Source: an uncultured Candidatus Saccharibacteria bacterium | GTDB lineage: Bacteria > Patescibacteriota > Doudnabacteria > UBA920 | Assembly (NCBI GenBank): GCA_964600695.1 | Contig: CAZRKK010000001.1 | Span: forward strand, 63,043 to 127,042 | DNA length: 64,000 bases | Direction of reading: 5' to 3' | Shown here: in pieces, positions 1-64,000 of the stretch | Numbering within the stretch: position 1 is the first letter of the stretch | Layout of the letters: every line of letters begins with the position of its first letter | Translations under genes and position numbers: made by a program | Notes under the pieces: model-generated | Databases searched by the model: none | Seen by the model: the letters and a program-made list of their open reading frames with translations, nothing else | Told to the model about the DNA's origin: nothing

Positions 1-571
1 GACTGATGCTGATGTAGATGGTGCTCACATTCGCACACTTCTACTTACTTTATTCTATCGCTACTTCCCAGAAATTATTCGTGATGGCCATCTGTACATT
101 GCTCAACCTCCGCTGTTTCGTGTTCAGGTTGGTAAGAATTTTCAATATGCTTTTTCTGATACCGAACGTGATGAGATCTTAGATGATTTAATTGGTGAAG
201 CCGAAGCCAAGCGTGGTGCTAGCGCTGCCCAAAAGAAGATCAATAAAAAGAAGGAAGCAGACCAAGCTAACGCTGCAGAAAACTTAGATCTAGGTGACGA
301 CGAACCAGAAGACGGAAGCGAAGCAGTCGAACAAGGAAGCAAGGGTGGAGTTAAATATAACATTCAACGTTACAAAGGTTTGGGAGAAATGAACGCAGGC
401 CAACTTTGGGAAACTACTATGGACCCAGAAAATCGCGTCATGCTTAAAGTTGAAATTGAAGATGCAGAAAAAGTCAGTGAAGTCTTCGAAACCCTAATGG
501 GTGATGAAGTTCCTCCTCGTAAGAGATTTATTACCACTCACGCCAAGACAGTAAAGAATTTGGATATTTAA
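1..571 (+). CDS. gyrB: DNA gyrase subunit B, C-terminal part (5' end lies outside the window)
   Basis: The frame beginning at nt 2 reads ...[38 protein letters not shown]...[22 protein letters not shown]...[17 protein letters not shown]. These are the canonical Toprim/C-terminal GyrB motifs. An acidic, Lys-rich linker precedes the RYKGLGEM motif. Confidence 0.9.
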
Positions 572-593
572 TTTGGAATTAAATTGAAAATAT

Positions 594-1160
594 ATGGGTG
601 AATTCGAAAACGATGACAAGAATAATAAAGAGTTTAGAACTCCATCAACTGAGACTCAAACTCCTAAAGTAGAAGACAAAGCAGAAGTAGATCCAGAATC
701 TAGGATTGGTAAACCAGATGAATCACGTGAGGCCACATCTCAAGAAAAAAGTGAGGCACAACGTGTCTTGGTAGAAAAGATTCAAAAGCGAGTTGATGGA
801 ATGAAAGCTGATTTATCAAAAATGGAAGAAATGTACCCAGCTGTTAAATCTGTGGAAACGAATACACAACAAGCAGACAAGAAAGAAGCAGAGTTAATCA
901 CTCTTATCCGTGATCAATTGCAGTCTGGCCAAGAAGGTTACGAAGAAAATATTAAAGAACAAGAAAGAATACAAACAGAAATCACTGAGCTCAGACGACA
1001 AGCTGACGACACCAGAAAAGAAGTCTTCAGTAAATTACCCAATGGCCAAAGAGATACGACTGAGCTGAACCAGAAGATATATAATCTAAAAGAAGATATA
1101 GCAAAAGAAGAAGATATACTAGAAGCTAACAAAAAAGAGCTAGCAAAAATGTCAAAATAA
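594..1160 (+). CDS. hypothetical acidic coiled-coil protein
   Basis: 188-aa ORF, E/K/Q-rich with heptad-like periodicity, no recognisable catalytic motif. A perfect 17-bp stem terminator follows it. Confidence 0.55.
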   Translation: MGEFENDDKNNKEFRTPSTETQTPKVEDKAEVDPESRIGKPDESREATSQEKSEAQRVLVEKIQKRVDGMKADLSKMEEMYPAVKSVETNTQQADKKEAELITLIRDQLQSGQEGYEENIKEQERIQTEITELRRQADDTRKEVFSKLPNGQRDTTELNQKIYNLKEDIAKEEDILEANKKELAKMSK

Positions 1161-1172
1161 CATAAATCAAAC

Positions 1173-1208
1173 ATAAATCCGCGAGAAAAGGTTTTCTCGC
1201 GGATTTAT
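1173..1208 (+). terminator. perfect 17-bp stem hairpin (ATAAATCCGCGAGAAAA / TTTTCTCGCGGATTTAT) after ORF 594-1160
   Basis: Inverted repeat read directly from the sequence. The loop is 2 nt and no long U-tract follows. Confidence 0.6.
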
Positions 1209-1228
1209 GTCATTGAACACTAAAATAA

Positions 1229-1257
1229 TTGACTTTCTGCCAAAAAACTAGTATTAT
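1229..1257 (+). promoter_or_regulatory. sigma70-like promoter TTGACT-N17-TATTAT upstream of secE-nusG
   Basis: TTGACT at 1229-1234, a 17-nt spacer, then TATTAT at 1252-1257, about 70 nt upstream of the secE start. Confidence 0.5.
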
Positions 1258-1327
1258 TTAAGAAAGCCCTGCGAAGGGTTTTAAAAAAGCCTTTATTTTG
1301 ATAATAAACGCTTAATTAAAGGATAAT

Positions 1328-1510
1328 ATGTCAAGAATCATCAAATATTTTCGTGATGTACGAAGCGAAGTTTCTAAAGTAATCTGGCCATCTCGCCAAG
1401 ATGCTATTCGCTATACCATCACAGTTATCGTATTCTCATTAGTGCTAGCCGCTATTTTAGGGGCAGCAGACTTTGGATTATTAAAAGGCTTCGAAGCCCT
1501 TATTAAGTAA
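1328..1510 (+). CDS. secE: preprotein translocase subunit SecE
   Basis: 60-aa single-TM protein (MSRIIKYFRDVRSEVSKVIWPSRQDAIRYTITVIVFSLVLAAILG...) lying directly upstream of nusG, the conserved secE-nusG-rplK context. Confidence 0.85.
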   Translation: MSRIIKYFRDVRSEVSKVIWPSRQDAIRYTITVIVFSLVLAAILGAADFGLLKGFEALIK

Positions 1511-1514
1511 AAAT

Positions 1515-2060
1515 ATGTCTAAACAACAAGTCACCGGCGAACAACACTGGTACGTACTTCACACATATAGTGGATACGAAGATAGTGTCGCCATCAACTT
1601 AAAACAACGTATCGAAAACTTGAATATGCAAGATAAAATCTTTGATGCGATTGTTCCTAAAGAAAAAAAGATTAAGATCCGTGATGGCAAACGTACAACC
1701 TTCGAAGAAAAGATCTTCCCAGGTTACGTACTTGTTAACATGATTGTAACCGATGACTCTTGGTATGTAGTTCGTAACACTCCTAACGTAACAGGGTTCG
1801 TAGGTAGTGGAACAATTCCAACTCCAGTCGCAGCAGAAGAGTGGGCATTCTTACAAAAGCGAATGGGTGCCGAAGAACCAAAGTTCAAAGTTGACTTTGA
1901 AGTTGGTGAACTGGTTCAAATCAACGACGGACCGTTCAAGGATTACGAAGGTAAAATTGGTGAATTAGACCAAGCTAAAGGTAAAGTGAAAGTAATGGTA
2001 ACAATCTTTGGTCGCGAAACTCCAGTTGAACTCGATTTTCTTCAGATTAAAAAGTTATAG
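1515..2060 (+). CDS. nusG: transcription antitermination factor NusG
   Basis: 181 aa with an NGN domain (WYVLHTYSGYE) and a C-terminal KOW motif (GELVQINDGPFKDYEGKIGELD...KVKVMVTIFGRETPVELD). Confidence 0.9.
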   Translation: MSKQQVTGEQHWYVLHTYSGYEDSVAINLKQRIENLNMQDKIFDAIVPKEKKIKIRDGKRTTFEEKIFPGYVLVNMIVTDDSWYVVRNTPNVTGFVGSGTIPTPVAAEEWAFLQKRMGAEEPKFKVDFEVGELVQINDGPFKDYEGKIGELDQAKGKVKVMVTIFGRETPVELDFLQIKKL

Positions 2061-2086
2061 CTTAGTTATTATATTTTAGATTTTTT

Positions 2087-2115
2087 CAGAGCCTCAATAT
2101 TTTATTTAGGCTCTG
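2087..2115 (+). terminator. hairpin CAGAGCC...GGCTCTG after nusG
   Basis: 7-bp GC-containing stem with an AT-rich loop. The U-tract is weak. Confidence 0.4.
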
Positions 2116-2209
2116 TGCTAAATCCAAAATTGGATTCAATCATTAACAAGTAGTCGGTCGCGGTTATGACTTGCGATCTCGTCCCTAATAAGGATTACTA
2201 CTCTACAAA

Positions 2210-2635
2210 ATGGCAAAGAAGATAAAGACAATGGTAAAGTTGCAGCTCCCAGCCGGAAAAGCAACTCCAGCACCTCCTGTCGGTACAGCCCTTGGGCCCC
2301 ACGGGATTAACATTGGTGATTTCACCAAGCAGTTCAACGAACAGACAGCCCCATTAGGAGACACAATCATTCCGGTCGAAATGACCATTTATGAAGATCG
2401 TTCGTTCACATTCATTCTTAAGACTCCTCCAGCATCTGTGTTAATTCGCAAAGCTGCTGGTCTAGCTAAAGGTTCTAGCAATCCTTTGACTACAAAAGTA
2501 GGAAAAATTTCTACTGCACAGTTAAAAGAAATTGCCGAGACCAAAATGCCCGATCTTAACGCCGTCGACTTAGACGCTGCAGAAAAGATCATCCGCGGCA
2601 CAGCCCGAAGCATGGGTATCGAAATTAAAGATTAA
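2210..2635 (+). CDS. rplK: 50S ribosomal protein L11
   Basis: [47 protein letters not shown]... is the classic L11 N-terminal domain, in the secE-nusG-rplK arrangement. Confidence 0.95.
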
Positions 2636-2658
2636 TAAAATCATTAATCAATAAATAC

Positions 2659-3006
2659 ATGAACTTATCATGGATTAAAAAGGTTTACCTATATTTGGTA
2701 TCCTTGATCTCTCTAGTAATCTTTGTGATTGCTGGAATTATGCTCATCAATTTAGGATTAAAGACTTGGGTCTTCCCAAAAGCTGACACTAATTACTACA
2801 GTAATTTTTGTTCTAAAATTACCCCTATTGCTGCGCCTAATGGTGAGGTGATTAGTGGCGACCCGACCGAATGTGCAAATAGCCAACAAGCCCAAGATGA
2901 ACGCTCTGCCCAAAAGCAGCGCGATGCATCCCAAGCACTAGCTATGATTATAGTCGCAACTCCAGTATTCTTCTATCACTGGAGGCTGGCACGAAAAGAA
3001 GTATAG
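2659..3006 (+). CDS. small two-TM membrane protein inserted between rplK and rplA
   Basis: 115-aa ORF with N- and C-terminal hydrophobic segments and a Cys-containing extracytoplasmic loop. It is not part of the canonical L11-L1 operon. Confidence 0.5.
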   Translation: MNLSWIKKVYLYLVSLISLVIFVIAGIMLINLGLKTWVFPKADTNYYSNFCSKITPIAAPNGEVISGDPTECANSQQAQDERSAQKQRDASQALAMIIVATPVFFYHWRLARKEV

Positions 3007-3017
3007 GTTAGTTAATT

Positions 3018-3111
3018 AGAGTACAGGAATATTTGTTAAGTAGGTAGTCTGCTAGCGCCAGACCGCACAGCGGTCGAGAGCGCTACCTACGTACAAATAT
3101 TCCTGTACTCT
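3018..3111 (+). ncRNA. long nested stem-loop structure upstream of rplA (possible ribosomal-protein leader or attenuator)
   Basis: The outer arms AGAGTACAGGAATATTTGT (3018-3036) and ACAAATATTCCTGTACTCT (3093-3111) are perfectly complementary. Nested inside are GTAGGTAG/CTACCTAC and GACCGC-ACAG-GCGGTC helices. Confidence 0.45.
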
Positions 3112-3168
3112 CAATAAACAATTAATTTGTGGGAGAGCATTAGCTCGATTACCACGAAAGGAATTCAA

Positions 3169-3852
3169 ATGAAGAAATTATCAAAGCGCACCAAAGCTAA
3201 TTTGGAAAATGTAGAAAAAGACAAAGTCTATTCTATCGAAGAAGCCTTAGAGCTTGCAAAGAAAACTGCTACAACTAAATTTGTAGGTTCAGTAGAGGTT
3301 CATATTAAGACTGCAATTGATGCTAAAAAAACAGATCAAGCTATTCGTGGATCTGTTACTTTACCTCACGGTACTGGTAAGACCAAGAGAATCGCAGCAT
3401 TTGTAAGCGAAGGCAAAGAAGCAGAGGCAAAAGCTGCTGGAGCTGCTATCGTTGGTGGCGAAGAGCTAATCAAACAAATCAAAGAATCAGAAAAGACTGA
3501 CTTCGATGTAGCTATTGCAGAGCCTAGCATGATGCCAAAATTGGCTGCTATCGCTAAAATCCTGGGAACTCGAGGAATGATGCCTAATCCAAAAACTGGC
3601 ACGATCTCTGACAATATCACAGGAGCTATCGCTGAAATCGCAGGTGGTAAAATCAACTTTAAAAATGACAATACTGGTAACGTTCACCAAATCATTGGTA
3701 AGACTGATTTTGAAGCTCCAAAACTTTTAGAAAACTTAAAAAAGTTTATGGAAGCACTACACGCTGCTAAGCCATCTACTGTTAAGAAGCAGTTTATTGA
3801 AAGCTGTACAATCAATTCAACAATGGGTCCTGGAATCAAATTTAAAGCTTAG
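3169..3852 (+). CDS. rplA: 50S ribosomal protein L1
   Basis: Starting at MKKLSKRTKANLENV..., the translation gives ...GSVTLPHGTGKTKRIAAF...MPKLAAIAKILGTRGMMPNPKTGT..., which are L1 hallmark motifs. A GGA RBS lies upstream of this ATG. The ORF-track start at 3127 is probably too early. Confidence 0.9.
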   Translation: MKKLSKRTKANLENVEKDKVYSIEEALELAKKTATTKFVGSVEVHIKTAIDAKKTDQAIRGSVTLPHGTGKTKRIAAFVSEGKEAEAKAAGAAIVGGEELIKQIKESEKTDFDVAIAEPSMMPKLAAIAKILGTRGMMPNPKTGTISDNITGAIAEIAGGKINFKNDNTGNVHQIIGKTDFEAPKLLENLKKFMEALHAAKPSTVKKQFIESCTINSTMGPGIKFKA

Positions 3853-3967
3853 TCAATTTGCATTTCTAATAAGAAGTATAAAGCAGTGCCGCAAGGTGCT
3901 GTTTTATTTTGACAAAGTTAACTCAATCAGTTATGATTCGCTTAGTTTAAAACCACAGGAGGTAGTG

Positions 3968-4531
3968 ATGCAAAACACACAAGCAATTTTACAAGACCGA
4001 GAGCTGGCAAGTAAAATTGCCAGTGGAGATGTATATGCCTTCGAAGACTTGTACAAACGAGACCATAGTAGAGTCTATGCAATCTGTTTTCGAATGACAA
4101 AAAATAAGTCTATGGCCGAAGATCTAACTCAAGATGTGTTCATTCATATCTGGAAAAAGATCAGTACCTACAAAGGTGATTCCCAACTTTCAACTTGGAT
4201 CTTTCGTATGACCGTCAATGCAGTCTTAATGCACTTTAGGAAAAAGCATGTGCGTCTAGAAAAAGATTCGCTAGAAGATAACACTCCAGAGATAAACATT
4301 GCCAGAAGTAAGGGTTACAACGACCCTGACAATCTTTCAATGCTCGAACTATTGAAAGCAATCAGTAGCTTAGCTCCAGGATATAAGAGTGTTTTGATCC
4401 TTAAGGATGTTTATGGCTTTAAGGAACAAGAAGCTGCAGAGATTCTCGGTTGTTCCAAGGGAACCATAAAATCCCAAGTGCATAAGGCAAGAATTAAAGT
4501 TCGTCAGTATCTCACTGAAAAGGCGATTTAA
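3968..4531 (+). CDS. ECF-type RNA polymerase sigma factor (sigma-70 family)
   Basis: Region 2 (DLTQDVFIHIWKKISTYKGDSQLSTWIFRMTVNAV) and a region-4 HTH (KDVYGFKEQEAAEILGCSKGTIKSQVHKARIKVRQYL) are present. A GGAGG RBS sits 6 nt before the ATG at 3968. The ORF-track start at 3797 is likely upstream read-through. Confidence 0.8.
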   Translation: MQNTQAILQDRELASKIASGDVYAFEDLYKRDHSRVYAICFRMTKNKSMAEDLTQDVFIHIWKKISTYKGDSQLSTWIFRMTVNAVLMHFRKKHVRLEKDSLEDNTPEINIARSKGYNDPDNLSMLELLKAISSLAPGYKSVLILKDVYGFKEQEAAEILGCSKGTIKSQVHKARIKVRQYLTEKAI

Positions 4532-4536
4532 AGCCG

Positions 4537-4561
4537 ACCGTCCAAAATGGGCGGTTTTTTC
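4537..4561 (+). terminator. rho-independent terminator ACCGTCC-AAAAT-GGGCGGT followed by TTTTTT
   Basis: 7-bp stem including one G-U pair, then a T6 run, immediately after the sigma-factor stop codon. Confidence 0.6.
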
Positions 4562-4645
4562 TTGCTAAAAACAGCCTTTGCCTGAGCCTAAAGTTATAGT
4601 AGAATAATTCAAGAATGGTAATATTGAGTGGAAAGTATCAAATTT

Positions 4646-5278
4646 ATGGCTATATTTAAAAAATCTGAACCAGCTCCTAAACCAATTGGTAAGTTTATTG
4701 TTATAGAAGGGTCTGGGAGTACAGACAAAAATACTCAGGTTGAACTTCTAGCAAAGACCCTGGGTAGTTATGATTATGACGGGATGGTTTTTGACTTTCC
4801 TCAATATTCATCAGTCTCTGCCGAAATGTTGACTAATTACTCAGAAGGTAAGTATGGCGATCTAAACCCCGAAGCCACTTCAATACTTTTTGCGCTCGAT
4901 AGATTCGATGCTGGTTTTGATATTCGACAACACCTTTCTGACGGTAAAATTGTTTTAGCTAACCGTTACACGAGCTCCAGTGCAGCCCATCAAGGATCGA
5001 AAATATTTGATCGCGCTGATAGAATAAAATTTTATAAATGGTTAGACAACTTAGAACATTCAATTTTTAATATTCCAAAACCTGACCTCACTATTATCTT
5101 ACACAGCAGTCCAGACAAAAGTGAAGCCGACACAGCTTATACCGAAATTGCCAGCCTGTTTCCTAATACTAAACTAGTAGAGTGTTCCGAACAGGGAGTA
5201 ATTCTTTCTGCCCAAGAAATTCATGCTAAAGTCTGGGAATTAGTACGGAGGATGGTTTTACGCAACAATTCTTTTTAA
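4646..5278 (+). CDS. thymidylate kinase-like protein with degenerate P-loop
   Basis: GKFIVIEGSGSTDKNTQ aligns with the Tmk motif GKFIVIEGLEGAGKST. LANRYTSSSAAHQG matches the Tmk DRYxxSSxAYQG lid motif. Walker A, however, reads G-S-G-S-T-D-K-N-T, so the Gly that normally precedes the Lys is an Asp. Confidence 0.6.
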   Translation: MAIFKKSEPAPKPIGKFIVIEGSGSTDKNTQVELLAKTLGSYDYDGMVFDFPQYSSVSAEMLTNYSEGKYGDLNPEATSILFALDRFDAGFDIRQHLSDGKIVLANRYTSSSAAHQGSKIFDRADRIKFYKWLDNLEHSIFNIPKPDLTIILHSSPDKSEADTAYTEIASLFPNTKLVECSEQGVILSAQEIHAKVWELVRRMVLRNNSF

Positions 5279-5316
5279 TACCTGTATAAATATTCCAAGG
5301 AGGAATGATACTTTAT

Positions 5317-5901
5317 ATGCTAAGTATAATTGCTGCGCGAGCAGCTAATAACGTGATTGGTAACAACAATGAACTACCATGGGAATTACCAGAGGACCTA
5401 AAATGGTTTAAAGCAAAAACCGAAAAACACCCAGTAATCATGGGTCTGAATACTTTCTTTTCTATCCTAGCTAGACTCAAAAGACCACTACCAAATCGAC
5501 CCAATTTTATTCTGAGTGGAAAGAAACCATCAGAAATTATCGAACTGATAGAAAGTAATCCATTGTACGGAATACCCAATTTTGAGCAAAGCGTGTTTTC
5601 TCAGACTACTCATTTCCACAATTCTTTAGAGTCAGCAATCCTTGATGTCGAAATTCTGAACACCGAAGTCTTCGTTATCGGAGGAGCTCGAGTTTACCAA
5701 GAAGCCCTACCTTATGCTTCGAGAATGTACCTAACAGAAATTCAACAAGAATTTAATGGTGATGTATTTTTTCCAACATTTAACCAAAGCGAATGGCGTC
5801 TCATTCCAAATCTTGAGGATAATAGAGTGAGAACGGTCAATAACATCGATTATTACTTTGCAACCTATTTTCGAAACTGGCTTAAACAAAAGGCTGCCTA
5901 A
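5317..5901 (+). CDS. folA: dihydrofolate reductase
   Basis: MLSIIAARAANNVIGNNNELPWELPEDLKWFKAKT...PVIMG...VFVIGGARVYQEALPYASRMYLTEI...GDVFFP are the canonical DHFR motifs. Confidence 0.85.
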   Translation: MLSIIAARAANNVIGNNNELPWELPEDLKWFKAKTEKHPVIMGLNTFFSILARLKRPLPNRPNFILSGKKPSEIIELIESNPLYGIPNFEQSVFSQTTHFHNSLESAILDVEILNTEVFVIGGARVYQEALPYASRMYLTEIQQEFNGDVFFPTFNQSEWRLIPNLEDNRVRTVNNIDYYFATYFRNWLKQKAA

Positions 5902-5960
5902 TTATTCCCTGCAAAATTTGCAGGGTTCTTTTTTTAACCCAAATTGGCTATAATTAGCTA

Positions 5961-7064
5961 ATGAATCAAAGCCTTTCGGAGCTCTTAACTGAGCTCAATA
6001 ACTTAAACCAGGAAGCTAAGAGCTTAACTAGTAAACTCAATCTCGAACAGAAACAGCAACAGGCTTTAGAACTACAAGATCGCATGCAAGCTGCGGATTT
6101 TTGGTCAGACCAAGAGTCTGCCCAGCAAGTTTCGCAAAGCTATAACTCCATCCAAGATTTTGTGAATTTCTGGACGGCATTGGAAAATAAGATCACAGAG
6201 TTACAAGAACTAATTACTAGCAACACAGATGAATCGGAAGAAACGATTAGCTATCTTAATCAACAAGTTAAAGATTTACAAGAACAATTCAACCAAAACC
6301 GATTAACAGTGATGATGTCCGGCAAATATGATAATCATAACGCGATCTTTGCGTTACACGCCGGAGCTGGTGGTACTGATGCTCAAGACTGGACAGAAAT
6401 TTTGCTCAGACAATTTTTACGTTACGCAGAAAAGCATAATTTAAAAACAGAAATTATAGACCAAAGTAAAGGTTCCGAAGCGGGTATAAAGTCTGTGACG
6501 GTTCATGTTAAAGGATTGAATGCTTACGGATTATTTAAAAGCGAGGCCGGTGTGCATCGCCTTGTTAGACTATCTCCGTTTAACCCAGCTCATACCCGAG
6601 AGACTTCTTTTGCTTTACTAGAACTTATTCCAGAACTTGCCGAACAAGAAAGTTTAAAGTTAGATCCAAAAGATATAGAAATCGAAGCCAACACATCATC
6701 TGGGCATGGCGGCCAGAGTGTGAACACAACATATAGTGCTATTAGGATTACTCATATTCCTACGGGGATCCGGGTAAGTATCCAAAACGAACGAAGCCAA
6801 CATCAAAATAAAGAATTGGCTATGAAGATCTTACTAGGAAAACTCCAAGCCTTAGAGGACAAAAAATTAGCCGAGGAGAAAAAAGAACTTCGCGGCGAAT
6901 TCAAATCGGCCGAGTGGGGAAATCAGATTCGTTCTTATGTTTTGCATCCGTATAAAATGGTTAAAGACCATCGCACTGACTACGAAGAAAGTGACCCCGA
7001 CAGAGTTTTAGATGGTGGTTTAGATAACTTTGTAGAAAAATATTTAGAAAGCCAAATTAAATAG
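5961..7064 (+). CDS. prfB: peptide chain release factor 2, encoded in one uninterrupted frame
   Basis: 367 aa with the SPF tripeptide (RLSPFNPAH) and the GGQ motif (SGHGGQSVNTT). There is no internal +1 frameshift site. Confidence 0.9.
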   Translation: MNQSLSELLTELNNLNQEAKSLTSKLNLEQKQQQALELQDRMQAADFWSDQESAQQVSQSYNSIQDFVNFWTALENKITELQELITSNTDESEETISYLNQQVKDLQEQFNQNRLTVMMSGKYDNHNAIFALHAGAGGTDAQDWTEILLRQFLRYAEKHNLKTEIIDQSKGSEAGIKSVTVHVKGLNAYGLFKSEAGVHRLVRLSPFNPAHTRETSFALLELIPELAEQESLKLDPKDIEIEANTSSGHGGQSVNTTYSAIRITHIPTGIRVSIQNERSQHQNKELAMKILLGKLQALEDKKLAEEKKELRGEFKSAEWGNQIRSYVLHPYKMVKDHRTDYEESDPDRVLDGGLDNFVEKYLESQIK

Positions 7065-7074
7065 GATAAAAATA

Positions 7075-7098
7075 AAAGACGACTGAAATGTCGTCTTT
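7075..7098. terminator. bidirectional terminator AAAGACGAC-TGAAAT-GTCGTCTTT between prfB (+) and ORF 7120-7497 (-)
   Basis: Perfect 9-bp stem flanked by an A-run and a T-run. Confidence 0.65.
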
Positions 7099-7119
7099 AG
7101 TTAAAGTTGTTGATGAATG

Positions 7120-7497
7120 TTATGTATAGAAGTTACCGCTTCCCAAACTACTAGAACGCAAAGCATGCGAAGAAGATCTTCTCGCAATTGCTGGGGGTGT
7201 TCGATGTAACTTTAGAATAGAGGAAGTATCTGTTTTATCTGTCTTCATTCCTGGAATTACATCAAAATCATTGTTAAGATAGGGAATTTCATTTTTCTCT
7301 ATCGCTTCTATGATTTGTTTTAAACACTGCAATGTGATTAAGACGTTCATCTTTTCACAACTACGTTTGTGTTTAAGTAATGACATCGCTGCGAGTTGTT
7401 GCCGCTCGACACACAACTCTTTAAAGCGATTTAGAAGTTTTTCGCCACCCACCTTGTTAATACATTGCAAAACTTCATCTAACGAACTTACTTGCAT
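7120..7497 (-). CDS. hypothetical protein
   Basis: 125-aa ORF with no recognisable motif. It sits between convergent terminators and the ftsE promoter region. Confidence 0.4.
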   Translation of the reverse strand: MQVSSLDEVLQCINKVGGEKLLNRFKELCVERQQLAAMSLLKHKRSCEKMNVLITLQCLKQIIEAIEKNEIPYLNNDFDVIPGMKTDKTDTSSILKLHRTPPAIARRSSSHALRSSSLGSGNFYT

Positions 7498-7572
7498 ATA
7501 TTTCTCCTCCTAGAAAAATCAACTTTAACTGATTTTTAATATACCAAAAATAATGGATCTAGTCTAGCCTGG

Positions 7573-7583
7573 TGTGGTATAAT
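7573..7583 (+). promoter_or_regulatory. extended -10 element (TGgTATAAT) upstream of ftsE
   Basis: TGGTATAAT at 7575-7583, ending 8 nt before the ftsE ATG. The -35 element is weak. Confidence 0.35.
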
Positions 7584-7590
7584 AAATGCA

Positions 7591-8268
7591 ATGATTCAAT
7601 TCAAAAAAGTTACAAAATATTACGGCAACCATAAAGCCTTAAACAACATTAACCTCCAAATCGACCAGGGGGAGTTTATTTCTTTAGTAGGAATGAGTGG
7701 CGCAGGGAAGTCTACTTTAATGAAGTTAATTGTAGGAGAGGAAGAACTAGACGATGGTAGCATCCTAATCGACGACATAGACATGACTCGTATTCGCAAG
7801 AGTGATCTGCCTTATTTACGCAGAAAAATTGGGGTAGTTTTTCAAGATATAAAATTGCTTCCCCGTCGCACAGCTTTCGAGAATGTAGCTTTTGCGATGG
7901 AAGTTTCCGGTCACCGCAAGGAACAAATCAACAAAGATGTCCCTCGCATTTTAGATTTGGTAGGGTTAACTCATAAGAGCAATAATTTTCCTAACGAGAT
8001 GAGCGGTGGAGAAAAGCAACGAGTGGCAATTGCACGAAGCTTAGCTCATCGCCCAGTACTACTTCTTGCAGATGAACCAACTGGTAACTTAGACGAAGTC
8101 AACGCTGCAGAAGTAATCGATTTATTATTGAAGATCAATGAACTAGGCACCACTGTAATTTTAGCTACTCACGCTTCCGACTTAGTAAACAAAATTAAAC
8201 GACGAGTAATTACCATCGAAGGTGGTCAAGTAACCCTAGAACAACAAAAAGGAAAGTATAAACTGTAA
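7591..8268 (+). CDS. ftsE: cell-division ABC transporter ATP-binding protein FtsE
   Basis: Walker A (GMSGAGKST), ABC signature (LSGGEKQRVAIARSL) and Walker B (LLLADEPTGNLD), followed directly by an FtsX-like permease. Confidence 0.9.
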   Translation: MIQFKKVTKYYGNHKALNNINLQIDQGEFISLVGMSGAGKSTLMKLIVGEEELDDGSILIDDIDMTRIRKSDLPYLRRKIGVVFQDIKLLPRRTAFENVAFAMEVSGHRKEQINKDVPRILDLVGLTHKSNNFPNEMSGGEKQRVAIARSLAHRPVLLLADEPTGNLDEVNAAEVIDLLLKINELGTTVILATHASDLVNKIKRRVITIEGGQVTLEQQKGKYKL

Positions 8269-8273
8269 ACTCT

Positions 8274-9191
8274 ATGCGAGGATTAATTTCATTTTTTAGA
8301 ATCGTTAAAAGCGGTACTACTAATTTACGCCGCAACTTATGGCTCGCTGGAGCTTCTACTTTAGTAATGACAGTGACACTGATTATTTTGTCGGTGTTGA
8401 CTTTACTATTCATCATCACCAGCTATTCAGTAGCCTCTATTCAGCAAAGAGTTGATATTAGCGCCTATTTCAAGAGTGATGTTACCGAGGCTAAAGTTCT
8501 AACAATCCGGGATGAAATTAAGCAAGATTCCAGAATCAAAGAGATTAATTACGTTTCTTCAGATCAAGCCCAAGCAGCATTTAAAGAAAAACATAAAGGT
8601 GACCAATTAATAATCGACTCCTTAGGCGAACTTACAGAAAATCCTTTCCCAGCAACTTTGCAAATCAAAGCAACTAATTTGGAAGATTTTCCTGCTATAG
8701 CTGAATCACTCAACAGCGACAAGTACAAGAGTGTAATTCAAGAGGTAAACTTCGAAGACAACAGAGTTATTATCGAAAGACTAAACTCCTTATTAAAATT
8801 TATTATTACCTTTGGTTCGGTTCTAATGGTCGTGTTCTGTTTAATTGCAATTTTGGTAATGTTTAACACGATTGCTCTAACAATTTATAATCGCCGTGAG
8901 GAAGTCGAAATTATGAGACTTGTAGGTGCTACAAACTGGTATATCCGTGGTCCTTTTATTGTCGAAGCCTTCACATATAGTATTATCGCTGCCATTATCA
9001 CCAGCGCCTTACTAATACCGATCTATTTCAACATGCTTCCCAAGATCAGTAACTATCTTACCCCAGGAGCTAATATATTCAACGGTAATGTCACTGTATT
9101 CCTAGGTGTGATTGCTATTCAATTAGGTATCGCCTTTGTACTAAGCACAATCTCAAGCTTATTAGCCATGAGAAAGTACTTACGCATCTAG
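8274..9191 (+). CDS. ftsX: cell-division permease FtsX
   Basis: 305 aa with an N-terminal TM segment, a periplasmic domain, and three C-terminal TM segments (FtsX topology), immediately after ftsE. Confidence 0.85.
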   Translation: MRGLISFFRIVKSGTTNLRRNLWLAGASTLVMTVTLIILSVLTLLFIITSYSVASIQQRVDISAYFKSDVTEAKVLTIRDEIKQDSRIKEINYVSSDQAQAAFKEKHKGDQLIIDSLGELTENPFPATLQIKATNLEDFPAIAESLNSDKYKSVIQEVNFEDNRVIIERLNSLLKFIITFGSVLMVVFCLIAILVMFNTIALTIYNRREEVEIMRLVGATNWYIRGPFIVEAFTYSIIAAIITSALLIPIYFNMLPKISNYLTPGANIFNGNVTVFLGVIAIQLGIAFVLSTISSLLAMRKYLRI

Positions 9192-9208
9192 AGATATCCA
9201 CAGTAAGA

Positions 9209-9236
9209 TTGACATTTCTCAAATTTCGTGTATAAT
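9209..9236 (+). promoter_or_regulatory. consensus sigma70 promoter TTGACA-N16-TATAAT upstream of rplI
   Basis: TTGACA at 9209-9214 and TATAAT at 9231-9236. A hairpin with a long T-tract lies immediately downstream at about 9252-9285. Confidence 0.5.
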
Positions 9237-9251
9237 AAGAAAGAGCCAAAA

Positions 9252-9285
9252 CTCTCGGAAGAGGGTTTTTTATTTTTTTATAACT
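9252..9285 (+). terminator. hairpin plus T-rich tract (AACTCTC-GGAA-GAGGGTT then TTTTTTATTTTTTTAT): ftsX terminator or rplI leader attenuator
   Basis: 7-bp stem including a G-U pair, followed by a T-rich run of 14 or more nt. Confidence 0.5.
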
Positions 9286-9305
9286 AAAAGCTTAAAAACA
9301 ATCAC

Positions 9306-9752
9306 ATGAAAGTCATACTAATAAAGGACGTACCCAAGGTTGGTCGAAGCGGCGAAATTAAAGAAGTTAACGCTGGTTTTGCTACCAATTTTTTAATTAA
9401 AAAAGGTTTAGCTAAGTTAGCAACAGCTGATGCCCAAAAGGACCTAGAAAAAGGTAAGAAAGAATTAACCGCTAAAAAACAAAAAGAGTTAGATAAATTG
9501 CATCTAGCCAAAAAAGAACTGGAACGCAGAACCTTCACAGTAAAAATCAAAACAGGTGATAAAGGGCAAATCTTTGGAGGGGTTCACGAAAAAGATATTG
9601 CCTCTGCAATATTCCAGAAAACAAAAATACAGCTAGATAAATCACAAATTGGAGCTAACAAAGGAATAAAAGAGTTAGGGGAACATATTATAAGCATTAA
9701 GCTAGGGCAGGGAATAACTGCAAATACTAAAATTAATATAGAAAGTCTATGA
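9306..9752 (+). CDS. rplI: 50S ribosomal protein L9
   Basis: MKVILIKDVPKVGRSGEIKEVNAGFATNFLIKKGLA... is the L9 N-domain. The length is 148 aa. Confidence 0.9.
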   Translation: MKVILIKDVPKVGRSGEIKEVNAGFATNFLIKKGLAKLATADAQKDLEKGKKELTAKKQKELDKLHLAKKELERRTFTVKIKTGDKGQIFGGVHEKDIASAIFQKTKIQLDKSQIGANKGIKELGEHIISIKLGQGITANTKINIESL

Positions 9753-10564
9753 TCGAATCAAAAAAATTAGTTGTGCCATTAATTATTTTAATTGTTTTAG
9801 TCCTGCTTTATATCGGAAGCATGGTTCTTAAGACTAAAACTGAAACAGAGACCACAACAAACCAAACTAATCAACAAGATACGATAAAAGATGAATCAAA
9901 TGTAAACGAAGAACCGAAGAATGAAACTTTAAAATTTAAATACGAACTGGTGAGCTTCTATAATGGTGGGAATCCAGAACCTAACCAGAGCTATGATGGT
10001 CAAATCATCCAGACTGACATTATGACTGGCAAAAAAACTACAGTCGTAAAAAGCATTAAATCTGCTTATCCAGCGTTAAAAGAAAATCAGTACAAAAGCT
10101 TTATTCAACTTAATCAATCCACTACCAAGCCTTACCTATACTTAGGAATAGTTTACTATGCCGGAGACGCTCCAATTGGTGGAATTGTTCGGTATGATGG
10201 TGATGCTAACAAGTTTACAGAATTAAAGATTAGCAAGAACTTTAATAGTTTCACTAGCACTGCAAGTAAAGAAAGTGCTTATGCTGCTAGTATTTATAAC
10301 ATTAATGATGGTGATGATACACGATCCCTATTTTTGCTAGATTTTGATGAAGATGCTGTTAAAAGTTTAGCAACATTACCAAGCAATGAAACTTTTAATT
10401 TATGTGAGAAAGTTGGTTGTTTGATGCCATCAGCTCCAGAAATAGAATGGTTATCCGGAGATACTTTTAGAATATCTATCTTTGATCCAGAAAAAGTTGT
10501 GAAAGACAAAAATGGTAACGAAACACAAAAACTTATTGAAACTCGCAAATTTATAATTAAATAG
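9749..10564 (+). CDS. hypothetical secreted or membrane-anchored protein
   Basis: 271 aa with an N-terminal TM/signal-anchor (LVVPLIILIVLVLLYIGSMVL), then a Thr/Asn-rich linker and a beta-rich body. It overlaps the rplI stop by 4 nt. Confidence 0.5.
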   Translation: MIESKKLVVPLIILIVLVLLYIGSMVLKTKTETETTTNQTNQQDTIKDESNVNEEPKNETLKFKYELVSFYNGGNPEPNQSYDGQIIQTDIMTGKKTTVVKSIKSAYPALKENQYKSFIQLNQSTTKPYLYLGIVYYAGDAPIGGIVRYDGDANKFTELKISKNFNSFTSTASKESAYAASIYNINDGDDTRSLFLLDFDEDAVKSLATLPSNETFNLCEKVGCLMPSAPEIEWLSGDTFRISIFDPEKVVKDKNGNETQKLIETRKFIIK

Positions 10565-10577
10565 ACTGAAGTAACTC

Positions 10578-12287
10578 ATGTCATACCAACTCAAAACAAG
10601 AAAAGCTAAAAAGTTAAATACAAAATTCATCTTTGTCTCTGGTGGGGTTATCTCTGGAGTAGGAAAAGGTGTGACGACTTCATCTATAGCCGCACTATTA
10701 CAGTCTAGAGGTTACATTGTTGCTCCAGTTAAATGTGACGCCTATTTAAATGTTGATGCAGGGACTATCCGCCCTCAAGAGCACGGCGAAGTTTTCGTCA
10801 CAGACGATGGCATGGAAACCGATCAAGACTTAGGAAACTACGAACGTTTTTTAAATATTGATCTGTCTAAAGCTAACTATGTAACTAATGGTCAATTGTT
10901 TCAAACTATAATTCAGAAGGAAAGAAATTTTGAATATGACGGTGAAGACGTCGAAGTCGCTCTGCATGTTCCAGAAGAAATTATTAATAGATTAGAACAA
11001 GCGGCTCGAGCTCTTAAAGCTGACTTTGTAATTTGTGAAATTGGCGGCACAGTGGGTGAGTATCAAAACATTTTGTTTATAGAAGCTAATCGAATTATGA
11101 AGTACCGTGACGGTCGCGACACTGCCCATGTGCACGTGGGTTATTTACCAACTCCACCAAGTATCGGTGAAATGAAGTCAAAGCCTACACAAAACTCTGT
11201 GAAGCAATTAATTTCTTCCGGTATTCAACCAGACTTCTTAGTAGCGCGAGCCGAAGGACAATTAGATGATCGTCGTAAAGAAACATTAGCTTGGACTACA
11301 AATATTCCTGTTGAGCATATTATTTCTGCACCTAATGTAGATACAATTTACCGAGTACCAAGTAACTTTGATAAAGAAGGATTTACAGACCAACTGCTGG
11401 AGCACTTTGATATGCCTAACAAAAAGCGCGACCTTAGAAAGTGGAACAACTTTGTTACGAAAATAACAAGAGTTCAGAATTCTAATAAAACTGTGAATGT
11501 TGCTGTTGTTGGTAAATACTTTGATACGGGTGATTTTAAATTGTCGGATGTTTATGTTTCGGTAATCGAAGCTTTAAAGCATGGTTGTTGGGCAAATAAT
11601 ACCAATGTAAAATTAGAATGGATATCTAGTAACACCATAGAAAAGCAGGGTGCCAAAAAAATCCTAGCTGGCTATGATGGAATTTGTGTTCCAGGTGGAT
11701 TTGGAAGTCGGGGAGTAGAAGGTATTATTCAAGCTATCGAATATGCCCGAAAACAAAAAGTTCCTTACCTTGGTTTATGTTACGGAATGCAATTAGCAAC
11801 AATCGAATTTGCTCGCAATGTGGTTCGTTTAAAAACCGCTCACACTACTGAGGTTGATCCTAAAACTCGTCATGCGGTAATTCATATTATGCCAGAACAA
11901 GAAAAGTTACTGCTTGCTCGTGAATATGGTGCAACTATGCGCTTGGGTGCATGGGATTGTGTTTTAGAAAAAGGAACCAAAACAGAGCGCGCTTATGCTA
12001 AAGCTGGTTGGGTAAATCCAAATGGTCGTGGTAAAAATAAGAACACTATTTCGGAGCGTCATCGCCACCGTTATGAATTTAATAATGAATACCGTGAACG
12101 TTTAGAAGCTAAAGGTTTAATCGTTTCTGGTACTACTCCAGACGGCCAACTTGTGGAGATTATAGAATTAAAAGACCATCCATTCTTTGTGGGAACCCAA
12201 TTCCACCCAGAATTTAAATCTCGACCCCTAGACCCACATCCCTTGTTTGTGGAATTTGTTCGTGCTATCCTAAAGCAACAAAAATAG
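10578..12287 (+). CDS. pyrG: CTP synthase
   Basis: N-terminal synthetase motif KFIFVSGGVISGVGKG and a C-terminal class-I glutamine amidotransferase domain (GICVPGGFGSRG...LGLCYGMQL). Confidence 0.92.
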   Translation: MSYQLKTRKAKKLNTKFIFVSGGVISGVGKGVTTSSIAALLQSRGYIVAPVKCDAYLNVDAGTIRPQEHGEVFVTDDGMETDQDLGNYERFLNIDLSKANYVTNGQLFQTIIQKERNFEYDGEDVEVALHVPEEIINRLEQAARALKADFVICEIGGTVGEYQNILFIEANRIMKYRDGRDTAHVHVGYLPTPPSIGEMKSKPTQNSVKQLISSGIQPDFLVARAEGQLDDRRKETLAWTTNIPVEHIISAPNVDTIYRVPSNFDKEGFTDQLLEHFDMPNKKRDLRKWNNFVTKITRVQNSNKTVNVAVVGKYFDTGDFKLSDVYVSVIEALKHGCWANNTNVKLEWISSNTIEKQGAKKILAGYDGICVPGGFGSRGVEGIIQAIEYARKQKVPYLGLCYGMQLATIEFARNVVRLKTAHTTEVDPKTRHAVIHIMPEQEKLLLAREYGATMRLGAWDCVLEKGTKTERAYAKAGWVNPNGRGKNKNTISERHRHRYEFNNEYRERLEAKGLIVSGTTPDGQLVEIIELKDHPFFVGTQFHPEFKSRPLDPHPLFVEFVRAILKQQK

Positions 12288-12292
12288 CTTTT

Positions 12293-12330
12293 AAAAAACC
12301 GCCCCGATTACTCGAGGCGGTCTTTTATTT
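12293..12330. terminator. bidirectional terminator ACCGCC...GGCGGT between pyrG (+) and rpmA (-)
   Basis: 6-bp GC stem with an A-run upstream and TCTTTTATTT downstream. Confidence 0.55.
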
Positions 12331-12337
12331 GTGTGAG

Positions 12338-12643
12338 TTACTTTAGTGTTACTGGTTTTACAGTATCAACTGGTTCAACTTTTACAACACGTGTACTGCG
12401 AAGGTTGCCATGGAACTTTCTTAACATCTTGGTTTGGAATTTTACAATTCCAGTAACAAGAGAATAGAGAGTATCATTGCCACCTTTTTTTACATTAGCA
12501 CCAGCGTGCCATTTGCTACCGTGTTGGCGAACTATAATTTCACCTTTTTGAACGTACTGGTCACCGAAGACCTTTACGCCTAATCGTTTTGATACGGAGT
12601 CTCTACCTAAACCGGTTGAGCCTCCAGCTTTCTTATGAGCCAT
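12338..12643 (-). CDS. rpmA: 50S ribosomal protein L27 with a C-terminal extension
   Basis: [31 protein letters not shown]...[16 protein letters not shown] is the L27 signature. The protein is 101 aa, against about 85 aa typically. Confidence 0.9.
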
Positions 12644-12652
12644 ATATGGAAG

Positions 12653-13942
12653 TTAATTCTTTTCAAAAATGATGATTTCTCTGGCGACGACTTGGTCTTT
12701 GCGATCATATATTGCCGTTCCACGATCCGTTAGTTTTAGGAAAGGCAGATTTGCAGCCAATTCGAGAGGAATCAAATCTATAAAATTATAGCCAATTTTC
12801 TTAATAAAGTCAAGGTTTTCTAGCTGAACATAAGTAGAGCCCTTTTTATAGGCAGGTAAGCACATTACGACTTTTCCACCGCTCGGCAAAAACTTGAGAA
12901 AATCTTGAAATGCACCTGTATATAATTTAGCTAGGTCATCAAAGTTCTTTTTAATATCAGCCTGAGAAGGGAACTCTCCGTACATTGGCCCAAGATAACC
13001 TTCGGTTACAACGGCGTCAACTTGCTTGAATGCATCTACCTTTTTTAGATGCTCAACTACCTTAGAAACTTCTTTGACGTCCGCAACTTCAATATGAAAC
13101 TTGCCTTTAGGAATCTTGTAACGATTTCGGAACCACTCTAAGTTTTTCTCACTACCTGCGATAGCAATTGGGTTAATGTCTGTGCCAAGAACTCTGTAAC
13201 CTTGTAGTACACCTTCTTGAACAATCGTTCCTATCCCACATAGCGGGTCGAGTAGGGTACTGCCAGCTTTTTGGCCAGCTAAGTTGATCATAATCTGAGC
13301 AACTTTTGGAGGAATCATACCTTGCTTTTCATCACGTACAGGACGCTGATAATCTCGACGACCATAATCTTCGAAGTCTTGAACAACTAAAGTTTTAGCG
13401 ACATACAATTTAGTTGGTGCTGCCAAGATACAAATCTCGGCACCTTTTTCTAATAGGTGATTGTGAGTTACTACAACAGAAGCAAGTGCAAGGCCATTAA
13501 ATTTTGGTAGCACTAATCGAATACTAGAACCACCTTCTTGCATGCCTCGCTTGATGAACATTCCTAAACGTTTTGGTTCTTCAAAAGCTTTAATACTTTC
13601 ATCAAGTAAGTAGACACTAATACCAAATTGAATTTTTCCTTTAGCAGAACCAAGGAAGTCCTTCTTCAATTTACTAGGCTTGAAATAATTTTGTAATGCA
13701 AAGTTAATATAGTCTGTATCTTTCTTCTTGACCTCATTAATAACTTTTAGAATCTTAACTACTCCACCCAATTCTTTCTGAATTTTACGAAAATCTAATT
13801 CTTGATCTGTTTCTACAACTAAGACTTCATGAGACAAATCTAAAACCTTGAGTGTCCAATCATGATTTTGAAAATAAAAAAACAGCTCAGCTAAAGAAAG
13901 TGTATAAACCCGTCCTAAAACAAAAGCATATTTGTGTGCCAT
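12653..13942 (-). CDS. class I SAM-dependent methyltransferase, Trm11/RlmL-like putative RNA methyltransferase with atypical motif IV
   Basis: SAM-binding motif I is LLDPLCGIGTIVQEG. The expected (D/N)PPY motif IV reads VDAVVTEGYLG. The N-terminal approximately 150 aa may be a substrate-binding (THUMP-like) domain. Confidence 0.5.
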   Translation of the reverse strand: MAHKYAFVLGRVYTLSLAELFFYFQNHDWTLKVLDLSHEVLVVETDQELDFRKIQKELGGVVKILKVINEVKKKDTDYINFALQNYFKPSKLKKDFLGSAKGKIQFGISVYLLDESIKAFEEPKRLGMFIKRGMQEGGSSIRLVLPKFNGLALASVVVTHNHLLEKGAEICILAAPTKLYVAKTLVVQDFEDYGRRDYQRPVRDEKQGMIPPKVAQIMINLAGQKAGSTLLDPLCGIGTIVQEGVLQGYRVLGTDINPIAIAGSEKNLEWFRNRYKIPKGKFHIEVADVKEVSKVVEHLKKVDAFKQVDAVVTEGYLGPMYGEFPSQADIKKNFDDLAKLYTGAFQDFLKFLPSGGKVVMCLPAYKKGSTYVQLENLDFIKKIGYNFIDLIPLELAANLPFLKLTDRGTAIYDRKDQVVAREIIIFEKN

Positions 13943-13969
13943 AAATTAAGCCTTAATTATCCTCATATT

Positions 13970-14356
13970 ATGTTGACTAAAATAGAAATAAACTTAGAAA
14001 AAATTAGATTATGGTTTGTGATAATTTTGATTCAAGCAGGGAGCTTTGGAATGGGTATGTACACAGCTCACACTTACTGGATTCCAAAATCACAACCTTT
14101 AAGTACTGTTAATTATACCACAAATCAGGATGAAGCCAAAAATTTAGAGATACCAAGCAAAGATAGCCCTGCCAGTGCAACAACCCCAAACTCTCTCGAT
14201 TTAGACAATTGTACAAGTGTAAAAGGTAACATCTCTGGGACATCCAAGACATATCATATTCCTGGTGGTTCATTCTATGATCGGACAACCCCAGAAATGT
14301 GTTTTGCCACCGAAGCAGAAGCTCAATCAGCTGGTTTTGCAAAATCTTCAAAATAG
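13970..14356 (+). CDS. small membrane-anchored protein with Cys-bracketed C-terminal domain
   Basis: An N-terminal TM segment (LWFVIILIQAGSFGMGMY) is followed by a C-terminal CTSVKGNISGTSKTYHIPGGSFYDRTTPEMCFATEAEAQSAGF module. The ATG lies at 13970. Confidence 0.45.
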   Translation: MLTKIEINLEKIRLWFVIILIQAGSFGMGMYTAHTYWIPKSQPLSTVNYTTNQDEAKNLEIPSKDSPASATTPNSLDLDNCTSVKGNISGTSKTYHIPGGSFYDRTTPEMCFATEAEAQSAGFAKSSK

Positions 14357-14384
14357 CTTCGAAGTAGTTTTGATATAGCCCTAA

Positions 14385-14413
14385 TTGACAAAATAGAATG
14401 TATACAGTATAGT
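14385..14413 (+). promoter_or_regulatory. sigma70-like promoter TTGACA-N17-TATAGT upstream of ORF 14447
   Basis: TTGACA at 14385-14390 and TATAGT at 14408-14413. A GGAGG RBS lies before the ATG at 14447. Confidence 0.45.
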
Positions 14414-14446
14414 GTTGGGTTAGATAAAACCAACCGGAGGAAAAAC

Positions 14447-14710
14447 ATGTGCATGCCAACTCTGCCGTCTAGTGCTTATAATTATAAAATTAAGTTCGAG
14501 TACGAGCAAAACCACTACGAAACCGACTTGTCGTCATTTTTCAAAGAACTGGTCGTGCTACCAGATGGAACAATGCTGGCCATCGAAGGCTGGAACAAAA
14601 TGGAACCGCCTCAAGTAGTTAACATGAGGAAAATCGAACACACGCTCGATAGGTCCAACCCGACCTTCATCGCAATGAGTTTCAACGCTTGTTTGGCAGT
14701 GAAAATTTAA
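14447..14710 (+). CDS. hypothetical small protein
   Basis: 87-aa ORF with a strong GGAGG RBS 8 nt upstream and its own promoter and terminator. Confidence 0.45.
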   Translation: MCMPTLPSSAYNYKIKFEYEQNHYETDLSSFFKELVVLPDGTMLAIEGWNKMEPPQVVNMRKIEHTLDRSNPTFIAMSFNACLAVKI

Positions 14711-14778
14711 ATGGTAATGTTTCTCATTATAGCTTGTACTTTGTACAAGCTTTTTATTTTGCAAATTTTAAAAGAAAA

Positions 14779-14800
14779 GAGTAGGAAACTTTCCTACTCA
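14779..14800. terminator. hairpin GAGTAGGAAA/TTTCCTACTC between convergent genes
   Basis: Perfect 10-bp inverted repeat with A/T runs on either side. Confidence 0.5.
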
Positions 14801-14860
14801 AAAACTAATTTAACAACACATAATGATTAGCCACATCTAATGCTTAACCTCGCACAATGA

Positions 14861-15493
14861 TTAACAACACAGCTTTTTATTGTTGATAATCATACAGCCG
14901 GCGATGAACATAAGAATCGCAATTACAATGTCACCATATAAATGACTTTGAGGAATTCTATGTTCTAACATTCCAGCAACAGCAGCCACTACTCCAGACA
15001 AAACACAAAACACGGACTGCAGAGCTTCGGCCCAACGAGGATCATGCTTGTCGGTACTTTGTTGCCACTTCAAGAACCCCATTGTTCCAGTGGTCAATGT
15101 GAATACCCCCAACATTACCGTTGGCCAAATTACTGTCGATGGAGTTGGTTCTGTTCCTGTCAGTAAGGGCCAAATCAAAGTTGAAAGAGCTAGACCAAAG
15201 AATACAAATGCTACATACTGCGAAGCTTTTCCTTCCCGTTCATGAAATTCATGTTCATGGGGAGTTGTCCCAGCATGCTTATGACTATCTTTGTGTTTAA
15301 TAATATTGCCCAAATAAAATAGTACAACTAAATTTGAGACAAGCTCACCAACACTATCGTGACCAAATGCAAGATAAGCAAACCCTCCATACATTGCAAA
15401 TACAATTGCTGCGAAAATAATTTCGCAAATTATTAAAGTAAGATCCACGCGCCATATCCATTGGGAGGTGCGCTCATTGTCTGTCTTATTCAT
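14861..15493 (-). CDS. integral membrane protein with His-rich loop (possible metal-cation transporter)
   Basis: 210 aa with about 5-6 TM segments and the loop HKDSHKHAGTTPHEHEFHE. Family assignment (CDF-like) is uncertain. Confidence 0.4.
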   Translation of the reverse strand: MNKTDNERTSQWIWRVDLTLIICEIIFAAIVFAMYGGFAYLAFGHDSVGELVSNLVVLFYLGNIIKHKDSHKHAGTTPHEHEFHEREGKASQYVAFVFFGLALSTLIWPLLTGTEPTPSTVIWPTVMLGVFTLTTGTMGFLKWQQSTDKHDPRWAEALQSVFCVLSGVVAAVAGMLEHRIPQSHLYGDIVIAILMFIAGCMIINNKKLCC

Positions 15494-15548
15494 TTTGCTT
15501 CCTCCTAAGGAAATCTAATACTTTACACTATCACACATTTTTGGTACA

Positions 15549-16808
15549 ATGTCAAATATGAACAATAGGATTGGCAAGAATAAAAAACAGGTCTATTTAG
15601 ACAATGCAGCCTCAACACCGCTCCAGAAAGCCATTTTTTTAGCAATGAAGCCATATCTAGAAGGCAAGTTCGGCAACCCATCTAGCTTACATGACCAAGG
15701 TAGAGAATCCAGAACTGCTATAGATGAAAGTCGTTCAAAAGTTGCCCAACTTTTAGGGACGAACCCTAAAGAAATTATATTTACAGCTGGTGGTACCGAA
15801 AGTATCAACCTAGCTATTTTTGGAATCGCTAAAGCCTATCAAGCCAAACATTCAAAGCCTGGAAGAATTATAGTTTCTAAAATTGAGCACGAAGCAGTTT
15901 TAGAATGCGCCAAGGCCCTTCAACAATGGGGATGGAAAATTGATTACCTAGAAGTTAACGACGAAGGATTTATTGATCCACAAGATCTTAAGAAAAAGAT
16001 AAAACCAGATACAGCTTTAATTTCTGTGATGTACGCTAATAATGAAGTTGGAACAATCCAGCCTATAACAGAGATTGGTAAAATTATTACCGGAATAAAT
16101 AAAGTTCGTAACCAAAAAGGATTAGGCCCAATTTATTTTCATACCGATGCTTGCCAAGCCGGGGGAGTGTTGGAGCTAGAAATAAATAAATTAAAAGTTG
16201 ATCTGTTAACCTTGAATGGCTCCAAAATAAATGGCCCTAAAGGTTCCGGAATTTTATCTGTCCGCGCAGGCATTAAATTAGAACCAATCATTTATGGTGG
16301 GGGACAAGAGCGAGGCTTACGCAGTGGCACAGAGAATACTCCAGCCATAGTAGGTTTTGCTACAGCCTTGGAGCTCAGCCAAAAAATGCGCAAACAAACT
16401 ATTACTAAACTCTTAACATTACAACAATACTTAGAATCGCTCTTGCAAAAGAATAAACTCGTAACTATTAACGGTCCTCAGAATAAAAAGCTTAACACAA
16501 CCGAATTTAATGATGGTTTAAAAAAACTACCAGGAACAACAAATTTTTCTGTACGCGGTATCGAAGGTGAAGCTTTAATGTATTATTTAAATAGTGATGG
16601 TTTTGAAGTAGCAACCGGCAGTGCTTGCACCACAGCCTCCGAGGAAGCTTCTCATGTTTTACTGGCTATGAAAGTTAATCCCAAACTCGCTAAGTCGACA
16701 ATAAGATTAAGTCTTAACACAAATATCACCAAACAGGATCTCAAAGCTTTTGTAGACGCTTTAAACCGCTCTATCAAAATAATTGGACGTACAGTTCAGG
16801 ATCTATAG
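15549..16808 (+). CDS. cysteine desulfurase / class V aminotransferase (IscS/NifS family)
   Basis: YLDNAASTPL...GNPSSLHDQG...SGTENTPAIVGF are family motifs. The PLP Lys lies in LTLNGSKINGPKG. Confidence 0.8.
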   Translation: MSNMNNRIGKNKKQVYLDNAASTPLQKAIFLAMKPYLEGKFGNPSSLHDQGRESRTAIDESRSKVAQLLGTNPKEIIFTAGGTESINLAIFGIAKAYQAKHSKPGRIIVSKIEHEAVLECAKALQQWGWKIDYLEVNDEGFIDPQDLKKKIKPDTALISVMYANNEVGTIQPITEIGKIITGINKVRNQKGLGPIYFHTDACQAGGVLELEINKLKVDLLTLNGSKINGPKGSGILSVRAGIKLEPIIYGGGQERGLRSGTENTPAIVGFATALELSQKMRKQTITKLLTLQQYLESLLQKNKLVTINGPQNKKLNTTEFNDGLKKLPGTTNFSVRGIEGEALMYYLNSDGFEVATGSACTTASEEASHVLLAMKVNPKLAKSTIRLSLNTNITKQDLKAFVDALNRSIKIIGRTVQDL

Positions 16809-16813
16809 AAGAC

Positions 16814-16845
16814 TAAAAAATCCCTTGCCTAGCAAGGGTTTTTTG
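16814..16845 (+). terminator. rho-independent terminator CCCTTGC-CTA-GCAAGGG followed by TTTTTT
   Basis: Perfect 7-bp stem and a T6 run after the desulfurase gene. Confidence 0.7.
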
Positions 16846-16894
16846 TAGTATATTAAGCAGTGATTTAAACAATTTTTTGGAGGAAAAATATATA

Positions 16895-17839
16895 ATGACT
16901 GAACAAATCGCGCCTGATATGACAGGCAAAATTAGTGTTGTTGACTATTTACCGTTTGAACAAAGACTGCCAGATAATCAGTATCAAAAGCTACTTTTGA
17001 ATATTAGTTGGAACGGTGAAAATTCTGAATCATTCCATGCTGAGAAATCTAAATCTCTTATGGCTCCGAACCCGTTACGCTATAATTTACGGAATGGGAT
17101 ACCTCTCGGAACAGAACGAAGCATGAAGCAAATTGGCATGTCTGCTGTTGCAGAAATTTTAGAATTTGCTAAAGGTGCAACTACCCAAGATGAATTAGTC
17201 GCTGGGGGAGTAAGCCCACGCTTCTGGGGTGACTTTGTCACTGCAAAAAAATGCGCAGACTTTGGTCTCGAAGCAGGGGACTTAGGACCTGGTTCTTACG
17301 GTGGCGCTTTTGGACATTTTCCAACAGCAGAAGGAAAAGAAGTGAATCAGTTCAAAAATGTGATCGCACAAATCAAAAGAGCTCCACATTTAAGAACACA
17401 CTTTATATCTCCGTGGATTCCACAATACTGTGTCTCTGGAGAAAACGCAGAACGTAAAGTAGTGGTTGCACCATGTCATGGTTGGGTTCACATCCGCGTG
17501 ATGAACAACGAACTTCATCTGCATATGTTCCAAAGGTCGGGTGATGTACCAATCGGAGTACCATCGAATATTTTTCAATACTCAATTCTCACTCTAGCCT
17601 TAGCCTATGTTCTGGACATGAAAGCTTCTCACTACTATCACTCCTTTTCTGACGCTCACTTTTATGAAAATCAAACGGAAGCGATTGCAGAAATAGTAAG
17701 CAGAATCCCGACTCGATTTCCAACTGTCTACTTAAGTAAAGATACTCCGAAAGATTTATTTCAAATCAGACCGGAACACTTCATTATAGAAGACTATCAC
17801 CCAAATCCCGCCATCAAAGGCATACCGGTGGCAATATAG
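16895..17839 (+). CDS. thyA: thymidylate synthase family protein (ThyA-like, divergent N-terminus)
   Basis: The C-terminal half aligns convincingly with E. coli ThyA. Matching stretches are VVAPCHGWVHIRV (catalytic Cys), QRSGDVPIGVPSNIFQYSILTLALA, SDAHFYENQ, and a tail ending HPNPAIKGIPVAI that parallels DPHPGIKAPVAI. The DRTGTGT motif and the ELLWFL folate-site Trp residues are not conserved. A GGAGG RBS precedes the ATG at 16895. Confidence 0.75.
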   Translation: MTEQIAPDMTGKISVVDYLPFEQRLPDNQYQKLLLNISWNGENSESFHAEKSKSLMAPNPLRYNLRNGIPLGTERSMKQIGMSAVAEILEFAKGATTQDELVAGGVSPRFWGDFVTAKKCADFGLEAGDLGPGSYGGAFGHFPTAEGKEVNQFKNVIAQIKRAPHLRTHFISPWIPQYCVSGENAERKVVVAPCHGWVHIRVMNNELHLHMFQRSGDVPIGVPSNIFQYSILTLALAYVLDMKASHYYHSFSDAHFYENQTEAIAEIVSRIPTRFPTVYLSKDTPKDLFQIRPEHFIIEDYHPNPAIKGIPVAI

Positions 17840-17861
17840 GGGCGGAACAACAGGAGAAGAA

Positions 17862-18341
17862 ATGGATACTAAAGAAACTGAACCTGTAGATGTAAACAAC
17901 GCGTTTACCCCAGAATACAAAAAAGTTCTTGAAGAGATCAACAAGGATGGAGCTTGCCCAGCACCTTTCTGTCTCGAGACAGCTCCGTATCATAAACATC
18001 CTAGAGTCTTTAGCTTTGTATATTGGAAAGTTACTAGAAATAGTTTCAACTACCAAAACGCCAAGCATGCCTTTCTAATTGTTTTAAATAGACATGAAGA
18101 AGACTTCATGAATATCAAACCAGAGGAGTGGGCCGATCTGGGATTTGCGATTCGCACTTTGGTATATTACTTCAAACTCGAAGGCTACACCTTAGTCTGG
18201 AGAATGGGGGAGAAGTCTCACACCGGAGCTAGCGTCAGCCATCTTCATGCTCACCTAATCTGTGGCGGCCCAAGACCAGACAAGGCCCCTCAAGACATGG
18301 ACGAGTCAGAAGTAATTAAAGCACTTGTTGGGTTTGCATAA
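17862..18341 (+). CDS. HIT-family nucleotide hydrolase (Hint-like)
   Basis: An N-terminal CPAPFC zinc-knuckle-like motif, the HAFLIVLNRHEE stretch, and the histidine triad HLHAHLICGG. Confidence 0.75.
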   Translation: MDTKETEPVDVNNAFTPEYKKVLEEINKDGACPAPFCLETAPYHKHPRVFSFVYWKVTRNSFNYQNAKHAFLIVLNRHEEDFMNIKPEEWADLGFAIRTLVYYFKLEGYTLVWRMGEKSHTGASVSHLHAHLICGGPRPDKAPQDMDESEVIKALVGFA

Positions 18342-18401
18342 AATCAAACCTATATAAACAAATACCCGTGTAATCATGATTAATGATTTACACGGGTTCT
18401 T

Positions 18402-19232
18402 TTATTTAACTTGGATAATCTCTATGCCATGTTTTCGAAAAGTTTCTTGGGCCTCTAGAGCAGAGTATCCTTCTGAGTAGTAAACTTTAGCAATGCCGGC
18501 TGTTGCCACATCGTAAGCACAGCCTGGGCATGGAAAAGTTGATACATAGATAGAAGCACCTTTTGTCGAAACGCCATTGGCAGCTGCTCTGGAGATTAAA
18601 ACTTTCTCAGCATGATGAGCACTAGATATTTCTAAGTGCTCTCCTGGTTGAAAATTATTTCTTGGGTCACCCAAAGCATACAGACTTTGTTGAGCTGGCA
18701 TATGCTTGTTATAAGCAACATCCAGAACCTTTCCGTCTTTTACCAAAACTACACCAACTTGTCGCCACCAATCCGGACTCTTTTGGGCAGTGGATTTTGC
18801 TAAGGCCATAAATTCAAAATCTAATTGCTCCAGATCTATTTGACGATCCGATTCAACAGGATTCTGACTAAAGGTCTTAGGCATATCGTACCGTAAGAAG
18901 ACAGACTCAAAAGTTATATTCCGAGTAGAGAAGTACTTTTCGGCTACATGCCTACAAATATCTTCGTCTGGCATGGTGATCTTATACCCTCGATCAAGTT
19001 GCTGTAAGCGCTGTTGGCCAACTACAGCCACCTTAGAGAATATTTGCAATGAAGATATAACAGTCCTCATAAGATTCGGGTCGAGTGCTCGAATCTCGCG
19101 AGTTAGCTGTTCAAGCTCACCGTAGACATCGCTATCCAATAAATATAATTTACTTCGGCGATGCCTGTTAAAAAAATTTATATACCCAGAGTGGAGGATT
19201 GGTACAAAGGCAACGACAATTTTATTGTTCAT
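18402..19232 (-). CDS. deoxycytidylate/cytidine deaminase domain protein with N-terminal extension of unknown function
   Basis: The C-terminal part carries zinc-ligand motifs HAEKVLI and STFPCPGCAYDVATAGIAKVYY, like dCMP deaminase/ComEB. The N-terminal approximately 130 aa are unassigned. Confidence 0.65.
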   Translation of the reverse strand: MNNKIVVAFVPILHSGYINFFNRHRRSKLYLLDSDVYGELEQLTREIRALDPNLMRTVISSLQIFSKVAVVGQQRLQQLDRGYKITMPDEDICRHVAEKYFSTRNITFESVFLRYDMPKTFSQNPVESDRQIDLEQLDFEFMALAKSTAQKSPDWWRQVGVVLVKDGKVLDVAYNKHMPAQQSLYALGDPRNNFQPGEHLEISSAHHAEKVLISRAAANGVSTKGASIYVSTFPCPGCAYDVATAGIAKVYYSEGYSALEAQETFRKHGIEIIQVK

Positions 19233-19834
19233 AGCTTTGATTCAATCTCATCAAAGGTTGAATTAACAACCTTGAGGATTTTCTCCCGTGATTTTTGAGT
19301 ACCCTTGATCATCAGATCTCGAACTCGAGCTGTGGTAGAAATTTTGTCAGGCGGTGCTTGGGGCTCCAAGAATATAATCTCCGCAGAATATTTTTTGTAC
19401 TCCGTAAGATTGTCTGGATTCATGTCTTTAGTAGACTTAGAAAACACCAACTTGTCTGGCTGAACAGCCTTAAGGACAGAAATAAAATCTTCACCGACAG
19501 AAGTGACAATATCAACCGCTCGTAAGTACGAAAGTATTCTCGAACGTTCCTCGAATGGGACAATTGGACGATCAATATCATCCGTTGCTTTGCGGCTCCT
19601 AGTAAGTTCGTCTGTATCAGAACCAACTATTAGTAAGTCGACACCATCCTTGGCTTTTTCTATATAAGCCATATGGCCGAGGTGGATCAAATCCCAAACG
19701 CCGCTGACAAAACCAACTTTAGCTTTCGGATGCAACTTTCGATATATTGCTAGGAAGTCTGCCAAGACCGTATAGTCCGCTATAAACCTTTCCTCGTAAC
19801 AAGATTGACTGGTATCGAATATGCCATTCAACAT
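19229..19834 (-). CDS. cytidylyltransferase-like nucleotidyltransferase (HxGH)
   Basis: GFVSGVWDLIHLGHMAY is the (T/H)xGH Rossmann nucleotidyltransferase motif found in TagD, RfaE-II and PPAT-like enzymes. It overlaps the downstream deaminase gene by 4 nt. Confidence 0.6.
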   Translation of the reverse strand: MLNGIFDTSQSCYEERFIADYTVLADFLAIYRKLHPKAKVGFVSGVWDLIHLGHMAYIEKAKDGVDLLIVGSDTDELTRSRKATDDIDRPIVPFEERSRILSYLRAVDIVTSVGEDFISVLKAVQPDKLVFSKSTKDMNPDNLTEYKKYSAEIIFLEPQAPPDKISTTARVRDLMIKGTQKSREKILKVVNSTFDEIESKL

Positions 19835-20394
19835 AGCTTCTAATTCCTCCTTAGAATAAACTTATATCTATACTAACTGACTACTATGATCAGTACAAGA
19901 GGCAATAATACTTTTTATATCTAACGAACGTTTATTATGGCATAGGTAAATATTAAGAGAATTATGAATACATATTAAATAGAAAAGAATAGAAAGATAC
20001 AGTAGAGAGTGGCAGGCAGTTAAAGGGAATAGTAAAGAACAATTACAATTAATTTCAAAACATCAAAATATACAAGGGGATATAAGCTTTTGAGATTGAT
20101 ACCGCGTCGCACAATGTATCTTATGCGACATGGTATACCATAGAAACCTTTTGATTGGTCTTAAGTAATGTTTAGATTCCATCCTAGAAAAGAAAAATTT
20201 TAAATTGGATTTCTATATCTACTTATATACAAATCTTTTAATCTGCCGGGCAAATTCTCTACTTTGAACTATTTAATAATTAAGTATTCGCAAACTAATT
20301 CTTATTTAAATGGTTTCTCCTTTATTCTCTATCCCCTAACTTCTATAGTATCCACTTTTTATGATTGACGATCGAAGATATATCCCCTAATATA

Positions 20395-20425
20395 AAACCC
20401 CTTCACAGGATACTCGAAGGGGTTT
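20395..20425 (-). terminator. hairpin AAACCCCTTC...GAAGGGGTTT downstream of gene 20444-21529
   Basis: Perfect 10-bp stem about 20 nt after the stop codon on the minus strand. Confidence 0.5.
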
Positions 20426-20443
20426 AAATATATATTATTAAAT

Positions 20444-21529
20444 TTATTTATAGGTGTTGATGTGTATATGGGCACCGGTTCCGAAAGTGGTGGATTTGGC
20501 GGGACCACATTCCGTTGCCTGGCTAGAAGCTTCATTTAAGAAGCTTGTAATACCAACGGCTTTTAAGGCCTTACAGTAATTATTAAAGTTTTGTACATTT
20601 TTATCAGCAGGACTTATATCAAAACATCTCCCATTAAAATGACATGTGCTTGAATGCATTGATGTTGGAGGATACGCTTCTGTTACTCGTAGTGCTGGCC
20701 CACCATTTTTATCCAAGTAAGCTTTAAGGGCTTTCATTTTTTCAACTACCGAAGGATCGGCATAACTGTTATTCTTGAATGTTGCCCCACTAGACTTCAA
20801 GTCCGCTAAAGGTGGTGAAAATGTACTTGGTGCCGGACAAGCTTTCCCCAAACATTTACCCCCAGGCGGTAATTTTCCTGGATCACCAGTACTTACAGCT
20901 CCACCATTACCAGTACTTACTCCAAACTTACCTGGCTCAATCAAACACTCTTGGCCGAATCCTACCTGTTCGCAACTTGGTAAATCTGCTGCATCAAATA
21001 TCGGTGGTTGAATAGGTTTAAATGCAACCAATGATGGGTTAATAAAATTTAACAAAACATAACTACCGAGCAAGATTGCCATTCCTGTCAGTGAATTTTT
21101 TATATAACCCTTAGCTTTAGTTTTTCCAGATTCGTCTGAGGTTATATAAATGTATCCGGCGTAAATGATTAAGAATACAAGCACCAAAGCTCCTGCTGAT
21201 ATTCCAAATCTATATAGTCGATTAACACACCTTTCTAAATCATGACCATCAGCTGGCTGACTTGGAGTACATAAGTAATCTTGGATACTTCTATCGACCC
21301 CAGCGTTATAGACCGGTAATTCTGTGGGTGTTTGAGCTGGAGGTGTGGTTGTAGCACTATTAGGTTTTGGTGATGTAGTAGCTGGTTTGGTTGCGGGTTC
21401 ATTTACACCAGGAATCGGTAATTGCAATGGTGCACCAATTGGATTTGTTTGAGCGTAAACCAATAATGGACTCGCTGCCAGAGCAACAAAGCCTAAAACA
21501 ACAATAAGTTTTGAAATTTTATTTAGCAA
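20444..21529 (-). CDS. secreted protein: signal peptide + Pro/Thr-rich linker + two-TM pilin-like hairpin + C-terminal LAS/M15-like zinc peptidase domain
   Basis: Signal peptide (MLNKISKLIVVLGFVALAASPLLVYA), then conserved LPVYNAGVDRSIQDYLCTP...RLYRFGISAGALVLVFLIIYAGYIYI...LTGMAILLGSYVLLNFINP. The C-terminal domain carries H-x6-D (HFNGRCFD) and HxH (GAHIH) zinc-ligand motifs. Confidence 0.55.
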   Translation of the reverse strand: MLNKISKLIVVLGFVALAASPLLVYAQTNPIGAPLQLPIPGVNEPATKPATTSPKPNSATTTPPAQTPTELPVYNAGVDRSIQDYLCTPSQPADGHDLERCVNRLYRFGISAGALVLVFLIIYAGYIYITSDESGKTKAKGYIKNSLTGMAILLGSYVLLNFINPSLVAFKPIQPPIFDAADLPSCEQVGFGQECLIEPGKFGVSTGNGGAVSTGDPGKLPPGGKCLGKACPAPSTFSPPLADLKSSGATFKNNSYADPSVVEKMKALKAYLDKNGGPALRVTEAYPPTSMHSSTCHFNGRCFDISPADKNVQNFNNYCKALKAVGITSFLNEASSQATECGPAKSTTFGTGAHIHINTYK

Positions 21530-22256
21530 GTTCGGATTCGATTATTTGTTTAAAACTTTGCCAGTCAAATACCTGATTAATCTTTAGACCATTAATAAAT
21601 ACGGTTGGTGTAGAATCTACACCATACGAAGTTCCACTATTAACAGATTCTTCTATTTGAGCCTTATATATTCTTTGATCAAAACAGTTATCAAAAGCCT
21701 TAGTGTCTAAACCTAAATCTTTGGCAAACTTCTTTAAGTTAATATCACTGAACGCACCGTTATTTTCTTGATTTTGATTTTTGAAAACGTAATCATGATA
21801 ATCCCAAAATTTGTTTTGATCTTTTGAACACAATGCAGCTTCTGCGGCCTTAAATGATTCTTCACCTAAGAAAGGGTAATCCCAGTAAACAAACCTAATC
21901 TTACCTTGGTCAATATATTCTTCCTTTAATTTTGGGAAGATTGTTTTTTGCCATTCGCCACAGTACGGACATTGGAAATCAGCGAATTCAACAATAGTAA
22001 CTTTTGATTCCCTACTCCCCTGTTGCGGTTTATTTTCTGGAATTTGAATATCAACAGGATTATTTACCACAGGATCAACAAGATTAGTATTTTGAGTAAT
22101 ATTTTGTTTTGCAATTTCTCTAGAAATTAACCACCCTGCCCCTAAAATACTCATCGCGATTAACCAAGCAGACAAAAGCGCAGTTAATATCCATGGTGAA
22201 TAGCTTGTAGTCTTAGTGATTTTTATATTTTCCTGCGGGTTAAATTCTTCTGACAT
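21519..22256 (-). CDS. DsbA-family thiol:disulfide oxidoreductase, membrane-anchored
   Basis: An N-terminal TM segment and a thioredoxin fold with active site FQCPYCGEW. Confidence 0.8.
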   Translation of the reverse strand: MSEEFNPQENIKITKTTSYSPWILTALLSAWLIAMSILGAGWLISREIAKQNITQNTNLVDPVVNNPVDIQIPENKPQQGSRESKVTIVEFADFQCPYCGEWQKTIFPKLKEEYIDQGKIRFVYWDYPFLGEESFKAAEAALCSKDQNKFWDYHDYVFKNQNQENNGAFSDINLKKFAKDLGLDTKAFDNCFDQRIYKAQIEESVNSGTSYGVDSTPTVFINGLKINQVFDWQSFKQIIESELAK

Positions 22257-22257
22257 A

Positions 22258-22716
22258 TTATTTACAAAAACTTAATGAAAAAACTTCTCCGGACAGCTTG
22301 GGATCAAAAGAACCACCATTTAATACTTCAACATTTAGATTACATGCTTGTTCTTCGGTCACTCCAAGTAATTTAAGGAACTCTTGCTCTGCCAATGGTT
22401 TCTTTTTAGTAAAATCTTCGAAGGTGGCTTCATTCAAAGTAATAGTAAATTTATTTCCAATCTCGTTGTAAAAGTAAGTAGCTAAATCTGTATCCCTGTT
22501 GATTGTAACCATTCCGGTAGAAGTCTCGACAGGGTTAGCATAAAAATTATTTACAGTTACTTTTGAGCTATCTTTACCATATATAGATATCTCGGTAAGA
22601 TTTTTCCCTGGGGCTGATGGTTCGGATCTAAATGCAAAATAAGCAAGTAATGAAATTATCAGCAAGACCATTAGAGAAACTACGGCAATAATAATTCTTC
22701 TATCTATTTGTTGCAT
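22258..22716 (-). CDS. hypothetical single-TM protein
   Basis: 152 aa with an N-terminal TM (IIIAVVSLMVLLIISLLAYFAF) and a beta-rich extracytoplasmic part. It is tightly packed between DsbA and the pilin-like paralog. Confidence 0.45.
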   Translation of the reverse strand: MQQIDRRIIIAVVSLMVLLIISLLAYFAFRSEPSAPGKNLTEISIYGKDSSKVTVNNFYANPVETSTGMVTINRDTDLATYFYNEIGNKFTITLNEATFEDFTKKKPLAEQEFLKLLGVTEEQACNLNVEVLNGGSFDPKLSGEVFSLSFCK

Positions 22717-23846
22717 GTTTTTGATGTTAATTTGCTTCTAGTTGACCATGGTTGCCAACATTGTTTTTTCCAAGCACTACAAGCCGAATTAATATTTCCT
22801 TCTTTGCTCTTAAGTAAATTTAAGCACTTGTTAAGAGCATCCATACCACTCGGAGCGGTACACTTTCTTTTTGGACAATACTTCATACCATTACTCAGTA
22901 CTTTGATTGGCACCATACAAAATGCAGGATCAGACGCGCCCCCATATGTTAGTACATTTTTACATTCAGGAACACCGTTATCACCTGCTAATGCTGGGGA
23001 CATTTGAAATAAACCCATAGTGATTGGAACCGTGATCTGCGTAGTTGTACCTGTTTTGGAATCAGTAACTTGCCCACAAGGATCAGCTTTCCCTTCAATC
23101 CCTGTATTACCCCCACTTTCTGCCTTACAAATAGTTAATGCCTCGTTTACATTCCAAGAACAACTTTTTAAGTTAGCTTCTGTACATTGTCCGGTTTCAC
23201 CACCACCACCTCCAGCATTATAGACTTGACCGGCACTGCTTCCGCTGGTTATAAGACAGTTTTCAGAAAAACCAATTACTTCACAACTTGGTAAATCGGC
23301 AGCATTAAAAATTGGAGGTTGAATGGTTTTTATTTGAACTAAACTTGGATTGATAAAATTCAACAAGATAAAACTTCCTAACATGATTCCCATGCCAGTA
23401 AATGCAGCGTACAGAGTTTGCTTGGCTTTGGTCTTCGAAGCTTCCCCTCCAGTTATGTAAATATATCCAGCGTAGATTATAAAAAACACGACCATAATCG
23501 CTCCGGCAGAAATTCCAAAGCGATATAATCTATCTACGCAATCATATAAATCTGTGCCTGTGCCAGTTGGAGTACATAAATAATCTTGGATACTTCTATC
23601 TACCCCAGCATTATACACAGGGAGTTCGGTTGGGGCTTGCTTAGTCACATCAATTGCGTCAGGTACCAAAGGCTTTGAGGCTGGAGTCGTAGCTGGTTCA
23701 TTTACACCTGGAATCGGTAATTGCAAAGGCCCACCGATTGGATTAGGCTGGGCTTGGACTTGTGTAGGAGACAGAAAAACAAACAGTTGCATCAAAACCA
23801 CAACACTTAAAAATGCAATCTGAATTTTGTTTGACCAGTTTTTCAT
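22704..23846 (-). CDS. paralog of 20444-21529: signal peptide + two-TM pilin-like hairpin + Cys-rich C-terminal lysozyme/SLT-like domain
   Basis: It shares the LPVYNAGVDRSIQDYLCTP...RLYRFGISAGA...FINPSLV module with the paralog. The C-terminal domain carries ES (ICKAESGGN) and GLFQMSPA motifs and at least 14 Cys. Confidence 0.5.
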   Translation of the reverse strand: MKNWSNKIQIAFLSVVVLMQLFVFLSPTQVQAQPNPIGGPLQLPIPGVNEPATTPASKPLVPDAIDVTKQAPTELPVYNAGVDRSIQDYLCTPTGTGTDLYDCVDRLYRFGISAGAIMVVFFIIYAGYIYITGGEASKTKAKQTLYAAFTGMGIMLGSFILLNFINPSLVQIKTIQPPIFNAADLPSCEVIGFSENCLITSGSSAGQVYNAGGGGGETGQCTEANLKSCSWNVNEALTICKAESGGNTGIEGKADPCGQVTDSKTGTTTQITVPITMGLFQMSPALAGDNGVPECKNVLTYGGASDPAFCMVPIKVLSNGMKYCPKRKCTAPSGMDALNKCLNLLKSKEGNINSACSAWKKQCWQPWSTRSKLTSKTCNK

Positions 23847-23861
23847 TTTTATTTCTAAAAT

Positions 23862-25184
23862 CTAGTTACCCAAAAACGTCATTGGGTTATAAGTATATCC
23901 TGATGGCACAGAATACGAACCATAAACATTTGAATACTTACCGGCAGTCACAGTGTAGCCGTCGCAATCAAAAATACTAAAATGCAAATGATAACCTCTC
24001 TCTGGACCATATAATAAACGAGTAGTATTTCCTGTATTACCTTCGTAACCGATCAAATCCCCTTTTTCTACAGCTGTACCTTTTTTAACTTTAACCGAAC
24101 GCATGTGAGCGTAGAGGCTAACAATACAACGCTTCCCAGACTTGGTTTCGATATTATGTTTAACTGTACACCAGTTGCCGTAAGCCGCTTCGCCTGTGTC
24201 ACAATTTGCCACTGTACCATCTGCTGCTGAGTAAATTGGTTTACCTGCTGGAGCTGCTATGTCGATACCATTATGGGAATTGTAGCCAAGTGACTTAAAG
24301 CCAGTGTTACCATATCCTTGCGTTAACACACCATCCATTGGCCAAGCCAAAACACCTTTACTAACAGAAATAGATTTTTTACCACCCTTTGACTGAGCAG
24401 CAGAATCGAGATCGCTTAGTTCCTCTAAAATTTTGTACTCTTCATTTTTAGTTTGACCCAATAGGTTCTGATAATTTTTTTCTGCGCCTTTAGTTTGTGC
24501 TAGCAATTGCTCTTTAGCACCTCGTTGGCTTTCTAAGGTGTCCTGACTGATATTTAATTGCTCTTTAAGAGATTGGAGTTTTGCTAAAGAGGCCTTTAAA
24601 TCTGCTTGTTGAGTTTCTAATTTCTTTTTAATTTCTTTGATTCGAGTGACTAATGAATAGACTTGATCCTGAACGCTACGCACATACTGAACCTGATCTA
24701 GGAAACTAGAAAAATCATCTGTGCCTAAACCAATTTGCAAAAATGAACTGTTATCCAACTTAGCTAATTGAACAATTAGCTGGGAGAGGATAGTTTTGTT
24801 TTCTTCGATTTCTTCTTGGCGACGTTGAATTTGGATTTCGAGTTCATTGATCTGTAAAGTTGTGTCTTCTGTCTGAGTGTTATTAGCTTCGATTTGCAAC
24901 TCTAAAGACTTTATCTGATTATCATAAATAGAAATTTCATTTTTCAAACTAGCTGCCTGGCTTCGGGTTTGACTGATTTGAGTTTGATAATTATTGATCT
25001 GATTCTTGAGCTGATCTAGCTTTAACTGAAGACGGTCTCGTTCGTTAGCGCTAAAAACTTTTGGCACAGATGGAGCAATAAAAACAGCCGCGACAGAAAT
25101 CGCAACAGTTAAAATAGTCATACCGACTAAAACCAATTTTTTGTTGGTTTTTGTTATTTTTGTTTCGAAGTTGGAGTTACTCAT
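23862..25184 (-). CDS. M23/LytM-family peptidase with N-terminal TM and long coiled-coil (EnvC-like)
   Basis: The C-terminal part carries HNGIDIAAP, LYAHM and GNTGNTTRLLYGPERGYHLHF. Upstream is an approximately 250-aa Q/L/E-rich coiled-coil. Confidence 0.8.
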   Translation of the reverse strand: MSNSNFETKITKTNKKLVLVGMTILTVAISVAAVFIAPSVPKVFSANERDRLQLKLDQLKNQINNYQTQISQTRSQAASLKNEISIYDNQIKSLELQIEANNTQTEDTTLQINELEIQIQRRQEEIEENKTILSQLIVQLAKLDNSSFLQIGLGTDDFSSFLDQVQYVRSVQDQVYSLVTRIKEIKKKLETQQADLKASLAKLQSLKEQLNISQDTLESQRGAKEQLLAQTKGAEKNYQNLLGQTKNEEYKILEELSDLDSAAQSKGGKKSISVSKGVLAWPMDGVLTQGYGNTGFKSLGYNSHNGIDIAAPAGKPIYSAADGTVANCDTGEAAYGNWCTVKHNIETKSGKRCIVSLYAHMRSVKVKKGTAVEKGDLIGYEGNTGNTTRLLYGPERGYHLHFSIFDCDGYTVTAGKYSNVYGSYSVPSGYTYNPMTFLGN

Positions 25185-25247
25185 TAGACTAATTATACCA
25201 TAAAATAAAAGACTTTTTACCGATTTGGCGAAAGTCTTTTAAGTTAT

Positions 25248-26813
25248 TTATGATAATAAATTTATTGCCTTATTTAAGCGTTTTATAACAGCGTCTTTGC
25301 CGCCATTTAAGCTCAAACAGCTAGCTACCTCGAATGGGCTCGGACTCTTCGCAAGCCCGGTTAAGGCTACACGCATAGGCCAAAGCACATTGCCGGTCTC
25401 GTAGCCCTGTTCGGAAATCCATGCCTTAACTTTCTCTTCCAAAATTGAAGTCGAAGCAAGGTCTGAATCTGGTAGGTTTGATAGAAATTCGACTAGACTA
25501 GAAAGTTTCTGAACAGCATCGGCTTTGTCAGCTTTTTTCCAAATCAGCATTTCTGGAGTGGAATCTTCAGAATCAAACTTTGGCGCATCGACAAAATAAA
25601 AATCTGTATTCTCTGTAATTTGCGAAAGGGTTTTGAGACGTTCTTTTTCGATATTAATCATGGCTAGTAAAAACTCTGATGGGAAACTAGATAACTCTAT
25701 CCCCTGCTCTGCCAAAAACGGTTTTAGCCAAGGCTCAACTAATTGTAAAAGTTCTTGGTTAGATTTTTCTTTAATGTAACTGGCGTTCATCCAGTCTAGT
25801 TTATTCACATCAAAGACAGCACCCGCCTTGTTAACCTTAGCAAGATCAAAGGCCTCGATCAGTCCATCCATAGAAAAAATTTCTTGTTCAGTTTTAGGAT
25901 TCCAACCTAGTAATGCCACAAAGTTAACTAGTGCTTCTGGTAAGTAACCTTTTTGCAAAAAGTCTTCAACAGAAACATCACCTTGACGTTTAGACAATTT
26001 GGTTTTGTCCGGATTCAAAATTAACGGCAAATGAGCAAAAGCAGGTGGTGTCCACCCAAAAGCTTGGTACAACAATAAATGCTTAGGTGTAGATGGAATC
26101 CACTCTTCAGCCCTAATTACATGAGTGATTTCCATATAATGATCGTCAATAACAACAGCTAAATGGTAAGTAGGAAAACCATCCGACTTTAATAAAACTT
26201 GGTCATCTAATAAATTGTGTTCGTATGCAATATCGCCGTAGACTAAATCGTGAATAACAGTTTGTCCTTGATCTGGATTTGCCTGACGGATAACCGCATT
26301 AGGATTTTCTTGTAATTTAGCAGTGACCTCTTCTGCAGAAAGTTTCTTACAATGACGATCGTACATTGGCGGCTTCTTTAAAGCCACTTGCTCTTTGCGA
26401 AGTTCATCTAAACGTTCCTGTGAACAAAAACAATAATAAGCTTTCCCCTGCTCTACTAATTGTTTGGCGTGACTTTGATACATACCCAAACGCTCTGATT
26501 GCACATAAGGACCAACATCGCCCTTAAACTTTATAGTTGCAGAATCAAAATTTACACCGTCATAATTTTCTAAGTAAGCACCTTCATCAAAAGACACTCC
26601 CATTTTAGACATTACAGCTAAGAGATTTTCTACAGCGCCATCTGTTTTACGAGTTTGATCTGTGTCTTCGATTCGCAAAATATTCACACCATTAAAATGC
26701 CGCGCATACAAAAATGCAAACAAGGCGGTGCGAAAATTGCCAACATGAACAAACCCTGTTGGGCTAGGAGCAAAGCGTGTGCGAACTTGTTTATTTTGTG
26801 TGGAGTCTGTCAT
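25248..26813 (-). CDS. gltX: glutamyl-tRNA synthetase
   Basis: RFAPSPTGFVHVGNFRTALFAFLYAR (HIGH-type HVGN), LRIEDTD and TKLSKRQG (KMSKS). Confidence 0.88.
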   Translation of the reverse strand: MTDSTQNKQVRTRFAPSPTGFVHVGNFRTALFAFLYARHFNGVNILRIEDTDQTRKTDGAVENLLAVMSKMGVSFDEGAYLENYDGVNFDSATIKFKGDVGPYVQSERLGMYQSHAKQLVEQGKAYYCFCSQERLDELRKEQVALKKPPMYDRHCKKLSAEEVTAKLQENPNAVIRQANPDQGQTVIHDLVYGDIAYEHNLLDDQVLLKSDGFPTYHLAVVIDDHYMEITHVIRAEEWIPSTPKHLLLYQAFGWTPPAFAHLPLILNPDKTKLSKRQGDVSVEDFLQKGYLPEALVNFVALLGWNPKTEQEIFSMDGLIEAFDLAKVNKAGAVFDVNKLDWMNASYIKEKSNQELLQLVEPWLKPFLAEQGIELSSFPSEFLLAMINIEKERLKTLSQITENTDFYFVDAPKFDSEDSTPEMLIWKKADKADAVQKLSSLVEFLSNLPDSDLASTSILEEKVKAWISEQGYETGNVLWPMRVALTGLAKSPSPFEVASCLSLNGGKDAVIKRLNKAINLLS

Positions 26814-26865
26814 GTTGATAAATTATTGATTCTAATTTTCTACCTTCGTAAGGAAAATACCATAT

Positions 26866-28206
26866 TTATGCGTTTTTTTCAAGCGCTTCCGTTAGCTCAG
26901 CGACGACTTTTTTTAGATGATCTTGACGTGGACCAGAAACTACGGATTGAGCTTTATCTAAATCGACCCATTGCCATCGACTAAAAACTTTTGGATCTAA
27001 AATTATTTCTGAATCTTGACCAGTAAATCTAAAAAAGGCTGTTTGTTGCTTTTGACCTCGAAACAATCTTTTAGTACTGAACAAACCTCGAATACCGTTT
27101 GGCCAGTCGAAAGTATTAATATGCTTAGCGGTTCCCAAGTATTGCACTGAAGAAATGTTGACCTCTTCTTTTAATTCTCGCAGCGCAGAAGCTTGTAAAT
27201 CCTCACCAGGTTTAACACCTCCCTGTGGAGGAAGCCATTCACCTTGTGGGTTATATCTTTGCGCATAACCAACCTTAGAAATTTTGTTTGGGTTATTCTC
27301 GCATAATAAAATTTGATTTTGATTGTTGATGACAATAATCGAAACATTATTACGGTAGCCATAACTAGAAAAGACTTTGTACCGTACTAAAGAAAGGATT
27401 AAACCCCAAGTAGCTCGATAAATTCTAGGTAATCGACTAGGTTGTGTTACTAAACGAAACAACCATTCCAACCCAATTGATCGAATCCAAACAGGTGGTG
27501 GAGTCTTAAAACCAGAAGCATAATCAAAAGTCCCTCCGACCCCCATCGCAACTGTAACAGGTAAATTTTTTAAATGATTGGCAATCCATTGCTCTTGCTT
27601 AGGTTGGCCATAAGCTAAAAATAAAAGATCCGGTTTCGCCTGCTGAATATCCTCAAGTAAGGACAAGTTGTTCCAGTTTTTTCTAGACAATCCCACTATC
27701 TGCAATCGAGGATATCTTTCTTTAAGTAACTCTGCAGTTTTTTCTGCAGAATCACTGCGGTGATTTACAAAATAGACAGTCTTGTTATTTTCAGATGCCA
27801 ATTTGATTAAATCAAAAAACACATCTGCTCCAGTAATCTTCTCTGGTATATTTTTATACAAATAACTAGGTGTGAGCAAAATCCGAGCCCCAGAAACTAC
27901 AACATGCGCCCAAGTCTCTATGATCTTGCCCCAAAAACCAGTCGAACGAAGGGGAATGTCTAAGTATCGCTCTGCCCACATTATTGCTATACCATCTGCC
28001 AAAGCAATGTCGGCAGAATTAAATAAATCTCGCAATGAAGACTCAGTCAAACTTGCGTACAAAAACTCCGAATTAGGTGTAGTAATAAAAGTTTGCTGTT
28101 TTGATTCCAGCAAACTTTTGACTTCCGACAAAAATTGAGATTTTGTAATTGCGGAAATATTTAAATTAGCAACTAAAACTTTATGAATCATAAATTTATT
28201 TGTCAC
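26866..28206 (-). CDS. fusion protein: WecB/TagA/CpsF-family glycosyltransferase (N) + NUDIX hydrolase (C)
   Basis: The N-terminal half carries ADGIAIMWA, VGLSRK, LLFLAYGQPKQEQW and GLEWLFRLVTQPSRLPRIYR (PF03808-like). The C-terminal 150 aa carry the Nudix box GGVKPGEDLQASALRELKEEVN. Confidence 0.7.
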   Translation of the reverse strand: MTNKFMIHKVLVANLNISAITKSQFLSEVKSLLESKQQTFITTPNSEFLYASLTESSLRDLFNSADIALADGIAIMWAERYLDIPLRSTGFWGKIIETWAHVVVSGARILLTPSYLYKNIPEKITGADVFFDLIKLASENNKTVYFVNHRSDSAEKTAELLKERYPRLQIVGLSRKNWNNLSLLEDIQQAKPDLLFLAYGQPKQEQWIANHLKNLPVTVAMGVGGTFDYASGFKTPPPVWIRSIGLEWLFRLVTQPSRLPRIYRATWGLILSLVRYKVFSSYGYRNNVSIIVINNQNQILLCENNPNKISKVGYAQRYNPQGEWLPPQGGVKPGEDLQASALRELKEEVNISSVQYLGTAKHINTFDWPNGIRGLFSTKRLFRGQKQQTAFFRFTGQDSEIILDPKVFSRWQWVDLDKAQSVVSGPRQDHLKKVVAELTEALEKNA

Positions 28207-29074
28207 TTTCTAAACATCTATTAAAAGAGTTAACCTGAGAATTATAATCATTAACCAACGCTTTGGTTTTATCTATCAACACATTGAGTGCATCTGCTCG
28301 GCGGTTGTACTCTGCAACTGCATTATCATATTCTTCTCGGGTTCGATACTTATTAGCTTCGATCTGCTTCTTTAACGTAGCTAAAGAGGTTTCTTCTGCT
28401 TGAATACTTAAACGGTTTTGTTCAATTTGAGATTTTATACCTGCACCAGGATTTGGACAGCTAGATGATGGTGTACCAAACTCTTGAACAGCCAGCCAAA
28501 CTTCTTTACCTTCAAACATTCCCTTCCCTACTGCTACGCCAATTTCTTCAAATTTACCATCTAAAATATTAGCGCGGTGACCAGGGCTATTCATCCAGGC
28601 CTCAACCAATACTTGGTCATTTTCGTAATTACCCAAAGCAAGGTTTTCGCCTACAACTAAGTAATCATAGCCAGTGGCTTTAATTACATCTGCAGGATGT
28701 TTACCATCAGGTGATTCATGTTCAAAATACTGCTGACGAAACATATCATCCAGCTTAGCTTTAGCTGCCAAATTCAACTTTGAGTTTGTATGCAAAGGTG
28801 TCTTACTGTATAGCTCGCGCTGTTTATTAGTTTGTTCTACCACCCCAGACAGGGTTAAATTGCTATACCCCTCTAATGGACCACGCAACGGGCCAGACAA
28901 GGACTCTGGCAAGGCGACTTGATCCATAAATCCTTTAAAATTTTGGTCACTTTTCACCCAATTTCCAAAACGTTGAGGTAATCCTTCTAAGATTGCTATC
29001 CCAACAAATACGACTATTAATAAAATTGACCAAAATTTACTCATATATTCACAATTATACCTAGAAATAAGCAA
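28196..29074 (-). CDS. CAP/SCP (YkwD-like) domain secreted protein with C-terminal coiled-coil
   Basis: An N-terminal TM/signal sequence, then CAP motifs GENLALGNY...WMNSPGHRANIL...EIGVAV, then a K/E/Q-rich helical tail. Confidence 0.65.
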   Translation of the reverse strand: MLISRYNCEYMSKFWSILLIVVFVGIAILEGLPQRFGNWVKSDQNFKGFMDQVALPESLSGPLRGPLEGYSNLTLSGVVEQTNKQRELYSKTPLHTNSKLNLAAKAKLDDMFRQQYFEHESPDGKHPADVIKATGYDYLVVGENLALGNYENDQVLVEAWMNSPGHRANILDGKFEEIGVAVGKGMFEGKEVWLAVQEFGTPSSSCPNPGAGIKSQIEQNRLSIQAEETSLATLKKQIEANKYRTREEYDNAVAEYNRRADALNVLIDKTKALVNDYNSQVNSFNRCLESDK

Positions 29075-29096
29075 AAATTCTAGGTATAATAACTAT

Positions 29097-29366
29097 ATGG
29101 ACTCCCTAAAAGACTTAGCTATTGGCAAAAAATTTCCTAAGAAAAAGGACCCAAAACTTCACTCTGCAGCTCATGTTCTGGCAGATGAACTTGCCACTCA
29201 ATTGTCAGATCCAAAACACTTTGGATTTTATTTAAAAATGGCTGTGACAATGTCACCTGCTGTATTAAGAGGTATAGCAGGAAAAGTTTTAGAAAACCCC
29301 AATGTCGATAATAAAGGCAGACTGTTTGCCTATTTAATAAAGAAACATAACGAAGAAAATAAATGA
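29097..29366 (+). CDS. hypothetical small protein upstream of def
   Basis: 89-aa basic ORF overlapping the def start by 4 nt. Confidence 0.4.
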   Translation: MDSLKDLAIGKKFPKKKDPKLHSAAHVLADELATQLSDPKHFGFYLKMAVTMSPAVLRGIAGKVLENPNVDNKGRLFAYLIKKHNEENK

Positions 29367-29860
29367 TTTTACCTATCTCTAAACTTCCAGCCAAGATTTT
29401 AAGAACCCCAACCGAAGCTATCACTTTTCCTCCTGATAAGCAGTTTTTAAAATTACTTAAAAATATGGTGAGCACCTGCAAAGCTGCTAACGGTGTTGGG
29501 TTGGCTGCTCCTCAAATTGGATTGAATTTACAAGTTGCGATTATTTACTTGGAAGAAATGGGCTTGCCTGTCTTCCCGATCATCAATCCAAAAATTATTA
29601 AACAATCTAAAGAAACCGAAGAGATGGAAGAAGGATGTTTATCCCTTCCACAATTATTTGGCAAAGTAACTCGTCCTAAAAAAATCACCATGGAAGCATA
29701 TAATCTACAAGGTGAGAAATTTGAAATTACCGACGACACTTTTTTAGCTCGTGTTCTTCAACATGAAATTGACCACTTAAACAATATTTTGATTATCGAC
29801 AAATTTTCCGAGATCACCGCAGGGCAAGAACTAGTAAAATCGTTTAAGGAGCGTAAGTAA
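29363..29860 (+). CDS. def: peptide deformylase
   Basis: GVGLAAPQIG, EGCLSLPQ and HEIDHLNN, the three PDF metal-site motifs. Confidence 0.9.
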   Translation: MILPISKLPAKILRTPTEAITFPPDKQFLKLLKNMVSTCKAANGVGLAAPQIGLNLQVAIIYLEEMGLPVFPIINPKIIKQSKETEEMEEGCLSLPQLFGKVTRPKKITMEAYNLQGEKFEITDDTFLARVLQHEIDHLNNILIIDKFSEITAGQELVKSFKERK

Positions 29861-29866
29861 TTATTC

Positions 29867-30400
29867 ATGAAGTTAATTAAAGATATATTAATCTTTCAAA
29901 TTGAAGCCACTGGAACAGATGTTGAGCGCGATCATATCATTCAACTTTCTGGAATACTTTTAGATAAAGATAGTTTACTAGAAAAAAACTTTTTTAATTC
30001 ATATATTAAAGTTAGTTTTTTAGATGGCACTGTTCAAGCCCATGCTAATCATTTAGGTATTACTTTCGATCAACTCCGTAAGAGTCCAAAACTGGCTGAG
30101 ACCATCAAGAACTTTGTAAATACTTTTGGTTATGAACCATTACTAGCAACACAGTCTGTACCAAACTACTTATTTCTCAAGCAAGCCTTTAAAAAGACTC
30201 TAACCCCGTTTAATTACGACAAGCATTTATTAGATATCTGGTCGCTAAGCTACATCTACATTATTCATTATGGAATAAAAAAGATTCCTACTCTGCAAAC
30301 TATGGCCACTCATTTTAATCTAAAACTTTCTCGAGCCAATGATGCTCTAGCCAAAGCACGTTTAACAGCAGAAGTTTTTAAAAAAATTATTAACGGTTAG
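29867..30400 (+). CDS. DnaQ-like DEDD 3'-5' exonuclease domain protein (paralog 1, degenerate Exo II)
   Basis: Exo I is FQIEATGTD and Exo III is ANDALAKARLTAEVF (H-x4-D absent, N present). The Exo II region YLFLKQAF lacks the Asp. Confidence 0.55.
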   Translation: MKLIKDILIFQIEATGTDVERDHIIQLSGILLDKDSLLEKNFFNSYIKVSFLDGTVQAHANHLGITFDQLRKSPKLAETIKNFVNTFGYEPLLATQSVPNYLFLKQAFKKTLTPFNYDKHLLDIWSLSYIYIIHYGIKKIPTLQTMATHFNLKLSRANDALAKARLTAEVFKKIING

Positions 30401-30413
30401 AACTTATAAACTT

Positions 30414-30977
30414 ATGTTCCATAAAGATATTTTAATTATTGATGTAGAAGCCACAGGCTTAGACTACCAAAACAACGAGCTCATTCAGTTAGCTGGAGTT
30501 TTGTTAGACAAAAAAACTTTGAAAGAGAAGAAGCACTTTGAATCATTAATTAAACCAGTAAAATGGCGGAATCGCGACCCAGAAGCTATGGCTGTTAACA
30601 AAATCGACTGGAAAGATTTAGCAAAAGCTCCGTCTTTAAAAACAGTTATCGGAAAGTTCGAAAAAACTTTTGGAACCAATGTTATTCTGGCACCATACGG
30701 CACAATCATGGACACAGCTATGTTGCGCGTAGCTTACAAGAAACTTGGTAAGCAATACAAATACGATTACCATGTGTTTGATGTTTGGCCACTCTGTTTT
30801 ACTTACATGGCAAAAAAGAAATTATTAGTAAACAAAAAACGTTTTTCTGGATTTTCATTAAATGATATTGCTAACCATTTCAAAATTAAAGTCCCAACTA
30901 ACCGACACACTGCTTTAGCTGATTGCCGTCTCGAAGCTGAAGTCCTCCGCAAACTTGTTAAAGCATTTAAAGTTTAA
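30414..30977 (+). CDS. DnaQ-like DEDDh 3'-5' exonuclease domain protein (paralog 2)
   Basis: Exo I is IIDVEATGLD, Exo II is PYGTIMDTAML and Exo III is HTALADCRLEAEVL. Confidence 0.65.
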   Translation: MFHKDILIIDVEATGLDYQNNELIQLAGVLLDKKTLKEKKHFESLIKPVKWRNRDPEAMAVNKIDWKDLAKAPSLKTVIGKFEKTFGTNVILAPYGTIMDTAMLRVAYKKLGKQYKYDYHVFDVWPLCFTYMAKKKLLVNKKRFSGFSLNDIANHFKIKVPTNRHTALADCRLEAEVLRKLVKAFKV

Positions 30978-30980
30978 TCT

Positions 30981-31856
30981 ATGAAGATTGTTTTCTTTGG
31001 AACATCAGATATTGGCTTACCCATTTTAGAAGATTTAATTGCGAATCATCAAGTTTTAGCTGTGGTTACTTCTCCCGATAAACCAGTAGGTCGCAAACAA
31101 GAGCTTACCCCTACTCCCATTGCCGAACTTGCCAAGCAACATAAAATTCAAATTTTAAAACCAAAAAAAGTTCGAGATAATCCCGACTTTTTAAGTGAAC
31201 TGGCAGAAATTGTAGATTCTAGATATATCGATATTTTTATTGTGGTTTCCTATGGAAAGATCCTCCCTGCTGAATTACTAGAATTGCCACCTCTGAAAAC
31301 AATCAATGTCCACTTTTCTGTGCTACCAAAATATCGTGGTGCGGCCCCTGTTCAATTTGCCTTACTCAATGGCGAAACCACCACTGGCACCAGTATATTT
31401 ATACTAGACGCAGAAGTTGATCACGGTCCTATCTTAGCTACAAAAAATCTTGCCATTGACGATGACGATACTAATACAACTCTACAAACCAAACTTGCGG
31501 AGTTGTCCAGTACTTTACTATTAGAAACTTTACCAAAATATGCTGACGGCTCGCTGACCCCTGTACAACAAGACCACAGCCAAGCCACTTTTACTAAACT
31601 TATTTCGAAGGAAGATGGCTTAGTAGATTGGTCTAAACCAGCTCAAGAAATTTATAATCAATTTAGAGCTTACCAACCTTGGCCAGGGATTTACACAACA
31701 TGGCAGGATAAAAAATTGAAAATTATTGACTGTAAACTTTCTAAAGACAAAACTACACTCGAACTAATCACAGTCCAATTAGAAGGAAAAAATCCTACTA
31801 GCATGAAGGATTTTTTGAACGGTTACCCAGACTTCGAGATGTCGCAACTAAAATAG
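30981..31856 (+). CDS. fmt: methionyl-tRNA formyltransferase
   Basis: MKIVFFGTSDIG...NVHFSVLPKYRGAAPVQFALLNGETTTGTSIF..., the formyltransferase N-domain (HxSLLP...RG) plus C-domain, after def. Confidence 0.9.
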   Translation: MKIVFFGTSDIGLPILEDLIANHQVLAVVTSPDKPVGRKQELTPTPIAELAKQHKIQILKPKKVRDNPDFLSELAEIVDSRYIDIFIVVSYGKILPAELLELPPLKTINVHFSVLPKYRGAAPVQFALLNGETTTGTSIFILDAEVDHGPILATKNLAIDDDDTNTTLQTKLAELSSTLLLETLPKYADGSLTPVQQDHSQATFTKLISKEDGLVDWSKPAQEIYNQFRAYQPWPGIYTTWQDKKLKIIDCKLSKDKTTLELITVQLEGKNPTSMKDFLNGYPDFEMSQLK

Positions 31857-31861
31857 TCTTC

Positions 31862-32737
31862 TTAGTCTTTTTGACGAATATGTTCAGCAAAAGTTTTGCT
31901 AAAGACTGCTTCGCCTGATGGTTGTTTATGTAAAAAGTAGAAGAAGTCAGATTTTGTAGGTCGCAAAGCAGCTTCAATACTACCTAGAGACGGATTCCCA
32001 ATGGGCCCTGGAGTTAGTCCTGCATATTTATAGGTGTTATAAGGTGAATTAACTTTGGTGTCATTCAAGCTTACACCAGGGTCATTCTTGCCAGTAACAT
32101 AATTTACCGTAGCATCACTTTCCAAAGCTTGACCGATCTCTAACCGGTTATAAAATACTCCAGCAACTAGAGCGCGTTCTTCCGCTAGACTCATATTACT
32201 ACTGTTGCCACTTTCTACTTCGATAATCGAAGCGAGTGTTAAGATATCATACAATGACATTCCTGCTTGATTATCCCCACCAATAGGTTGCAAGTTTTCA
32301 TAACCAGGGATTGTAAATTTTGTCTGATTGATTGTAACTCCGATTGTCGACATACGCTTGGTAAAATTCTCTAACATTTTTTCTATCACTTGGTTCGGAG
32401 TAGAATCTTTGGCAAATCTATAAGTATCTGGAAATAAATAACCTTCTAAGCCTGTGCCTTTTGGCTTAACAACTAATGGATAGTTTGTGTAGTCAAAATC
32501 TTCAACAGCTTGCAAAAACTTTTTGCTAGAAAACATTCCCGCATCGTCCAGCTTCTTAGCAATATCATCAGTAGTCCAACCTTCAATAATTGTGACTTGA
32601 GTCTCGGCGGCTTTTTCTTGTAATTTACTTACCTTCAGAGCTTGATCGGCTCGATAATCTTTAAAAACTACCCACAAGCCTAATAAGCCAGCGATCATTA
32701 TTATTAATATTATAAACGGCCAATACTTTTTTATCAT
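31862..32737 (-). CDS. mltG: endolytic murein transglycosylase MltG (YceG-like)
   Basis: An N-terminal TM and YceG motifs EGYLFPDTYRF, LASIIEVESG and PGPIGNPSL. Confidence 0.85.
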   Translation of the reverse strand: MIKKYWPFIILIIMIAGLLGLWVVFKDYRADQALKVSKLQEKAAETQVTIIEGWTTDDIAKKLDDAGMFSSKKFLQAVEDFDYTNYPLVVKPKGTGLEGYLFPDTYRFAKDSTPNQVIEKMLENFTKRMSTIGVTINQTKFTIPGYENLQPIGGDNQAGMSLYDILTLASIIEVESGNSSNMSLAEERALVAGVFYNRLEIGQALESDATVNYVTGKNDPGVSLNDTKVNSPYNTYKYAGLTPGPIGNPSLGSIEAALRPTKSDFFYFLHKQPSGEAVFSKTFAEHIRQKD

Positions 32738-32817
32738 GTAGATATTATAGCAGAAAAAACCACCCCTTTCGGGGCGGCTTTTGATATCAAATTTATTTGT
32801 TTTTATTTTATTCTGAA

Positions 32818-33510
32818 CTAGTCTTTCTTTTTGATGCCGTCCTCTACGTAGTCCAATACCTTTTTGGCATGGTCTTTACCGCCGAGGCCAAAGGCCAAAC
32901 CACCAGCTACGGCTAACATGGCGATTACAGCACGGAACAGATCAAGCAAGAATGCTTGTGCAATTTGCAATTCAGAAAGAGCTGCGATGATCGCAAAAGT
33001 AATAATAGCCCAACGTGTTAATGAACCAAGCATATTGCCAGATTCAAAACCACCAGCTTTAACAGTACCTTTGATTACATCACCTAAGAAGTTAGCAGCA
33101 ATAATACCTAGTAAGATAATTACCATTGCGATAATTACATGACCAGCGTAACCAAATACATCTGCATAGAAGAAGTTGGTAATGTTTGATAGCCCTAAGA
33201 TATCTGCAGCAGCAATAATGCTAGCTAAGATAAAGAACCATTTTACAATCCATTGAACGATTCCAGAGATTCTAATACTGCGACCACTGCGTTCGGATAA
33301 ACGCTTTAGTCCTAATTGATCACCTAATCCATCGATACCGACAGATACTAACGCTCGCTTGAGTACATTACTCAAGAAAATACCAATAATCCAACCGAGC
33401 AATAATACAATTGCTGCAGCTAGAACGTTTGGCAAAAACTGAATTACCCGGTCGTACAAGTTGTATACAGAATCTTGTACCACAGTTGGATAATCGTTGT
33501 AATAATTCAT
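32818..33510 (-). CDS. multi-pass membrane protein with repeated 'conserved TM helix' units
   Basis: 230 aa with four similar hydrophobic repeats (..FL..VL.AAIVLLLGWIIG.., ..KWFFILASIIAAADILGL.., etc.) resembling TM_helix repeats found N-terminal to MscS-type channels. Confidence 0.45.
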   Translation of the reverse strand: MNYYNDYPTVVQDSVYNLYDRVIQFLPNVLAAAIVLLLGWIIGIFLSNVLKRALVSVGIDGLGDQLGLKRLSERSGRSIRISGIVQWIVKWFFILASIIAAADILGLSNITNFFYADVFGYAGHVIIAMVIILLGIIAANFLGDVIKGTVKAGGFESGNMLGSLTRWAIITFAIIAALSELQIAQAFLLDLFRAVIAMLAVAGGLAFGLGGKDHAKKVLDYVEDGIKKKD

Positions 33511-33616
33511 TTATTGTTCCTTTCGTGCATAACATCATCAATTAAATAACTGAGACATGATGCGAATTTTTTAGCCTCCGGTAATCGACCTTGCCGGAAA
33601 ATTAACATAAATAAAA

Positions 33617-33640
33617 ACAATAGGAAATTACCTATTGTTC
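33617..33640 (-). terminator. hairpin AACAATAGG-AAATTA-CCTATTGTT overlapping the stop of yjbQ-like gene, followed by T-rich tract on the minus strand
   Basis: Perfect 9-bp stem. The minus-strand downstream sequence is TTTTATTTATGTT. Confidence 0.55.
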
Positions 33641-34075
33641 GCCGTAGATAAGAATAGAAAAATCACGCGCTCTACCACCGTCACATTCAACAAAAAACAA
33701 ACTTTGTTTTTTACCGATAGCTAACTGACCATCTATAACTGGCAAAGTTTCTGATGAACCCAGCAAGAAGGCCTTAACATGAGCATGCCCATTGGAACGC
33801 TCGTTGGTATCAACTTCACTTCGCAATTCGAAGACATCATGACCATAACTGTCTTCTATGGGTACAGTTTTGTACAACATCTTCATAATATCTTGTTGCA
33901 ACATTTCTTCGTTATGATTAAGACGAATACTAGCCGTTGTGTGAGGATTATAAATTAAAGCCATCCCCTGTTTGATACCACTCTCTGTTAGGGCGGTTTT
34001 TGCGTGGCTAGTTATATCTATTAACTCAAATTGTTTACGAGACATCACTTCGACTAACTTGTGAAAGGTTGCCAT
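33632..34075 (-). CDS. YjbQ/UPF0047 family protein
   Basis: DITSHAKTALTESGIKQGMALIYNPHTTASIRLNHNE...DGHAHVKAFLLGSSETLPVIDGQLAIGKKQSLFFVECDG. Confidence 0.7.
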   Translation of the reverse strand: MATFHKLVEVMSRKQFELIDITSHAKTALTESGIKQGMALIYNPHTTASIRLNHNEEMLQQDIMKMLYKTVPIEDSYGHDVFELRSEVDTNERSNGHAHVKAFLLGSSETLPVIDGQLAIGKKQSLFFVECDGGRARDFSILIYGEQ

Positions 34076-34112
34076 ATATATATTATACCAAAAAATGAGT
34101 GAATTTCCAAAG

Positions 34113-35780
34113 TTATCCCAGTGATTTTGTCAAATCCACGGTTGATGTAGGTTGAATTTTACTATGAATTGGCAGGCTAAAGGCAAATGTGGCTCCTTTG
34201 CCAATTCCTTCGCTCTCGGCCCAAATTTTGCCGTTATGCTGCTCGATAATGACCTTAGCAACATACATACCTAAGCCTAACCCAGTGGCGTGAGTAGCTG
34301 AATCTTTGCCTCTAGAATACTTTTGGAAGAGACCTTCGATTTCTGATGGTTCTATGCCCTTTCCAGTGTCTTTAACCTTAACTACTACGTTTTGAGGGTC
34401 TGTAGCTGAGTCTAATTCAAGACTAATATGAATATCGCCTTTCTTAGAATACTTTATCGCGTTATCCACCATGTTGTTGATAACTTGGCGGACCTTTTCG
34501 TTATCCACTAAGATGTCTGGGATAGGAGTGGTTGGAGGTGTATAAACTAAATGCTGCTTCTTCATCTGAGCTAATGGTTCTAATTGCTCTACTAAAGTTT
34601 TTAACATTGGTGCAATATTTCCCATTTCGAAGAAGAATTCTAACTTCCCTCTTTCTATACGTGAAGCATTGAGAAGATCATCAATAGTAGAAATCTGTGC
34701 TTCGTTAGTGACGTTGGTTCGTAAGAGAGCGGCTTTTAATTCTTCGCTTAATGGACCAAAGTCTCCATTAAGAATCGCGCCTACATACCACTTAATTGTG
34801 GCTGGAGGAGTACGTAACTGATGACTAGCAATAGATATGAACTCTGCCCGAGCTTTATCGAGGGCTTTGAGTTGTTCGTTAGCTTCTGCTAATTGTTTGG
34901 ACAAAACTTCAAGTTCTTCGCGTTGTTTGACTTCTTTAAGTACGCTTCGGATTAACAAAATGCTTGTTATGAGAGTAAAAATAGTCGCTAATACAGCGAG
35001 AATTCTACCAAAAGAAGTCGTGGTAACTAATATATTTATAAAACTAACAAGTAATAACGTGAAGGAAATTAATTCTGTTGTTATAACTTTTACACTAAAA
35101 AGTCTGTGCTTAAGAATCGCATAACCAATACCCACAAAGATTGGAAGAATAAACAGTGCAGAGTAGCGAACATAAGTAATGTCATTTAAAACGACCACAT
35201 GCAAAAATACAAACACTATCAACAAAGTATATGCAGTACCTAACCCAATCCCAATAGACAACCATTGTCCTTTTACAGACTGCTCTGCCAATCTATACCG
35301 CTTTATTACAATAAAAAGTGATATTAAGAAAAAAGTGACCAAAGAAATTCCAAAGAATGGAATTAGAACACCAGGAATCGGGATAGCGTGTCCATCAATA
35401 GGGTCAATAGACAAAGATCTAAATACATAAGGTGTCAGTGTGAGCCCCATTAAGATAAAAACCAAAACAAGATACCAAAACCACTCCTTGGATTTATAAA
35501 CAAACCTGGAATTTGGGAAATTGGAAACAAAAAGAAAAAACAAAGCAACATACGGCACTGCAAAGAACATTACTAGCCTAATCCAAAGCAGCAGAGTATT
35601 TTCATCAGCTACAATAGATTTATAATTTACTAATGCCCAAATAGAACCTATTAAAGAATGTAAAATGAAAATTTTGTTCGATGCGCTTTTTCTCTCATGA
35701 ATAAAAACCAGCAACCCTAAAAAGGTAGTAACTGCAGCTGCAACAATTGCATAAAATAAATCTGTGTTTAATGAACCCAT
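34113..35780 (-). CDS. sensor histidine kinase with polytopic N-terminal membrane domain
   Basis: About 8 TM segments, then HisKA (FISIASHQLRTP) and HATPase_c (NAIKYSKKGD...DTGKGIEPSE...GLGLGMYVAK). Confidence 0.85.
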   Translation of the reverse strand: MGSLNTDLFYAIVAAAVTTFLGLLVFIHERKSASNKIFILHSLIGSIWALVNYKSIVADENTLLLWIRLVMFFAVPYVALFFLFVSNFPNSRFVYKSKEWFWYLVLVFILMGLTLTPYVFRSLSIDPIDGHAIPIPGVLIPFFGISLVTFFLISLFIVIKRYRLAEQSVKGQWLSIGIGLGTAYTLLIVFVFLHVVVLNDITYVRYSALFILPIFVGIGYAILKHRLFSVKVITTELISFTLLLVSFINILVTTTSFGRILAVLATIFTLITSILLIRSVLKEVKQREELEVLSKQLAEANEQLKALDKARAEFISIASHQLRTPPATIKWYVGAILNGDFGPLSEELKAALLRTNVTNEAQISTIDDLLNASRIERGKLEFFFEMGNIAPMLKTLVEQLEPLAQMKKQHLVYTPPTTPIPDILVDNEKVRQVINNMVDNAIKYSKKGDIHISLELDSATDPQNVVVKVKDTGKGIEPSEIEGLFQKYSRGKDSATHATGLGLGMYVAKVIIEQHNGKIWAESEGIGKGATFAFSLPIHSKIQPTSTVDLTKSLG

Positions 35781-35788
35781 TTAAATTA

Positions 35789-37270
35789 TTATTTTGAAAC
35801 CCATTTTTGTTTCACACCACTTTGAAAATATTTACGGTGCCCATTTTCCCATAAAATAACCTTAGGCTTTACTCGTTTTACCCCAATCATCTTGGTTAGC
35901 TCTCTAAATTCTGAACTAGCGTCTAACAAAGCCTTAATTACATACTGTTCCAATTTAGTTTTAAGAGCTTTGTTATTCTTTTTACCTTTTATTAACTCTA
36001 TGTTAACTTCTAAATATTGATCGTGACGTTTATTGTACTTAGTGAGTAGATTAAATTTCCCAGTAATTTGGCTGAAAAAAATCTTATTCTCTAAAGCCTG
36101 CTTAATAGTTTGAGGGTAAACCTGTAAGCCATAAATTGTAGTGGAAAAATCTGCCCTTTCATAGATATAAACAAAAGGTAGTTCGAAAAGTTTTATACCT
36201 AATCTATTTGCTTCCTTTATCAAGTCTAACCCTAACTCTTTAAATTTATTTTTCACTTCTTCATAATGATAAACACCTCCGTTATCACCGATATCATACC
36301 GAATTAAATTGGTCGAACTATGACCGGAAATTAGTATTCGTTTTTGTTTGATTTCAAAGTTTGTAAAACGTGGATCATATTGAACCAACGTAGGGATTTT
36401 TTTATCTTCAAAGAAACTATCGTGTAAATCTGGGTTACTCAATATCAATTTTCTAATCAAAATAGTGCCGGGATTCTCGAAAGCCATAGCCCCTAACTCA
36501 GCACTACCGTAAATATTCATGGTGTCATAATATGCGCTCTGAATTCCACATTTTTCTACTAAATAATCCCTAAACTTTTCGGTAAAACTTTCTGCAGCAA
36601 AGACCAGCCTTATAGGGATTTTTTTAAGATCTATACCCATTAATTCTGATTCATCGACAATATCCTTTATGAATGGCGGATAGCCACTAAGTATAACGTT
36701 ATCAAACATTGGTGCGAGTTTTTGTAAAGCATTGAATATTTCTTTTTTATTTATCCCTGGAGTAATTATTGTAACGGGATTACCACGCAATGATGCCATG
36801 CGAAAAGCTTGATAAGTAATCAAGCCACCTATCCAAACTCCCATGCCGAAACAATTAATGAGTAAAGTTGATCCTTTTTTCCCATTATTTAAAAAGTTTT
36901 CTGCAATGATTGAGTAGTGGTAATCGACTAACTCATCTCTTAAAAAATATGTCGGTTCAGATGTAGAACCAGAGGTTGAAGTCAGGACAAACCCTTTTTT
37001 CTTCAATTGTTCTTTGGGGAGTATTGATTGAAGGCTATATTTTTTAAAAAAGTCTTTTTTATTGACCTGAGGAACTTCTGAAGAATCAAATTTTTTGGGA
37101 AATTTATATTTTTTCCTTACTAAAAAATCTCGATAGTTCGGTATCGATTTAATTATCTCTAAGAATAATTTTTTTATATTCTCCTTTTGCTGTCTAACCC
37201 AAAAGCCCTGCTTTTTTACTGACCACTCGGCTATAACTTGTTTAGAATCGATAAATTTAGGTGTTGGCAT
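35789..37270 (-). CDS. PaaK/F390-synthetase-like adenylate-forming enzyme
   Basis: LTSTSGSTSEPTYF aligns with the PaaK P-loop SSGTTGKPT. GMGVWIGGL aligns with GYGLFTGGL. RLVFAAESFTEKFRDYLVEKCGIQSAYYDTMNIYGSAELG aligns with the PaaK A8 region. The P-loop Lys is replaced by Glu. Confidence 0.6.
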   Translation of the reverse strand: MPTPKFIDSKQVIAEWSVKKQGFWVRQQKENIKKLFLEIIKSIPNYRDFLVRKKYKFPKKFDSSEVPQVNKKDFFKKYSLQSILPKEQLKKKGFVLTSTSGSTSEPTYFLRDELVDYHYSIIAENFLNNGKKGSTLLINCFGMGVWIGGLITYQAFRMASLRGNPVTIITPGINKKEIFNALQKLAPMFDNVILSGYPPFIKDIVDESELMGIDLKKIPIRLVFAAESFTEKFRDYLVEKCGIQSAYYDTMNIYGSAELGAMAFENPGTILIRKLILSNPDLHDSFFEDKKIPTLVQYDPRFTNFEIKQKRILISGHSSTNLIRYDIGDNGGVYHYEEVKNKFKELGLDLIKEANRLGIKLFELPFVYIYERADFSTTIYGLQVYPQTIKQALENKIFFSQITGKFNLLTKYNKRHDQYLEVNIELIKGKKNNKALKTKLEQYVIKALLDASSEFRELTKMIGVKRVKPKVILWENGHRKYFQSGVKQKWVSK

Positions 37271-38291
37271 GTTTTGATATAAAGGTTTTTTCTACTATCT
37301 TATTAGCTATTCTATCCATGGACTCACTAGAATTCATAGAACTCAAATATACTCTCTTCAATGTGGGTTTTAACTTACTAATATTTCGCAATACTCGAGA
37401 TTTCTTATACCCACCTGCAAGCAATTCATCTGCGACATTAAGAACACCTCCGGCATTAGCAATGTAGTCGGGCACGTGCAGAATACCCTTTAATTTCAAC
37501 TTATCGGATAATTTAATATCACCGAGCTGATTATTAGCTGTACCTATAATCATTTTACTACATATTTGATTAATATTCTTCTTATTTATATCATTTCCCA
37601 TTGCGCAGGGAGCGAAGATGGTAAATTCGTATTTTTCAAATTTCTTTAAGGGTAAGTATGTAGCTTTGGGATACTTTTTTTTAACAATATTTATCCTACT
37701 CTGGTCTATGTCATAATAGAAAACTCTGGCTTTATCTTTTTGTAATAGTCTTAATAATTCAATTCCAGTTTTTCCAACACCCTTTATTCCTATACTTACA
37801 CTCTTAAGAGTCTTAAGTTTTAGGTGTAATTGTGTCATCCATTTGATACAGTAATAAGCACTTAAGGCCGCAAACTCTGATGGATCACCTGCTTGACCAG
37901 CCTTGCCAATAAAATAAGGTGAGTACTTCAACATCCTTTGAACCTGCTTGAAGGTTAATCCCACATCTTCTCCAGTATAAAATCTTCCATTTAACTTCTT
38001 AACTTGTTGCGCATAATTTCTTAGTATCTGGTCCAACTTAGAACTTTTGGGATCCGCAATTATCACACCCTTACCACCGCCAAACTTCAAACCAGCAATA
38101 CAGGTTTTATAAGTCATTGCTTTTGATAATCTTTTTGCATCAAGTAATGCAGATTTTTTATCCTTATAATTGAAAATTCTAGTACCGCCAAGAGCTGGAC
38201 CCAGTTTTGTATTAAACAAAACGATATAACCTTTCAATGGATACTCTTTATCTTTGGATAAATCAATTATTTTTTCTGGTCGATTTTTCAT
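37257..38291 (-). CDS. Glu/Leu/Phe/Val dehydrogenase-family amino-acid dehydrogenase (short Leu/Phe/Val-type)
   Basis: GPALGGTRIFNY...KTCIAGLKFGGGKGVI is the catalytic-Lys motif. An NAD Rossmann GIKGVGKTG is also present. Confidence 0.7.
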   Translation of the reverse strand: MKNRPEKIIDLSKDKEYPLKGYIVLFNTKLGPALGGTRIFNYKDKKSALLDAKRLSKAMTYKTCIAGLKFGGGKGVIIADPKSSKLDQILRNYAQQVKKLNGRFYTGEDVGLTFKQVQRMLKYSPYFIGKAGQAGDPSEFAALSAYYCIKWMTQLHLKLKTLKSVSIGIKGVGKTGIELLRLLQKDKARVFYYDIDQSRINIVKKKYPKATYLPLKKFEKYEFTIFAPCAMGNDINKKNINQICSKMIIGTANNQLGDIKLSDKLKLKGILHVPDYIANAGGVLNVADELLAGGYKKSRVLRNISKLKPTLKRVYLSSMNSSESMDRIANKIVEKTFISKHANT

Positions 38292-39355
38292 TTAAGCAAA
38301 TAATCATCGAAAACAATTCTAGTACGACCACTTTTAATTTTTTCTCCCAATATAATTTTCCTAGCTATCATTGCCGCAATACCACCTCCGATTGTTACGG
38401 TACTCATTAACTGTGGTCTCCCTACTAAAGTTTTATTAACTTGCATGACTGAATCCAAAACCCGTTTTGGAACATTTTGTATACCAACAATTTGAACAGC
38501 ATACTTTTGCTTATCTGCTTCTGTGATAGGTTTTGATAAAATATCCTTCGCTGCGTTGCCAATTAAACCATTGAAAACCTGAACATTTTTTTCTGTATCA
38601 TACCTTTCTATATCAATCAGTAAACTATCTCCTAAATTAGTTAACATCACGACAGGTACCTTAGACTTTTTTGCTTCTAGTCGAATACGAATCTTCATTT
38701 CAAAGTCATCAATGGCTTCAAAAATTACTTGGGGTTTATGCTTCCCATTAAGGAACTTGTCTAACTCTTTAGCTTTTAGACCGTTCTGGTATAAATCTAA
38801 TTTTATATATGGATTAATCTCATATATCTGTTGGGAGGTTATTTCAATCTTAGGTTTACCTACATAACCTATTCCTGCGCGAATTCTATTTAAATTAGAA
38901 GTAGATAATACATCAAAGTCTGACATCTTAATTACTCCACCAACACCCGTATATGCCATACTTACAGCCATAGCGTTGCCGATTGATAGCCCAACAACTC
39001 CCACCACTGATTGGGATAATTTTTTTTGCTCTTCCGAAGTGATAATATTTTGGTTACGGTTGGTATGAATGATTTCATACTGGTTCTTGTTGACCATATG
39101 TATCAATTGACCATTCCAAGGGTAAAAAATCCAATCCCCTAAATTGGACCTATCCTTACTGCTAGTAGAATTTATAAATTCCCGAGACTTCTTTGCAAAA
39201 TCAGGGTCAAACTTTTCTGATGGGTGTTCAATTTCATATAACTCTTCCAGTTGCTCTTTATAAAGATCAATTACCTCTCTTACCTTTGTAGACTTTTTAA
39301 GCTTGGTAATTTCAGTAAAAGAATATTTATTTTCTCTAAATATAATTGGTTTCAT
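38288..39355 (-). CDS. ThiF/MoeB/E1-like adenylyltransferase-fold protein with N-terminal extension
   Basis: VVGVVGLSIGNAMAVSMAYTGVGGVIKMSDFDVLSTSNLNRI is the E1-like nucleotide-binding motif (GxGxxG...D.D.V..SNLNR). About 110 aa of unknown N-terminal sequence precede it. Confidence 0.6.
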   Translation of the reverse strand: MKPIIFRENKYSFTEITKLKKSTKVREVIDLYKEQLEELYEIEHPSEKFDPDFAKKSREFINSTSSKDRSNLGDWIFYPWNGQLIHMVNKNQYEIIHTNRNQNIITSEEQKKLSQSVVGVVGLSIGNAMAVSMAYTGVGGVIKMSDFDVLSTSNLNRIRAGIGYVGKPKIEITSQQIYEINPYIKLDLYQNGLKAKELDKFLNGKHKPQVIFEAIDDFEMKIRIRLEAKKSKVPVVMLTNLGDSLLIDIERYDTEKNVQVFNGLIGNAAKDILSKPITEADKQKYAVQIVGIQNVPKRVLDSVMQVNKTLVGRPQLMSTVTIGGGIAAMIARKIILGEKIKSGRTRIVFDDYLLK

Positions 39356-39356
39356 T

Positions 39357-40370
39357 TTATTTCATTACTTTTTTTAGATCTAGTCTAGGAGTGAATATTG
39401 GTTTCTTATCTGCGTATCCAATTCTAAAAAACATCTGAGGCCTTAAGTTTGTATTTAAGACTTTCTGTAAATCCTTATAATAGTCGCCAATCTCAGTAGG
39501 TGCTGCCATCACGGCATACTTTAAATTCTGCTTAGTTGCTTCTAAAACTATTTTCTCAAATAACTCCCCAACTGCTAACCAGTCTTGGACATCATCACCT
39601 TTTGAACTAATTACAATAACCGCTGGACTATGTTGTAGCCATAGCTTATGACGTCCCATCTGTAATTTTGCAGTGTTGAAAGTTCTGATGATAAATGGAA
39701 TAAAAAATGATAATAGTTTTGGGAAACCTAAATTATAAGCAGGCATGCCATCTCGGTATTTTTGAAGGCTTGGCCGTACCCAATCTGCTGCCTCTTTAGA
39801 AAAATCTTTATTAGAAAAGGCTACGTCTGTTGACTCCACTACTATATCTGTGATTTTGTCTAATTTATTTTTTTCAGTCACTACAAAGCTATGTAGATTT
39901 TCTGTGTCCCAAGTCTTAATTAAATTAATGAAATCCTGAGGCAGTGTTTGTTCAGTGTATAATTCTCTATTGTTATGTCTGTCCAAAATTGCTTGCAAAT
40001 CCGTACGATTCACTATTGAATTACTTTTTAGATTAGAAAATTTAACGGTGACCTTAAAATTTTCTAGATTACCAGTATTGTAATGGGTTTCAAACTCTAG
40101 ACCATATGCTAAGGCAGCTATTTTAAAATTATAAACCGCAGCACCAATGCTAATGGTCACTTGCCTACCTACAAAATCTGAAAAAGGCAAGATTCGATCC
40201 CGATTTGCAGTAATCTCTACACCTTGATCTATTAACTTAAAAAACCACGGTTGAACATTTCTAGTTGATGGGGCTAGGTGCGCATACCGCAATAAAAATT
40301 CTAACTTTTCACTATTTTCACTAAGTTTTAAGAAATCCTCAGGAATAATATTATCTCTAAGAGGTTTCAT
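39357..40370 (-). CDS. two-domain nitroreductase-superfamily (SagB/McbC-like) putative FMN dehydrogenase
   Basis: RYAHLAPSTRNVQPWFF is the nitroreductase motif. The 337-aa length implies duplicated halves as in SagB-type dehydrogenases. It lies 2 nt from the E1-like gene. Confidence 0.6.
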   Translation of the reverse strand: MKPLRDNIIPEDFLKLSENSEKLEFLLRYAHLAPSTRNVQPWFFKLIDQGVEITANRDRILPFSDFVGRQVTISIGAAVYNFKIAALAYGLEFETHYNTGNLENFKVTVKFSNLKSNSIVNRTDLQAILDRHNNRELYTEQTLPQDFINLIKTWDTENLHSFVVTEKNKLDKITDIVVESTDVAFSNKDFSKEAADWVRPSLQKYRDGMPAYNLGFPKLLSFFIPFIIRTFNTAKLQMGRHKLWLQHSPAVIVISSKGDDVQDWLAVGELFEKIVLEATKQNLKYAVMAAPTEIGDYYKDLQKVLNTNLRPQMFFRIGYADKKPIFTPRLDLKKVMK

Positions 40371-40456
40371 ATGATTAAATTCATAAGAATCAATAACTAC
40401 TAAAAAAATACCATGGCAATATAATTTCTCCTTTTAATTATACCACATTTAAATAA

Positions 40457-40484
40457 AATCACTTGCATATGCAAGTGATTTTGG
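40457..40484 (-). terminator. perfect palindrome AAAATCACTTGCATATGCAAGTGATTTT between HAL-like gene and nitroreductase gene
   Basis: 12-bp perfect inverted repeat with no loop or a 2-4-nt loop. The minus-strand sequence after it is TGtGGTATAAT plus an AAGGAG RBS and a 4-codon mini-ORF. Confidence 0.5.
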
Positions 40485-40491
40485 ATAATAA

Positions 40492-42000
40492 CTATTTTGA
40501 TTTAATTGCTTTCGACAGGCTCTCTATAAATGGGTAAAATACGGAATCTTTCTCGAAGAAAGGCACGACTTGCCGAATCTGATTATGTATCTGCTGGGTG
40601 CCGAAACCAGGCTTAAGTGGGTTTCTGATATCTACAGCCTGAGCTGCACAGATTAACTCTATAGTTATGATTTGGTAAACCATTTCTATAATATCTCGAC
40701 ACTTTCTAGAAGCTGTTGTGGCAAAGCTTACATAATCTTCCTGGTTAGCAGAAGTTGGTATGGAATCAATAACTACTGGATGAGCAAGTACCTTGATTTC
40801 TGCAAGCATTGCAGCTGCAGTATATTGCAAAATCATAAACCCACTATTCAAACCAGTTTGATGGGTTCCAATCAAATATGGAGGAAGACCATTATTGTGA
40901 TTAGAATCCATAAACTTAGCAGTACGTCGTTCAGAAATATTTGCAAGCTCAGTGAGTGCTATAGACAATGAATCCATAACGAGACCTATTGGCTCACCAT
41001 GGAAGTTACCACCGGATATAATATCTCCACTTTCTGGAAAGACTAAAGGATTGTCTGTAACTGAATTTAACTCCACTTCTACAACAGAGGTAACATACTC
41101 GAGTATTTGTTTGACTGGTCCATGAACCTGAGGGGAACATCTTAGTGAGTAAGAATCTTGAACACTATTGTATCCATTATCTGGACCAACTAGCTGACTC
41201 CCTTCGCACAATTCTCTAATTATTCTAGCTGTTTCAATTTGTCCTTTATGTGGGCGAATTTCATGGACCCTTTTATCGAAAGCTGTTAAGGTTCCTCGCA
41301 TACCTTCTAAACTTAAAGCTAAGCTCTTATCAGACCAGTGAATGATATTTTTCGCGTCGTATACATTCAGACTCGCAACAGCAGTTAAAAAAGCAGTGCC
41401 GTTATTTAAAGCCAGGCCTTCCTTTGCTTGCAACTTTAATGGAGTAAAGTCGTAAGCATACATCGCATCTTTTGTGAGTTTTCTTTGACCATTCACAATT
41501 AGCTCCCCTTCACCCATGATTACTAATGCTAAATGGGAAAGCGGTGCTAAATCTCCACTAGCCCCACAGGAACCACGCTCAGGAATATATGGATAAATTC
41601 CCTTATTTAAAATTTCCAAAAACTTTTCTACTAATTCTAATCGTACGCCTGAGTGGCCGTTTGCCAATGAGTTAGCCCGAATTAAAATAGCAGCCCTTAC
41701 CTCAGCTTCCGAAAAGGGTGACCCAGTACCCGCAGCATGACTACGGATTAAATTTTCTTGTAATTCTTCAAGCTGGGTTTGATCTATGCTTTTGTCCTTT
41801 AAACTACCAAAGCCGGTATTCAGACCATATACGATCTTACCGGCTTTGATTATGTCTTCTACAACTTTACGCGATTTTAAAATAGCAGTCTTTGCCTCTA
41901 CAGACAAAACTATATGATAATGCTTATGATGAGCAATGTCGTGAACCAAATCGATTGACAGGCTCTTGCCGTCTATCTCTATGGTTTTTACGTGGTCCAT
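40492..42000 (-). CDS. MIO-dependent aromatic amino-acid ammonia-lyase/aminomutase family (histidine ammonia-lyase-like)
   Basis: The MIO-forming tripeptide lies within GSCGASGDLAPLSHLA. YGLNTGFG is present. The selectivity positions read S-H (IRSHAAGTG) as in HutH. Confidence 0.8.
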   Translation of the reverse strand: MDHVKTIEIDGKSLSIDLVHDIAHHKHYHIVLSVEAKTAILKSRKVVEDIIKAGKIVYGLNTGFGSLKDKSIDQTQLEELQENLIRSHAAGTGSPFSEAEVRAAILIRANSLANGHSGVRLELVEKFLEILNKGIYPYIPERGSCGASGDLAPLSHLALVIMGEGELIVNGQRKLTKDAMYAYDFTPLKLQAKEGLALNNGTAFLTAVASLNVYDAKNIIHWSDKSLALSLEGMRGTLTAFDKRVHEIRPHKGQIETARIIRELCEGSQLVGPDNGYNSVQDSYSLRCSPQVHGPVKQILEYVTSVVEVELNSVTDNPLVFPESGDIISGGNFHGEPIGLVMDSLSIALTELANISERRTAKFMDSNHNNGLPPYLIGTHQTGLNSGFMILQYTAAAMLAEIKVLAHPVVIDSIPTSANQEDYVSFATTASRKCRDIIEMVYQIITIELICAAQAVDIRNPLKPGFGTQQIHNQIRQVVPFFEKDSVFYPFIESLSKAIKSK

Positions 42001-42028
42001 AAAAAATATTAATTAATTAGTGGTGTTT

Positions 42029-42562
42029 TTATTTTTTTATTAGAGATAAAGCTTTTATAACTGCTTCTTCCGCTGTTGCGGCAGGTTCGACTACTAACCT
42101 ATGTCTTGGGTCAAAAAACTCTCCAGCCATTTTGTCTGCCCACCCACCAGTACCTTTTATAGCTACCATAGGGATATTAGCTTGATAAGCAATTGCTAAC
42201 TCTGTTAGGGTGCCACTCCCACCATTTATAGCAATTACAGCATCGCAAGACAAAACTAAATTCAATTCTCTACCACCCCCTCTTTCCATCCCGCTTACAA
42301 TAATCACATCAACATTTTCTTCCACTATATCTTTGCCTTTGCCATAAGTGACTCCAACTGTTAAACCACCTGCTTTTTTTGCTCCTCTACAAGCAGCGGT
42401 GGAAAGTGAGTCGAAATCTTTTTCTGCCCCAAAGAACAAAATTGCTCCCGATTTGGCAATATGATAGCCAGTCTCTTCAGCGATTCGTTCAAATTCCTTA
42501 CTATAATTTAAATCACTGCAACTTCCCATTACCCCTATTTGGGGCTTTCTATTTGATTCCAT
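42029..42562 (-). CDS. LOG/TIGR00725-family Rossmann-fold protein (putative nucleotide N-glycosidase-like)
   Basis: GVMGS... and AINGGSGTLTELA (the PGGxGTxxE LOG motif). Confidence 0.6.
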   Translation of the reverse strand: MESNRKPQIGVMGSCSDLNYSKEFERIAEETGYHIAKSGAILFFGAEKDFDSLSTAACRGAKKAGGLTVGVTYGKGKDIVEENVDVIIVSGMERGGGRELNLVLSCDAVIAINGGSGTLTELAIAYQANIPMVAIKGTGGWADKMAGEFFDPRHRLVVEPAATAEEAVIKALSLIKK

Positions 42563-42605
42563 GGATAATAATTATACTTAATTAACGCTATTATAGTCTA
42601 AATAA

Positions 42606-42635
42606 AAGCCGACTTCAAGTCCTGAAATCGGCTTA
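42606..42635 (-). terminator. hairpin AAAGCCGA...TCGGCTT between the kinase-like gene and LOG-like gene
   Basis: 7-8-bp stem with T/A-rich flanks. Confidence 0.45.
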
Positions 42636-42705
42636 TTCTGTAGCTCGCAAATGCCCATATTATTCCACTTCAATCTCAACTGTGTCGAATATGGTAAAAC
42701 TGGGA

Positions 42706-43638
42706 TCAATTAAAATTAAAATTTTCATAGCGGTTTCCTTGTAAGATTTCCAAGGAAGATATGGCTCTTTTTGCATATATCGCCGACTGTACAGGGTCTG
42801 CATTGCGTACGAATGCAGAAAGAACATTCTGCAAAATGCTTCCTAACCAAAGAAGGAAATTGGCATCAGATGGACTAATCCCCATTTTAGAAGCTAATGA
42901 GTCCTTGCAAAAATTTGTTAACATTTTACACCCAATTTTTGAACCTGGTAAATTATAAACATCTTTTGCAATGGTAATAAATTGACCAAAACTAATTAAA
43001 GTATTACCCAAATAAGTTGATTGCCTCCAAGGATCAATGAAATTTACCCCATCCTTCACTAAAAATAAATTATCCGGTGTGAAATCTAAAAGAAATAACG
43101 ATACATACCTGCACTCGACAGTTAAATCTAAACCTTTTAAATCTTGAATGAAAGTACTCCGCAAAAGCATTTGTGTTTGCTTAGCAAAATAATTAATCTT
43201 ATTTAGAGTTTCGTTAATAGATTTGATACCCATGCCACTATGGTCAGGAATTCTAACTAAATCTATAATTGGAATTAATCCATCGCAGAGTACCTGGTAA
43301 GCAAGTTCGGGATGTTCATTAGCATAATCACGAAAACTATTTTCTAAATAATCTAGACAAAGAATTACACCCTGCTCTGATTCAACTACTTTATAATTGG
43401 GTAATATTTTACCTGCCCCAATTTTTTCGAGCTCTGTAAAACCAAAAATATTGTCAGACAAATCATCAGACTGAAGATGAGAATTAGAATCTACAAATTT
43501 CGCAACGAAAAAAGTCCTTTTCTGCTTATCGTAAAACTTTACTAAGCGAGTATCTGTGTGACCTTTTTTAAGTTCCGAATTATAACGAGAATTTAGCAAA
43601 CTTTCGATCAGACTAATCTTACAATCACTATTTTCCAT
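42706..43638 (-). CDS. hypothetical protein, possible protein-kinase-like (APH/choline-kinase) fold
   Basis: LLDFTPDNLFLV resembles the H/xDxxxxN catalytic loop and FIDPW a DFG/IDxE-like motif. There is no P-loop, so the assignment is weak. Confidence 0.35.
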   Translation of the reverse strand: MENSDCKISLIESLLNSRYNSELKKGHTDTRLVKFYDKQKRTFFVAKFVDSNSHLQSDDLSDNIFGFTELEKIGAGKILPNYKVVESEQGVILCLDYLENSFRDYANEHPELAYQVLCDGLIPIIDLVRIPDHSGMGIKSINETLNKINYFAKQTQMLLRSTFIQDLKGLDLTVECRYVSLFLLDFTPDNLFLVKDGVNFIDPWRQSTYLGNTLISFGQFITIAKDVYNLPGSKIGCKMLTNFCKDSLASKMGISPSDANFLLWLGSILQNVLSAFVRNADPVQSAIYAKRAISSLEILQGNRYENFNFN

Positions 43639-43663
43639 TTATTTATCCTCCTACTGATTTCTA

Positions 43664-44470
43664 TTAAGTATGTGCAATTTTGTTCAAGATTTCTTCAACC
43701 CCTTTTGTATATTTTGCTCTAGAAACATAATAAGCTTTTCTTTTTATTTGGATCTCGGCGTTGCCTACGGCGTAAAATTTATCTACAATATTTAGTGCTG
43801 GAACATCAGCATAATCATCGCCAATCATAAAAATCTTAGCTTTGGGAAAATATTTCTTTTTTAACATATCAATTGCACGACCCTTATCTATATTTTTAGG
43901 AGATACTAATACATTAGCAAATATTTCTGAGACATTAACATTATAACGATTCCCTAAAAAACTTTTTAGATTGTCTGCCAATTCCATTGCTGAGTTAAAA
44001 TCCTTCTTACCATTTTTCTTAACATGAATACTCATCGTCCATCTTCTAAATTTGTTTACCGACCAACTTAAGTTCAGTGAAATCTTTTTAGACTTTTTAG
44101 ATAATTTCACCGTATCAACAAAATTCATATTTGCTTTCATTGATTTAGCCAATTTTTTCAAATATGGAGCAGTATCATTTCTTAAATCTAATAATTTTTT
44201 AAGCATCTCTATCTTACCATTAAAAAAAATAAATGCTCCATTTTCCCCTATGACCGGTCCGTTAATTTTGAATTTTTGTATAATTGGTCTTAAATCATGC
44301 AACGATCTATTAGAATTTAGACAGAAAAAATAGCCATACTTTGACATATTTTTTATTATACTCGTGACATTATTCGAATTTGTGGAATAATTAGGCTTGA
44401 GCAATGTTCCATCAATGTCCAAAAAGATTAGAGTATGTGGCTCACCATTGAGATCCTGTTTATTTATCAT
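43664..44470 (-). CDS. HAD-superfamily (Cof/IIB-like) phosphatase
   Basis: Motif I is LIFLDIDGTLL and motif IV is MIGDDYADVPALN. Confidence 0.75.
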   Translation of the reverse strand: MINKQDLNGEPHTLIFLDIDGTLLKPNYSTNSNNVTSIIKNMSKYGYFFCLNSNRSLHDLRPIIQKFKINGPVIGENGAFIFFNGKIEMLKKLLDLRNDTAPYLKKLAKSMKANMNFVDTVKLSKKSKKISLNLSWSVNKFRRWTMSIHVKKNGKKDFNSAMELADNLKSFLGNRYNVNVSEIFANVLVSPKNIDKGRAIDMLKKKYFPKAKIFMIGDDYADVPALNIVDKFYAVGNAEIQIKRKAYYVSRAKYTKGVEEILNKIAHT

Positions 44471-44506
44471 AAAATTTTTTATACATCAATTATAGAATAT
44501 ATAAAA

Positions 44507-44536
44507 TCCGACTTCAAGGGCAAGCTCAAAGTCGGA
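44507..44536 (-). terminator. hairpin TCCGACTT...AAGTCGGA between AstE-like and HAD genes
   Basis: Perfect 8-bp stem. Confidence 0.4.
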
Positions 44537-44548
44537 ACATAATTTTTT

Positions 44549-45376
44549 CTACAAATACTCCCCCAAGAGGAATGCCTCCTCCCCTACTTTATTACGGTTG
44601 TGTGCAAACAAAATGATACTCTTCCGTTCAGCAACCACAGCCAGACTTCCATCATAGCCAATAATTTGACCAGCTTCGACTTCAGTAAAATCTGCCAAAG
44701 GTTTGACCAAACGAAATTTCTTAGTTTTTGTGAGGTACAACTCATACATCTGGATTTGTTCTTTTTTAGAACGATTGAGTCTACCACTGATATGCTGTCT
44801 TGCCTTTAAAAAGGAGAATATGCTTTCCAAGGCAGTGTCAAAAGCTTTATCTGAACCAATAATTCCACACTCCACGCAAATCCCAACCTTTCCAATGGAG
44901 TTCATGTAATAATCTGTTCCGCCAGGTTCTACATCGTCAAAACCATAGACGATGGTTTGAATGGGCAGTACGTCCGTGATTTTTTTTGCGTTCCTTTCAC
45001 ATATAACAAACTCCCTACTTTCTGGATTAGAACTTGCATGGACATCCAATAACACATCACACTGATCAAGATATGTTTTAAGATACAGAGCCCTTTGGAA
45101 TTCGTAACTTCTTAACTCTTGAACTGATAATTGACCAATTGGTCTAAACAACCGGTTTAAGTTCTGCTCAGTTGACCTAACACCTCTAAGGATCGCATTA
45201 GGATTAGCGTAAGCGATCAACAGCCGACCTCTTTCAATTTTGAGTTCAGGAAGAAGATAATCCATTGCCAGTGGTCCACAAGTTTCATTCCCATGAACAC
45301 CAACGAGAACCATGCTAGTACCACCAGGTTCTTCTCCTAAAATTTCAACTACTTCACCGCTAAATTTCTTATTCAT
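44549..45376 (-). CDS. succinylglutamate desuccinylase/aspartoacylase (AstE/AspA) family zinc hydrolase
   Basis: LVGVHGNETCGP (the H-G-N-E zinc motif) plus a downstream His/Glu-containing core. The length is 275 aa. Confidence 0.65.
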   Translation of the reverse strand: MNKKFSGEVVEILGEEPGGTSMVLVGVHGNETCGPLAMDYLLPELKIERGRLLIAYANPNAILRGVRSTEQNLNRLFRPIGQLSVQELRSYEFQRALYLKTYLDQCDVLLDVHASSNPESREFVICERNAKKITDVLPIQTIVYGFDDVEPGGTDYYMNSIGKVGICVECGIIGSDKAFDTALESIFSFLKARQHISGRLNRSKKEQIQMYELYLTKTKKFRLVKPLADFTEVEAGQIIGYDGSLAVVAERKSIILFAHNRNKVGEEAFLLGEYL

Positions 45377-45398
45377 ATCTTACTCCTTTAGAGAAATG

Positions 45399-45426
45399 CG
45401 GCTTATGTTATTTCTAACATAAGCCG
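45399..45426 (-). terminator. perfect 12-bp hairpin CGGCTTATGTTA-TTTC-TAACATAAGCCG between PRTase-domain and AstE-like genes
   Basis: Perfect inverted repeat read from the sequence. Confidence 0.5.
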
Positions 45427-45432
45427 GCTACA

Positions 45433-46395
45433 TCACACTAACTTCAAGAGATCAACAAGAAACTCTCTAATACTCTGATCCATATTTGGCTCTGATCCCA
45501 CCATATACGGAATAGAGTGCAAGGTCGAAAGCTTAGCCAAGTCTGCAACCTTCACAGGGCCAGCTATATCTTCGAGCTTAGAAAACAGATCTATATGCCA
45601 CTCTAAGATAAACCGCGACAGATCATCTACATGCCCAGCCGGAATACTTGCAGAGTCCCCCAGAGCGCCAGTTGGCCTAGGGTAAGGCCTTGAAAAGTAG
45701 AAAGGCTGTCCATTGTGCGAGATAGAAAGCAACTGACCATCGTCAGCTCTAATCGGTTTACCGGTACGGGCAATAAAGTACCTTAGGTCTCGCTCGCAAA
45801 CCCAATCTATTGGCTCATCGAGCGAAATCAATTGGCAGACCTTTACTCCCATTTTACGAAACTTCCTAAAACCTTTTTTCGTCGCAACGGGCACGTAAAT
45901 TACAAACTCCGTTTTCCCTAAGCTTCGAAGCTGTTGAATTACCCACTCCACTGTTCCGCCGCTAAACAATCCGTCATCGGTAATGATGATCTTCTTGTCG
46001 CCAGACAGACGAGCTGCTTCTTGAAGTTGGACCATAGGATCCGGATAACCCGGTCGAGCACAATACGGATCAGCACCTTCTATTTTATTATCAGGTCGAC
46101 AAATCTGTAATTTATAACCATCTTCACCCAACCAATCCTCTTCTAGCGATACAACGTAATATTCCGAGAGATCCAATTCACTCTCCATTTTCTCCACTAG
46201 CCGAGGCTGCAGTTCTGCCAAGTTGATAATCTTCACATCAACATCATCAAACATTTGTTCGATTTTATCTTTGATTAACTGCAAAAAACCGGCCGATTTA
46301 GTGCGAAGGTCATCACAACTCACCCCTAACAAACCAAAATATGGCGCCAAATGGCTCACATCAGAATGCGTCAAAAAATACTCTCTTTTAGCCAT
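45433..46395 (-). CDS. phosphoribosyltransferase (type I PRTase)-domain protein with unassigned N- and C-terminal regions
   Basis: The PRPP-binding motif is KKIIITDDGLFSGGT. The flanking approximately 130-aa and 150-aa regions have no recognisable motifs. Confidence 0.5.
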   Translation of the reverse strand: MAKREYFLTHSDVSHLAPYFGLLGVSCDDLRTKSAGFLQLIKDKIEQMFDDVDVKIINLAELQPRLVEKMESELDLSEYYVVSLEEDWLGEDGYKLQICRPDNKIEGADPYCARPGYPDPMVQLQEAARLSGDKKIIITDDGLFSGGTVEWVIQQLRSLGKTEFVIYVPVATKKGFRKFRKMGVKVCQLISLDEPIDWVCERDLRYFIARTGKPIRADDGQLLSISHNGQPFYFSRPYPRPTGALGDSASIPAGHVDDLSRFILEWHIDLFSKLEDIAGPVKVADLAKLSTLHSIPYMVGSEPNMDQSIREFLVDLLKLV

Positions 46396-46512
46396 ACAAA
46401 CCTCCTATGAACTTTCACTAACTCAAAACTTTATGATGTTGCTTAGACCTATTTTCTACCGCAACCTTCTATCTACCATTTCGGTGATAAACAAAAAGTT
46501 ATTGAAGAAAGT

Positions 46513-46532
46513 GGGGGAATTTTACATCCCCC
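46513..46532 (-). terminator. hairpin GGGGGA...TCCCCC after hisS
   Basis: 6-bp G/C stem immediately past the hisS TGA stop on the minus strand. Confidence 0.45.
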
Positions 46533-46537
46533 TAGTA

Positions 46538-47881
46538 TCAATTATTCACACTATCAGACTGTATAATCTGGATCGCCTCTTGTATACCTAAGGTTAGTTG
46601 ACCATCACCAAATTGACTATTCATTTTTTTTAAAATGACTTTATCATCAGATAATTCAGCCTCACTAATAAGTACCACAAAAGGAATCCCCAAATCATTT
46701 GCATATTTCAGCTGCTTCTTTAGCTTAGCGACTTCAAAATAAACTTCACAGTTTATCCTGCTTTCACGTAACTCATTTGCAACCTCCATGCAACGTTTCC
46801 TAGAAGAATCATCCAACCCGACCACTAAAACACTAGAAATATGTTGTGGTATATTGGGAAGCAATTCCACTTCTTTAAGCTGAGAGAACAACCGAGATAA
46901 ACCGATTGATATCCCAACACCGGGAAGATTCTTGTCAGTATAGTATTTACACAGATCATCATACCGACCACCCGAACAAATACTTCCTACTTTAGGAAAA
47001 TCATCCAAAAGTGTTTCATAAACTGTACCAGTATAATAATCAAGCCCTCGCGCAACGCTTAGATCGATACGTACGAAGTCTGATGGAACACCAAACGACA
47101 ACACCCCATTATAGACTGCTTCTAACTCAGATAGACCATCACGAACTAATTGATTAGAAAATTTCCAATCGGAAAACTTATCCATTAGCTCTGAGTAGTT
47201 ACCTTTAAACGACAAAAGCCTAATTATAAAGTTGGCATCCGTAGTTTCTACACCTAGCCCAACGAGTTGATCTCGAACTTCAGTTTCGCCGATTTTATCC
47301 AGCTTATCGACGATTGTTAAAAACTCTTTCGTCGAACCTTCTTTCGAAATTTCTCCAAATACTCCAGAAATAAACTTTCGGTTATTTAAACCTATAGTAA
47401 ATTTTGGGATTCTAAGCCTTTTGAACACCTCGTAGATCACACTGGGAATCTCTGCGTCAGTCAAAGGATTATTTGTCCCGATCACATCAATGTCGCATTG
47501 ATAAAATTCTCTGTAACGACCCTTTTGAGCCCTTTCACCACGCCAAACTTTTTGCATTTGATAGCGTCTAAAAGGAAAAGTTAACTCATTAAAGTGTTCG
47601 ACAACATATCGAGCCAAAGGCACTGTAAGATCAAAGTGCAGACACATCCCAGTATCACCAGCTCGACTAGAGAGACCGTAGACCTGCTTTTCTGTTTCAC
47701 CACCACCCTTAGCCAGCAGAACTTCCTTAAGCTCTACTGCTGGTGTTTCGATTGGGAGATAACCAAAAAGCTCGAAAATGCTTTTGATCTGCCCAAACAT
47801 CCAGTTGAATATAATTTGATCCTTTGGAAGCAATTCCAAAAAGCCACTCGGGGTGCGAGCTTCTACCTTATTATTACCCAT
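46538..47881 (-). CDS. hisS: histidyl-tRNA synthetase
   Basis: Motif 2 is FRRYQMQKVWRGERAQKGRYREFYQCDIDVIG and motif 3 is GSICSGGRYDDL. A C-terminal anticodon-binding domain follows. The gene ends with TGA. Confidence 0.88.
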   Translation of the reverse strand: MGNNKVEARTPSGFLELLPKDQIIFNWMFGQIKSIFELFGYLPIETPAVELKEVLLAKGGGETEKQVYGLSSRAGDTGMCLHFDLTVPLARYVVEHFNELTFPFRRYQMQKVWRGERAQKGRYREFYQCDIDVIGTNNPLTDAEIPSVIYEVFKRLRIPKFTIGLNNRKFISGVFGEISKEGSTKEFLTIVDKLDKIGETEVRDQLVGLGVETTDANFIIRLLSFKGNYSELMDKFSDWKFSNQLVRDGLSELEAVYNGVLSFGVPSDFVRIDLSVARGLDYYTGTVYETLLDDFPKVGSICSGGRYDDLCKYYTDKNLPGVGISIGLSRLFSQLKEVELLPNIPQHISSVLVVGLDDSSRKRCMEVANELRESRINCEVYFEVAKLKKQLKYANDLGIPFVVLISEAELSDDKVILKKMNSQFGDGQLTLGIQEAIQIIQSDSVNN

Positions 47882-47944
47882 AATTCCTCCTATTTGAGCA
47901 CTAAATCACTTTGAGGGATTTAGCTAATCATCATGCATGAACTA

Positions 47945-47978
47945 AAAAAAGTTGTCAAATGAAATTGACAACTTTTTT
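47945..47978. promoter_or_regulatory. perfect 14-6-14 palindrome AAAAAAGTTGTCAA-ATGAAA-TTGACAACTTTTTT in the divergent hisS / response-regulator promoter region
   Basis: Read directly from the sequence. It contains TTGACA hexamers on both strands. It lies between divergent starts, so a terminator role is unlikely and it is more likely an operator or shared -35 elements. Confidence 0.45.
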
Positions 47979-48027
47979 GGTACTGACTACCTAATTCTGC
48001 TATTTACCACTCCCCCAAGGACTCAAT

Positions 48028-48531
48028 ATGTTCGTTCATGAAAATTATGGTATAATAGACTTAACAAATATGGAAACTACTCCAACCCAACAACCTAATC
48101 AAACTATAGTTATTGTTGAGGATGATGTCGCGATGCGCGAAATTGTTGCTCATAAACTCTCTACCAACGGCTTTTCTGTTAAAGAAGCAGAAGATGGCCA
48201 AGAAGGTATAGACCTTATCATCTCTAGCAAACCCAATTTGGTGTTGTTAGATTTGATGCTACCGGAAGTAGATGGTTTTAAAGTTCTAGAAACAATCCGT
48301 AAGAATCCAGACCCGCAAATTGCCAAAACTCCAATTATTATTTTAAGCAACCTCTGGAGCAACAAAGACATCCTCAAGACTAAGGCACTCAATGTGCAAG
48401 CTTATCTTGTGAAGGCCTATTTTACTACCGAGGAGATTATGAAGAAAGTTCAAGAGGTTCTAGCTAATCCAGAAAAATCTGCCGAGCTATCAGTAAGTAA
48501 CCAAGAAGGTTCACCTACTATTAATCAATAA
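48028..48531 (+). CDS. stand-alone response-regulator receiver (CheY-like) protein
   Basis: IVIVEDD...LVLLDLMLPEVDGF...TPIIILSN...K: receiver Asp pocket, phospho-acceptor D, T and K. There is no output domain. The true start may be the internal Met (METTPTQ). Confidence 0.75.
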   Translation: MFVHENYGIIDLTNMETTPTQQPNQTIVIVEDDVAMREIVAHKLSTNGFSVKEAEDGQEGIDLIISSKPNLVLLDLMLPEVDGFKVLETIRKNPDPQIAKTPIIILSNLWSNKDILKTKALNVQAYLVKAYFTTEEIMKKVQEVLANPEKSAELSVSNQEGSPTINQ

Positions 48532-48544
48532 TTACTGTATAAAA

Positions 48545-48590
48545 TCAAATAAAGGGCCAGGCCAACCACATCGGAAAGCCTAGCCCTTTT
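48545..48590. terminator. hairpin AAAGGGCCAGGC...GCCTAGCCCTTT between response regulator (+) and HU (-)
   Basis: 11-bp stem with one mismatch, then TTTT. Confidence 0.5.
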
Positions 48591-48597
48591 ATTATGA

Positions 48598-48870
48598 TTA
48601 AAGAATAGAATCTTTAGCAGCTTTAGCGACTGTAAATTTAACTACAGTTTTTGCTGGAATAGAAATAGATTCACCAGTTGCAGGGTTACGGCCCATACGA
48701 GCGTCACGGTGCTTCTTCTTAAGCTTACCAAGACCAGGGATAGAAAATTCTCCGCTAGACTTAGTTTCTTTGTAAGCTAATTCGACCATGGCATCCATGA
48801 ATTCGATTACTTCTTTTTTGGTCTTGCCAGTTTTTTCGGCAAGGTGCTGCAAGATTTCTGACTTAGTCAT
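48598..48870 (-). CDS. DNA-binding protein HU/IHF family
   Basis: MTKSEILQHLAEKTGKTKKEVIEFMDAMVE...FSIPGLGKLKKKHRDARMGRNPATGESISIPAKTVVKF. The ATG lies at 48870 with an AAAGGA RBS. The ORF-track start at 48915 is upstream read-through. Confidence 0.85.
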   Translation of the reverse strand: MTKSEILQHLAEKTGKTKKEVIEFMDAMVELAYKETKSSGEFSIPGLGKLKKKHRDARMGRNPATGESISIPAKTVVKFTVAKAAKDSIL

Positions 48871-49003
48871 TCTTGTATTCCTTTTATCTTCGCCCCGCGG
48901 TTGATATAAGACCAACTAGCTTTTCAGCCTGCGCAGTATAAAGATAATTATTTAATTAAATTGCCCGTTCACTGATTCGCTTCAGGGCTCTTATGTATAA
49001 ATT

Positions 49004-49031
49004 AATAGTATCTAAAAACCCTATGTTTTAC
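49004..49031. terminator. hairpin AAAACCCT-ATGTTTTAC-AAGGGTTTT downstream of sortase-like gene
   Basis: Perfect 8-bp stem flanked by A- and T-runs on both strands. Confidence 0.45.
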
Positions 49032-49142
49032 AAGGGTTTTTAAAGATTCGTCAAGGGTTTGTGGGGAAAAGTTCAATGTTTTCGGTACTAGGGTTTTAAA
49101 CAAAGTCAATAAGGGCAAAATTACCGCTTAAATAAGCAAGGT

Positions 49143-49748
49143 TTACTCCTCAACCAACCTCGCCTTAACAATATATCTTTTCAAGGCTGTGCCAATTGGG
49201 TAAGAAGTTTGGAGGGTTAAAATGGCCTTGCCGTTAGTTTCTTGGCTCAGTAAATCTGTACGATTCTTTTCGGCCACAAACTTGTCATACACCTTATATG
49301 TATATTTCGTCCCCTCTTTATCAGAAACAATAATAGGAGCACCGATTTCTATTTGAGGAAGTAATGCAAAAACAGTTTTAAAGTTGCCTTTACTAAAAGC
49401 AAAGTCGGAAGAATGACCAAAGATATATGTATTACCTGCCTGCCCTACCTCTGCTGTTCCAGGGAAAAGCACAACTCCATTAACTAAAGCTGTTTGATAA
49501 GCTGTCTCGTTTGCTTCTGTGACAAACTGAATCGGCGCAACTATGTCTAAACTTTCGATAACTAATTGATTTGGTTCGTACTTAATTGGGTTTTCTTTAC
49601 GAAGTTCTTGACGTTGAACCTCTGTAATAAACACCTTACCTAAATGGAACCGAGCTTGCTTAGTAAAGTAAGTGAAGTTTAACAAACCAAACACTAACAA
49701 TCCTAGCACAACAATAATTAATAAATATTTAATAAATTTAATACCCAT
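49143..49748 (-). CDS. sortase-fold protein lacking the catalytic cysteine (TLQTS instead of TLXTC)
   Basis: An N-terminal TM anchor, the conserved His (YIFGHSS) and Arg (RYIVKARL), and a C-terminal ILTLQTSYPIG. The Ser is encoded by TCT (AGA on the plus strand at 49203-49205). The whole protein contains no Cys. Confidence 0.65.
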   Translation of the reverse strand: MGIKFIKYLLIIVVLGLLVFGLLNFTYFTKQARFHLGKVFITEVQRQELRKENPIKYEPNQLVIESLDIVAPIQFVTEANETAYQTALVNGVVLFPGTAEVGQAGNTYIFGHSSDFAFSKGNFKTVFALLPQIEIGAPIIVSDKEGTKYTYKVYDKFVAEKNRTDLLSQETNGKAILTLQTSYPIGTALKRYIVKARLVEE

Positions 49749-49813
49749 ATTTTTAAGATTAGTAACTAAAAACTACCCGCAGGATAACCTTTGGGTAGTT
49801 TTATTATATCACT

Positions 49814-52800
49814 TTAGTTGTTTTGTTTAGCTATGTATTTTGGTAAAAGAATAATACCAAGAGTAGCTAGCATAACCATTACCACATAAGCAGGAGTTCC
49901 TGTTCGAGGTAACTCTGTAGTAGCACCAAGTACAGTTCCTGTTGTTGGGGTACTTGGGATATTTGTACTATCACCAAGGACTCGTCCAACTGTAGGGTTT
50001 GGTACTTCTGGAGCTGGCCCGCCGCCAGTGCTTCCACCACCGCCAGTGCTTCCACCACCGCCGCCTCGATAGATATTCCCAAAGTCTAGACCAGAAGCAT
50101 CACCAGAATAATTTGGATAAACATCAACTGATGCATTGGCTGTTTTAAACATAAAGTCTGTCCAAGAAGAATCTTTATTAGATTCTAGAGTAACTGCTTC
50201 GCAAGGCCAAATTGCACCACCAATAGCAATGTTGTATTCAGTCAAAACAGGTTCTGTCTCTGCCCAATTAGATTGTAAGACTTCTCTAACTGAGTAACAA
50301 CCAGCTACTAAACCAGTAAATTGATAATTCCCGTTGCTATCAGATATAGTTGAGGTTTCTTCGTTATTTAGAGTATTACTTCCATCCTGGTCAAGGTACA
50401 CAACCCAACCTTCAAGCTCATCTTCTACTTCACCATCATGATCACCATTATTGCTGTTATTATCATGATAAACTGTACCGCTTATCTTGAATCCACCATT
50501 ACCACCACCATCTTCATCATCACGGTTATAGAAGTTTTGACCAGTTTCAATTGAATCAGTAACTAATACTTGATTAGCGCCGTTGTCTGCTGGGGTCATT
50601 TGTGTCCAACCTTCTTGACCAACTTCGCGAACGAAATATGTTCCTGTAGGTAAATCTGCAAATGAATAATTACCATCTTTGTCGGTTTTATCATATGGCT
50701 CATTATCATCAAGTTCACCATTTTTATTTAGGTCCAGATAAATTACCCATCCACCTAATGTGATTGGTGTTAACTCTTCATTGCCAGACTGATATTTATA
50801 CTTTGTTCCTGAGATTCCATTTCCACAAGTTGGGAGTTCTGGCTCATCATTAATAATCTGGGTAAAGATACTAAATAATGATTTACGAACTTTTTCCTCT
50901 TGTCGTTGTACACAAACTTGATGGTTACCAAAATCATTATTGATACTATCTGCGTTAGCAGGGACTACATTTAGACTACCTTCTGGAGCACTTTGTTGCC
51001 ATCCAGTTTGCATACCTTCAACAATAGCAAGATTACCGGTTAGATCAGTCACATCAAAACTATAATTACCGTTGGAATCTGTTGTTGTTGAAGATAAGAC
51101 TTCGAAAATTTCTACATCTAGAGTTCCAGTATTATTACCTGGAGCAATATCATTAATTGCGAAATTAACAGCAGCCCCAGTACCAGTTAATGTTTTCCAA
51201 TAAATATGAGAGCTAGTGTATGGACCCCAGTAAGAAGAGTTGCCATCTATTTGCAGGTCCAATAAGTCTGGACCATATATTTCATAATTCTGAACTAAGT
51301 CAGTCCAATCAGGGTTTAAATTTCGAGATGAATATTGAGCATCGGATAGAATTCCATCGTTAGCGTCATAAGTTCCGGAAGCTTTTACTAAATAGGTAGC
51401 GCCATTGGTTAAAGGCAAGCTATCAACACCTGTAACACTAGTTGAATCAACTTCATACTCTGCTACTTTTTTAGTTAAGTAGATAGTCCAATCTTGAATT
51501 CCATTTTCCCCTTGTTCTCTTTCACCGTCACCATCAAGATCATTCCACTTTGTTCCTGTAGCATGATAAGTAGGCTCTCCTTGGCCAGTTTCATCACCAC
51601 AGTAATTAAAGTCTAGGTTGTAAATTAATCCGGTTGGATTGTTGGTTGGTTGGTATGCCCAGTTCTTTACAGCAAATTTTAGAACATGTGTACCTGGTGT
51701 TAGTGCTAATGGAGAGCTATCAGAAACTACGGCATAATCATTGCTAAATCCTACCTGAACTCCATCTAAGAAAGCAGTTACTTCATTGTCAGCGGTAAAA
51801 TGTAAGATTGCAGGAGAAATGCTTGTTGCCCCGGCAGGAATAGTAAAGGTATGGCTATACAGTCTCCATGTATCAATAGAACCATCCCCACCTGCGCCTG
51901 GTGGATTTGTTGGTTGAGCTGCGCTATTGCTGACCCATACCCCGGACCCCTCTGTTATATCTGGATCATTTTGCGGCCCATCCCATGCACCTGGATGACC
52001 AGTAGGACCAGCTAATACAGCTGGAGCATCAATACCTAATGGGTAATTAGCTTCATCACTTAAATCACTCGGTGCTGTATTTTCCTTTAGACCTTCAAAC
52101 TTAGTAAACATACCACTAGCGATAGCTGGGTCTTGCTCCACACAAGGAGTTAGTGACCCAATATTATACGCGATACAGTAGATATGCTCTGGTTGATTAT
52201 TACCTAAGCTAATATACTCTAGATTATCACCATTTAAAGCGTCGTTAAAACATCGAATTGCGGCAAATTCGTAACCATATTTTTCTTGTTCACTCACCCA
52301 CATTTGCCCGTTAACAATTGCTGACTGCATGGCTGGGTTAAGCGCAGAATCTTCTCCAGAAATAGGAGTTACGAATTCACCATCTTCGGTAGCACCTAGA
52401 ACTTGTGCATCATCACTTGTAAAACTACTCTCATTGGAAACGTTAAACTTCCACCCATCGGCACGAACACAATTAGAGTCCTTGCCAGGGATTTCACTTG
52501 GATTTACCAGACCATTCACTAAAGGTGATGGTAAGAACATCCCGTTATTATAGTTATTAAAGTAAACATAATTACCATTGGTTTCATCAGCAGAGCTTCC
52601 AGACTCGTTCCCTGCAACATCACCATATTCTTCACAGACGACTTTGATTAAATGAAGTTTAGGAATCGGTCGATCACAACCATTTTCACTACATTGGTTC
52701 ACGAGTGTAAATGATTCATTTTGAGTATCAACCATTTTAGTTTCATTCTTTCCAGAAATATTGGTCCAGCCATCCTTCATGATTTCATCTAGTTTATATG

Positions 52801-55702
52801 AGCCAAATGGAACATTTTCGATTGTCACACATCCATCCTGACCTGTGGTGCCAGAATAAACAGGATAAATATCCACAGTCATGGTTCCATTGTTATCACC
52901 AAACCAATCAGGATACTGAGTATTAGTTAATGTATCACCGTCAAAGACGCGGAAATTGACAGTCGAGCCAGTTCCAGAAGTTACTAAACTATATGCATGA
53001 GAAGTAGCATATGGACCCCAAGAAACAAATTGACCATCAACTTGCATTTCTAGTAATCCATTCGGGTAACCACCTTGTGGTCCATCAAGAACCGTAGTCC
53101 AACCATCTGGTGTAGTAAAGCGTGGATCTACAGTTTCAAAACCCCGATTTTGCCATGTACCACTAGCGACAATTAAATAATTCTGACCACTAGTTAAGGT
53201 GTTTGTAGAATTAAAACCTGTAGATGAATTTGAATTTACAGAAACTGTTTCTAGTTTAGGACCCTTTAACATGACTTGCCAGTTAGATAGTGGATTTTGA
53301 TTACTATCCAATTTACAAATTTTTACAGTAGAAACACAGCCTGTGTTACATCGATTGACCAAAGTGAAGGTTTCTTTTGGTTGATCAACAACAGCGGAAG
53401 TGTTTTTCCCTGAGTCGTTGCTCCAACCATCTTTCATAAGTTCATCCAATTTGTATGTGCCGTAATCGATATTTTCGAAAGTCACACAACCGTCTTCACC
53501 AGTAGTACCTTTAATGACAGGATAAATATCCACGGTTAAAGTACCGCTATTATCAGAATAGTTGTTGTCTAAAATTCGGAAACCAATTGAACCTGGTACT
53601 GCTAATGTTTTGAATGCAGCATAATTATGAGAAGCGTTAAAGCTCATTGCCCAATTAAAATTGGCATCATCTACTTGAATACCCAAGTATCCTTCATAGC
53701 CAACTAAATCTAGGTTACGAACCCAAGGCAAATCTGCACCAGAGTAAAAACTTGGGTGAATACCAGCATCACTAGCAATTCTCTTAGAGAAAGCTGCGTC
53801 ACTAATATCGCCTTCACTGCCTGGTCGATAAACATAGGTTCCACTTGCTTCTAATACATAATCACCTGCTGGCAAACTATCAGAAAGAGTGCTTAAACCA
53901 GTAGTAGAGTCAACAGTCACGGAGTCTACCATGTCGCCTTTTAAGAATACACTCCATCCCGATAAAGGATTTTGATGATTGTCTAATTTACAAATTGTAA
54001 CATCAGATTCACAATCTTCTTTTACACTTACGTCATCGACAAAACCACCGAGTGTGTTTCCTTCACCAAGATCGGTAATACTTAAACGAGTTACTCCACT
54101 TGTCGCAGTGAATGAATAAGTATGTTGAGTCCAAACTGTGTTGCTGTTTGATGTGCCGTTTTCTGTAATAGTACCTAAAACGGTTGCACCCATTTTTACC
54201 TGAGTGATATTTTCAGACAAGCCCTGTCCTGGACGAGGTGATGTCCAAAGGCTTACTGTATAGTTGCTTCCAACTTTAGTAATTAAATCTTGAAAAAGAC
54301 TAACTGAAGCATCCTCACTACCACCGCCTGATGGGCCTTCCCAATCTGAATCTAACTCTGTGTACTGAGACCCACTCTTTGGATTCCAACCATTTACACC
54401 TCGGTGAAGCTCGGCTTTAGCTATTGCAGGTGCTCCACTTGGATTAACCCAATCAACACTCCATGCTAAACCGGCAGTACCAGAATCTCGAATATCCCAC
54501 GAATTCCCTATTGCAGGAGATTCAAAGCCACCGTTCGCCACCATTTCGGTACCACAAGGCACTGGATTTTTTAACTTATTTACAACTTTATGTGTACAAG
54601 TATTATTTGGTGAACATACAGGAGACACTGTACCGACAGTACTATCGTCTACTTGCCAACCTGCCGGAAGACCTGTTTCTGTAACAGTAATGTCTTCATC
54701 TGTAAAACTATTAATAGTTTCGTCACAAACTAAAGCAGATTGTTGATTATACTTACATACTATTGTATCTTGTCCTGCGTTTACTGTAATTGTAATATCA
54801 TCTTTATTATCAGGAGCATCAATAACCTGTCCATTTGCATCCTGCCATTCTTTAGAGATAGTAACCGTGGTTGGACATCGCAATACTGCTGAATCATCAT
54901 CTTGAGCAACTTTAAGATCTTGCCCAATTAAACATGGATCCGGGGGTGTAACTGGAATATTACAACCTTTGCCTTGTTGATCTTTTGTATTGTATATAGT
55001 TTGCCCGTCAGTCCAGTTATACCCAGCAAACGAACCACCAGAATATGTGAACGGTGGAATAATATCTCCCCAATCTTCTGTAATTCCAGAGAACCATACA
55101 GGACCTGTGTGAGTAGCATGACCATTTGGTCCCTTCATAATACTATTTACACTAACTTCTAACTCTACATAAGGATTTGTGCCATTATTTTCGTGACAGA
55201 TAACTACCTTTTTGGTCTCATCATTTTCACAAAGTCCATTAACAGAAAGGTAATCTTTGTCATGATCCTCATGATCATCTTCATAGTCTTCCTGTTTCAT
55301 TAACTTTCTTTCATACTTACCATTTTTTTCGTGACAAACAATAACCATTTTACTATCACCTGTACCCTGACCAGGACACTTCTTGTTTTCACCATCAATC
55401 ACAAAATCTGAATCATGAGCATCATGAACACCTACCTCACTCTTCTTCATTTGAAGATTATCCCAAGTTGCGCCGTTATAGTGACAAACTGTGACTTTCT
55501 TGTCGTTATCATTATCCCTGGCAACAGCAGTAGTAGGAATACTAAAACTTGAAAGCACTAACGAAAAAACCGCAACTACCGCTAAACCACGAGCTGTAAA
55601 AGCTTTGATTCTACGGATATTTGCAGTTTTAGGAAAACCTCTCAAAATAGCCACATTTGCCCATAATTGAGATATATTTTTGAAAAACTTGTTTTCTGTC
55701 AT
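49814..55702 (-). CDS. giant (1962 aa) LPxTG-anchored surface protein with internal tandem repeats
   Basis: An N-terminal signal region, then three tandem V-x-V/I-C-H-x-x-NG repeats. Three approximately 200-aa repeats follow (CKLD..QNPLS..., each ending GTTG.DGCVT.EN...KLDE.MKDGW). SdrD/Cna-B-like Asp-rich repeats (DGEREQGENGIQDWTIYL; DDNEPYDKTDKDGNYSF) come next. A Gly-rich tract (GGGGGSTGGGGSTGGG) is present. The C-terminus ends LPRTG + hydrophobic TM + KQNN. Confidence 0.8.
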   Translation of the reverse strand: MTENKFFKNISQLWANVAILRGFPKTANIRRIKAFTARGLAVVAVFSLVLSSFSIPTTAVARDNDNDKKVTVCHYNGATWDNLQMKKSEVGVHDAHDSDFVIDGENKKCPGQGTGDSKMVIVCHEKNGKYERKLMKQEDYEDDHEDHDKDYLSVNGLCENDETKKVVICHENNGTNPYVELEVSVNSIMKGPNGHATHTGPVWFSGITEDWGDIIPPFTYSGGSFAGYNWTDGQTIYNTKDQQGKGCNIPVTPPDPCLIGQDLKVAQDDDSAVLRCPTTVTISKEWQDANGQVIDAPDNKDDITITVNAGQDTIVCKYNQQSALVCDETINSFTDEDITVTETGLPAGWQVDDSTVGTVSPVCSPNNTCTHKVVNKLKNPVPCGTEMVANGGFESPAIGNSWDIRDSGTAGLAWSVDWVNPSGAPAIAKAELHRGVNGWNPKSGSQYTELDSDWEGPSGGGSEDASVSLFQDLITKVGSNYTVSLWTSPRPGQGLSENITQVKMGATVLGTITENGTSNSNTVWTQHTYSFTATSGVTRLSITDLGEGNTLGGFVDDVSVKEDCESDVTICKLDNHQNPLSGWSVFLKGDMVDSVTVDSTTGLSTLSDSLPAGDYVLEASGTYVYRPGSEGDISDAAFSKRIASDAGIHPSFYSGADLPWVRNLDLVGYEGYLGIQVDDANFNWAMSFNASHNYAAFKTLAVPGSIGFRILDNNYSDNSGTLTVDIYPVIKGTTGEDGCVTFENIDYGTYKLDELMKDGWSNDSGKNTSAVVDQPKETFTLVNRCNTGCVSTVKICKLDSNQNPLSNWQVMLKGPKLETVSVNSNSSTGFNSTNTLTSGQNYLIVASGTWQNRGFETVDPRFTTPDGWTTVLDGPQGGYPNGLLEMQVDGQFVSWGPYATSHAYSLVTSGTGSTVNFRVFDGDTLTNTQYPDWFGDNNGTMTVDIYPVYSGTTGQDGCVTIENVPFGSYKLDEIMKDGWTNISGKNETKMVDTQNESFTLVNQCSENGCDRPIPKLHLIKVVCEEYGDVAGNESGSSADETNGNYVYFNNYNNGMFLPSPLVNGLVNPSEIPGKDSNCVRADGWKFNVSNESSFTSDDAQVLGATEDGEFVTPISGEDSALNPAMQSAIVNGQMWVSEQEKYGYEFAAIRCFNDALNGDNLEYISLGNNQPEHIYCIAYNIGSLTPCVEQDPAIASGMFTKFEGLKENTAPSDLSDEANYPLGIDAPAVLAGPTGHPGAWDGPQNDPDITEGSGVWVSNSAAQPTNPPGAGGDGSIDTWRLYSHTFTIPAGATSISPAILHFTADNEVTAFLDGVQVGFSNDYAVVSDSSPLALTPGTHVLKFAVKNWAYQPTNNPTGLIYNLDFNYCGDETGQGEPTYHATGTKWNDLDGDGEREQGENGIQDWTIYLTKKVAEYEVDSTSVTGVDSLPLTNGATYLVKASGTYDANDGILSDAQYSSRNLNPDWTDLVQNYEIYGPDLLDLQIDGNSSYWGPYTSSHIYWKTLTGTGAAVNFAINDIAPGNNTGTLDVEIFEVLSSTTTDSNGNYSFDVTDLTGNLAIVEGMQTGWQQSAPEGSLNVVPANADSINNDFGNHQVCVQRQEEKVRKSLFSIFTQIINDEPELPTCGNGISGTKYKYQSGNEELTPITLGGWVIYLDLNKNGELDDNEPYDKTDKDGNYSFADLPTGTYFVREVGQEGWTQMTPADNGANQVLVTDSIETGQNFYNRDDEDGGGNGGFKISGTVYHDNNSNNGDHDGEVEDELEGWVVYLDQDGSNTLNNEETSTISDSNGNYQFTGLVAGCYSVREVLQSNWAETEPVLTEYNIAIGGAIWPCEAVTLESNKDSSWTDFMFKTANASVDVYPNYSGDASGLDFGNIYRGGGGGSTGGGGSTGGGPAPEVPNPTVGRVLGDSTNIPSTPTTGTVLGATTELPRTGTPAYVVMVMLATLGIILLPKYIAKQNN

Positions 55703-55756
55703 ATATTTTAATTAATTAGTTGTTTAACAGTTAATAATAAAGGAAATAATTATATA

Positions 55757-55785
55757 AATATAACTAAAACATCACTTCCTGTCAA
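55757..55785 (-). promoter_or_regulatory. sigma70-like promoter TTGACA-N17-TATATT for the giant LPxTG gene (minus strand)
   Basis: On the minus strand, TTGACA (plus-strand 55780-55785) is followed by a 17-nt spacer and TATATT (plus-strand 55757-55762), about 50 nt upstream of the ATG at 55702. Confidence 0.45.
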
Positions 55786-55869
55786 TTGAGTATTAACAGA
55801 TAAAGCTATGATTAGATTAATTATAAACCTCGCACAAATAAAAGGCAAATCGGGAAAAAGCAAACAAAA

Positions 55870-55896
55870 AAGGCCTAGACTAAATGTCTAGACCTT
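55870..55896 (-). terminator. hairpin GGCCTAGAC-TAAAT-GTCTAGACC with T-run on the minus strand, downstream of ORF 55916-57019
   Basis: 9-bp stem with one mismatch. The plus-strand AAAAAA upstream gives a U-tract on the minus strand. Confidence 0.5.
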
Positions 55897-55915
55897 GTAA
55901 AACTACAAAAACAAC

Positions 55916-57019
55916 TTACTGCTTCTTAGGGTTGATTTTAAGAATCAAACCCAGCACCATCAGGTCCGATGGTGAAGTTTTTACTTTACTGGAGTGCTCA
56001 AGCCTAGCTAGTTTTTTCTCCAGAGAAAGTTCAATGTTAATCAAAACACTTTTAACCATATTGTTTTCTCTGGTCAAAGCCATAGGTTTACGATCTACAA
56101 CCAAAAATTGATTGTCGATTATATATGGACTTAATTCACCAGCGACCTTACTCAATGATAAGAAAATATTTCTATTTGTATTAACACCAGCTTTCGCTAT
56201 CCCAGCACCAGACAATGTCCCGATTATTCGGCAACCCTTGGTTTCGTAAACTCGTTTAGCAATCCTGCCCTTCTGAACATTGAGCCTTTCGAAACCGATA
56301 ATTACATAATGACTGGGATTAACATACCGATCTATAAAATCAACCAACTTTCCCCATTGATACAGATCGAGAATACTTCCTAACTCTCGGAATATACCCG
56401 TAGGTGCATTACGAACCAAATCACCAGCTAAATAACTAAGCTCATTTGGTCTTAGCCGGCCGGGTTTTTTGGACGATCCAGATAATCTGATACTAAGGAG
56501 GTCCAAAGATTTAACTCCGTACAAGTTTGAAGCAAAAACATCATTATTGGTTGATCGATTATATATCTCGACACCAGCAGAAGCTATGTACTTCATCAAA
56601 TTGGTATTGATCTCAGCCAGCTTCTCCACTCCATGACCGCGAAACTCGGAAGATTTTTGTAGGCGTTCAACCTCAGCACGTAAGCCTTGATTGATACCTT
56701 TTAACTTCTGCACCTCTTCCGAATCGGCCCTCTTTTGAATATTGCGTTCCTGACGGAACTCATTTAGAGCTTCTTTGAATTGCTCCACGTCCTTAATAGC
56801 CGTGTGCGCAGCATTAAAGTGTTGAGAAATATCTTTCCTTTCGGTTCGATCTTCGTGCTTTATTGCGGCCAAAGTCTGAGCCGTTCTTAATGCCAACTTA
56901 TGATATTCATCCTCGGTTAGCTTAAGTTTTAAGATGGAGTAATCCCACCCAATTACCTCTAAAGGATTTTTGGATACAATTACTCCGTCCGAATTTTGCA
57001 ACGCTGTTACAGTGGTCAT
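55916..57019 (-). CDS. hypothetical protein (N-terminal coiled-coil + C-terminal globular domain), second gene of orphan two-gene operon
   Basis: 367-aa ORF with no recognisable catalytic motif. Its start overlaps the upstream ORF's stop by 4 nt. Confidence 0.5.
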   Translation of the reverse strand: MTTVTALQNSDGVIVSKNPLEVIGWDYSILKLKLTEDEYHKLALRTAQTLAAIKHEDRTERKDISQHFNAAHTAIKDVEQFKEALNEFRQERNIQKRADSEEVQKLKGINQGLRAEVERLQKSSEFRGHGVEKLAEINTNLMKYIASAGVEIYNRSTNNDVFASNLYGVKSLDLLSIRLSGSSKKPGRLRPNELSYLAGDLVRNAPTGIFRELGSILDLYQWGKLVDFIDRYVNPSHYVIIGFERLNVQKGRIAKRVYETKGCRIIGTLSGAGIAKAGVNTNRNIFLSLSKVAGELSPYIIDNQFLVVDRKPMALTRENNMVKSVLINIELSLEKKLARLEHSSKVKTSPSDLMVLGLILKINPKKQ

Positions 57020-57681
57020 AAATTATACCTCTCGCGCAGATCTTCCCAAGTGATGTTTTGATACATCTCCTTGCGCTCTGTAAAGTCCATTTCCCGGATG
57101 CGTTCGACATAATCCGTCCCTAGATAGGAAATCGAAACTCCTCTATCCATGTCTGCCCAAGCACAACGCACTAAGGCTAACACTGCTTGACGCAGGACAT
57201 TTCTATCAATCGCAGCATCGGGCATGAAGAACAATTCTCGAATATCTTCCAAGTACCCGTAAAGATCCGAGATCAAAGATTCAGCTGAATCGCCAAACAC
57301 AATAACCAAAGCCACGGCTGTGGGTTTATTTATCTCCAAGCCGTCAAACTCTCGTGCCGTCGGGCCGTTGAGTTCCAAAGCGATAACCAATTCGTTCCGA
57401 ATCTTATCGGCTTTGTTGGCGACCAAATTTTCGCCCACACTTACCCATTCATCGTCGCCGTCTCGTAACCGGTTTGGACACGAAATGACTTCCAACATCT
57501 TGGCACAATCCTGAACGTTAAGCTTGTAGTCAACCGCCAAGCCAAAATAGATATTTTGAGCGATTGCATCAGGCAAATACTTCTCCAGGTTTTTTTCGAT
57601 CGTTGCAGGCTTAATACCTAAACCATAACCAATTTTGATGATGGCCAAATGCCGCTCATCACTAACAATTAATTTTTTCAT
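57016..57681 (-). CDS. hypothetical acidic cytoplasmic protein, first gene of orphan two-gene operon
   Basis: The ATG lies at 57681, preceded by a GAGGGAAAT RBS. The protein is 222 aa with no recognisable motif. The ORF-track start at 57750 is likely too early. Confidence 0.5.
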   Translation of the reverse strand: MKKLIVSDERHLAIIKIGYGLGIKPATIEKNLEKYLPDAIAQNIYFGLAVDYKLNVQDCAKMLEVISCPNRLRDGDDEWVSVGENLVANKADKIRNELVIALELNGPTAREFDGLEINKPTAVALVIVFGDSAESLISDLYGYLEDIRELFFMPDAAIDRNVLRQAVLALVRCAWADMDRGVSISYLGTDYVERIREMDFTERKEMYQNITWEDLRERYNL

Positions 57682-57771
57682 ATTTCCCTCTTCTTCAGTT
57701 GTAATAGAACAAAGCAAAGAATAACACGTTTTCTGTTTTCTGTCAACCAAATATCCATATAAACATTGGTC

Positions 57772-57812
57772 AAAAAAAACAGTGGAACCAAATCTTGGTA
57801 TCCACTGTTTTT
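57772..57812 (-). terminator. strong rho-independent terminator after rpsI (AACAGTGGA...TCCACTGTT + T8 on the minus strand)
   Basis: Perfect 9-bp stem. The plus-strand AAAAAAAA before it becomes a U8 tract on the minus strand. Confidence 0.75.
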
Positions 57813-57852
57813 AAAATATATATTAACGTTTTGCTCTTCCAAACGTGCAAAA

Positions 57853-58422
57853 TTAACGTTTTGCCCATTGAGGAGCGCGACGAGCGCCACGCAAACCTGG
57901 CTTTTTACGTTCCTTTTTACGGTCATCACGAGTGAGGAATCCATTCTTCTTAAGAACGTTTTGTAAATCAGCATTTAGTGTAGCTAAAGCTTGAGCAACA
58001 CCATGACGGACTGCTTCTACCTGAGACATGCGTCCACCACCAGCAACGTGAGAAGTAAAATAGTATTCACCAAGTAATCCACTCACAGCTAACGGACGTA
58101 AAGCTGTATCTTGTTGAGGTTTTTCGGAAAAATAAACTTCCAAAGCTTTCTTGTTAACAATGTTTTCGCCACTACCAGCAAACATCCGAACATTGGCGAT
58201 TGCAGTCTTACGACGACCTGTAGCAAAAATATAACGGCCAGTAGCTAACTTTTTGTGGTCAGCAGTCTTAGCAGCTTTTGCAATTGGATTAGCAACAGCT
58301 TCTGTTTCTGTAACTTCTTTAGCAACCACAGCTTTTTTAGCTACTGGGGCTTTCTTAACAACAGCCTTCTTGACTGCTGGCTTGTCTGCTACTTTTTTAG
58401 TTGTAGGTTTCTTAGTTTCCAT
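57853..58422 (-). CDS. rpsI: 30S ribosomal protein S9 with Lys/Ala-rich N-terminal extension
   Basis: The C-terminal part ...GGGRMSQVEAVRHGVAQAL...RDDRKKERKKPGLRGARRAPQWAKR is the S9 signature. The N-terminal approximately 60 aa are AKK/KKA repeats. The start METKK sits at a TAAtATG junction with the rplM stop. Confidence 0.88.
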   Translation of the reverse strand: METKKPTTKKVADKPAVKKAVVKKAPVAKKAVVAKEVTETEAVANPIAKAAKTADHKKLATGRYIFATGRRKTAIANVRMFAGSGENIVNKKALEVYFSEKPQQDTALRPLAVSGLLGEYYFTSHVAGGGRMSQVEAVRHGVAQALATLNADLQNVLKKNGFLTRDDRKKERKKPGLRGARRAPQWAKR

Positions 58423-58423
58423 A

Positions 58424-58855
58424 TTATTTAATCTCTTTATCAATCTTATAAGTGTGCTTATCGCCCTTAATTAACTTTAAGCGAGAAACTAACTTTTTAC
58501 GAAACTTAATGTCATCAATCATAGAAAATACTGCGCGTTGTAAAACCTTCTCTGGGTTACGAATATTTTCGTCACGAAGAGTTTTGGTTTTTAAACCACC
58601 TAAGTAACCAGAGTGATGGTAGTACTTCTTTTGTTCAACTTTGCGACCAGTGAATTTAAGCTTATCAACATTAATAGCTACAACAAAGTCACCCATATCC
58701 ATATGAGGAGTGAAGTTACGCTTGTGCTTACCACGGAGCAAGTTAGCAATTTGAGTTGCTACACGACCCATTGGCAAACCACTAGCATCAATTTGATGCC
58801 AAGTGCGAGTTACTTCGCTAACTTTTGGGAGTGAAATTTTTTGATTCTTTAACAT
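58424..58855 (-). CDS. rplM: 50S ribosomal protein L13
   Basis: ...TWHQIDASGLPMGRVATQIANLLRGKHKRNFTPHMDMGDFVVAINVDKLKFTG... is the L13 signature. Confidence 0.9.
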   Translation of the reverse strand: MLKNQKISLPKVSEVTRTWHQIDASGLPMGRVATQIANLLRGKHKRNFTPHMDMGDFVVAINVDKLKFTGRKVEQKKYYHHSGYLGGLKTKTLRDENIRNPEKVLQRAVFSMIDDIKFRKKLVSRLKLIKGDKHTYKIDKEIK

Positions 58856-58882
58856 ATATTCTTCTATCTGATTATTGGCAAT

Positions 58883-59227
58883 TTATTCAACAAATTCTAT
58901 CACTGCTTTAGACAGACCAGCTTTAGGGTTGTTCAGCTTGGTTAATCGCAAGTATCCGCCATTACGTTCTGCGTAGCGTGGGCCATAGACTTCTAGAGCC
59001 TTAGCTGTAGCATTCTTAGAAATCTTGGATAGCAACATACGACGATTGTGCAAACTTGGATCCTTAGCTCGGGTAATCAATTTTTCTAAATATGGCTTAA
59101 CGGCACGAGCATATGAGTAGCTTGTTTCGATTCTTTCATACAGAATAGCTGAAGAAGCCAACGCTCGTAACAGTTTACGACGGTGGTCCATACCTTTTCC
59201 AAATTTTTTCTTTTTCTGGTGTCTCAT
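58883..59227 (-). CDS. rplQ: 50S ribosomal protein L17
   Basis: MRHQKKKKFGKGMDHRRKLLRALASSAILYERIETSYSYARAVKPYLEKLITRAK. It lies downstream of rpoA. Confidence 0.9.
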   Translation of the reverse strand: MRHQKKKKFGKGMDHRRKLLRALASSAILYERIETSYSYARAVKPYLEKLITRAKDPSLHNRRMLLSKISKNATAKALEVYGPRYAERNGGYLRLTKLNNPKAGLSKAVIEFVE

Positions 59228-59252
59228 ATAATTATAATTAAATTCTTAAGCC

Positions 59253-60221
59253 TTAGGCCTGATTTCTTCCTAGCATTTCTAGAATTTCGGTAATTGTCTT
59301 TTCACCTAATCCGGAAATATTATTAATATCATCATTTGTCATAGCAGTCAACGATTCGATAGTAGTGATGCCAGACTTCTGTAAAGCATTCTTCGCGCGG
59401 TTAGAAAGAGTTGTGTCATCAATCGGAGTTCCAGTAGCAACAGCTTCGGTAGGTTCTGTAGCAACTTCTGCAGGAGCTTCTAGCTCGGCTGCTTCTTCCA
59501 AAGCTGCTTGATTCATCATTTCTAAACGATCAGCTCCTTCATTGTTGAATAACATTGAGAAGTGATCCACTAAGATATGAGAAGCAATGTCGATAGCTTC
59601 ACCACCGGTGATTGTGCCATCAGTTTCCATGCGAACTACCAATTTATCAAAGTTAGTCATTCCACCTACACGAACGTTAGATACATCAAAGTAAACTGAA
59701 CGAACTGGTGTGTAGATTGCATCGATAGCTAGCATACCAGCTTCGAGGTTAGAATTCTGACGAACTTCTACTGGTTCGTAACCACGACCTTGTTCAACAA
59801 TTAATTCCATTTCTAAATCGGAATTTTTGTTGTCCAAAGTACAAATATATAGATCTTTGTTCATTACTTCGACCTGATCAGTTTCTTCGATCATGTCGGC
59901 AGTAACTACACCTTCACCTTTAGATACAAGCTTCAAACGAACCGGCTCAGTAGAAAAACTACGCAAGCGAAGTTGTTTTAGATTCAAAATGATTTGAATC
60001 ACATCTTCTTTAACATTTGGTACAGATGCAAATTCGTGATCCACGAATTTAATCTTTACCGCAGTTACTGCTGCACCTGGCATAGAAGATAGTAATACAC
60101 GGCGTAGTGTATTACCAATAGTAACACCATAGCCAGGATAAAGTGGCTCGAGTGTGACTTCGTAAGAGTTGCCCTCTAAGTGGGTAATCTTAGCCTGATT
60201 AGGTAATGGGATTGGTTGCAT
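59253..60221 (-). CDS. rpoA: DNA-directed RNA polymerase subunit alpha
   Basis: GYGVTIGNTLRRVLLSSMPGAAVTAVKI... is the N-terminal domain and ...NALQKSGITTIESL... is the C-terminal domain HhH. Confidence 0.92.
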   Translation of the reverse strand: MQPIPLPNQAKITHLEGNSYEVTLEPLYPGYGVTIGNTLRRVLLSSMPGAAVTAVKIKFVDHEFASVPNVKEDVIQIILNLKQLRLRSFSTEPVRLKLVSKGEGVVTADMIEETDQVEVMNKDLYICTLDNKNSDLEMELIVEQGRGYEPVEVRQNSNLEAGMLAIDAIYTPVRSVYFDVSNVRVGGMTNFDKLVVRMETDGTITGGEAIDIASHILVDHFSMLFNNEGADRLEMMNQAALEEAAELEAPAEVATEPTEAVATGTPIDDTTLSNRAKNALQKSGITTIESLTAMTNDDINNISGLGEKTITEILEMLGRNQA

Positions 60222-60287
60222 AATGCCCCTTTTTACTGTTCGCTTTGTCCAAAAATCATGTGTCTGCGAAGAGTAGATTAATTAATA

Positions 60288-60896
60288 TTAAATTCTAGAA
60301 TAATGTTCAACGATCAACTGGGTATCAATTAAGTTACCGATTTGATCTGGTGTTGGTGTGGATAATACTTTACCCGAGAAATCTGCTGCTTTTAGCTCTA
60401 CCCAGTCTTGAGTTTTGAAATTCTTCAAAACTTCTTTATGAGTTTGCATGTACTTAGAAGCTTTCTTGTTTTCGCGAACCGCGATTACATCTCCAGGTTT
60501 AGTAGCGTAAGAAGGAATATCAACTTTTTTGCCATTAACTTGGAAGAATCCATGGTTAACTAATTGACGAGCTTGGGCTCTAGTCACTGCAAATCCTAAA
60601 CGGAATGCAATATTATCGAGACGAAGTTCCAATTGAGCTAATAAGGAATCACCGGTTACACCAGCGCTGTTATATGCTTTATCGAAGTAACGTAAGAACT
60701 GACGTTCTGTAATACCATAATTGATTTTAGCTTTTTGCTTTTCACGCAACTGAGTTCCGTATTCCGAAATTCGAACGCGATTCTGACCGTGTTGTCCAGG
60801 TGGAAAACCACGCTTTTGCAAAATCTTGGCATCTTTGTCTGTGAAGGCAAAGCCTAAACGACGAGCTCTTTTAACTTTTGGTCCTGTGTATCTCAT
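60288..60896 (-). CDS. rpsD: 30S ribosomal protein S4
   Basis: MRYTGPKVKRARRLG...REKQKAKINYGITERQFLRYF... and an S4 domain. Confidence 0.92.
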   Translation of the reverse strand: MRYTGPKVKRARRLGFAFTDKDAKILQKRGFPPGQHGQNRVRISEYGTQLREKQKAKINYGITERQFLRYFDKAYNSAGVTGDSLLAQLELRLDNIAFRLGFAVTRAQARQLVNHGFFQVNGKKVDIPSYATKPGDVIAVRENKKASKYMQTHKEVLKNFKTQDWVELKAADFSGKVLSTPTPDQIGNLIDTQLIVEHYSRI

Positions 60897-60899
60897 ATA

Positions 60900-61397
60900 T
60901 TAAACCCTTCTTACTTTCTTAGGGCGAACTCCGCCATGAGGTGTTGGGGTGCGATCTTTAATAGTTAAAACGGTTAAGCCAGCACCTAATAGTGCGCGAA
61001 TAGCTTGTTCACGGCCGGAGCCAATTCCTTTGATGAAAATATCAACTTCTTGTAAACCACGATCTTTAACTCGGGACAAAACGTCTTCCATAGTCTTACC
61101 ACCAGCATAAGGAGTTGATTTCTTTGAACCCTTAAAACCAGCTTTACCAGCACTACCCCAAGCAATTACGTTACCAGTTAAATCTGTTACAGAAACGATA
61201 GTGTTGTTGTAAGTGGAATTAATAAAGATCTTACCTTTAGTGACTTTGATCTTGTTCTTCTTTTTCTTGCCGCCTTTGATCTTTGATGCAATGTCGGCAG
61301 TAGCAGTCTCACCCTTAGCCGCAGCTAATTCGGCACTAACCTGTTCGGCAGCACTTGCAGTAGAAACTTCTTCAGTTGTAGTTGTGTCGTTTTCCAT
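60900..61397 (-). CDS. rpsK: 30S ribosomal protein S11 with N-terminal approximately 35-aa acidic/Ala-rich extension
   Basis: ...GKIFINSTYNNTIVSVTDLTGNVIAWGSAGKAGFKGSKKSTPYA...KGIGSGREQAIRAL.... Confidence 0.9.
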   Translation of the reverse strand: MENDTTTTEEVSTASAAEQVSAELAAAKGETATADIASKIKGGKKKKNKIKVTKGKIFINSTYNNTIVSVTDLTGNVIAWGSAGKAGFKGSKKSTPYAGGKTMEDVLSRVKDRGLQEVDIFIKGIGSGREQAIRALLGAGLTVLTIKDRTPTPHGGVRPKKVRRV

Positions 61398-61400
61398 AGT

Positions 61401-61790
61401 TTAGGTCTTATCTGATGACTTCTTACGTCCGCTACCAGCTGTACGACGAACGTTACCGTGTCGAGTTCGGGAGTTTGTTTTGGTTCGTTGTCCACGAACT
61501 GGCAAACTCTTTTTGTGACGACTTCCTCGGTATGAACCAATTTCTTTAAGTCGCTTGATATTTAGCAATACTTGCTGTTTAAGGTTACCTTCGGTTTTAA
61601 AGTTTTTATCAATAAAATCGCGTAGCTTGGTTAAATCTTCTTCGGTTAAATCTTTAGTACGGATGTCTGGGCTAACTTTAGTCTCTGCTAATGCTTTTTT
61701 AGCTAAAGTTGCACCAACTCCGTAGATATACTGAAGAGAGGCTTCTATTCTTTTTTCTGTAGGAATGTTTACTCCGGCAATACGTGCCAT
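61401..61790 (-). CDS. rpsM: 30S ribosomal protein S13
   Basis: [26 protein letters not shown].... Confidence 0.92.
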
Positions 61791-61810
61791 ACTTTATAAT
61801 TTAATAACAA

Positions 61811-61830
61811 TAAAAACGCCAAAGGCGTTC
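61811..61830 (-). terminator. hairpin AACGCC-AAA-GGCGTT + T-run between rpmJ and rpsM (attenuator or terminator)
   Basis: The minus strand reads GAACGCCTTTGGCGTTTTTATTGTT. Confidence 0.5.
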
Positions 61831-61846
61831 GTTCTAATAAATAGAA

Positions 61847-61960
61847 CTAGCCTTGACGTTGCTTGTGCTTAGGTACTTCGCAGATAACAAAGACTCGACC
61901 GAATCTTTTAACGACCTTACACTTCTTACAAATAGGTTTTGCAGATGCTCTAACTTTCAT
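61847..61960 (-). CDS. rpmJ: 50S ribosomal protein L36
   Basis: The reverse-complement translation is [37 protein letters not shown] (37 aa) with a zinc-ribbon CxxC...C...H. It is absent from the ORF track because of its length. Confidence 0.85.
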
Positions 61961-62085
61961 AAATATTTATCCTTGAACTTTGAACCGAATTAATTAATCG
62001 GGTTAAAAGTCAATTTAGGGAGTTTTGGGGTCCCACAGCCATTAAGACTGGTTCTAATAAAATTGTTTAAACTTACTTGAGGTTA

Positions 62086-62313
62086 TTACTTTAACCGCCG
62101 TGTGATGCGACCCTTAGAAAGATCATATGGCGTAACTTCGATTAGCACTTTGTCTCCGAGTAAAACTCGAATACGATGCAATCTCATCTTGCCAGATAAG
62201 TGACCAAGGATTACTTGGCCGCCTTCTAATTGAACGCGAAAAACAGTGTTAGGTAAACTTTCGATTACTTTACCCTCAAGTTCAATAGTTTGATTTTGTT
62301 CGGAACTTCCCAA
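62086..62313 (-). CDS. infA: translation initiation factor IF-1
   Basis: ...[62 protein letters not shown]. Confidence 0.92.
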
Positions 62314-62485
62314 ATTCTTGTATTTCCTTACGGAATTTATCTAATTTACAGATTTCTCTAATCTTAACACAGTTGTAGCTTTTGTCAACATATTTTGCAG
62401 AATTTAACCAGAAAATCCAAGATATTGACAAAAGTAGTAATTTGTTCTGTAATAAAACAATACCAGCGAGGCCAATTTATGTTTT

Positions 62486-62524
62486 CCAAAAACCGCCAAC
62501 TTTATGTTGGCGGCTTTTTTTATT
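62486..62524. terminator. bidirectional terminator CCGCCAAC-TTTAT-GTTGGCGG with T-runs on both strands
   Basis: 8-bp stem with a U-tract on the minus strand after gene 62535-63953. Confidence 0.6.
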
Positions 62525-62534
62525 CAATTATTTG

Positions 62535-63953
62535 TTATTCAACTATTTCGATATGAACTTTGGAGGTAATCCTAGGGAATGACTTTTGCCACGAAGGAGC
62601 AAGGTTTATAGTTACCCTTTCTATATTCGGATTGGTTAACAAAATATCACTAGCCTGCTCTTTAGACTTTCCTGCCAATTGAGTAACCAGACTATTTTTA
62701 TCAATAGTAGGCTTAGCCTGGCTTTCGTAATGAATCGACAACTGCATTAAGCCAGTAGCTAAATCTAGATTTTTAATTTTGTACACCACGGAATCTTTAT
62801 CTGGGACTTGTAAAGTTTTGTCGGTACCAAGGGTTTGAGTTAAACGGCCACGCACCATAGATTTTAGATCATTTTCATTAAACGCTAACCCAGTAATTTT
62901 TACATTCGCACTTGCTACAAAAACTGTACTTTCTGCTCCTTCTGGTTTATCTGGAGTGAAGTTAGTTACTTCAACATTATATGCACCATCGACTAGCTTT
63001 CTTCCGTCAGATAGATTTTTGTTTACTTCTTCAACAGCTTTATTAATCAATGTTTTTTGGGCTGCCTCTATATCTTCTTTAGCTACTACAGAAACAAAAC
63101 GAGATGACCCACCAATAACCTGAGTAACTGTTTTGGCGTACAAGCGTTGTGGTTGGCTACCAAAAGATTGGTTGCTAATTTCGACTCGTGTTCCAGCCGG
63201 TAAATTGAAGTCTTCCCCACCGTCTGCGGCGACGATATCGGCTGTTGTAGCATTACTGTCTTTACTTGGGCTTTCTAAAGAATTTATGCCATTGATATCT
63301 GAGACAAAATAGTAAGTCTTATTCCCTACTGTTAACACAGTTGTACTACTTCTAAGATTCATGGCACTGCCTGTAAGGTTGTAAATAGCAATTCGTCCTT
63401 GTGCCTTACTCCCAACTTCCTTTTTACCATTAACATTAAACGAATCTGAAACTTGTTTAACCTCATCAACTTTAGTGGCAGGTAAAGTTAAACTACCAGC
63501 GTTAATAGAATCCTGATTGGAATCAATAACCAATTCGAGGTCGCGCGCCACTGTTTGAGAACGAGCATAAATCGTAACATTAGAACTTGGTAAAACTACT
63601 ACTACTAAAGCAACTACGGTGATCAAAGCTAAAGCTACAAAAACCATTGCTAATTTTTTATACGAACGGCGTTGTGGTGGCTTATTAGTCTTACTATTAG
63701 GAGGCATGAACATATTGTCCTGCCTATCATTTAAATTAATTGGAGTTGGAGTAAGCCAAGTGTTGTTTTCTAATCTTGATTTTCTAACTGCAGTTTTTGA
63801 AGCTACTGATGGAGAGCTGTGTCTCACAGCAGTGCGTGGCTGACTGGGTCTCTGCTGATTAGTTCGTGGAGTGACAGCTGGAGCTGTTTTTCTAATAAGT
63901 TTTCTAGTTGGTTGAGTTGGTGCTTTAAAAGTTGTCACAGATGCAGCAGCCAT
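62535..63953 (-). CDS. hypothetical membrane-anchored protein with basic Pro-rich N-terminus and large extracytoplasmic domain (5' end may extend beyond window)
   Basis: 472 aa with a single TM (LAMVFVALALITVVALVVVVL) after an R/K/P-rich N-region. The frame remains open upstream of the Met at 63953 to the window edge. Confidence 0.5.
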   Translation of the reverse strand: MAAASVTTFKAPTQPTRKLIRKTAPAVTPRTNQQRPSQPRTAVRHSSPSVASKTAVRKSRLENNTWLTPTPINLNDRQDNMFMPPNSKTNKPPQRRSYKKLAMVFVALALITVVALVVVVLPSSNVTIYARSQTVARDLELVIDSNQDSINAGSLTLPATKVDEVKQVSDSFNVNGKKEVGSKAQGRIAIYNLTGSAMNLRSSTTVLTVGNKTYYFVSDINGINSLESPSKDSNATTADIVAADGGEDFNLPAGTRVEISNQSFGSQPQRLYAKTVTQVIGGSSRFVSVVAKEDIEAAQKTLINKAVEEVNKNLSDGRKLVDGAYNVEVTNFTPDKPEGAESTVFVASANVKITGLAFNENDLKSMVRGRLTQTLGTDKTLQVPDKDSVVYKIKNLDLATGLMQLSIHYESQAKPTIDKNSLVTQLAGKSKEQASDILLTNPNIERVTINLAPSWQKSFPRITSKVHIEIVE

Positions 63954-64000
63954 AATAGGTTCGGAATACTGTGGTACTCCGGCTGGGCGAATATCGGAAA

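Follow-up and report, generated by a model that had tools for sequence, protein, structure and literature searches.

Twelve co-directional genes on the minus strand (33632-46395) raise the question of whether they encode one pathway or several independent units. The window analysed here is a 64,000-nt stretch of contig CAZRKK010000001.1 (assembly GCA_964600695.1; positions 63,043 to 127,042 of the forward strand). The original prediction treated the twelve genes as one contiguous cluster, in which an ammonia-lyase of the HAL type, a dehydrogenase and a ligase make a beta-amino-acid or cinnamoyl-type unit on a ribose-phosphate scaffold.

Gene content and boundaries of the block

All twelve predicted open reading frames were confirmed, coordinates included (12/12). 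Nine of the domain calls were upheld (HAL, LOG, nitroreductase, ThiF, ELFV, PaaK, kinase, AstE and HAD), and three were not: the SagB-type label, the PRTase domain and the kinase fold. The features are as follows:

33632..34075 (-), UPF0047/YjbQ protein (Pfam)
34113..35780 (-), histidine kinase, Pfam HisKA_7TM (membrane-embedded 7TM sensor), HisKA and HATPase_c
35789..37270 (-), PaaK-family (ANL superfamily) adenylate-forming ligase, predicted N-acyl amino acid (amide) synthetase
37257..38291 (-), ELFV Leu/Phe/Trp-type amino-acid dehydrogenase, Pfam ELFV_dehydrog_N and ELFV_dehydrog
38288..39355 (-), ThiF/E1-like adenylating enzyme, predicted ATP-dependent cyclase
39357..40370 (-), Acg-type two-domain nitroreductase-superfamily flavoenzyme (FDO), NF047509, predicted C-alpha/C-beta desaturase
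40437..40482 (-), boundary signals upstream of the module (palindrome and extended -10 box), read from the sequence
40492..42000 (-), HAL, a HutH protein (NF006871, 633 bits; cut-off 524)
42029..42562 (-), SLOG protein (SLOG cluster 4 / TIGR00725)
42706..43638 (-), 310-aa protein (unk310), no family assigned
43664..44470 (-), HAD hydrolase
44549..45376 (-), AstE/AspA-like protein
48028..48531 (+), receiver-only response regulator (Pfam Response_reg only)

The same-strand run spans 31862 to 47881, so the edges of the block are arbitrary. Tight or overlapping junctions are confined to the genes from the FDO to the kinase, and terminator-like hairpins were found at the HisRS/PRTase, PRTase/AstE, AstE/HAD and unk310/SLOG junctions. 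At the HAL/FDO junction, the palindrome and promoter that had been proposed upstream of the nitroreductase are real and lie within the 40371-40491 gap. They consist of a perfect 28-nt palindrome at 40482-40455, terminator-like for HAL, followed by an extended -10 box (TGTGGTATAAT) at 40447-40437; no Rfam family matches these signals (40437-40482). The twelve genes are thus several independent units and not one cluster, and the real feature is a five-gene operon with its own promoter (34113-40370), which encodes the FDO, the ThiF-like enzyme, the Leu/Phe/Trp-type dehydrogenase, the PaaK-family ligase and the 7TM kinase.

A five-gene operon conserved across Patescibacteria

The conservation of the operon was followed in 80 species-level Patescibacteria loci anchored on the PaaK-like gene, whose family comprises 744 clusters at E<=1e-30. 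Only four partners of this gene recur: the ThiF-like enzyme (78/80 loci), the FDO (71/80), the 7TM histidine kinase (67/80) and the ELFV dehydrogenase, which lies directly upstream of the PaaK-like gene in 30/80 loci and has a class I/II aminotransferase in its place in 14/80. About 40% of the loci have neither gene, so the pathway does not strictly require this step. Enzyme and kinase genes invariably share the strand of the PaaK-like gene, with median gaps of about 1-26 nt; the aminotransferase is divergent in 3 of its 14 loci. All four core genes are present in 41 of the 48 loci with full flanks. Fusion proteins were also found, namely ELFV-PaaK (P0279 and P0351), PaaK-ThiF, ThiF-PaaK and an ELFV-PaaK-ThiF triple fusion identical across two independent assemblies. 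The predicted association of dehydrogenase, PaaK-like, E1-like and nitroreductase genes is thus borne out by linkage and fusions, and the histidine kinase joins it, while gene order is permuted in more than ten ways. The module is spread over hundreds of ultra-small Patescibacteria/CPR bacteria. The 80 loci were also searched for a conserved acyltransferase and for a conserved cluster of small ORFs of at least 40 aa, and neither was found. One lineage has accessory alpha/beta-hydrolases.

The kinase is the last module gene in 67/80 loci, at median gaps of 6-28 nt from the preceding one, and 22 of 24 of its homologues carry HisKA_7TM. A relative that is without the four enzymes (L166) has the same kinase core (68% identity), with a soluble N-terminus in place of the 7TM sensor. 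Because of its operon membership and this one co-loss event, the kinase may sense the pathway product. Judged from its homologues, the response regulator at 48028..48531 is a probable partner of the kinase: in L005, L006, L045 and L065, a divergent gene immediately upstream of the module encodes a protein with 56-66% identity to this regulator. In about 14/80 loci a receiver-only regulator adjoins the module, and in L170 one follows the kinase. The UPF0047 gene starts 37 nt past the kinase, has a terminator-like hairpin behind it and is probably co-transcribed with the module here. It adjoins the module in only one of the 80 other loci (L045) and is a local passenger, not a conserved member.

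Of the 80 loci, only 0-3 have any given one of the remaining genes (HAL, SLOG, PRTase-like, AstE, HAD and unk310) near the module. HAL itself is a true histidine ammonia-lyase: its MIO triad is ASG, its selectivity pair is Ser-His, and it travels with HisRS, which lies upstream of it in 8 of its 80 closest relatives; no module gene was found near any of these 80. The PRTase-like protein gave a weak match only (25 bits, below cut-off) and belongs to a very rare family with 8 homologues found, and unk310, taken earlier for a kinase fold, matched nothing in Pfam, NCBIfam or PDB. In L165, a relative 86-98% identical, a PfkB kinase replaces unk310 and an inosine-uridine nucleoside hydrolase replaces SLOG. 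These swaps point to nucleoside or nucleotide salvage, and the PRTase-like, AstE-like, HAD, unk310 and SLOG genes form a lineage-specific, partly swappable block whose role is most likely such salvage. The PRTase, LOG, HAD and kinase-fold genes had been taken to suggest a ribose-phosphate-linked product; they are never conserved with the module and give that idea no support.

A single twelve-gene pathway is consequently very improbable and is largely refuted by the comparative data. The genes are indeed co-directional and adjacent, in one close relative as well as in the window, and in one other genome (L038) a PaaK-ThiF pair directly follows the gene of an MIO enzyme. This enzyme, however, is of a different, TSG type, and it is the only case of HAL adjoining the module in 80 loci. 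Against one pathway also stand the hairpins between most of the genes, the cassette swapped in L165, the standard HutH character of HAL, and L166, which keeps HisRS-PRTase-AstE-SLOG-HAL without the four module enzymes.

A predicted oxazolone-type pathway and its rivals

The nitroreductase had been labelled SagB-type. It is a two-domain nitroreductase, as predicted, but of the Acg family (NF047509, 216 bits; cut-off 199), with a full-length match to MsAcg 2YMV (6e-10) and a match (1.7e-21) to the Rv1355c family model in that model's C-terminal half. Each of the 25 CPR homologues tested matches the FDO half of ThiF-nitroreductase fusion families, and APSxxNxQPW, R131 and R135 are invariant. The ThiF-like protein aligns with the Rv1355c (TrzS) family model along its full length, N-terminal extension included (2.9e-87, from model position 13), and so do all 25 CPR homologues tested; other ThiF families reach at best 1e-23 for the window protein and 2e-25 for other members. 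The best structural match of its model is AclA (9egb). The adenylation-motif Asp is invariant (D216), and the equivalent substitution in TrzS, D217A, abolishes cyclase activity (PMC12856293). The scores of the two proteins, 293.6 and 76 bits, add up to less than the full-length Rv1355c cut-off of 476. The pathway had been said to have no obvious described counterpart, which is wrong for this pair: it corresponds, in split form, to the ThiF-FDO oxazolone synthetases OxzB, TyzB/TyzC and TrzS (= Rv1355c), whose products are acyl-oxazolones (PMC10404671, PMC12856293, bioRxiv 10.1101/2020.06.11.147165).

The dehydrogenase is predicted to work between a hydrophobic amino acid and the corresponding 2-oxo acid, in either direction; its best NCBIfam match is the Trp dehydrogenase ScyB (248 bits, under cut-off), and among PDB entries it matches LeuDH (1.7e-60), TrpDH (4e-58) and PheDH (1e-37). 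The ligase is distantly PaaK-like (TIGR02155, 1.3e-11, 43.7 bits against a cut-off of 646), and in PDB its profile finds nothing but PaaK. A Foldseek search with its AF2 model (pLDDT 82.6) placed PaaK1/2 and BT_0428 first (about 1e-19) and after them NatL2, AjiA1 and ClxA, which we take to be CoA-independent condensing ligases from benzoxazole pathways. Its C-terminal Lys is invariant (K487). The reported Glu in place of the P-loop Lys is real, but the position varies across the family (E/V/Q/K/M/D/T). Identity to any characterised ligase is about 15-17%, and the protein may alternatively act as a CoA ligase.

From homology and gene linkage, we propose that the five-gene operon makes an amino-acid-derived small molecule of the oxazolone type to which the kinase is linked, the other seven genes being independent units; we give this reading a probability of roughly 55%. 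Of the conceivable products, a small molecule derived from an amino acid is the most plausible one. The dehydrogenase, or elsewhere the aminotransferase, would supply building blocks by interconverting an amino acid, hydrophobic or aromatic, and the corresponding 2-oxo acid. The ligase would adenylate a carboxylic acid and attach it to an amino acid at the amino group, giving an N-acyl amino acid without acyl-CoA and, we infer, standing in for the OxzA/TyzA/TrzA acyltransferase. The ThiF-like enzyme would then adenylate the amino-acid carboxylate and close an oxazolone (azlactone) ring, and the flavoenzyme would desaturate the C-alpha/C-beta bond as in TrzS, TyzBC and OxzB. The kinase, with its purely membrane-embedded sensor, probably answers to the lipophilic product or a related ligand and probably signals through the receiver-only regulator. 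Several points weigh against the oxazolone: the defining acyltransferase is absent, the ligase is distant (about 16% identity) from characterised ones, the ThiF/FDO scores fall under the Rv1355c cut-off with an FDO nearer Acg/Rv3131 than the TrzS domain, and characterised FDOs use O2 while many CPR live in anoxic water. As for the acyl donor, CPR are not known to have fatty-acid synthesis.

The same enzymes could instead act on an amino acid or aryl acid taken up from a host, for salvage or detoxification or to make or destroy the kinase ligand. The reactions would be of a similar kind (adenylation, formation of an amide or a ring, oxidation by flavin), with no secreted or signalling metabolite, and the product need not be an oxazolone. 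We regard this as possible, at clearly lower odds. CPR are scavengers with few biosynthetic pathways, ELFV dehydrogenases and aminotransferases are typically catabolic or interconverting, and the constant presence of the kinase, the Acg/Rv3131-like FDO and the hydrolases of one lineage all fit. Two ATP-dependent carboxylate-activating enzymes and a desaturase, however, are a costly, biosynthesis-like design, and the nearest characterised ThiF family, TrzS, is biosynthetic (PMC12856293). Rather unlikely is a third scheme, RiPP/TOMM-like or MccB/PaaA-like, in which the substrate of the ThiF-like enzyme and flavoenzyme is a ribosomally made peptide or protein, altered at its C-terminus or on a side chain, and the ligase attaches a further group. 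The module holds no YcaO, SagB-type match or ThiS/MoaD-like gene, its 1-26-nt gaps and the small-ORF search leave no conserved precursor, and the ThiF N-terminal extension is shared with the small-molecule enzyme TrzS. A scan of the window gaps for precursor-peptide ORFs gave only palindrome artefacts, among them those of at least 20 aa in the 40371-40491 gap.

Comparison with known systems

Outside the operon, HAL passes the HutH cut-offs, but hutU and hutI were not found in the 64-kb window. For the operon itself, TOMM machinery (SagBCD, McbBCD) offers an E1-like protein and a nitroreductase-superfamily FMN dehydrogenase. The earlier remark that YcaO and a precursor are absent is correct; the analogy itself fails, with no SagB-type match, no room for a precursor gene and a ThiF-like enzyme nearest to small-molecule TrzS. 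The ligase shares the two-domain ANL/PaaK fold, the P-loop region and the C-terminal catalytic Lys with PaaK1/2, BT_0428, NatL2, AjiA1 and ClxA (Foldseek E 1e-19 to 1e-14). It is about 60 residues longer than these, and its operon has neither Paa catabolic genes nor a benzoxazole amidohydrolase partner. In CqsA/CqsS and LqsA/LqsS, an autoinducer synthase gene adjoins a histidine kinase with a purely transmembrane-helix sensor. The enzymes of the module are unrelated to these, its sensor belongs to a different domain family, and the ligand of the CPR kinase is only proposed. The likeness, small-molecule enzyme genes beside a kinase whose sensor suits a lipophilic ligand, is a functional analogy only.

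The closest systems are those for acyl-oxazolones, TrzA/TrzS (Rv1356c/Rv1355c) and TyzA/TyzB/TyzC (Rv2336-2338c) of M. tuberculosis and OxzA/OxzB of Pseudoalteromonas rubra. In them, as in the module, an ATP-dependent cyclase of the ThiF type has an Acg-like FDO of the nitroreductase superfamily as its neighbour or fusion partner, and with TrzS the whole-length match and the invariant Asp are shared. The CPR proteins differ in being split, distant and below the family cut-off, in having a PaaK-family ligase where an acyl-CoA N-acyltransferase would be, and in their hosts (Patescibacteria versus Actinomycetota/Proteobacteria); the dehydrogenase or aminotransferase and the 7TM kinase are integral to their operon. 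No paper found in our literature search describes oxazolone-type enzymes in one operon with a membrane sensor kinase, an arrangement that is new within the literature searched. ThiF/FDO pairs as such were already known; the variant described here has the ligase, the dehydrogenase or aminotransferase and the kinase in its operon.

The gene block and its transcription boundaries

The original prediction placed twelve co-directional genes on the minus strand between 33632 and 46395. All twelve open reading frames were present, and an HMM search gave the assignments listed here.

Genes of the block and their HMM assignments
33632-34075, minus strand: UPF0047/YjbQ protein
34113-35780, minus strand: histidine kinase with HisKA_7TM, HisKA and HATPase_c domains
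35789-37270, minus strand: PaaK-like protein, without Pfam match; weak match to TIGR02155 (1.3e-11)
37257-38291, minus strand: ELFV dehydrogenase
38288-39355, minus strand: ThiF-like protein; top match Rv1355c family, NF005901 (2.9e-87)
39357-40370, minus strand: Acg-family FMN oxidoreductase of the nitroreductase superfamily (NF047509, 216 bits against a cut-off of 199)
40492-42000, minus strand: HutH-type MIO enzyme (HAL), both cut-offs exceeded
42029-42562, minus strand: SLOG cluster 4 / TIGR00725 protein
42706-43638, minus strand: 310-aa protein (unk310), no match
43664-44470, minus strand: HAD Hydrolase_3 protein
44549-45376, minus strand: AstE/AspA-like protein
45433-46395, minus strand: PRTase-like protein, sub-threshold PRTase match only

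The borders of this block are arbitrary, since the same-strand run extends from YceG (31862) to HisRS (47881). Tight junctions were limited to the string of nitroreductase, ThiF, ELFV, PaaK-like and kinase genes, which is referred to below as the module. They consist of a 1-nt gap (nitroreductase/ThiF), overlaps of 4 nt (ThiF/ELFV) and 14 nt (ELFV/PaaK-like) and an 8-nt gap (PaaK-like/kinase). In the 121-nt gap between HAL and the nitroreductase, TGTGGTATAAT comes after a perfect palindrome of 28 nt. Terminator-like hairpins were found between the HisRS and PRTase-like genes, PRTase-like and AstE, AstE and HAD, unk310 and SLOG, and downstream of UPF0047. Tight junctions in one string only, together with hairpins elsewhere, therefore divide the twelve genes into at least five transcription units. 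The module leader (window 40400-40434, minus strand) contains AAAGGAG and, 13 nt on, the mini-ORF ATG GTA TTT TTT TAG (MVFF-stop), placed after the -10 box and before the start of the nitroreductase gene. At 0.33-0.34, the GC content of the module (36001-40000) is below that of most 2-kb intervals elsewhere in the window (0.34-0.41, mostly 0.36-0.40).

The window as a whole has a GC content of about 38% and encodes a sortase and many tRNA synthetases; its large ORFs include CTP synthase, GluRS, RF and an M23 peptidase. The closest homologues of its proteins came from Doudna-, Wildermuth-, Staskawicz- and Kaiserbacteria. The sortase, the tRNA synthetases and these homologues mark it as part of a Patescibacteria/CPR genome. 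Neither tRNA genes nor Rfam families at the gathering score were found in the window. A candidate caiA RNA in the HAL/nitroreductase gap was rejected as a chance-level match (E 0.36). A defence system was also rejected, as the PADLOC scan gave only generic E1 and weak PRTase matches. At 49143-55702, the sortase gene adjoins a 1962-aa ORF. The pairing recurs in two relatives, where the protein measures 1823 aa (L165) or has 828 aa and CLIPPER repeats (L166), and the large ORF is presumably a sortase-anchored surface protein.

Conservation of the module and of the genes beside it

The PaaK-like protein had at least 1600 database homologues, essentially all from Patescibacteria. When 1.84 billion representatives were searched with its profile, 744 clusters (50% identity) matched at E<=1e-30. 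From at least 574 matching species-level genomes, 80 species-level loci were fetched and compared by tblastn and all-against-all ORF clustering. The recurrent neighbours of the PaaK-like gene were ThiF (78/80), the nitroreductase (71/80) and the 7TM kinase (67/80). The slot directly upstream of the ligase gene was occupied by ELFV in 30 loci and by a class I/II aminotransferase (Pfam 2.6e-44) in 14. This replacement indicates that the activity needed is the interconversion of an amino acid and a 2-oxo acid. The enzyme and kinase genes were always on the ligase strand, apart from three of the 14 aminotransferases, which were divergent, and the median intergenic gaps were 1-26 nt. More than ten distinct gene orders were seen, that of the window in five loci. 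Where both flanks were complete, the four core genes occurred together in 41 of 48 loci and ELFV or the aminotransferase in 29 of 48. The remaining flanks were housekeeping genes (DnaK/DnaJ/GrpE, TrpRS, AspRS). In eight loci (L014, L018, L020, L021, L033, L043, L065 and L071), a conserved protein of ~310 aa with an LGSGSME motif, without Pfam or PDB sequence match, is encoded between the flavoenzyme and the kinase; it is possibly methyltransferase-like. The accessory c16 protein gave no Pfam or PDB match.

Long PaaK-like homologues surfaced in the representative search, and Pfam analysis revealed that they are fusions: ELFV-PaaK (P0279), PaaK-ThiF (P0283), ThiF-PaaK (P0364) and ELFV-PaaK-ThiF (P0351). 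The triple fusion, of 1242 aa, is identical in two independent assemblies (L167:6001-9729 and L168:819-4547). A nitroreductase gene precedes it, and genes for an alpha/beta-hydrolase and for a kinase with HisKA_7TM follow it; the other fusions share this context, and a locus with matching synteny but unfused genes was found as well. The fusions and their shared context are strong evidence that the dehydrogenase, the ligase and the ThiF-like enzyme act in one pathway. The alpha/beta-hydrolase, also encoded in L169-L172, is a lineage-specific accessory gene.

Conserved co-localisation was found for the five module genes, but not for HAL, SLOG, PRTase-like, AstE, HAD and unk310. In the 80 loci, a HAL match was near the module once (in L038, a different MIO enzyme of the TSG type). 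SLOG was near it three times, the PRTase-like gene once, and HAD, AstE and unk310 never. The assignment of HAL itself as an MIO enzyme was borne out: it scored 633 bits against NF006871 (cut-off 524) and 608 against TIGR01225 (cut-off 539), and its translation carries GASGD and RSHAAG, which we take to be the Ala-Ser-Gly triad that forms MIO and the Ser-His pair that sets substrate selectivity. The large ORFs of the 64-kb window include neither hutU nor hutI. Around the 80 closest metagenome relatives of HAL (<=50% identity), we found no module gene, SLOG, PRTase-like, AstE or HAD gene. In eight of these 80 (within L085-L164; e.g. L138, L141, L153 and L156), HisRS precedes HAL on the same strand at a distance of ~1.5 kb, an arrangement that echoes the window lineage. 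The L038 enzyme (L038:3086-4684), 36% identical to the window HAL, has a Thr-Ser-Gly triad and a Gly-His selectivity pair, and its gene immediately precedes a PaaK-ThiF pair. This locus has two such pairs, with neither nitroreductase nor kinase detected, and may represent a variant pathway.

The PRTase-like protein had only eight homologues in 5.8 billion sequences, and its gene adjoins HisRS and the AstE-like gene in both relatives whose context was checked (L165 and L166). In L165, the HisRS, AstE, HAL and module genes are 86-98% identical to those of the window, the PRTase-like gene is 75% identical, and the overall order is the same. Between AstE and HAL, L165:11965-14704 replaces the 42029-44470 cassette of the window, with a PfkB kinase for unk310, a HAD of 24% identity and, for SLOG, an inosine-uridine nucleoside hydrolase. 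This suggests a swap of analogous nucleoside/nucleotide-salvage functions in a swappable slot, and hints that unk310 is a kinase and SLOG an N-ribohydrolase. For the kinase fold proposed for unk310, no Pfam, NCBIfam or PDB sequence match was found; a role as a kinase is suggested only by the PfkB at the same position in L165. The more distant L166 (78% identity for each of HAL, SLOG and the response regulator) keeps the order regulator-HisRS-PRTase-AstE-SLOG-HAL and YceG, without the nitroreductase, ThiF, ELFV and ligase genes. The module and its 7TM sensor therefore come and go in one piece, independently of the HAL block. The comparative data contradict the proposal that all twelve genes form one nucleotide-linked pathway, and the adjoining HAL and salvage genes should not be read as module members.

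The ThiF/flavoenzyme pair, the ligase and the proposed chemistry

A ThiF-like cyclase and a nitroreductase-superfamily flavoenzyme (FDO) form the oxazolone synthetases OxzB of P. rubra (bioRxiv 10.1101/2020.06.11.147165), TyzB/TyzC of M. tuberculosis (PMC10404671) and TrzS, the ThiF-FDO fusion Rv1355c (PMC12856293), so the pair does have described counterparts, contrary to the original prediction. In TrzS, the ThiF domain cyclises an N-acyl amino acid with ATP and the FDO desaturates the product in an O2-dependent reaction; the D217A substitution abolished cyclisation, and the closest solved structure to the FDO is Acg (2YMV) (PMC12856293). The window ThiF matched the Rv1355c model over residues 3-352. 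All 25 patescibacterial ThiF proteins compared matched this family (best 1.5e-100), with other ThiF families at about 1e-23 to 2e-25 at best. GxGxxG, DxD, SNLNR, K169 and D216 are invariant in the 25 sequences; D216 is the equivalent of TrzS D217, and the adenylation motif is intact. The window flavoenzyme scored 216.2 bits against the Acg family (positions 2-319 of 319 of the model) and matched MsAcg (2YMV) over its full length. All 25 flavoenzyme homologues matched the FDO half of families in which ThiF and FDO are fused, with best scores of 2.5e-72 (PRK14851) and 1.1e-63 (Rv1355c). Given the Rv1355c-family matches, the invariant adenylation motifs and the Acg-family and FDO-half matches, the pair is a split and distantly related form of the oxazolone synthetases. 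As separate proteins, ThiF (293.6 bits) and the FDO (76.1 bits) stay below the TrzS family cut-off of 476 bits. For AclA (9egb), the best structural match of the ThiF model, a literature search returned no function.

The PaaK-like protein scored 43.7 bits against TIGR02155, whose cut-off is 646.3, and so falls short of equivalog level; no Paa catabolic genes were found near it in the window or the 80 loci. The closest structures to its AF2 model (pLDDT 82.6) were PaaK1/2 and BT_0428, followed by NatL2, AjiA1 and ClxA, which we take to be members of the PaaK family that need no CoA to condense aryl acids. PaaK and the window ligase have only the fold in common. The Glu in place of the P-loop Lys had been singled out as a special feature; since this position varies across the family, we rejected it as such. 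The ELFV enzyme falls into the clade of Leu, Trp and Phe dehydrogenases. An acyl-CoA N-acyltransferase of the OxzA/TyzA/TrzA type was absent from the conserved neighbours in the 80 loci and from the scanned window genes, whereas the ligase occupies a conserved position where oxazolone clusters have the acyltransferase. We infer that the module probably performs the oxazolone steps of ligation, cyclisation and desaturation. The ligase would replace the acyltransferase as supplier of the N-acyl amino acid, without acyl-CoA; two carboxylate activations plus one desaturation match exactly the needs of oxazolone formation when acyl-CoA is absent.

Peptide modification of the RiPP/TOMM type is disfavoured. 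A TOMM/azole system has a YcaO protein, a SagB-type dehydrogenase and a precursor gene, all missing from the module: the HMM search gave no YcaO or SagB-type match, and there is no space for a precursor gene. The gaps of the window yielded only palindrome-derived TTG ORFs as precursor-peptide candidates, and no conserved small-ORF family was found in the 80 loci. Moreover, the N-terminal extension of ThiF is shared with TrzS, which acts on a small molecule. A role in salvage or signal processing, based on related chemistry, is possible. The module comprises two enzymes for ATP-dependent carboxylate activation, a predicted flavin desaturase and a membrane sensor kinase of its own. The database names seen for its genes ('hypothetical', 'phenylacetate-CoA ligase', 'ThiF family adenylyltransferase', 'tRNA threonylcarbamoyladenosine dehydratase') are uninformative or misleading. 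With a ligase family of 744 clusters that is present in at least 574 species-level genomes, the module is a concrete, cloneable candidate small-molecule pathway for the Patescibacteria.

The sensor kinase and comparison with known systems

The window kinase exceeded the gathering scores for HisKA_7TM (33.6 against 28.6 bits), HisKA (33.6 against 26.9) and HATPase_c (93.5 against 26.4). Of 24 module kinases, 22 have HisKA_7TM, and certain polar and aromatic residues of the membrane region are conserved; the literature gives no ligand for this domain. The L166 kinase (L166:15485-16888) has a 68%-identical HisKA/HATPase core with a soluble N-terminal domain, GAF-like by eye, for the 7TM sensor. 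The four enzymes and the 7TM sensor appear to have been lost together in this lineage. Receiver-only response regulators are encoded beside the module in about 14 of the 80 loci. In L005, L006, L045 and L065, homologues (56-66% identity) of the window regulator (48028-48531, plus strand) immediately adjoin the module on its upstream side, in divergent orientation; the window lineage has the HisRS-to-HAL block between regulator and module.

Patescibacteria are credited with hardly any capacity for biosynthesis, and we know of nothing on how they sense their partners. With a probability of about one in five, the module might be a Patescibacteria-wide signalling cassette that makes, without CoA, a lipophilic oxazolone or dehydro-N-acyl-amino-acid signal, with the 7TM kinase as its receptor and a CheY-like receiver-only regulator. 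The four enzymes would build the signal from scavenged amino acids, and the behaviour regulated could be attachment to or detachment from host cells. If this is true, these ultra-small episymbionts would gain their first proposed autoinducer-like system. Oxazolone formation by the module would in itself widen the range of ThiF/FDO chemistry, to date characterised in Actinomycetota and Proteobacteria, with a CoA-independent ligase for the acyltransferase.

We found no paper linking oxazolone, ThiF or PaaK to Patescibacteria. The ThiF/FDO chemistry is already known; the host range and the architecture are new, the latter in having a ligase for the acyltransferase, an amino-acid dehydrogenase or aminotransferase, and an integral 7TM kinase. 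CqsA/CqsS combines a synthase with a transmembrane sensor kinase, and a sensor confined to the membrane and co-transcribed with enzymes for a putatively lipophilic product would, as a working hypothesis, recall that system.

What the first reader, a model, noticed from the sequence alone, without database searches (positions are those of the whole stretch)
49143..49748. Cysteine-free sortase homolog (TLQTS) adjacent to its presumed LPxTG substrate
The protein has the sortase architecture: TM anchor, conserved His in FGHSS, and conserved Arg in RYIVKARL. The invariant nucleophile position reads Thr-Leu-Gln-Thr-SER, encoded by TCT, and the protein contains no Cys at all. It sits directly downstream of a 1962-aa LPRTG-terminated protein, so it is the expected housekeeping or dedicated sortase for that substrate. 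It could be a serine-nucleophile sortase variant, a non-catalytic paralog, or a single-base error (TGT to TCT).
Basis: seen in the sequence. Interest (0 to 1): 0.65.

Follow-up and report, generated by a model that had tools for sequence, protein, structure and literature searches.

The report
Cysteine-free, serine-type sortase clade
This gene belongs to a large, ancient group of sortase enzymes in ultra-small (CPR/Patescibacteria) bacteria whose normally essential catalytic cysteine is always a serine; each sits next to the surface protein it presumably processes, which suggests a natural serine-based version of a textbook cysteine enzyme.

Summary
ORF 49143-49748(-) encodes a 201-aa, Cys-free protein with a full-length sortase domain (Pfam E=5e-21). 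An AF2 model (pLDDT 89) matches only sortases. TLQT-S182 aligns with TLxT-C of solved sortases, and His112 and Arg191 are present. It is not a sequencing error. All 120 closest homologs and 117 of the best 150 cluster representatives carry Ser. So do all 82 genes in 81 loci (80 related genomes plus the window), and these use all six Ser codons. An independent assembly that is 99.2% identical has the same TCT codon. The Ser sequences form one clade nested among Cys sortases that share the GHSS motif. The switch travels with Gln at -2, Tyr/Trp at +1 and Asp at His+3. In 71/81 loci a large adhesin-like protein ending in VLGAxT(E)LPRTG + TM + basic tail lies on the same strand (58 immediately upstream), usually separated from the sortase gene by a terminator hairpin. 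Three lineages fuse substrate and sortase into one ORF. Best reading: an active, dedicated serine-nucleophile sortase, inferred but not shown. I found no description of natural Ser sortases, and reviews state that all sortases have His-Cys-Arg. This is a new variant of a known kind, of moderately high interest, and can be tested directly in vitro.

The parts
49143..49748 (-). Ser-type sortase gene (201 aa, no Cys)
   Evidence: Pfam PF04203 E=5e-21, full length. AF2 pLDDT 89. All top Foldseek PDB hits are sortases.
49668..49736 (-). N-terminal membrane anchor (about residues 5-27)
   Evidence: Hydrophobic stretch IKYLLIIVVLGLLVFGLLNF. The AF2 model has a helix at residues 2-23.
49413..49415 (-). 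His112 codon (CAT) in the GHSSD motif
   Evidence: Invariant in 121/121 and 151/151 aligned homologs.
49203..49205 (-). Ser182 codon (TCT) at the nucleophile position, motif TLQTSYPIG
   Evidence: Aligns to Cys of TLxTC in 4d70, 2ln7 and 8t28. Ser in 121/121 close homologs, in 117 of the best 150 representatives, and in 82/82 genes across all six Ser codons.
49176..49178 (-). Arg191 codon (AGA), the conserved sortase Arg
   Evidence: Invariant in all non-gapped homologs. Aligns with R of RYIVKAKL in 4d70.
49764..49802 (-). Terminator-like hairpin plus U-run between the substrate gene and the sortase gene
   Evidence: RNA fold -21 kcal/mol, z=-4.55, none of 200 shuffles as stable. A hairpin plus T-run occupies the same intergenic position in 44/55 related loci.
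49814..55702 (-). Presumed substrate: 1962-aa secreted surface protein (SpaA/SdrD_B prealbumin-like domains, choice-of-anchor C/DUF642-like region)
   Evidence: Pfam and NCBIfam. Homologous or analogous proteins lie upstream of the Ser-sortase in 71/81 loci.
49817..49933 (-). C-terminal sorting signal VLGATTE-LPRTG-TM-KYIAKQNN (LPRTG at 49898-49912)
   Evidence: Read directly from the sequence. The extended consensus (P)(Q)VLGA(A/T)T(E/T)LPRTG is conserved across loci.
55757..55785 (-). Promoter-like site (TTGACA-17-TATATT, 11/12) upstream of the substrate gene
   Evidence: Consensus scan. This is a pattern match only.

Best explanation
The gene encodes a membrane-anchored, extracytoplasmic sortase in which serine (Ser182) has permanently replaced the catalytic cysteine. 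It is the dedicated processing enzyme for the large LPRTG-terminated surface protein encoded immediately upstream.

Proposed mechanism (inferred, not shown):
1. The substrate is secreted and held in the membrane by its C-terminal TM segment and basic tail.
2. The sortase domain binds the extended signal VLGAxT(E)LPRTG.
3. Ser182, activated by His112, attacks the Thr-Gly bond and forms an acyl-enzyme oxy-ester instead of a thio-ester. Asp115 (GHSSD) may orient His112. The clade-specific Gln180 and Tyr183 next to the nucleophile may also assist.
4. Arg191 and Thr181 stabilise the substrate and the oxyanion, as in canonical sortases.
5. An amine of a cell-wall precursor resolves the intermediate and anchors the adhesin-like protein to the envelope.

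A terminator hairpin between the two genes probably keeps enzyme levels far below substrate levels.

Shown here: membership of the sortase fold, invariance of Ser/His/Arg, a single origin of the Ser clade, conserved gene pairing, and natural gene fusions. Inferred: catalysis by Ser, the roles of Asp115, Gln180 and Tyr183, and the identity of the acceptor.
For: - Fold and family: Pfam sortase domain over its full length. AF2 pLDDT 89, with only sortases among the top Foldseek hits; class A and E catalytic domains superpose at 2.6-3.8 A.
- Conservation of Ser: Ser at the Cys position in 121/121 sequences down to 46% identity and in 117 of the best 150 representatives of 50% clusters. His and Arg are invariant. 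In 82 genes the codons are TCT 31, TCG 18, TCC 17, TCA 13, AGC 2, AGT 1, which indicates purifying selection on Ser itself.
- Where conservation is strongest: family-wide, the most conserved stretches are the catalytic motifs GNxY(I)FGHSSD and LQTSYPxGTAxKR.
- Clade-specific changes cluster around the nucleophile: Q180, Y/W183, A188, and D115 (110/117 in the Ser clade against 8/28 in the Cys clade).
- Phylogeny: the Ser clade is monophyletic (118 tips, no Cys inside) and nested among Cys sortases.
- Gene pairing: 71/81 loci have a same-strand sorting-signal gene within 4 kb, and 58 of these are directly upstream. The motif is LPRTG in 60 and LPVTG in 7. The closed genome CP064996.1 has the same pairing.
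- Fusions: three independent clusters (P0135, P0137, P0174) fuse substrate-LPRTG-TM-TM-sortase in one ORF with consistent topology.
- No Cys sortase was found in the window, in about 1.4 Mb of related loci, or on the 20 Ser-sortase contigs of 200 kb or more.
Against: - There is no biochemical evidence.
- In canonical SrtA the nucleophile is very sensitive to change. Homocysteine at position 184 leaves less than 1% activity (PMC12402908, citing earlier work). C184S is used as a 'cys-less' scaffold (PMC5578623). From my own knowledge, C184A is inactive.
- Ser is a much poorer nucleophile than a thiolate, and canonical sortases have no classical acid-base triad.
- I could not measure active-site geometry because the model coordinates are not exposed. 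The His loop and the beta7-beta8 loop are the least confident parts of the model, with pLDDT 69 and 80.
- I could not screen whole genomes, so a separate Cys sortase doing the chemistry cannot be excluded.
Confidence: 0.55

Rival explanations
1. It is a catalytically inactive pseudo-sortase. The protein keeps the sortase fold and the signal-binding groove but only binds the LPRTG signal. It might act as a membrane receptor, retention factor or chaperone for the neighbouring surface protein, or as a regulator of another sortase.
For: Replacing the nucleophile in canonical sortases abolishes or nearly abolishes activity (PMC12402908; C184S is used as a Cys-less scaffold in PMC5578623). Sortases have no obvious acid residue that would form a Ser-His-Asp triad. 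Conserved gene pairing and fusions would also be expected for a pure binding partner.
Against: Pseudoenzymes usually lose constraint on catalytic residues. Here Ser, His, Arg and the preceding Thr are effectively invariant across at least 117 clusters at 50% identity. Ser is never Ala, Gly or Thr in more than 200 sequences and is kept through all six codons. The clade-specific substitutions surround the nucleophile, which looks like active-site retuning and not decay. No Cys sortase partner was found nearby or on the same large contigs.
Confidence: 0.2
2. It is a Ser-dependent endopeptidase ('sheddase' or maturase) and not a transpeptidase. Ser182 cleaves LPRT|G, but water resolves the ester intermediate. 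The surface protein is then released from its membrane anchor, for example into an S-layer or pilus-like structure or into the medium, instead of being ligated to peptidoglycan.
For: Oxy-ester acyl-enzymes in Ser hydrolases are commonly resolved by water. The pairing and fusion evidence requires cleavage only, not ligation. The fused proteins would need cis-cleavage to separate the two parts.
Against: The sorting signal keeps the full canonical LPxTG + TM + basic tail architecture that goes with wall anchoring. Ser acyl-enzymes can be efficient transpeptidases, as in penicillin-binding proteins and macrocyclases such as PatG (own knowledge). The window encodes envelope functions (WecG/TagA glycosyltransferase, M23 peptidase), which fits an organism with a wall.
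Confidence: 0.2
3. It is a sequencing or assembly error (TGT read as TCT) in an otherwise ordinary Cys sortase.
For: A single G-to-C transversion separates TGT from TCT.
Against: Every close homolog has Ser (121/121). All 82 genes in 81 loci from different projects encode Ser with all six codons. An independent assembly from SRR12404947, 99.18% identical at the DNA level, has the same TCT. Correlated changes at -2 and +1 separate the clade from Cys sortases.
Confidence: 0.01

Closest known systems
CPR 'GHSS...TL(M/I)TC' Cys sortases (the sister clade; probably part of sortase family fam000526 of Meheust et al. 2019, PMC6744442)
   Same: Same fold and length, N-terminal anchor, GNxxxxGHSS His motif, PxGT...R after the nucleophile, and Y151, N106 and other core residues. 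They are 35-40% identical and also come from Patescibacteria-type genomes.
   Different: They have Cys at the nucleophile, Met/Ile at -2 and Thr/Trp/Val at +1, and Asp after GHSS is not fixed. The three contexts I examined are stand-alone genes with no adjacent LPxTG substrate.
Class D sortases (e.g. Clostridium perfringens SrtD, PDB 4d70; Bacillus anthracis, PDB 2ln7)
   Same: Best PDB sequence hit (E=8e-5) and best structural hit (Foldseek E=5e-12). They share the TxxTC-YP-type motif and the RYIVKA(K/R)L beta8 strand. NCBIfam's top hit is sortase_SrtD.
   Different: The NCBIfam score of 45.9 is far below the class D cutoffs of 140 and 165. Identity is about 20%. Class D enzymes use Cys and recognise LPNTA-type signals, whereas here the residue is Ser and the signal is LPRTG.
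Class E and class A housekeeping sortases (e.g. Thermobifida fusca SrtE 9m2g; L. rhamnosus or S. pyogenes SrtA 7f87, 7s53)
   Same: The catalytic beta-barrel superposes at 2.6-3.8 A over 141-159 residues. The substrate has the LPxTG + TM + basic tail architecture.
   Different: Scores are below the family cutoffs. These enzymes have a His-Cys-Arg triad and usually serve many unlinked substrates. Here the triad is His-Ser-Arg, and one adjacent substrate accompanies each enzyme gene.
Serine acyl-enzyme transpeptidases of unrelated folds (penicillin-binding proteins; PatG/PCY1-type macrocyclases; rhombosortase) - a functional analogy from general knowledge
   Same: They show that a Ser oxy-ester intermediate can support transpeptidation or protein sorting.
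   Different: They have unrelated folds and catalytic machinery, and no homology to this protein. The comparison is conceptual only and was not tested here.

Membership tests
Sortase superfamily (Pfam PF04203 / MEROPS C60) | Sortase beta-barrel catalytic domain | tested here: met
   PF04203 E=5.2e-21, 75.1 bits against a cutoff of 26.6, profile positions 1-125/125. AF2 pLDDT 89. The top 50 Foldseek PDB hits are all sortases.
Sortase superfamily (Pfam PF04203 / MEROPS C60) | [quoted passage not shown] | tested here: not met
   The aligned position is Ser182 (TLQTS), and the protein has no Cys at all. Ser is invariant across the clade.
Sortase superfamily (Pfam PF04203 / MEROPS C60) | Conserved active-site His and Arg | tested here: met
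   H112 and R191 are invariant in all aligned homologs and align to the His and Arg of solved sortases.
Sortase superfamily (Pfam PF04203 / MEROPS C60) | N-terminal membrane anchor that places the domain outside the cell | tested here: met
   Hydrophobic helix at residues 2-23 in the model. Orientation is inferred. The natural substrate-TM-TM-sortase fusions have a consistent topology.
Sortase superfamily (Pfam PF04203 / MEROPS C60) | Cognate substrate with a C-terminal sorting signal (LPXTG-like motif, hydrophobic segment, basic tail) | tested here: met
   The adjacent 1962-aa protein ends LPRTG + TM + KYIAKQNN. The same pairing is seen in 71/81 loci.
Sortase superfamily (Pfam PF04203 / MEROPS C60) | Transpeptidase activity through an acyl-enzyme intermediate | not testable with these tools
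   This needs an in vitro cleavage or ligation assay and mass spectrometry of the intermediate.
Defined sortase classes A-F and GN (NCBIfam models) | Score at or above the curated class cutoff | tested here: not met
   Best hits: sortase_SrtD 45.9 (cutoff 140), class_D 43.6 (165), class GN 31.5 (158), class_E 28.5 (160), sortase_fam TIGR01076 27.5 (39.35), class_C 27.1 (160), class_F 23.8 (166).
Ser-type sortase clade (proposed here) | GHSSD ... L-Q-T-S-[YW]-P-x-G-T-A-x-x-R motifs, with monophyly | tested here: met
   The query carries all the motifs. It falls inside the 118-tip Ser clade in the NJ tree.

The most novel reading that the evidence does not exclude
These proteins are true serine transpeptidases: a natural His-Ser-Arg catalytic class of sortase, retuned by Gln(-2), Tyr/Trp(+1) and Asp(His+3). 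This class arose once from Cys sortases within the Patescibacteria and now anchors host-contact adhesins. If so, a cysteine transpeptidase fold can run on a thiol-free, oxidation-insensitive nucleophile through an oxy-ester intermediate.
Probability: 0.5. Interest if true: 0.8.

Novelty: new variant of a known kind. Interest (0 to 1): 0.68.

Why it matters
Sortases are textbook cysteine transpeptidases, targets for anti-virulence drugs, and the main enzymes used for protein ligation ('sortagging'). A deep, strictly conserved clade that runs on serine would matter in several ways:
- It would overturn the statement that all sortases use His-Cys-Arg.
- It would provide a natural experiment in Cys-to-Ser nucleophile switching, with candidate compensating residues (Gln180, Tyr183, Asp115) that can be mutated directly.
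- It could yield thiol-free, oxidation- and alkylation-resistant ligases with an extended recognition motif of about 12 residues.
- It identifies how Doudnabacteria-type CPR bacteria, which are thought to live attached to host cells, display their giant adhesin-like surface proteins.

If the protein turns out to be inactive, it would instead be a widespread pseudo-sortase with a conserved binding function, which is also undescribed.

Tried and rejected
- **Sequencing error:** rejected.
- **Codon reassignment or recoding at this position:** rejected, because all six standard Ser codons occur there.
- **Another residue as nucleophile:** there is no conserved Cys anywhere (0 in the query, 0-2 non-conserved in relatives). 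The GHSS serines are equally conserved in the Cys sister clade, so they are not the replacement.
- **Asp115, Glu81 or Gln180 as readers of the substrate's Arg:** not supported, because they stay invariant when X is Val, though only 6 loci have Val.
- **Mobile cassette:** rejected. The pair sits in a conserved chromosomal context (rpoA/rpsD ... substrate-sortase-HU-response regulator) in about 24 loci and in a closed genome.
- **Locus scan with the Cys-clade alignment on metagenome contigs:** failed because the alignment was too divergent. I used individual look-ups instead.
- **Co-occurrence of Cys and Ser sortases by contig-length fingerprints:** only one shared length (1,947 bp) was found, and it proved to be a coincidence. 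This test is weak, because the word-indexed search does not list all sortases.
- **Active-site geometry from the AF2 model:** not possible, because coordinates are not exposed.
- **Literature:** nine searches found no report of a natural Ser sortase. The library lacks most subscription journals, so this does not prove that none exists.

Full report
**1.

ORF 49143..49748 (minus strand) encodes a 201-aa protein with no cysteine.
- Pfam's Sortase model PF04203 matches over its whole length: profile positions 1-125/125, E=5.2e-21, 75 bits against a cutoff of 26.6.
- phmmer against PDB sequences aligns the query's TLQT-S with TIVT-C of C. perfringens SrtD (4d70), TLTT-C of B. anthracis (2ln7) and TLVT-C of A. 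oris SrtC2 (8t28). It aligns KRYIVKARL with RYIVKAKL.
- An AlphaFold2 model built on 79 family sequences has mean pLDDT 89 and pTM 0.80. It shows an N-terminal helix (residues 2-23) and a beta-barrel (residues 61-198).
- Every top Foldseek match in the PDB is a sortase of class A, C, D or E. Class A and E catalytic domains superpose at 2.6-3.8 A over about 141-159 residues.
- The gene lies 65 nt downstream of the 1962-aa ORF 49814..55702, which ends VLGATTE-LPRTG-TPAYVVMVMLATLGIILLP-KYIAKQNN. That is a canonical sorting signal.
- A scan of all reading frames found no other sortase homolog and no other sorting-signal protein in the 64-kb window.

**2. It is not an error: Ser is the ancestral state of a large clade**

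- The word-indexed search of 5.8 billion proteins gave 553 hits. All 120 returned (46-97% identity) have Ser at the nucleophile column, with His and Arg invariant and the motif LQTSYP[IVL]G.
- The exhaustive phmmer search of 1.84 billion cluster representatives gave 3336 hits at E<=1e-3. Of the best 150, 117 have Ser, 28 have Cys and the rest are fragments.
- A scan of GTDB species genomes found 137 genomes encoding a relative, and 80 loci were fetched. These are labelled Doudnabacteria, Saccharibacteria or Patescibacteria, with a few evidently mis-binned labels.
- All 82 sortase genes in these loci plus the window encode Ser. The codons are TCT 31, TCG 18, TCC 17, TCA 13, AGC 2 and AGT 1. Free synonymous drift with an unchanged amino acid is the mark of purifying selection.
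- The exact window protein also occurs on a Logan contig assembled from run SRR12404947. That contig differs from the window at 16 positions plus 3 gaps in 2563 nt (99.18% identity) and still reads TCT.

**3. Evolutionary position**

- The nearest Cys sortases (35-40% identity) share the family-specific GNxxxxGHSS His motif and the PxGT...R segment. They read L-[M/I]-T-C-[T/W/V]-P.
- In a neighbour-joining tree of 163 catalytic domains, the Ser sequences form one clade of 118 tips with no Cys sequence inside. This clade is nested among 44 Cys sequences under midpoint rooting. That fits a single ancient Cys-to-Ser switch.
- One outlier, P0247 (TVTSWP), groups with Cys sequences and may represent a second event.
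- The positions that separate the clades cluster at the nucleophile:
  - Gln180 at -2: 115/117 in the Ser clade, against Met/Ile in the Cys clade.
  - Tyr/Trp183 at +1.
  - Ala188.
  - Asp115 at His+3: 110/117 in the Ser clade, against 8/28 in the Cys clade.
- All other core positions are shared (N106, Y151, T181, P184, G186 and others).
- In a beta-strand, residue -2 faces the same side as the nucleophile, so Gln180 is well placed to take part in the active site. This is an inference.

**4. Conserved anatomy of the locus**

- In 71 of 81 loci a protein with a sorting signal lies on the same strand within 4 kb of the Ser-sortase, and in 58 it lies immediately upstream.
- The motif is LPRTG in 60 loci, LPVTG in 7, and LPKTG and LPDTG in one each.
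- The signal is conserved well beyond the pentapeptide, as (P)(Q)VLGA(A/T)T(E/T)LPRTG.
- The substrates are large (about 280-1960 aa) and variable. They carry SpaA/SdrD-B prealbumin-like and choice-of-anchor C/DUF642-like domains, so they look like adhesins.
- L049 has two tandem substrate-sortase pairs.
- Three independent 50%-identity clusters (P0135, P0137, P0174) encode one polypeptide of the form substrate...LPRTG-TM-basic loop-TM-sortase domain. That topology places both the signal and the enzyme outside the cell. It is Rosetta-stone evidence for a direct functional link.
- Between the two genes the window has a hairpin plus U-run (49802-49764; -21 kcal/mol; z=-4.55). An equivalent hairpin plus T-run is found in 44 of 55 intergenic regions examined, with different stem sequences. 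A strong promoter-like site precedes the substrate gene. The likely logic is abundant substrate and attenuated enzyme.
- The pair lies in a conserved chromosomal neighbourhood (rpoA-rpsD ... substrate-sortase-HU-response regulator) in about 24 loci and in the closed 943-kb genome CP064996.1. It is therefore vertically inherited.
- By contrast, the three sister-clade Cys sortases I inspected are stand-alone genes with no adjacent LPxTG protein.

**5. Most likely mechanism**

I favour an active serine-nucleophile sortase dedicated to the neighbouring LPRTG protein (confidence 0.55).
- Ser182 would be activated by His112. Asp115 and Gln180 are candidate helpers.
- Ser182 would attack the Thr-Gly bond and form an oxy-ester acyl-enzyme. 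Arg191 and Thr181 would act as in canonical sortases.
- An amine of a wall precursor would resolve the intermediate.
- Support comes from the absolute conservation of Ser, His, Arg and Thr. The strongest family conservation falls on the catalytic motifs. The compensatory-looking substitutions lie around the nucleophile. The pairing and fusion data point the same way.
- Against it: Ser is a far poorer nucleophile, and SrtA tolerates almost no change at Cys184. Homocysteine there gives less than 1% activity (PMC12402908), and C184S is used as a Cys-less scaffold (PMC5578623). Nothing has been shown biochemically.

The rivals are a binding-only pseudo-sortase (0.2) and a Ser endopeptidase that sheds the protein instead of ligating it (0.2). 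A sequencing error is excluded.

One gap could not be closed. The tools give no whole-genome access, so I cannot show that the Ser enzyme is the only sortase in these genomes.
- No Cys sortase occurs in the window or in about 1.4 Mb of related loci.
- None of the 109 hits to a Cys-clade profile lies on any of the 20 Ser-sortase contigs of 200 kb or more, judged by contig-length fingerprints. The single coincidence was checked and dismissed.
- That search is word-indexed and not exhaustive.

**6. Comparison with what is known**

- The protein is a member of the sortase fold superfamily. It fails the family's defining chemical feature. [quoted passage not shown]
- It reaches none of NCBIfam's class cutoffs (best: SrtD at 45.9 against 140), so it belongs to none of classes A-F or GN.
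- Its closest relatives are CPR Cys sortases. Meheust et al. 2019 noted a sortase family in more than half of CPR genomes without commenting on the nucleophile (PMC6744442).
- Nine full-text searches found no description of a natural Ser sortase. The library omits most subscription journals, so prior mention elsewhere cannot be excluded.
- I rate this a new variant of a known kind.

**7. Verdict**

The error hypothesis is eliminated. This gene is one member of a widespread, monophyletic, Cys-free Ser-sortase clade that is tightly coupled to LPRTG adhesin-like substrates in Doudnabacteria-type Patescibacteria. Interest is 0.68. The finding would surprise sortase specialists and can be tested directly with a simple peptide assay, but the chemistry remains inferred.

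Noticed in passing
P0135 (517 aa), P0137 (919 aa), P0174 (673 aa); These are natural single-ORF fusions of an LPRTG-terminated surface protein, two TM segments and a Ser-sortase domain. They may be true self-processing fusions or merged gene calls. The DNA was not inspected.
   Followed up: partly
window 49749-49813 (-); L088 9915-10000; L001, L007, L011, L015, L017, L021, L028: The start of the substrate-sortase intergenic region carries a conserved (A)GTGATATAATAAAACTACC sequence, which matches the extended -10 pattern TGnTAnAAT. It runs straight into the terminator hairpin and is conserved even at 63% protein identity. It could be an internal promoter for the sortase gene that overlaps the terminator.
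   Followed up: partly
P0142, P0156, P0161, P0184: Some Ser-sortases carry an insertion of about 130-150 aa between the TM anchor and the catalytic domain. The insertion is rich in DTDxDG-type (calcium-binding-like) repeats.
   Followed up: no
window ~55132-55495 (-), residues ~70-190 of the 1962-aa protein: There are three N-terminal repeats of a Cys/His-rich module (KKVTVCHYNG..., KMVIVCHEKNG..., KKVVICHENNG...) of unknown function. The protein contains many Cys, and the window also encodes a DsbA-like oxidoreductase (21519-22256), which suggests an oxidising envelope. That could be one rationale for a thiol-free sortase.
   Followed up: no
P0247 (291 aa; motif TVTSWP): This Ser-containing sortase lacks Gln at -2 and groups with Cys sortases in the tree. 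It may be an independent second Cys-to-Ser replacement, or an error in that sequence.
   Followed up: no
window 35789-40370 (-); L088 11763-15579: This conserved gene cluster holds a ThiF/E1-like protein, a nitroreductase-family protein, a Glu/Leu/Phe/Val-dehydrogenase-like protein and a 493-aa protein with no Pfam match. A similar cluster sits near the sortase locus in the closed genome CP064996.1. Its function is unknown (possibly peptide or cofactor modification).
   Followed up: no
window 1-64000: Rfam at gathering thresholds found no RNA family in 64 kb: no tRNA, rRNA, riboswitch or leader.
   Followed up: no
L085 18818-20122 (-): About 8 kb from a sister-clade Cys sortase, a 434-aa protein ends ...NLSETG-PAEIIYTFGLLSIAWL-NRKKLYKAFSR. 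This may be an LSETG-type sorting signal used by the Cys clade.
   Followed up: no
P0299: A Cys-clade sortase is labelled by NCBI as coming from a Candidatus Aenigmarchaeota archaeon (DPANN). This could be mis-binning or transfer between ultra-small bacteria and archaea.
   Followed up: no
window 55916-57750 (-) and 62535-63953 (-): Three ORFs of 367, 244 and 472 aa have no Pfam match at E<=1e-5. The first two lie immediately upstream of the substrate gene, and no homolog was found in the related loci.
   Followed up: no

Follow-up and report, generated by a model that had tools for sequence, protein, structure and literature searches.

Wall-anchored LPXTG adhesins of Gram-positive bacteria, such as SdrD and Cna of S. 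aureus and RrgA, bear a signal peptide and an LPXTG-type sorting signal, are encoded next to a sortase-family gene and have a stalk of SdrD_B, SpaA or CnaB domains that carry a Lys/Glu/Asn pattern, and in RrgA, for example, binding domains sit on the stalk domains or are nested in them. The 1962-aa protein described here shares each of these features, but differs from the Gram-positive adhesins in its lectin-type jelly rolls, in a tip of small Cys-His (CH) modules, in the Ser-type sortase encoded beside it and in its origin in a bacterium of the CPR/Patescibacteria type. Parts of the locus also recall the PA-IL/LecA lectins (P. aeruginosa LecA, Photorhabdus PllA and the N-domain of Enterobacter EclA), the class D/E-like sortases (B. 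anthracis SrtD, 2ln7; C. perfringens SrtD, 4d70) and a lectin of Pleurotus ostreatus with two jelly-roll repeats. Genes for sortases and for DsbA/MdbA-like oxidoreductases are common in CPR genomes (PMC6744442). We consider it likely that the giant gene encodes a multivalent, wall-anchored adhesin of lectin type, probably dependent on Ca2+, in a CPR/Patescibacteria-type bacterium, and we set out below the evidence for this reading together with the alternatives.

A giant gene conserved in sequence and position

49814..55702, minus strand: giant ORF, 1962 aa (ORF listing)
49143..49748, minus strand: sortase-family gene, 201 aa, 66 nt downstream of the giant gene
55757..55785, minus strand: promoter-like site TTGACA-17-TATATT, about 55 nt upstream of the giant-gene ATG
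55870..55896, minus strand: terminator-like hairpin with an 11-bp stem and a T run, after the ORF upstream of the giant gene

The 64-kb window, by which we mean the whole stretch of DNA analysed, contains a single uninterrupted reading frame at the position and of the length reported in an earlier note on this DNA. The promoter-like site, identified by consensus agreement alone, matches at 11 of 12 positions, the best in a 10-kb scan; neither Rfam nor tRNA scanning of the window gave a match. We found 37 homologues of the giant protein, the closest being 61% identical over 1726 aa, and the gene order ribosomal S9 – giant gene – sortase – HU – response regulator is kept in six related genomes. 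The protein contains 32 Cys residues, paired at module borders, and Pfam and NCBIfam searches found no catalytic domain in any segment. The giant ORF is a real, conserved surface protein, and its relatives point to an ultra-small CPR/Patescibacteria-type bacterium as the source.

The earlier note had warned that internal DNA repeats make the locus prone to assembly collapse or expansion, a concern not borne out by self-comparison, which revealed no repeats relevant to assembly. The best self-match within the ORF was 73% over 139 nt, direct repeats extended over at most 77 nt at 70% identity, and the sole tandem repeat (18 nt × 2.3 copies) lies in the Gly tract. Assembly collapse was ruled out because this DNA self-similarity is weak. 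That the ORF is chimeric, or was collapsed or expanded across repeats, is hardly credible: its great length and its protein-level repeats would suit such an origin, but the DNA similarity between repeats is at most 73–77% over no more than 139 nt, the frame is intact, the flanking genes are syntenic in the six genomes, and the three-unit layout recurs in a homologue from a separate assembly, collinear over 1726 aa.

Export and wall-sorting signals

55520..55702, minus strand: N-terminal signal region, aa 1-61 (read from the translation)
49817..49912, minus strand: cell-wall sorting signal, LPRTG at aa 1931-1935 (from the translation)

Read by eye, the N-terminus has the make-up of a secretion signal, with a long basic n-region, a hydrophobic core AVVAVFSLVLSSF similar to that in homologues, and TAVA followed by RDND, with a putative cleavage site; GTG (codon 17) and TTG (codon 20) offer alternative in-frame starts. 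At the C-terminus, LPRTG is followed by a hydrophobic segment, TPAYVVMVMLATLGIILLP, and a positive tail, KYIAKQNN, with just two Lys, an arrangement already recognised in the earlier note; the LPRTG-bearing peptide proposed for the neighbouring sortase ends ...ATTELPRTGTPA. Homologues carry LPRTG or LPVTG at the equivalent position, and most full-length homologues terminate in this way. Together with the sortase-family gene downstream, these signals are in keeping with the earlier description of a sortase-anchored surface protein, and the predicted outcome would be cleavage between Thr and Gly and covalent linkage to peptidoglycan.

A sortase homologue with Ser in place of the catalytic Cys

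The neighbouring gene product belongs to the sortase family (Pfam Sortase, PF04203, 75.1 bits against a gathering cut-off of 26.6). It shares the triad His and Arg with the class D/E-like sortases, and its LTLQTSYP...KRYIV aligns with LTLTTCYP...DRYII of SrtD 2ln7; like them, it adjoins a substrate gene. The TLxTC motif, however, reads TLQTS, with Ser182 aligned to the catalytic Cys of 2ln7 and 4d70, and the associated sorting motif is LPRTG. The protein has no Cys at all, a feature overlooked in the earlier note, and neither have its six syntenic orthologues. To our knowledge, all characterised sortases use a Cys nucleophile. As the partner sortase lacks the catalytic Cys, covalent anchoring by the known mechanism is not to be assumed.

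The giant protein might therefore be displayed without being covalently anchored by its neighbour, the Ser-type homologue being a pseudoenzyme or having another job, with tethering by the C-terminal membrane helix or processing by a Cys-sortase encoded elsewhere. The lack of Cys throughout the orthologues and the Cys chemistry of characterised sortases favour this alternative, as does the restriction of the analysis to 64 kb of the genome, yet we regard it as unlikely given how the Ser is conserved. Ser occupies the catalytic position in four close relatives, in the six syntenic orthologues and in 77 of 80 metagenomic relatives, some of them only about 39% identical, and is encoded by all four TCN and both AGY codons, which indicates selection for Ser itself. 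His112 (FGH112SSD) and Arg191 (KR191YIV) are invariant in seven orthologues. The gene also stays directly behind LPRTG substrates: of 41 distinct metagenomic loci of the clade, 19 have an LPRTG or LPVTG signal whose end lies upstream at a median distance of 57 nt. Such conservation would be unexpected of a dead enzyme. We also considered the Asp of GHSSD as a compensating member of a Ser-His-Asp triad, and rejected this because Cys-type relatives share GHSSD and the Asp thus does not co-vary with Ser.

A sortase-polymerised pilus, with the giant protein as its subunit, is a far-fetched alternative. CnaB/SpaA domains and structural matches to pilins recall pili, and in one relative the giant gene and the sortase are separated by a second, small gene, which encodes a SpaA domain. 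Against this, the giant protein has no YPK pilin motif, its 1962-aa size and domain make-up suit a stand-alone adhesin, and the window contains exactly one LPXTG-type signal and exactly one sortase homologue. Among NCBIfam sortase class models the best match was class D SrtD (45.9 bits against 140), not class C (27.1 against 160), and every class-specific score was below its cut-off. Without a YPK motif and without a class C match, the pilin reading was rejected.

A stalk of CnaB-, SpaA- and SdrD_B-type domains

54548..54865, minus strand: CnaB-like stalk domain, aa 280-385, with a K/E/N pattern (ISKEW, VTETG, VVNK) read by eye
52148..52660, minus strand: conserved domain S6, aa 1015-1185, present in 18 homologues
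50213..50824, minus strand: pair of SdrD_B / SpaA stalk domains, one at aa 1627-1722 and one at aa 1734-1830, whose loops are Asp-rich and of Ca2+ type
50018..50065, minus strand: Gly-rich tract, aa 1880-1895, holding the 18-nt tandem repeat (TRF)

The Asp-rich Cna-B/SdrD-like units and the Gly-rich tract described previously were both recovered. SdrD_B (PF17210) scored 54.4 bits against a Pfam cut-off of 29.7, and SpaA, a prealbumin-like domain, 69.2 bits against 23.1 with a matching fold. The domain at aa 280-385, conserved in 22 homologues, gave a weak Cna_B match under the Pfam cut-off (E 0.026). S6 had no sequence match in Pfam, NCBIfam or PDB, but K11, E129 and N171 are invariant in its alignment A8 (LIKVV, VSEQE, IAYNI), and it probably represents a CnaB-like stalk domain that contains an insertion. 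A Lys/Glu/Asn pattern is likewise preserved in the R-type units described below (K9 in 34/34, E191 in 34/34 and N220 in 33/34), and several stalk domains are, as judged from residue conservation, candidates for self-forming isopeptide bonds.

Although the SdrD_B repeat is shared with the B repeats of MSCRAMM/Sdr proteins, membership of that family was rejected: the full-length models scored far below their cut-offs (NF012181 SdrD, 25.8 against 2500; NF000535 SdrC, 25.3 against 1700), and the giant protein has neither the MSCRAMM A region nor Ser-Asp repeats, there being no SD dipeptide repeat in the translation.

Lectin-type modules nested in and placed along the stalk

53336..54013, minus strand: repeat R1, aa 564-789, a SpaA/CnaB domain split by a predicted LecA-fold lectin insert
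53522-53926, minus strand: predicted LecA-fold insert of R1, about aa 593-727
52670..53335, minus strand: repeat R2, aa 790-1011, of R1-like build with the insert at about aa 819-950 (HMM match; Pfam SpaA)
50903..51550, minus strand: repeat R3, aa 1385-1600, an SdrD_B-type stalk domain with a putative LecA-type insert at about aa 1412-1534 (HMM match)
54017..54541, minus strand: jelly roll like choice-of-anchor C / DUF642, aa 388-562
51578..51985, minus strand: sugar-binding-type jelly roll S7, aa about 1240-1375 (profile A7 against PDB)

Three tandem repeats of about 200 aa and identical architecture had been proposed for the core of the protein. There are indeed three units, of about 220 aa, but only R1 and R2 are in tandem, R3 being located some 375 aa beyond R2. 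R2 is 47% and R3 28% identical to R1, and the first 45 aa of R3 match Pfam SdrD_B. In each unit, the stalk domain is predicted to be interrupted by an insert with the beta-sandwich fold of LecA. This likeness is suggested by structure prediction for the repeat unit and by a short hhalign match that covers only LecA 91-117 (probability 19.6%, E 0.0012), in which D149, D154, N155 and G157 of the unit fall on D100, N107, N108 and G110 of LecA. Across 34 units, D149 and N155 never vary and D or N occupies position 154 in 33, and the NDIAPGNNTG motif of R3 is similar to a LecA motif. Asp100, Asn107 and Asn108 of LecA thus have counterparts in the unit by column mapping; in LecA they belong, together with Tyr36, His50, Gln53 and Thr104, to the Ca2+/galactose site, and the mapped residues form hydrogen bonds to galactose next to the Ca2+ ion (PMC9300185), and the inserts may bind sugar and Ca2+ in a comparable way. 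The relationship is distant: identity to PA-IL/LecA lectins is 15-18%, the unit profile matches EclA at E 0.063 only, and the Pfam PA-IL model (PF07828) gave no match at E≤5 on any of R1-R3. Whereas LecA is a free, tetrameric lectin of 121 aa, the inserts are nested in stalk domains of a giant protein predicted to be anchored.

Two further jelly rolls of sugar-binding type lie along the stalk. The segment at aa 388-562 matches choice-of-anchor C (TIGR04362) over model positions 2-157 of 157 (E 9e-12; 45.5 bits against a cut-off of 120) and DUF642 (E 9.5e-5; score 22.7 against 27), and by sequence comparison is a relative of these families rather than a member by curated rule. Against PDB, the S7 profile A7 matched the 'Lectin' entries 6t0q/6t1d/6kbj (E 5.5e-8), with weaker matches to beta-glucuronidase (3e-3) and to rhamnosidases (about 2-3e-2), whose sugar-binding jelly rolls we take to be CBM67-type. 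A profile of aa ~1275-1370 matched both jelly-roll repeats of the 6t0q/6t1d/6kbj chains; 6KBJ is cited in a paper on the Pleurotus ostreatus lectin. Compared with the two repeats of that lectin, S7 occurs just once and forms part of a bacterial surface protein.

CH modules at the N-terminus

55373..55504, minus strand: CH module 1, short form, aa 67-110 (C73/H74 ... H..H ... D ... C109)
55229..55351, minus strand: CH module 2, short form, degenerate, aa 118-158 (C123/H124 ... HEDH ... D ... C158)
54935..55213, minus strand: CH module 3, long form, aa 164-256 (C169/H170 ... C247)

Of the three CH repeats of about 45 aa reported previously, all three motifs (at C73/H74, C123/H124 and C169/H170) are present, but the third belongs to a long form of about 90 aa with the pattern ICH..NPY..GHxxHxGPVW..WGDIIPPF..G.NW..GQ.IY...C247. 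A short-form profile built solely from other proteins matched the giant protein at exactly three sites, aa 68-102 (11.5 bits), 120-158 (7.8 bits) and 164-200 (28.9 bits); the module 1 score was reached by 0/2000 composition-preserving shuffles and the module 2 score by 5/2000. Module 3 scored 93.7 bits against the CH family profile, and the protein carries the C-H ... H-x-x-H ... D-I-I-P ... C pattern of the family. This family is large (~3,500 clusters at 50% identity) and without annotation. It was reached by an alignment query and exhaustive profile search, a single-sequence word-indexed search with the module having retrieved only four proteins.

As the earlier note had supposed, the CH module is not a named domain: it has no relative in Pfam, NCBIfam or PDB, and structure prediction gave a confident model for which no structural neighbour was found. 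A consensus of the module had no tblastn match in plasmids. The Cys, His, HxxH, Asp and closing Cys are near-invariant in the family. On this pattern of conservation, metal binding by the His, HxxH and Asp residues is plausible, and the two Cys are more suggestive of a disulfide. Thioester domains (TEDs) have an invariant Cys and an invariant Gln in a TQxA[IV]W-like motif. We rejected this identity for the CH module because the Gln is not conserved: Cys10 is present in 339/339 modules, but the Gln of 'GQAIW' in only 250/339, being otherwise R, E, K, I or M. Nor did the predicted CH structure match TED chains.

Proposed function and significance

The proposal that this protein is a candidate adhesin is now better grounded, through the predicted LecA-fold inserts and the two further sugar-binding-type jelly rolls. 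As an adhesin, the giant protein would leave the cell by Sec export directed by its N-terminal signal and be retained in the membrane by its C-terminal LPRTG signal until the sortase-family enzyme encoded 66 nt downstream cuts that signal and joins the protein to the wall. The mature protein would form a long stalk of CnaB/SpaA/SdrD_B beta-sandwich domains presenting five sugar-binding-type modules, namely the choice-of-anchor C/DUF642-like jelly roll, the three LecA-fold inserts and the mushroom-lectin-like S7. At its far tip would stand the three small CH modules, each probably closed by a disulfide and bearing a His/HxxH/Asp cluster. The protein may have a role in attachment to a host cell, for an episymbiont as the earlier note suggested, and might, as that note also proposed, dominate the cell surface.

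Alternatively, the protein could be a structural component of the envelope or matrix, such as an S-layer-like coat or biofilm scaffold, with lectin modules that bind the cell's own wall glycans. A conserved core-genome place just after the ribosomal-protein operon in six genomes would suit a housekeeping surface component, and lectin-type domains do not reveal their ligand. We nevertheless judge this decidedly improbable, since the architecture resembles Gram-positive adhesins and pilus tip proteins, not S-layer proteins, and since close orthologues share 61% identity in the body, from residue 255 onward, but have entirely different N-terminal heads. A variable head on a conserved body is more typical of adhesin tips that face variable targets.

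The adhesin reading can tentatively be extended to a display system found across the CPR, although we hold this wider version to be somewhat doubtful as a whole. With this locus as its type example, it would comprise a large clade of sortase-fold enzymes acting as serine transpeptidases on LPRTG signals through an acyl-ester, a core-genome giant lectin adhesin with interchangeable heads as their main substrate, and a CH head that represents a new metal-binding fold in thousands of uncharacterised surface proteins. Searches of one literature library on CPR LPXTG proteins, natural Ser-sortases and CH motif strings found nothing relevant, although such absence is no proof of novelty.

Little is known of the means by which CPR/Patescibacteria cells grip other cells beyond type IV pili, and this locus provides a concrete, conserved candidate, a multivalent lectin carried on a rigid stalk, in which predicted sugar-binding sites can be recognised. 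The CH module, as a large family without annotation or structural relative, is a clear target for structure determination and metal analysis. If active, the Ser-nucleophile sortase clade would mean that sortases could no longer be defined, as they are in textbooks, as cysteine transpeptidases, and its members may serve as oxidation-insensitive ligation enzymes.

Conservation and genomic context of the giant gene

The giant gene is real and conserved. Its coordinates in the earlier note agreed exactly with the ORF listing (49814..55702, minus strand), and its G+C content of approximately 0.38-0.40 is typical of the window. Searching 5.8 billion proteins returned 37 homologues, all unnamed or annotated as 'hypothetical' and the best at 61% identity, and most of the full-length members end in LPRTG or LPVTG followed by a hydrophobic tail. 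P0001 (1981 aa), the nearest homologue, aligns collinearly over 1726 aa at 61% identity and likewise contains the three large units. The order giant gene, sortase, HU and response regulator is kept in all six relatives with readable contigs, one of which is a complete 943-kb genome. As far as each locus extends, the ribosomal/RNA polymerase operon S13-S11-S4-RpoA-L17-L13-S9 lies upstream, the exception being L007, a relative's locus that has different upstream genes and the same four-gene run. Species-representative genomes carrying relatives are labelled Zambryskiibacteriota, Parcubacteria or Patescibacteria, making a CPR/Patescibacteria bacterium the very probable source of the window. The window shares the relatives' order:

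58424-58855, L13
57853-58443, S9
57016-57750 and 55916-57019, minus strand, two overlapping unannotated ORFs of 244 and 367 aa
49814-55702, minus strand, giant ORF with ATG start, 1962 aa
49143-49748, minus strand, sortase gene, 201 aa, 66 nt downstream of the giant gene
48598-48915, HU
48028-48531, response regulator

The two ORFs between S9 and the giant gene matched no Pfam or NCBIfam family and break an S9-giant gene adjacency found in four of the six relatives; locus L010 has a 243-aa unannotated ORF at the same place. Upstream of the giant gene we noted a terminator-like hairpin followed by the sigma-70-like sequence that matches best in this region, both being consensus matches only. 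The closest relative's locus (L006) differs from the window in having an additional 354-aa SpaA/SdrD_B-domain gene (10075-11139, plus strand) between giant gene and sortase, which may encode another substrate. Scans of the 64 kb found neither a tRNA gene nor an Rfam family at gathering threshold. Beyond approximately 12 kb the minus strand carries nearly all large ORFs, with cumulative GC skew declining steadily.

The earlier note had cautioned that internal repeats make the locus prone to assembly collapse or expansion. This risk does not hold, because the repeats are weak and diverged at the DNA level: the top self-match of the giant gene is 73% over 139 nt, and direct repeats do not exceed 77 nt (70%). 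As DNA, the large units are old and diverged. The sole tandem repeat, a perfect 18 nt × 2.3 at 50022-50062 inside the Gly tract (GGGGST units), is the only place in the gene where slippage could alter length.

Cys/His modules and exchangeable N-terminal heads

The N-terminus carries three copies of a small Cys/His repeat unit (the CH module), which occurs in long (~90 aa) and short (~45 aa) forms. The earlier note had described three repeats of approximately 45 aa. All three are real, since a short-form profile (34 modules from other proteins) matched the giant protein at just three sites, aa 68-102, 120-158 and 164-200, and for the first two only 0 and 5 shuffles out of 2000, respectively, reached the score; however, the third (aa 164-256) is a long-form module and the first two are degenerate short ones. 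Features read from the translation, including the Gly-rich tract and LPRTG C-terminus that had been reported previously, are as follows:

C73/H74, C123/H124 and C169/H170, CH motifs
aa 1880-1895, Gly-rich tract
aa 1931, LPRTG sorting signal, then a hydrophobic stretch and a KYIAKQNN tail

The long form (K-V-x-I-C-H-A-x-x-S-x-x-N-P-Y ... G-H-x-x-H-x-G-P-V-W ... W-G-D-I-I-P-P-F ... G-x-N-W-x-x-x-G-Q-A-I-x-N-x-C) was also present in several other surface proteins from the first search, usually directly after the signal peptide. In an exhaustive search of 1.84 billion cluster representatives, a profile of 16 long-form modules detected 3537 proteins at E<=1e-3, of which 1997 passed E<=1e-10; many of the proteins contain 2-6 copies. 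The short form, found in tandem arrays, has the same C-H, H-x-x-H, D-I-I-P and closing Cys.

Conservation among 339 distinct long-form CH modules
Cys10, 339 of 339
His11, 338 of 339
His36, 335 of 339
His39, 322 of 339
Asp54, 339 of 339
Later Cys, 314 of 314 untruncated modules

The module had no Pfam model, NCBIfam model or PDB sequence match, in agreement with its earlier description as not a named domain, and in 81 member proteins Pfam found stalk domains only (SpaA, SdrD_B, DUF11) and no enzyme. We infer that the module is small and extracellular, that a Cys-Cys disulfide closes it and that its His/HxxH/Asp cluster probably binds metal; it would lie at the wall-distal end of the molecule. 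A thioester domain was considered and fails because no more than 250 of 339 modules have the candidate Gln.

The window protein and its closest relative are homologous only from residue 255 onwards, and other relatives have quite different heads; the tip therefore appears to be exchangeable on a conserved body, suggesting head swapping on a conserved stalk. When window aa 62-254 were compared with the N-terminal ~300 aa of homologues P0001-P0022, the unrelated heads on the common body included CH modules, a 'TSAGEN.PGWMFNRD' domain, an 'APNWNATGNYV' domain and others. Most family members (P0001, P0002, P0004, P0005, P0011, P0012, P0018 and P0019) also begin with a conserved cytoplasmic motif before the hydrophobic core of the signal, …AAQARYRMRF.THAVPD…K…FNR.WLGK, which is reminiscent of the distinctive signal-peptide motifs found in some surface proteins of Gram-positive bacteria and is not present in the window protein.

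Stalk domains with probable nested lectins

Tile-wise self-BLAST and alignment delimited three large units of ~220 aa (R1, aa 564-789; R2, aa 790-1011; R3, aa 1385-1600), the second and third having 47% and 28% identity to the first. Three units had been proposed and three exist, but only the first two are in tandem. In R1 and R2 Pfam recognised no more than a SpaA/prealbumin domain in two halves, split by ~135 unassigned residues, and R3 opens with an SdrD_B match. Profile-to-sequence comparison by hhalign placed the unit segment 'FRILD--NNYSDNSGTLTVDIY' on the P. aeruginosa galactose lectin LecA (E 0.0012, probability 19.6%; sequence identical to PDB 1l7l), such that D149, D154, N155 and G157 map to LecA D100, N107, N108 and G110. 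Galactose bound by LecA forms hydrogen bonds with His50, Gln53, Asp100, Thr104, Asn107 and Asn108 and coordinates a Ca2+ ion (PMC9300185). All 34 units compared have D149 and N155; at position 154, 29 have D and four have N. In the stalk part K9 (34/34), E191 (34/34) and N220 (33/34) are kept, which is the pattern seen with the self-forming Lys-Asn isopeptide bonds of CnaB domains. Each large repeat is therefore a stalk domain carrying a nested lectin of predicted fold, probably Ca2+-dependent and putatively sugar-binding.

Elsewhere in the body, aa 280-385 gave a weak Cna_B match, and aa 388-562 matched choice-of-anchor C (TIGR04362) along the full model (E 9e-12, yet under the NCBI cut-off) and, weakly, DUF642. 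The segment at aa 1015-1185 had no library match; because K, E and N are invariant in a strand-like pattern (LIKVV, VSEQE, IAYNI), we read it as a putative further stalk domain with an insertion. A family profile of aa ~1275-1370 matched both jelly-roll repeats of the 'Lectin' chains 6t0q, 6t1d and 6kbj (E 5.5e-8), the last cited in work on Pleurotus ostreatus lectin, and more weakly the sugar-binding domains of beta-glucuronidase and rhamnosidases. The Cna-B/SdrD-like units of the earlier note correspond to two SdrD_B/SpaA domains over Pfam cut-offs at aa 1627-1830. About 18-30 homologues have these pieces in the same order, with one to three lectin units each, and no catalytic domain was found anywhere in the giant protein. 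A Candidatus Zambryskiibacteriota MAG locus (L002, 3014-6562, plus strand) encodes a 1182-aa protein that combines a choice-of-anchor-C-like domain, a jelly roll like that at aa ~1240-1375 and one lectin-bearing unit with a C-terminus resembling a peptidoglycan-binding domain in place of LPXTG; neighbouring ORFs have PEP-CTERM-like tails.

A partner sortase with serine at the catalytic position

The downstream gene product is a sortase homologue by Pfam (75.1 bits, cut-off 26.6), while all class-specific NCBIfam models scored under cut-off, class D being the best. It contains no cysteine at all. Alignment of 'ILTLQTSYP...KRYIVKA' with 'ILTLTTCYP...DRYIIEA' of B. anthracis SrtD (2ln7) places Ser182 at the catalytic Cys, with His112 and Arg191 retained. 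The Ser is not an error. It is shared by four relatives with >90% identity from independent assemblies and by every one of the six syntenic orthologues (49-63% identity), which likewise lack Cys altogether. Metagenomes were scanned with two seed motifs that lie outside the active site, giving 333 confirmed relatives, and the Ser recurs in 77 of the best 80 (LQTSYP, LQTSWP or LQASYP). All Ser codon types are used (TCT 19, TCC 17, TCG 16, TCA 11, AGC 2 and AGT 1 among 66 distinct sequences); synonymous sites are scrambled and the amino acid is fixed. Only three of the best 80, the most distant at 36-38% identity, have Cys (SLMTCWP).

The association with substrates is strong as well. The window has one sortase homologue and one LPXTG-type signal, and among 41 distinct loci whose upstream sequence was long enough, 19 have an LPRTG (17) or LPVTG (2) signal on the same strand, ending at a median distance of 57 nt upstream of the sortase gene. 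The most economical reading is a dedicated sortase-substrate pair with Ser as nucleophile; judged from sequence alone, the homologue may instead be inactive. No description of natural Ser-type sortases was found in the literature searched, an absence that is not proof. Sortases are common in CPR (PMC6744442), so a sortase substrate there is no surprise in itself.

Relationship to known adhesins

In its CnaB/SdrD_B stalk with carried or nested binding modules, the giant protein is alike in kind to Gram-positive sortase-dependent adhesins. MSCRAMM/Sdr membership was rejected on NCBIfam scores far under cut-off and the lack of an A region and SD repeats, and a pilin on the lack of a YPK motif and a class C sortase. 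Unlike described adhesins, it has predicted LecA-fold lectins nested in stalk domains, an unannotated CH head module, a Ser-type partner sortase and a gene in a fixed core-genome position in CPR-type genomes. We consider it likely that the giant protein is a sortase-dependent adhesin, for which attachment to a host cell would be a plausible role.
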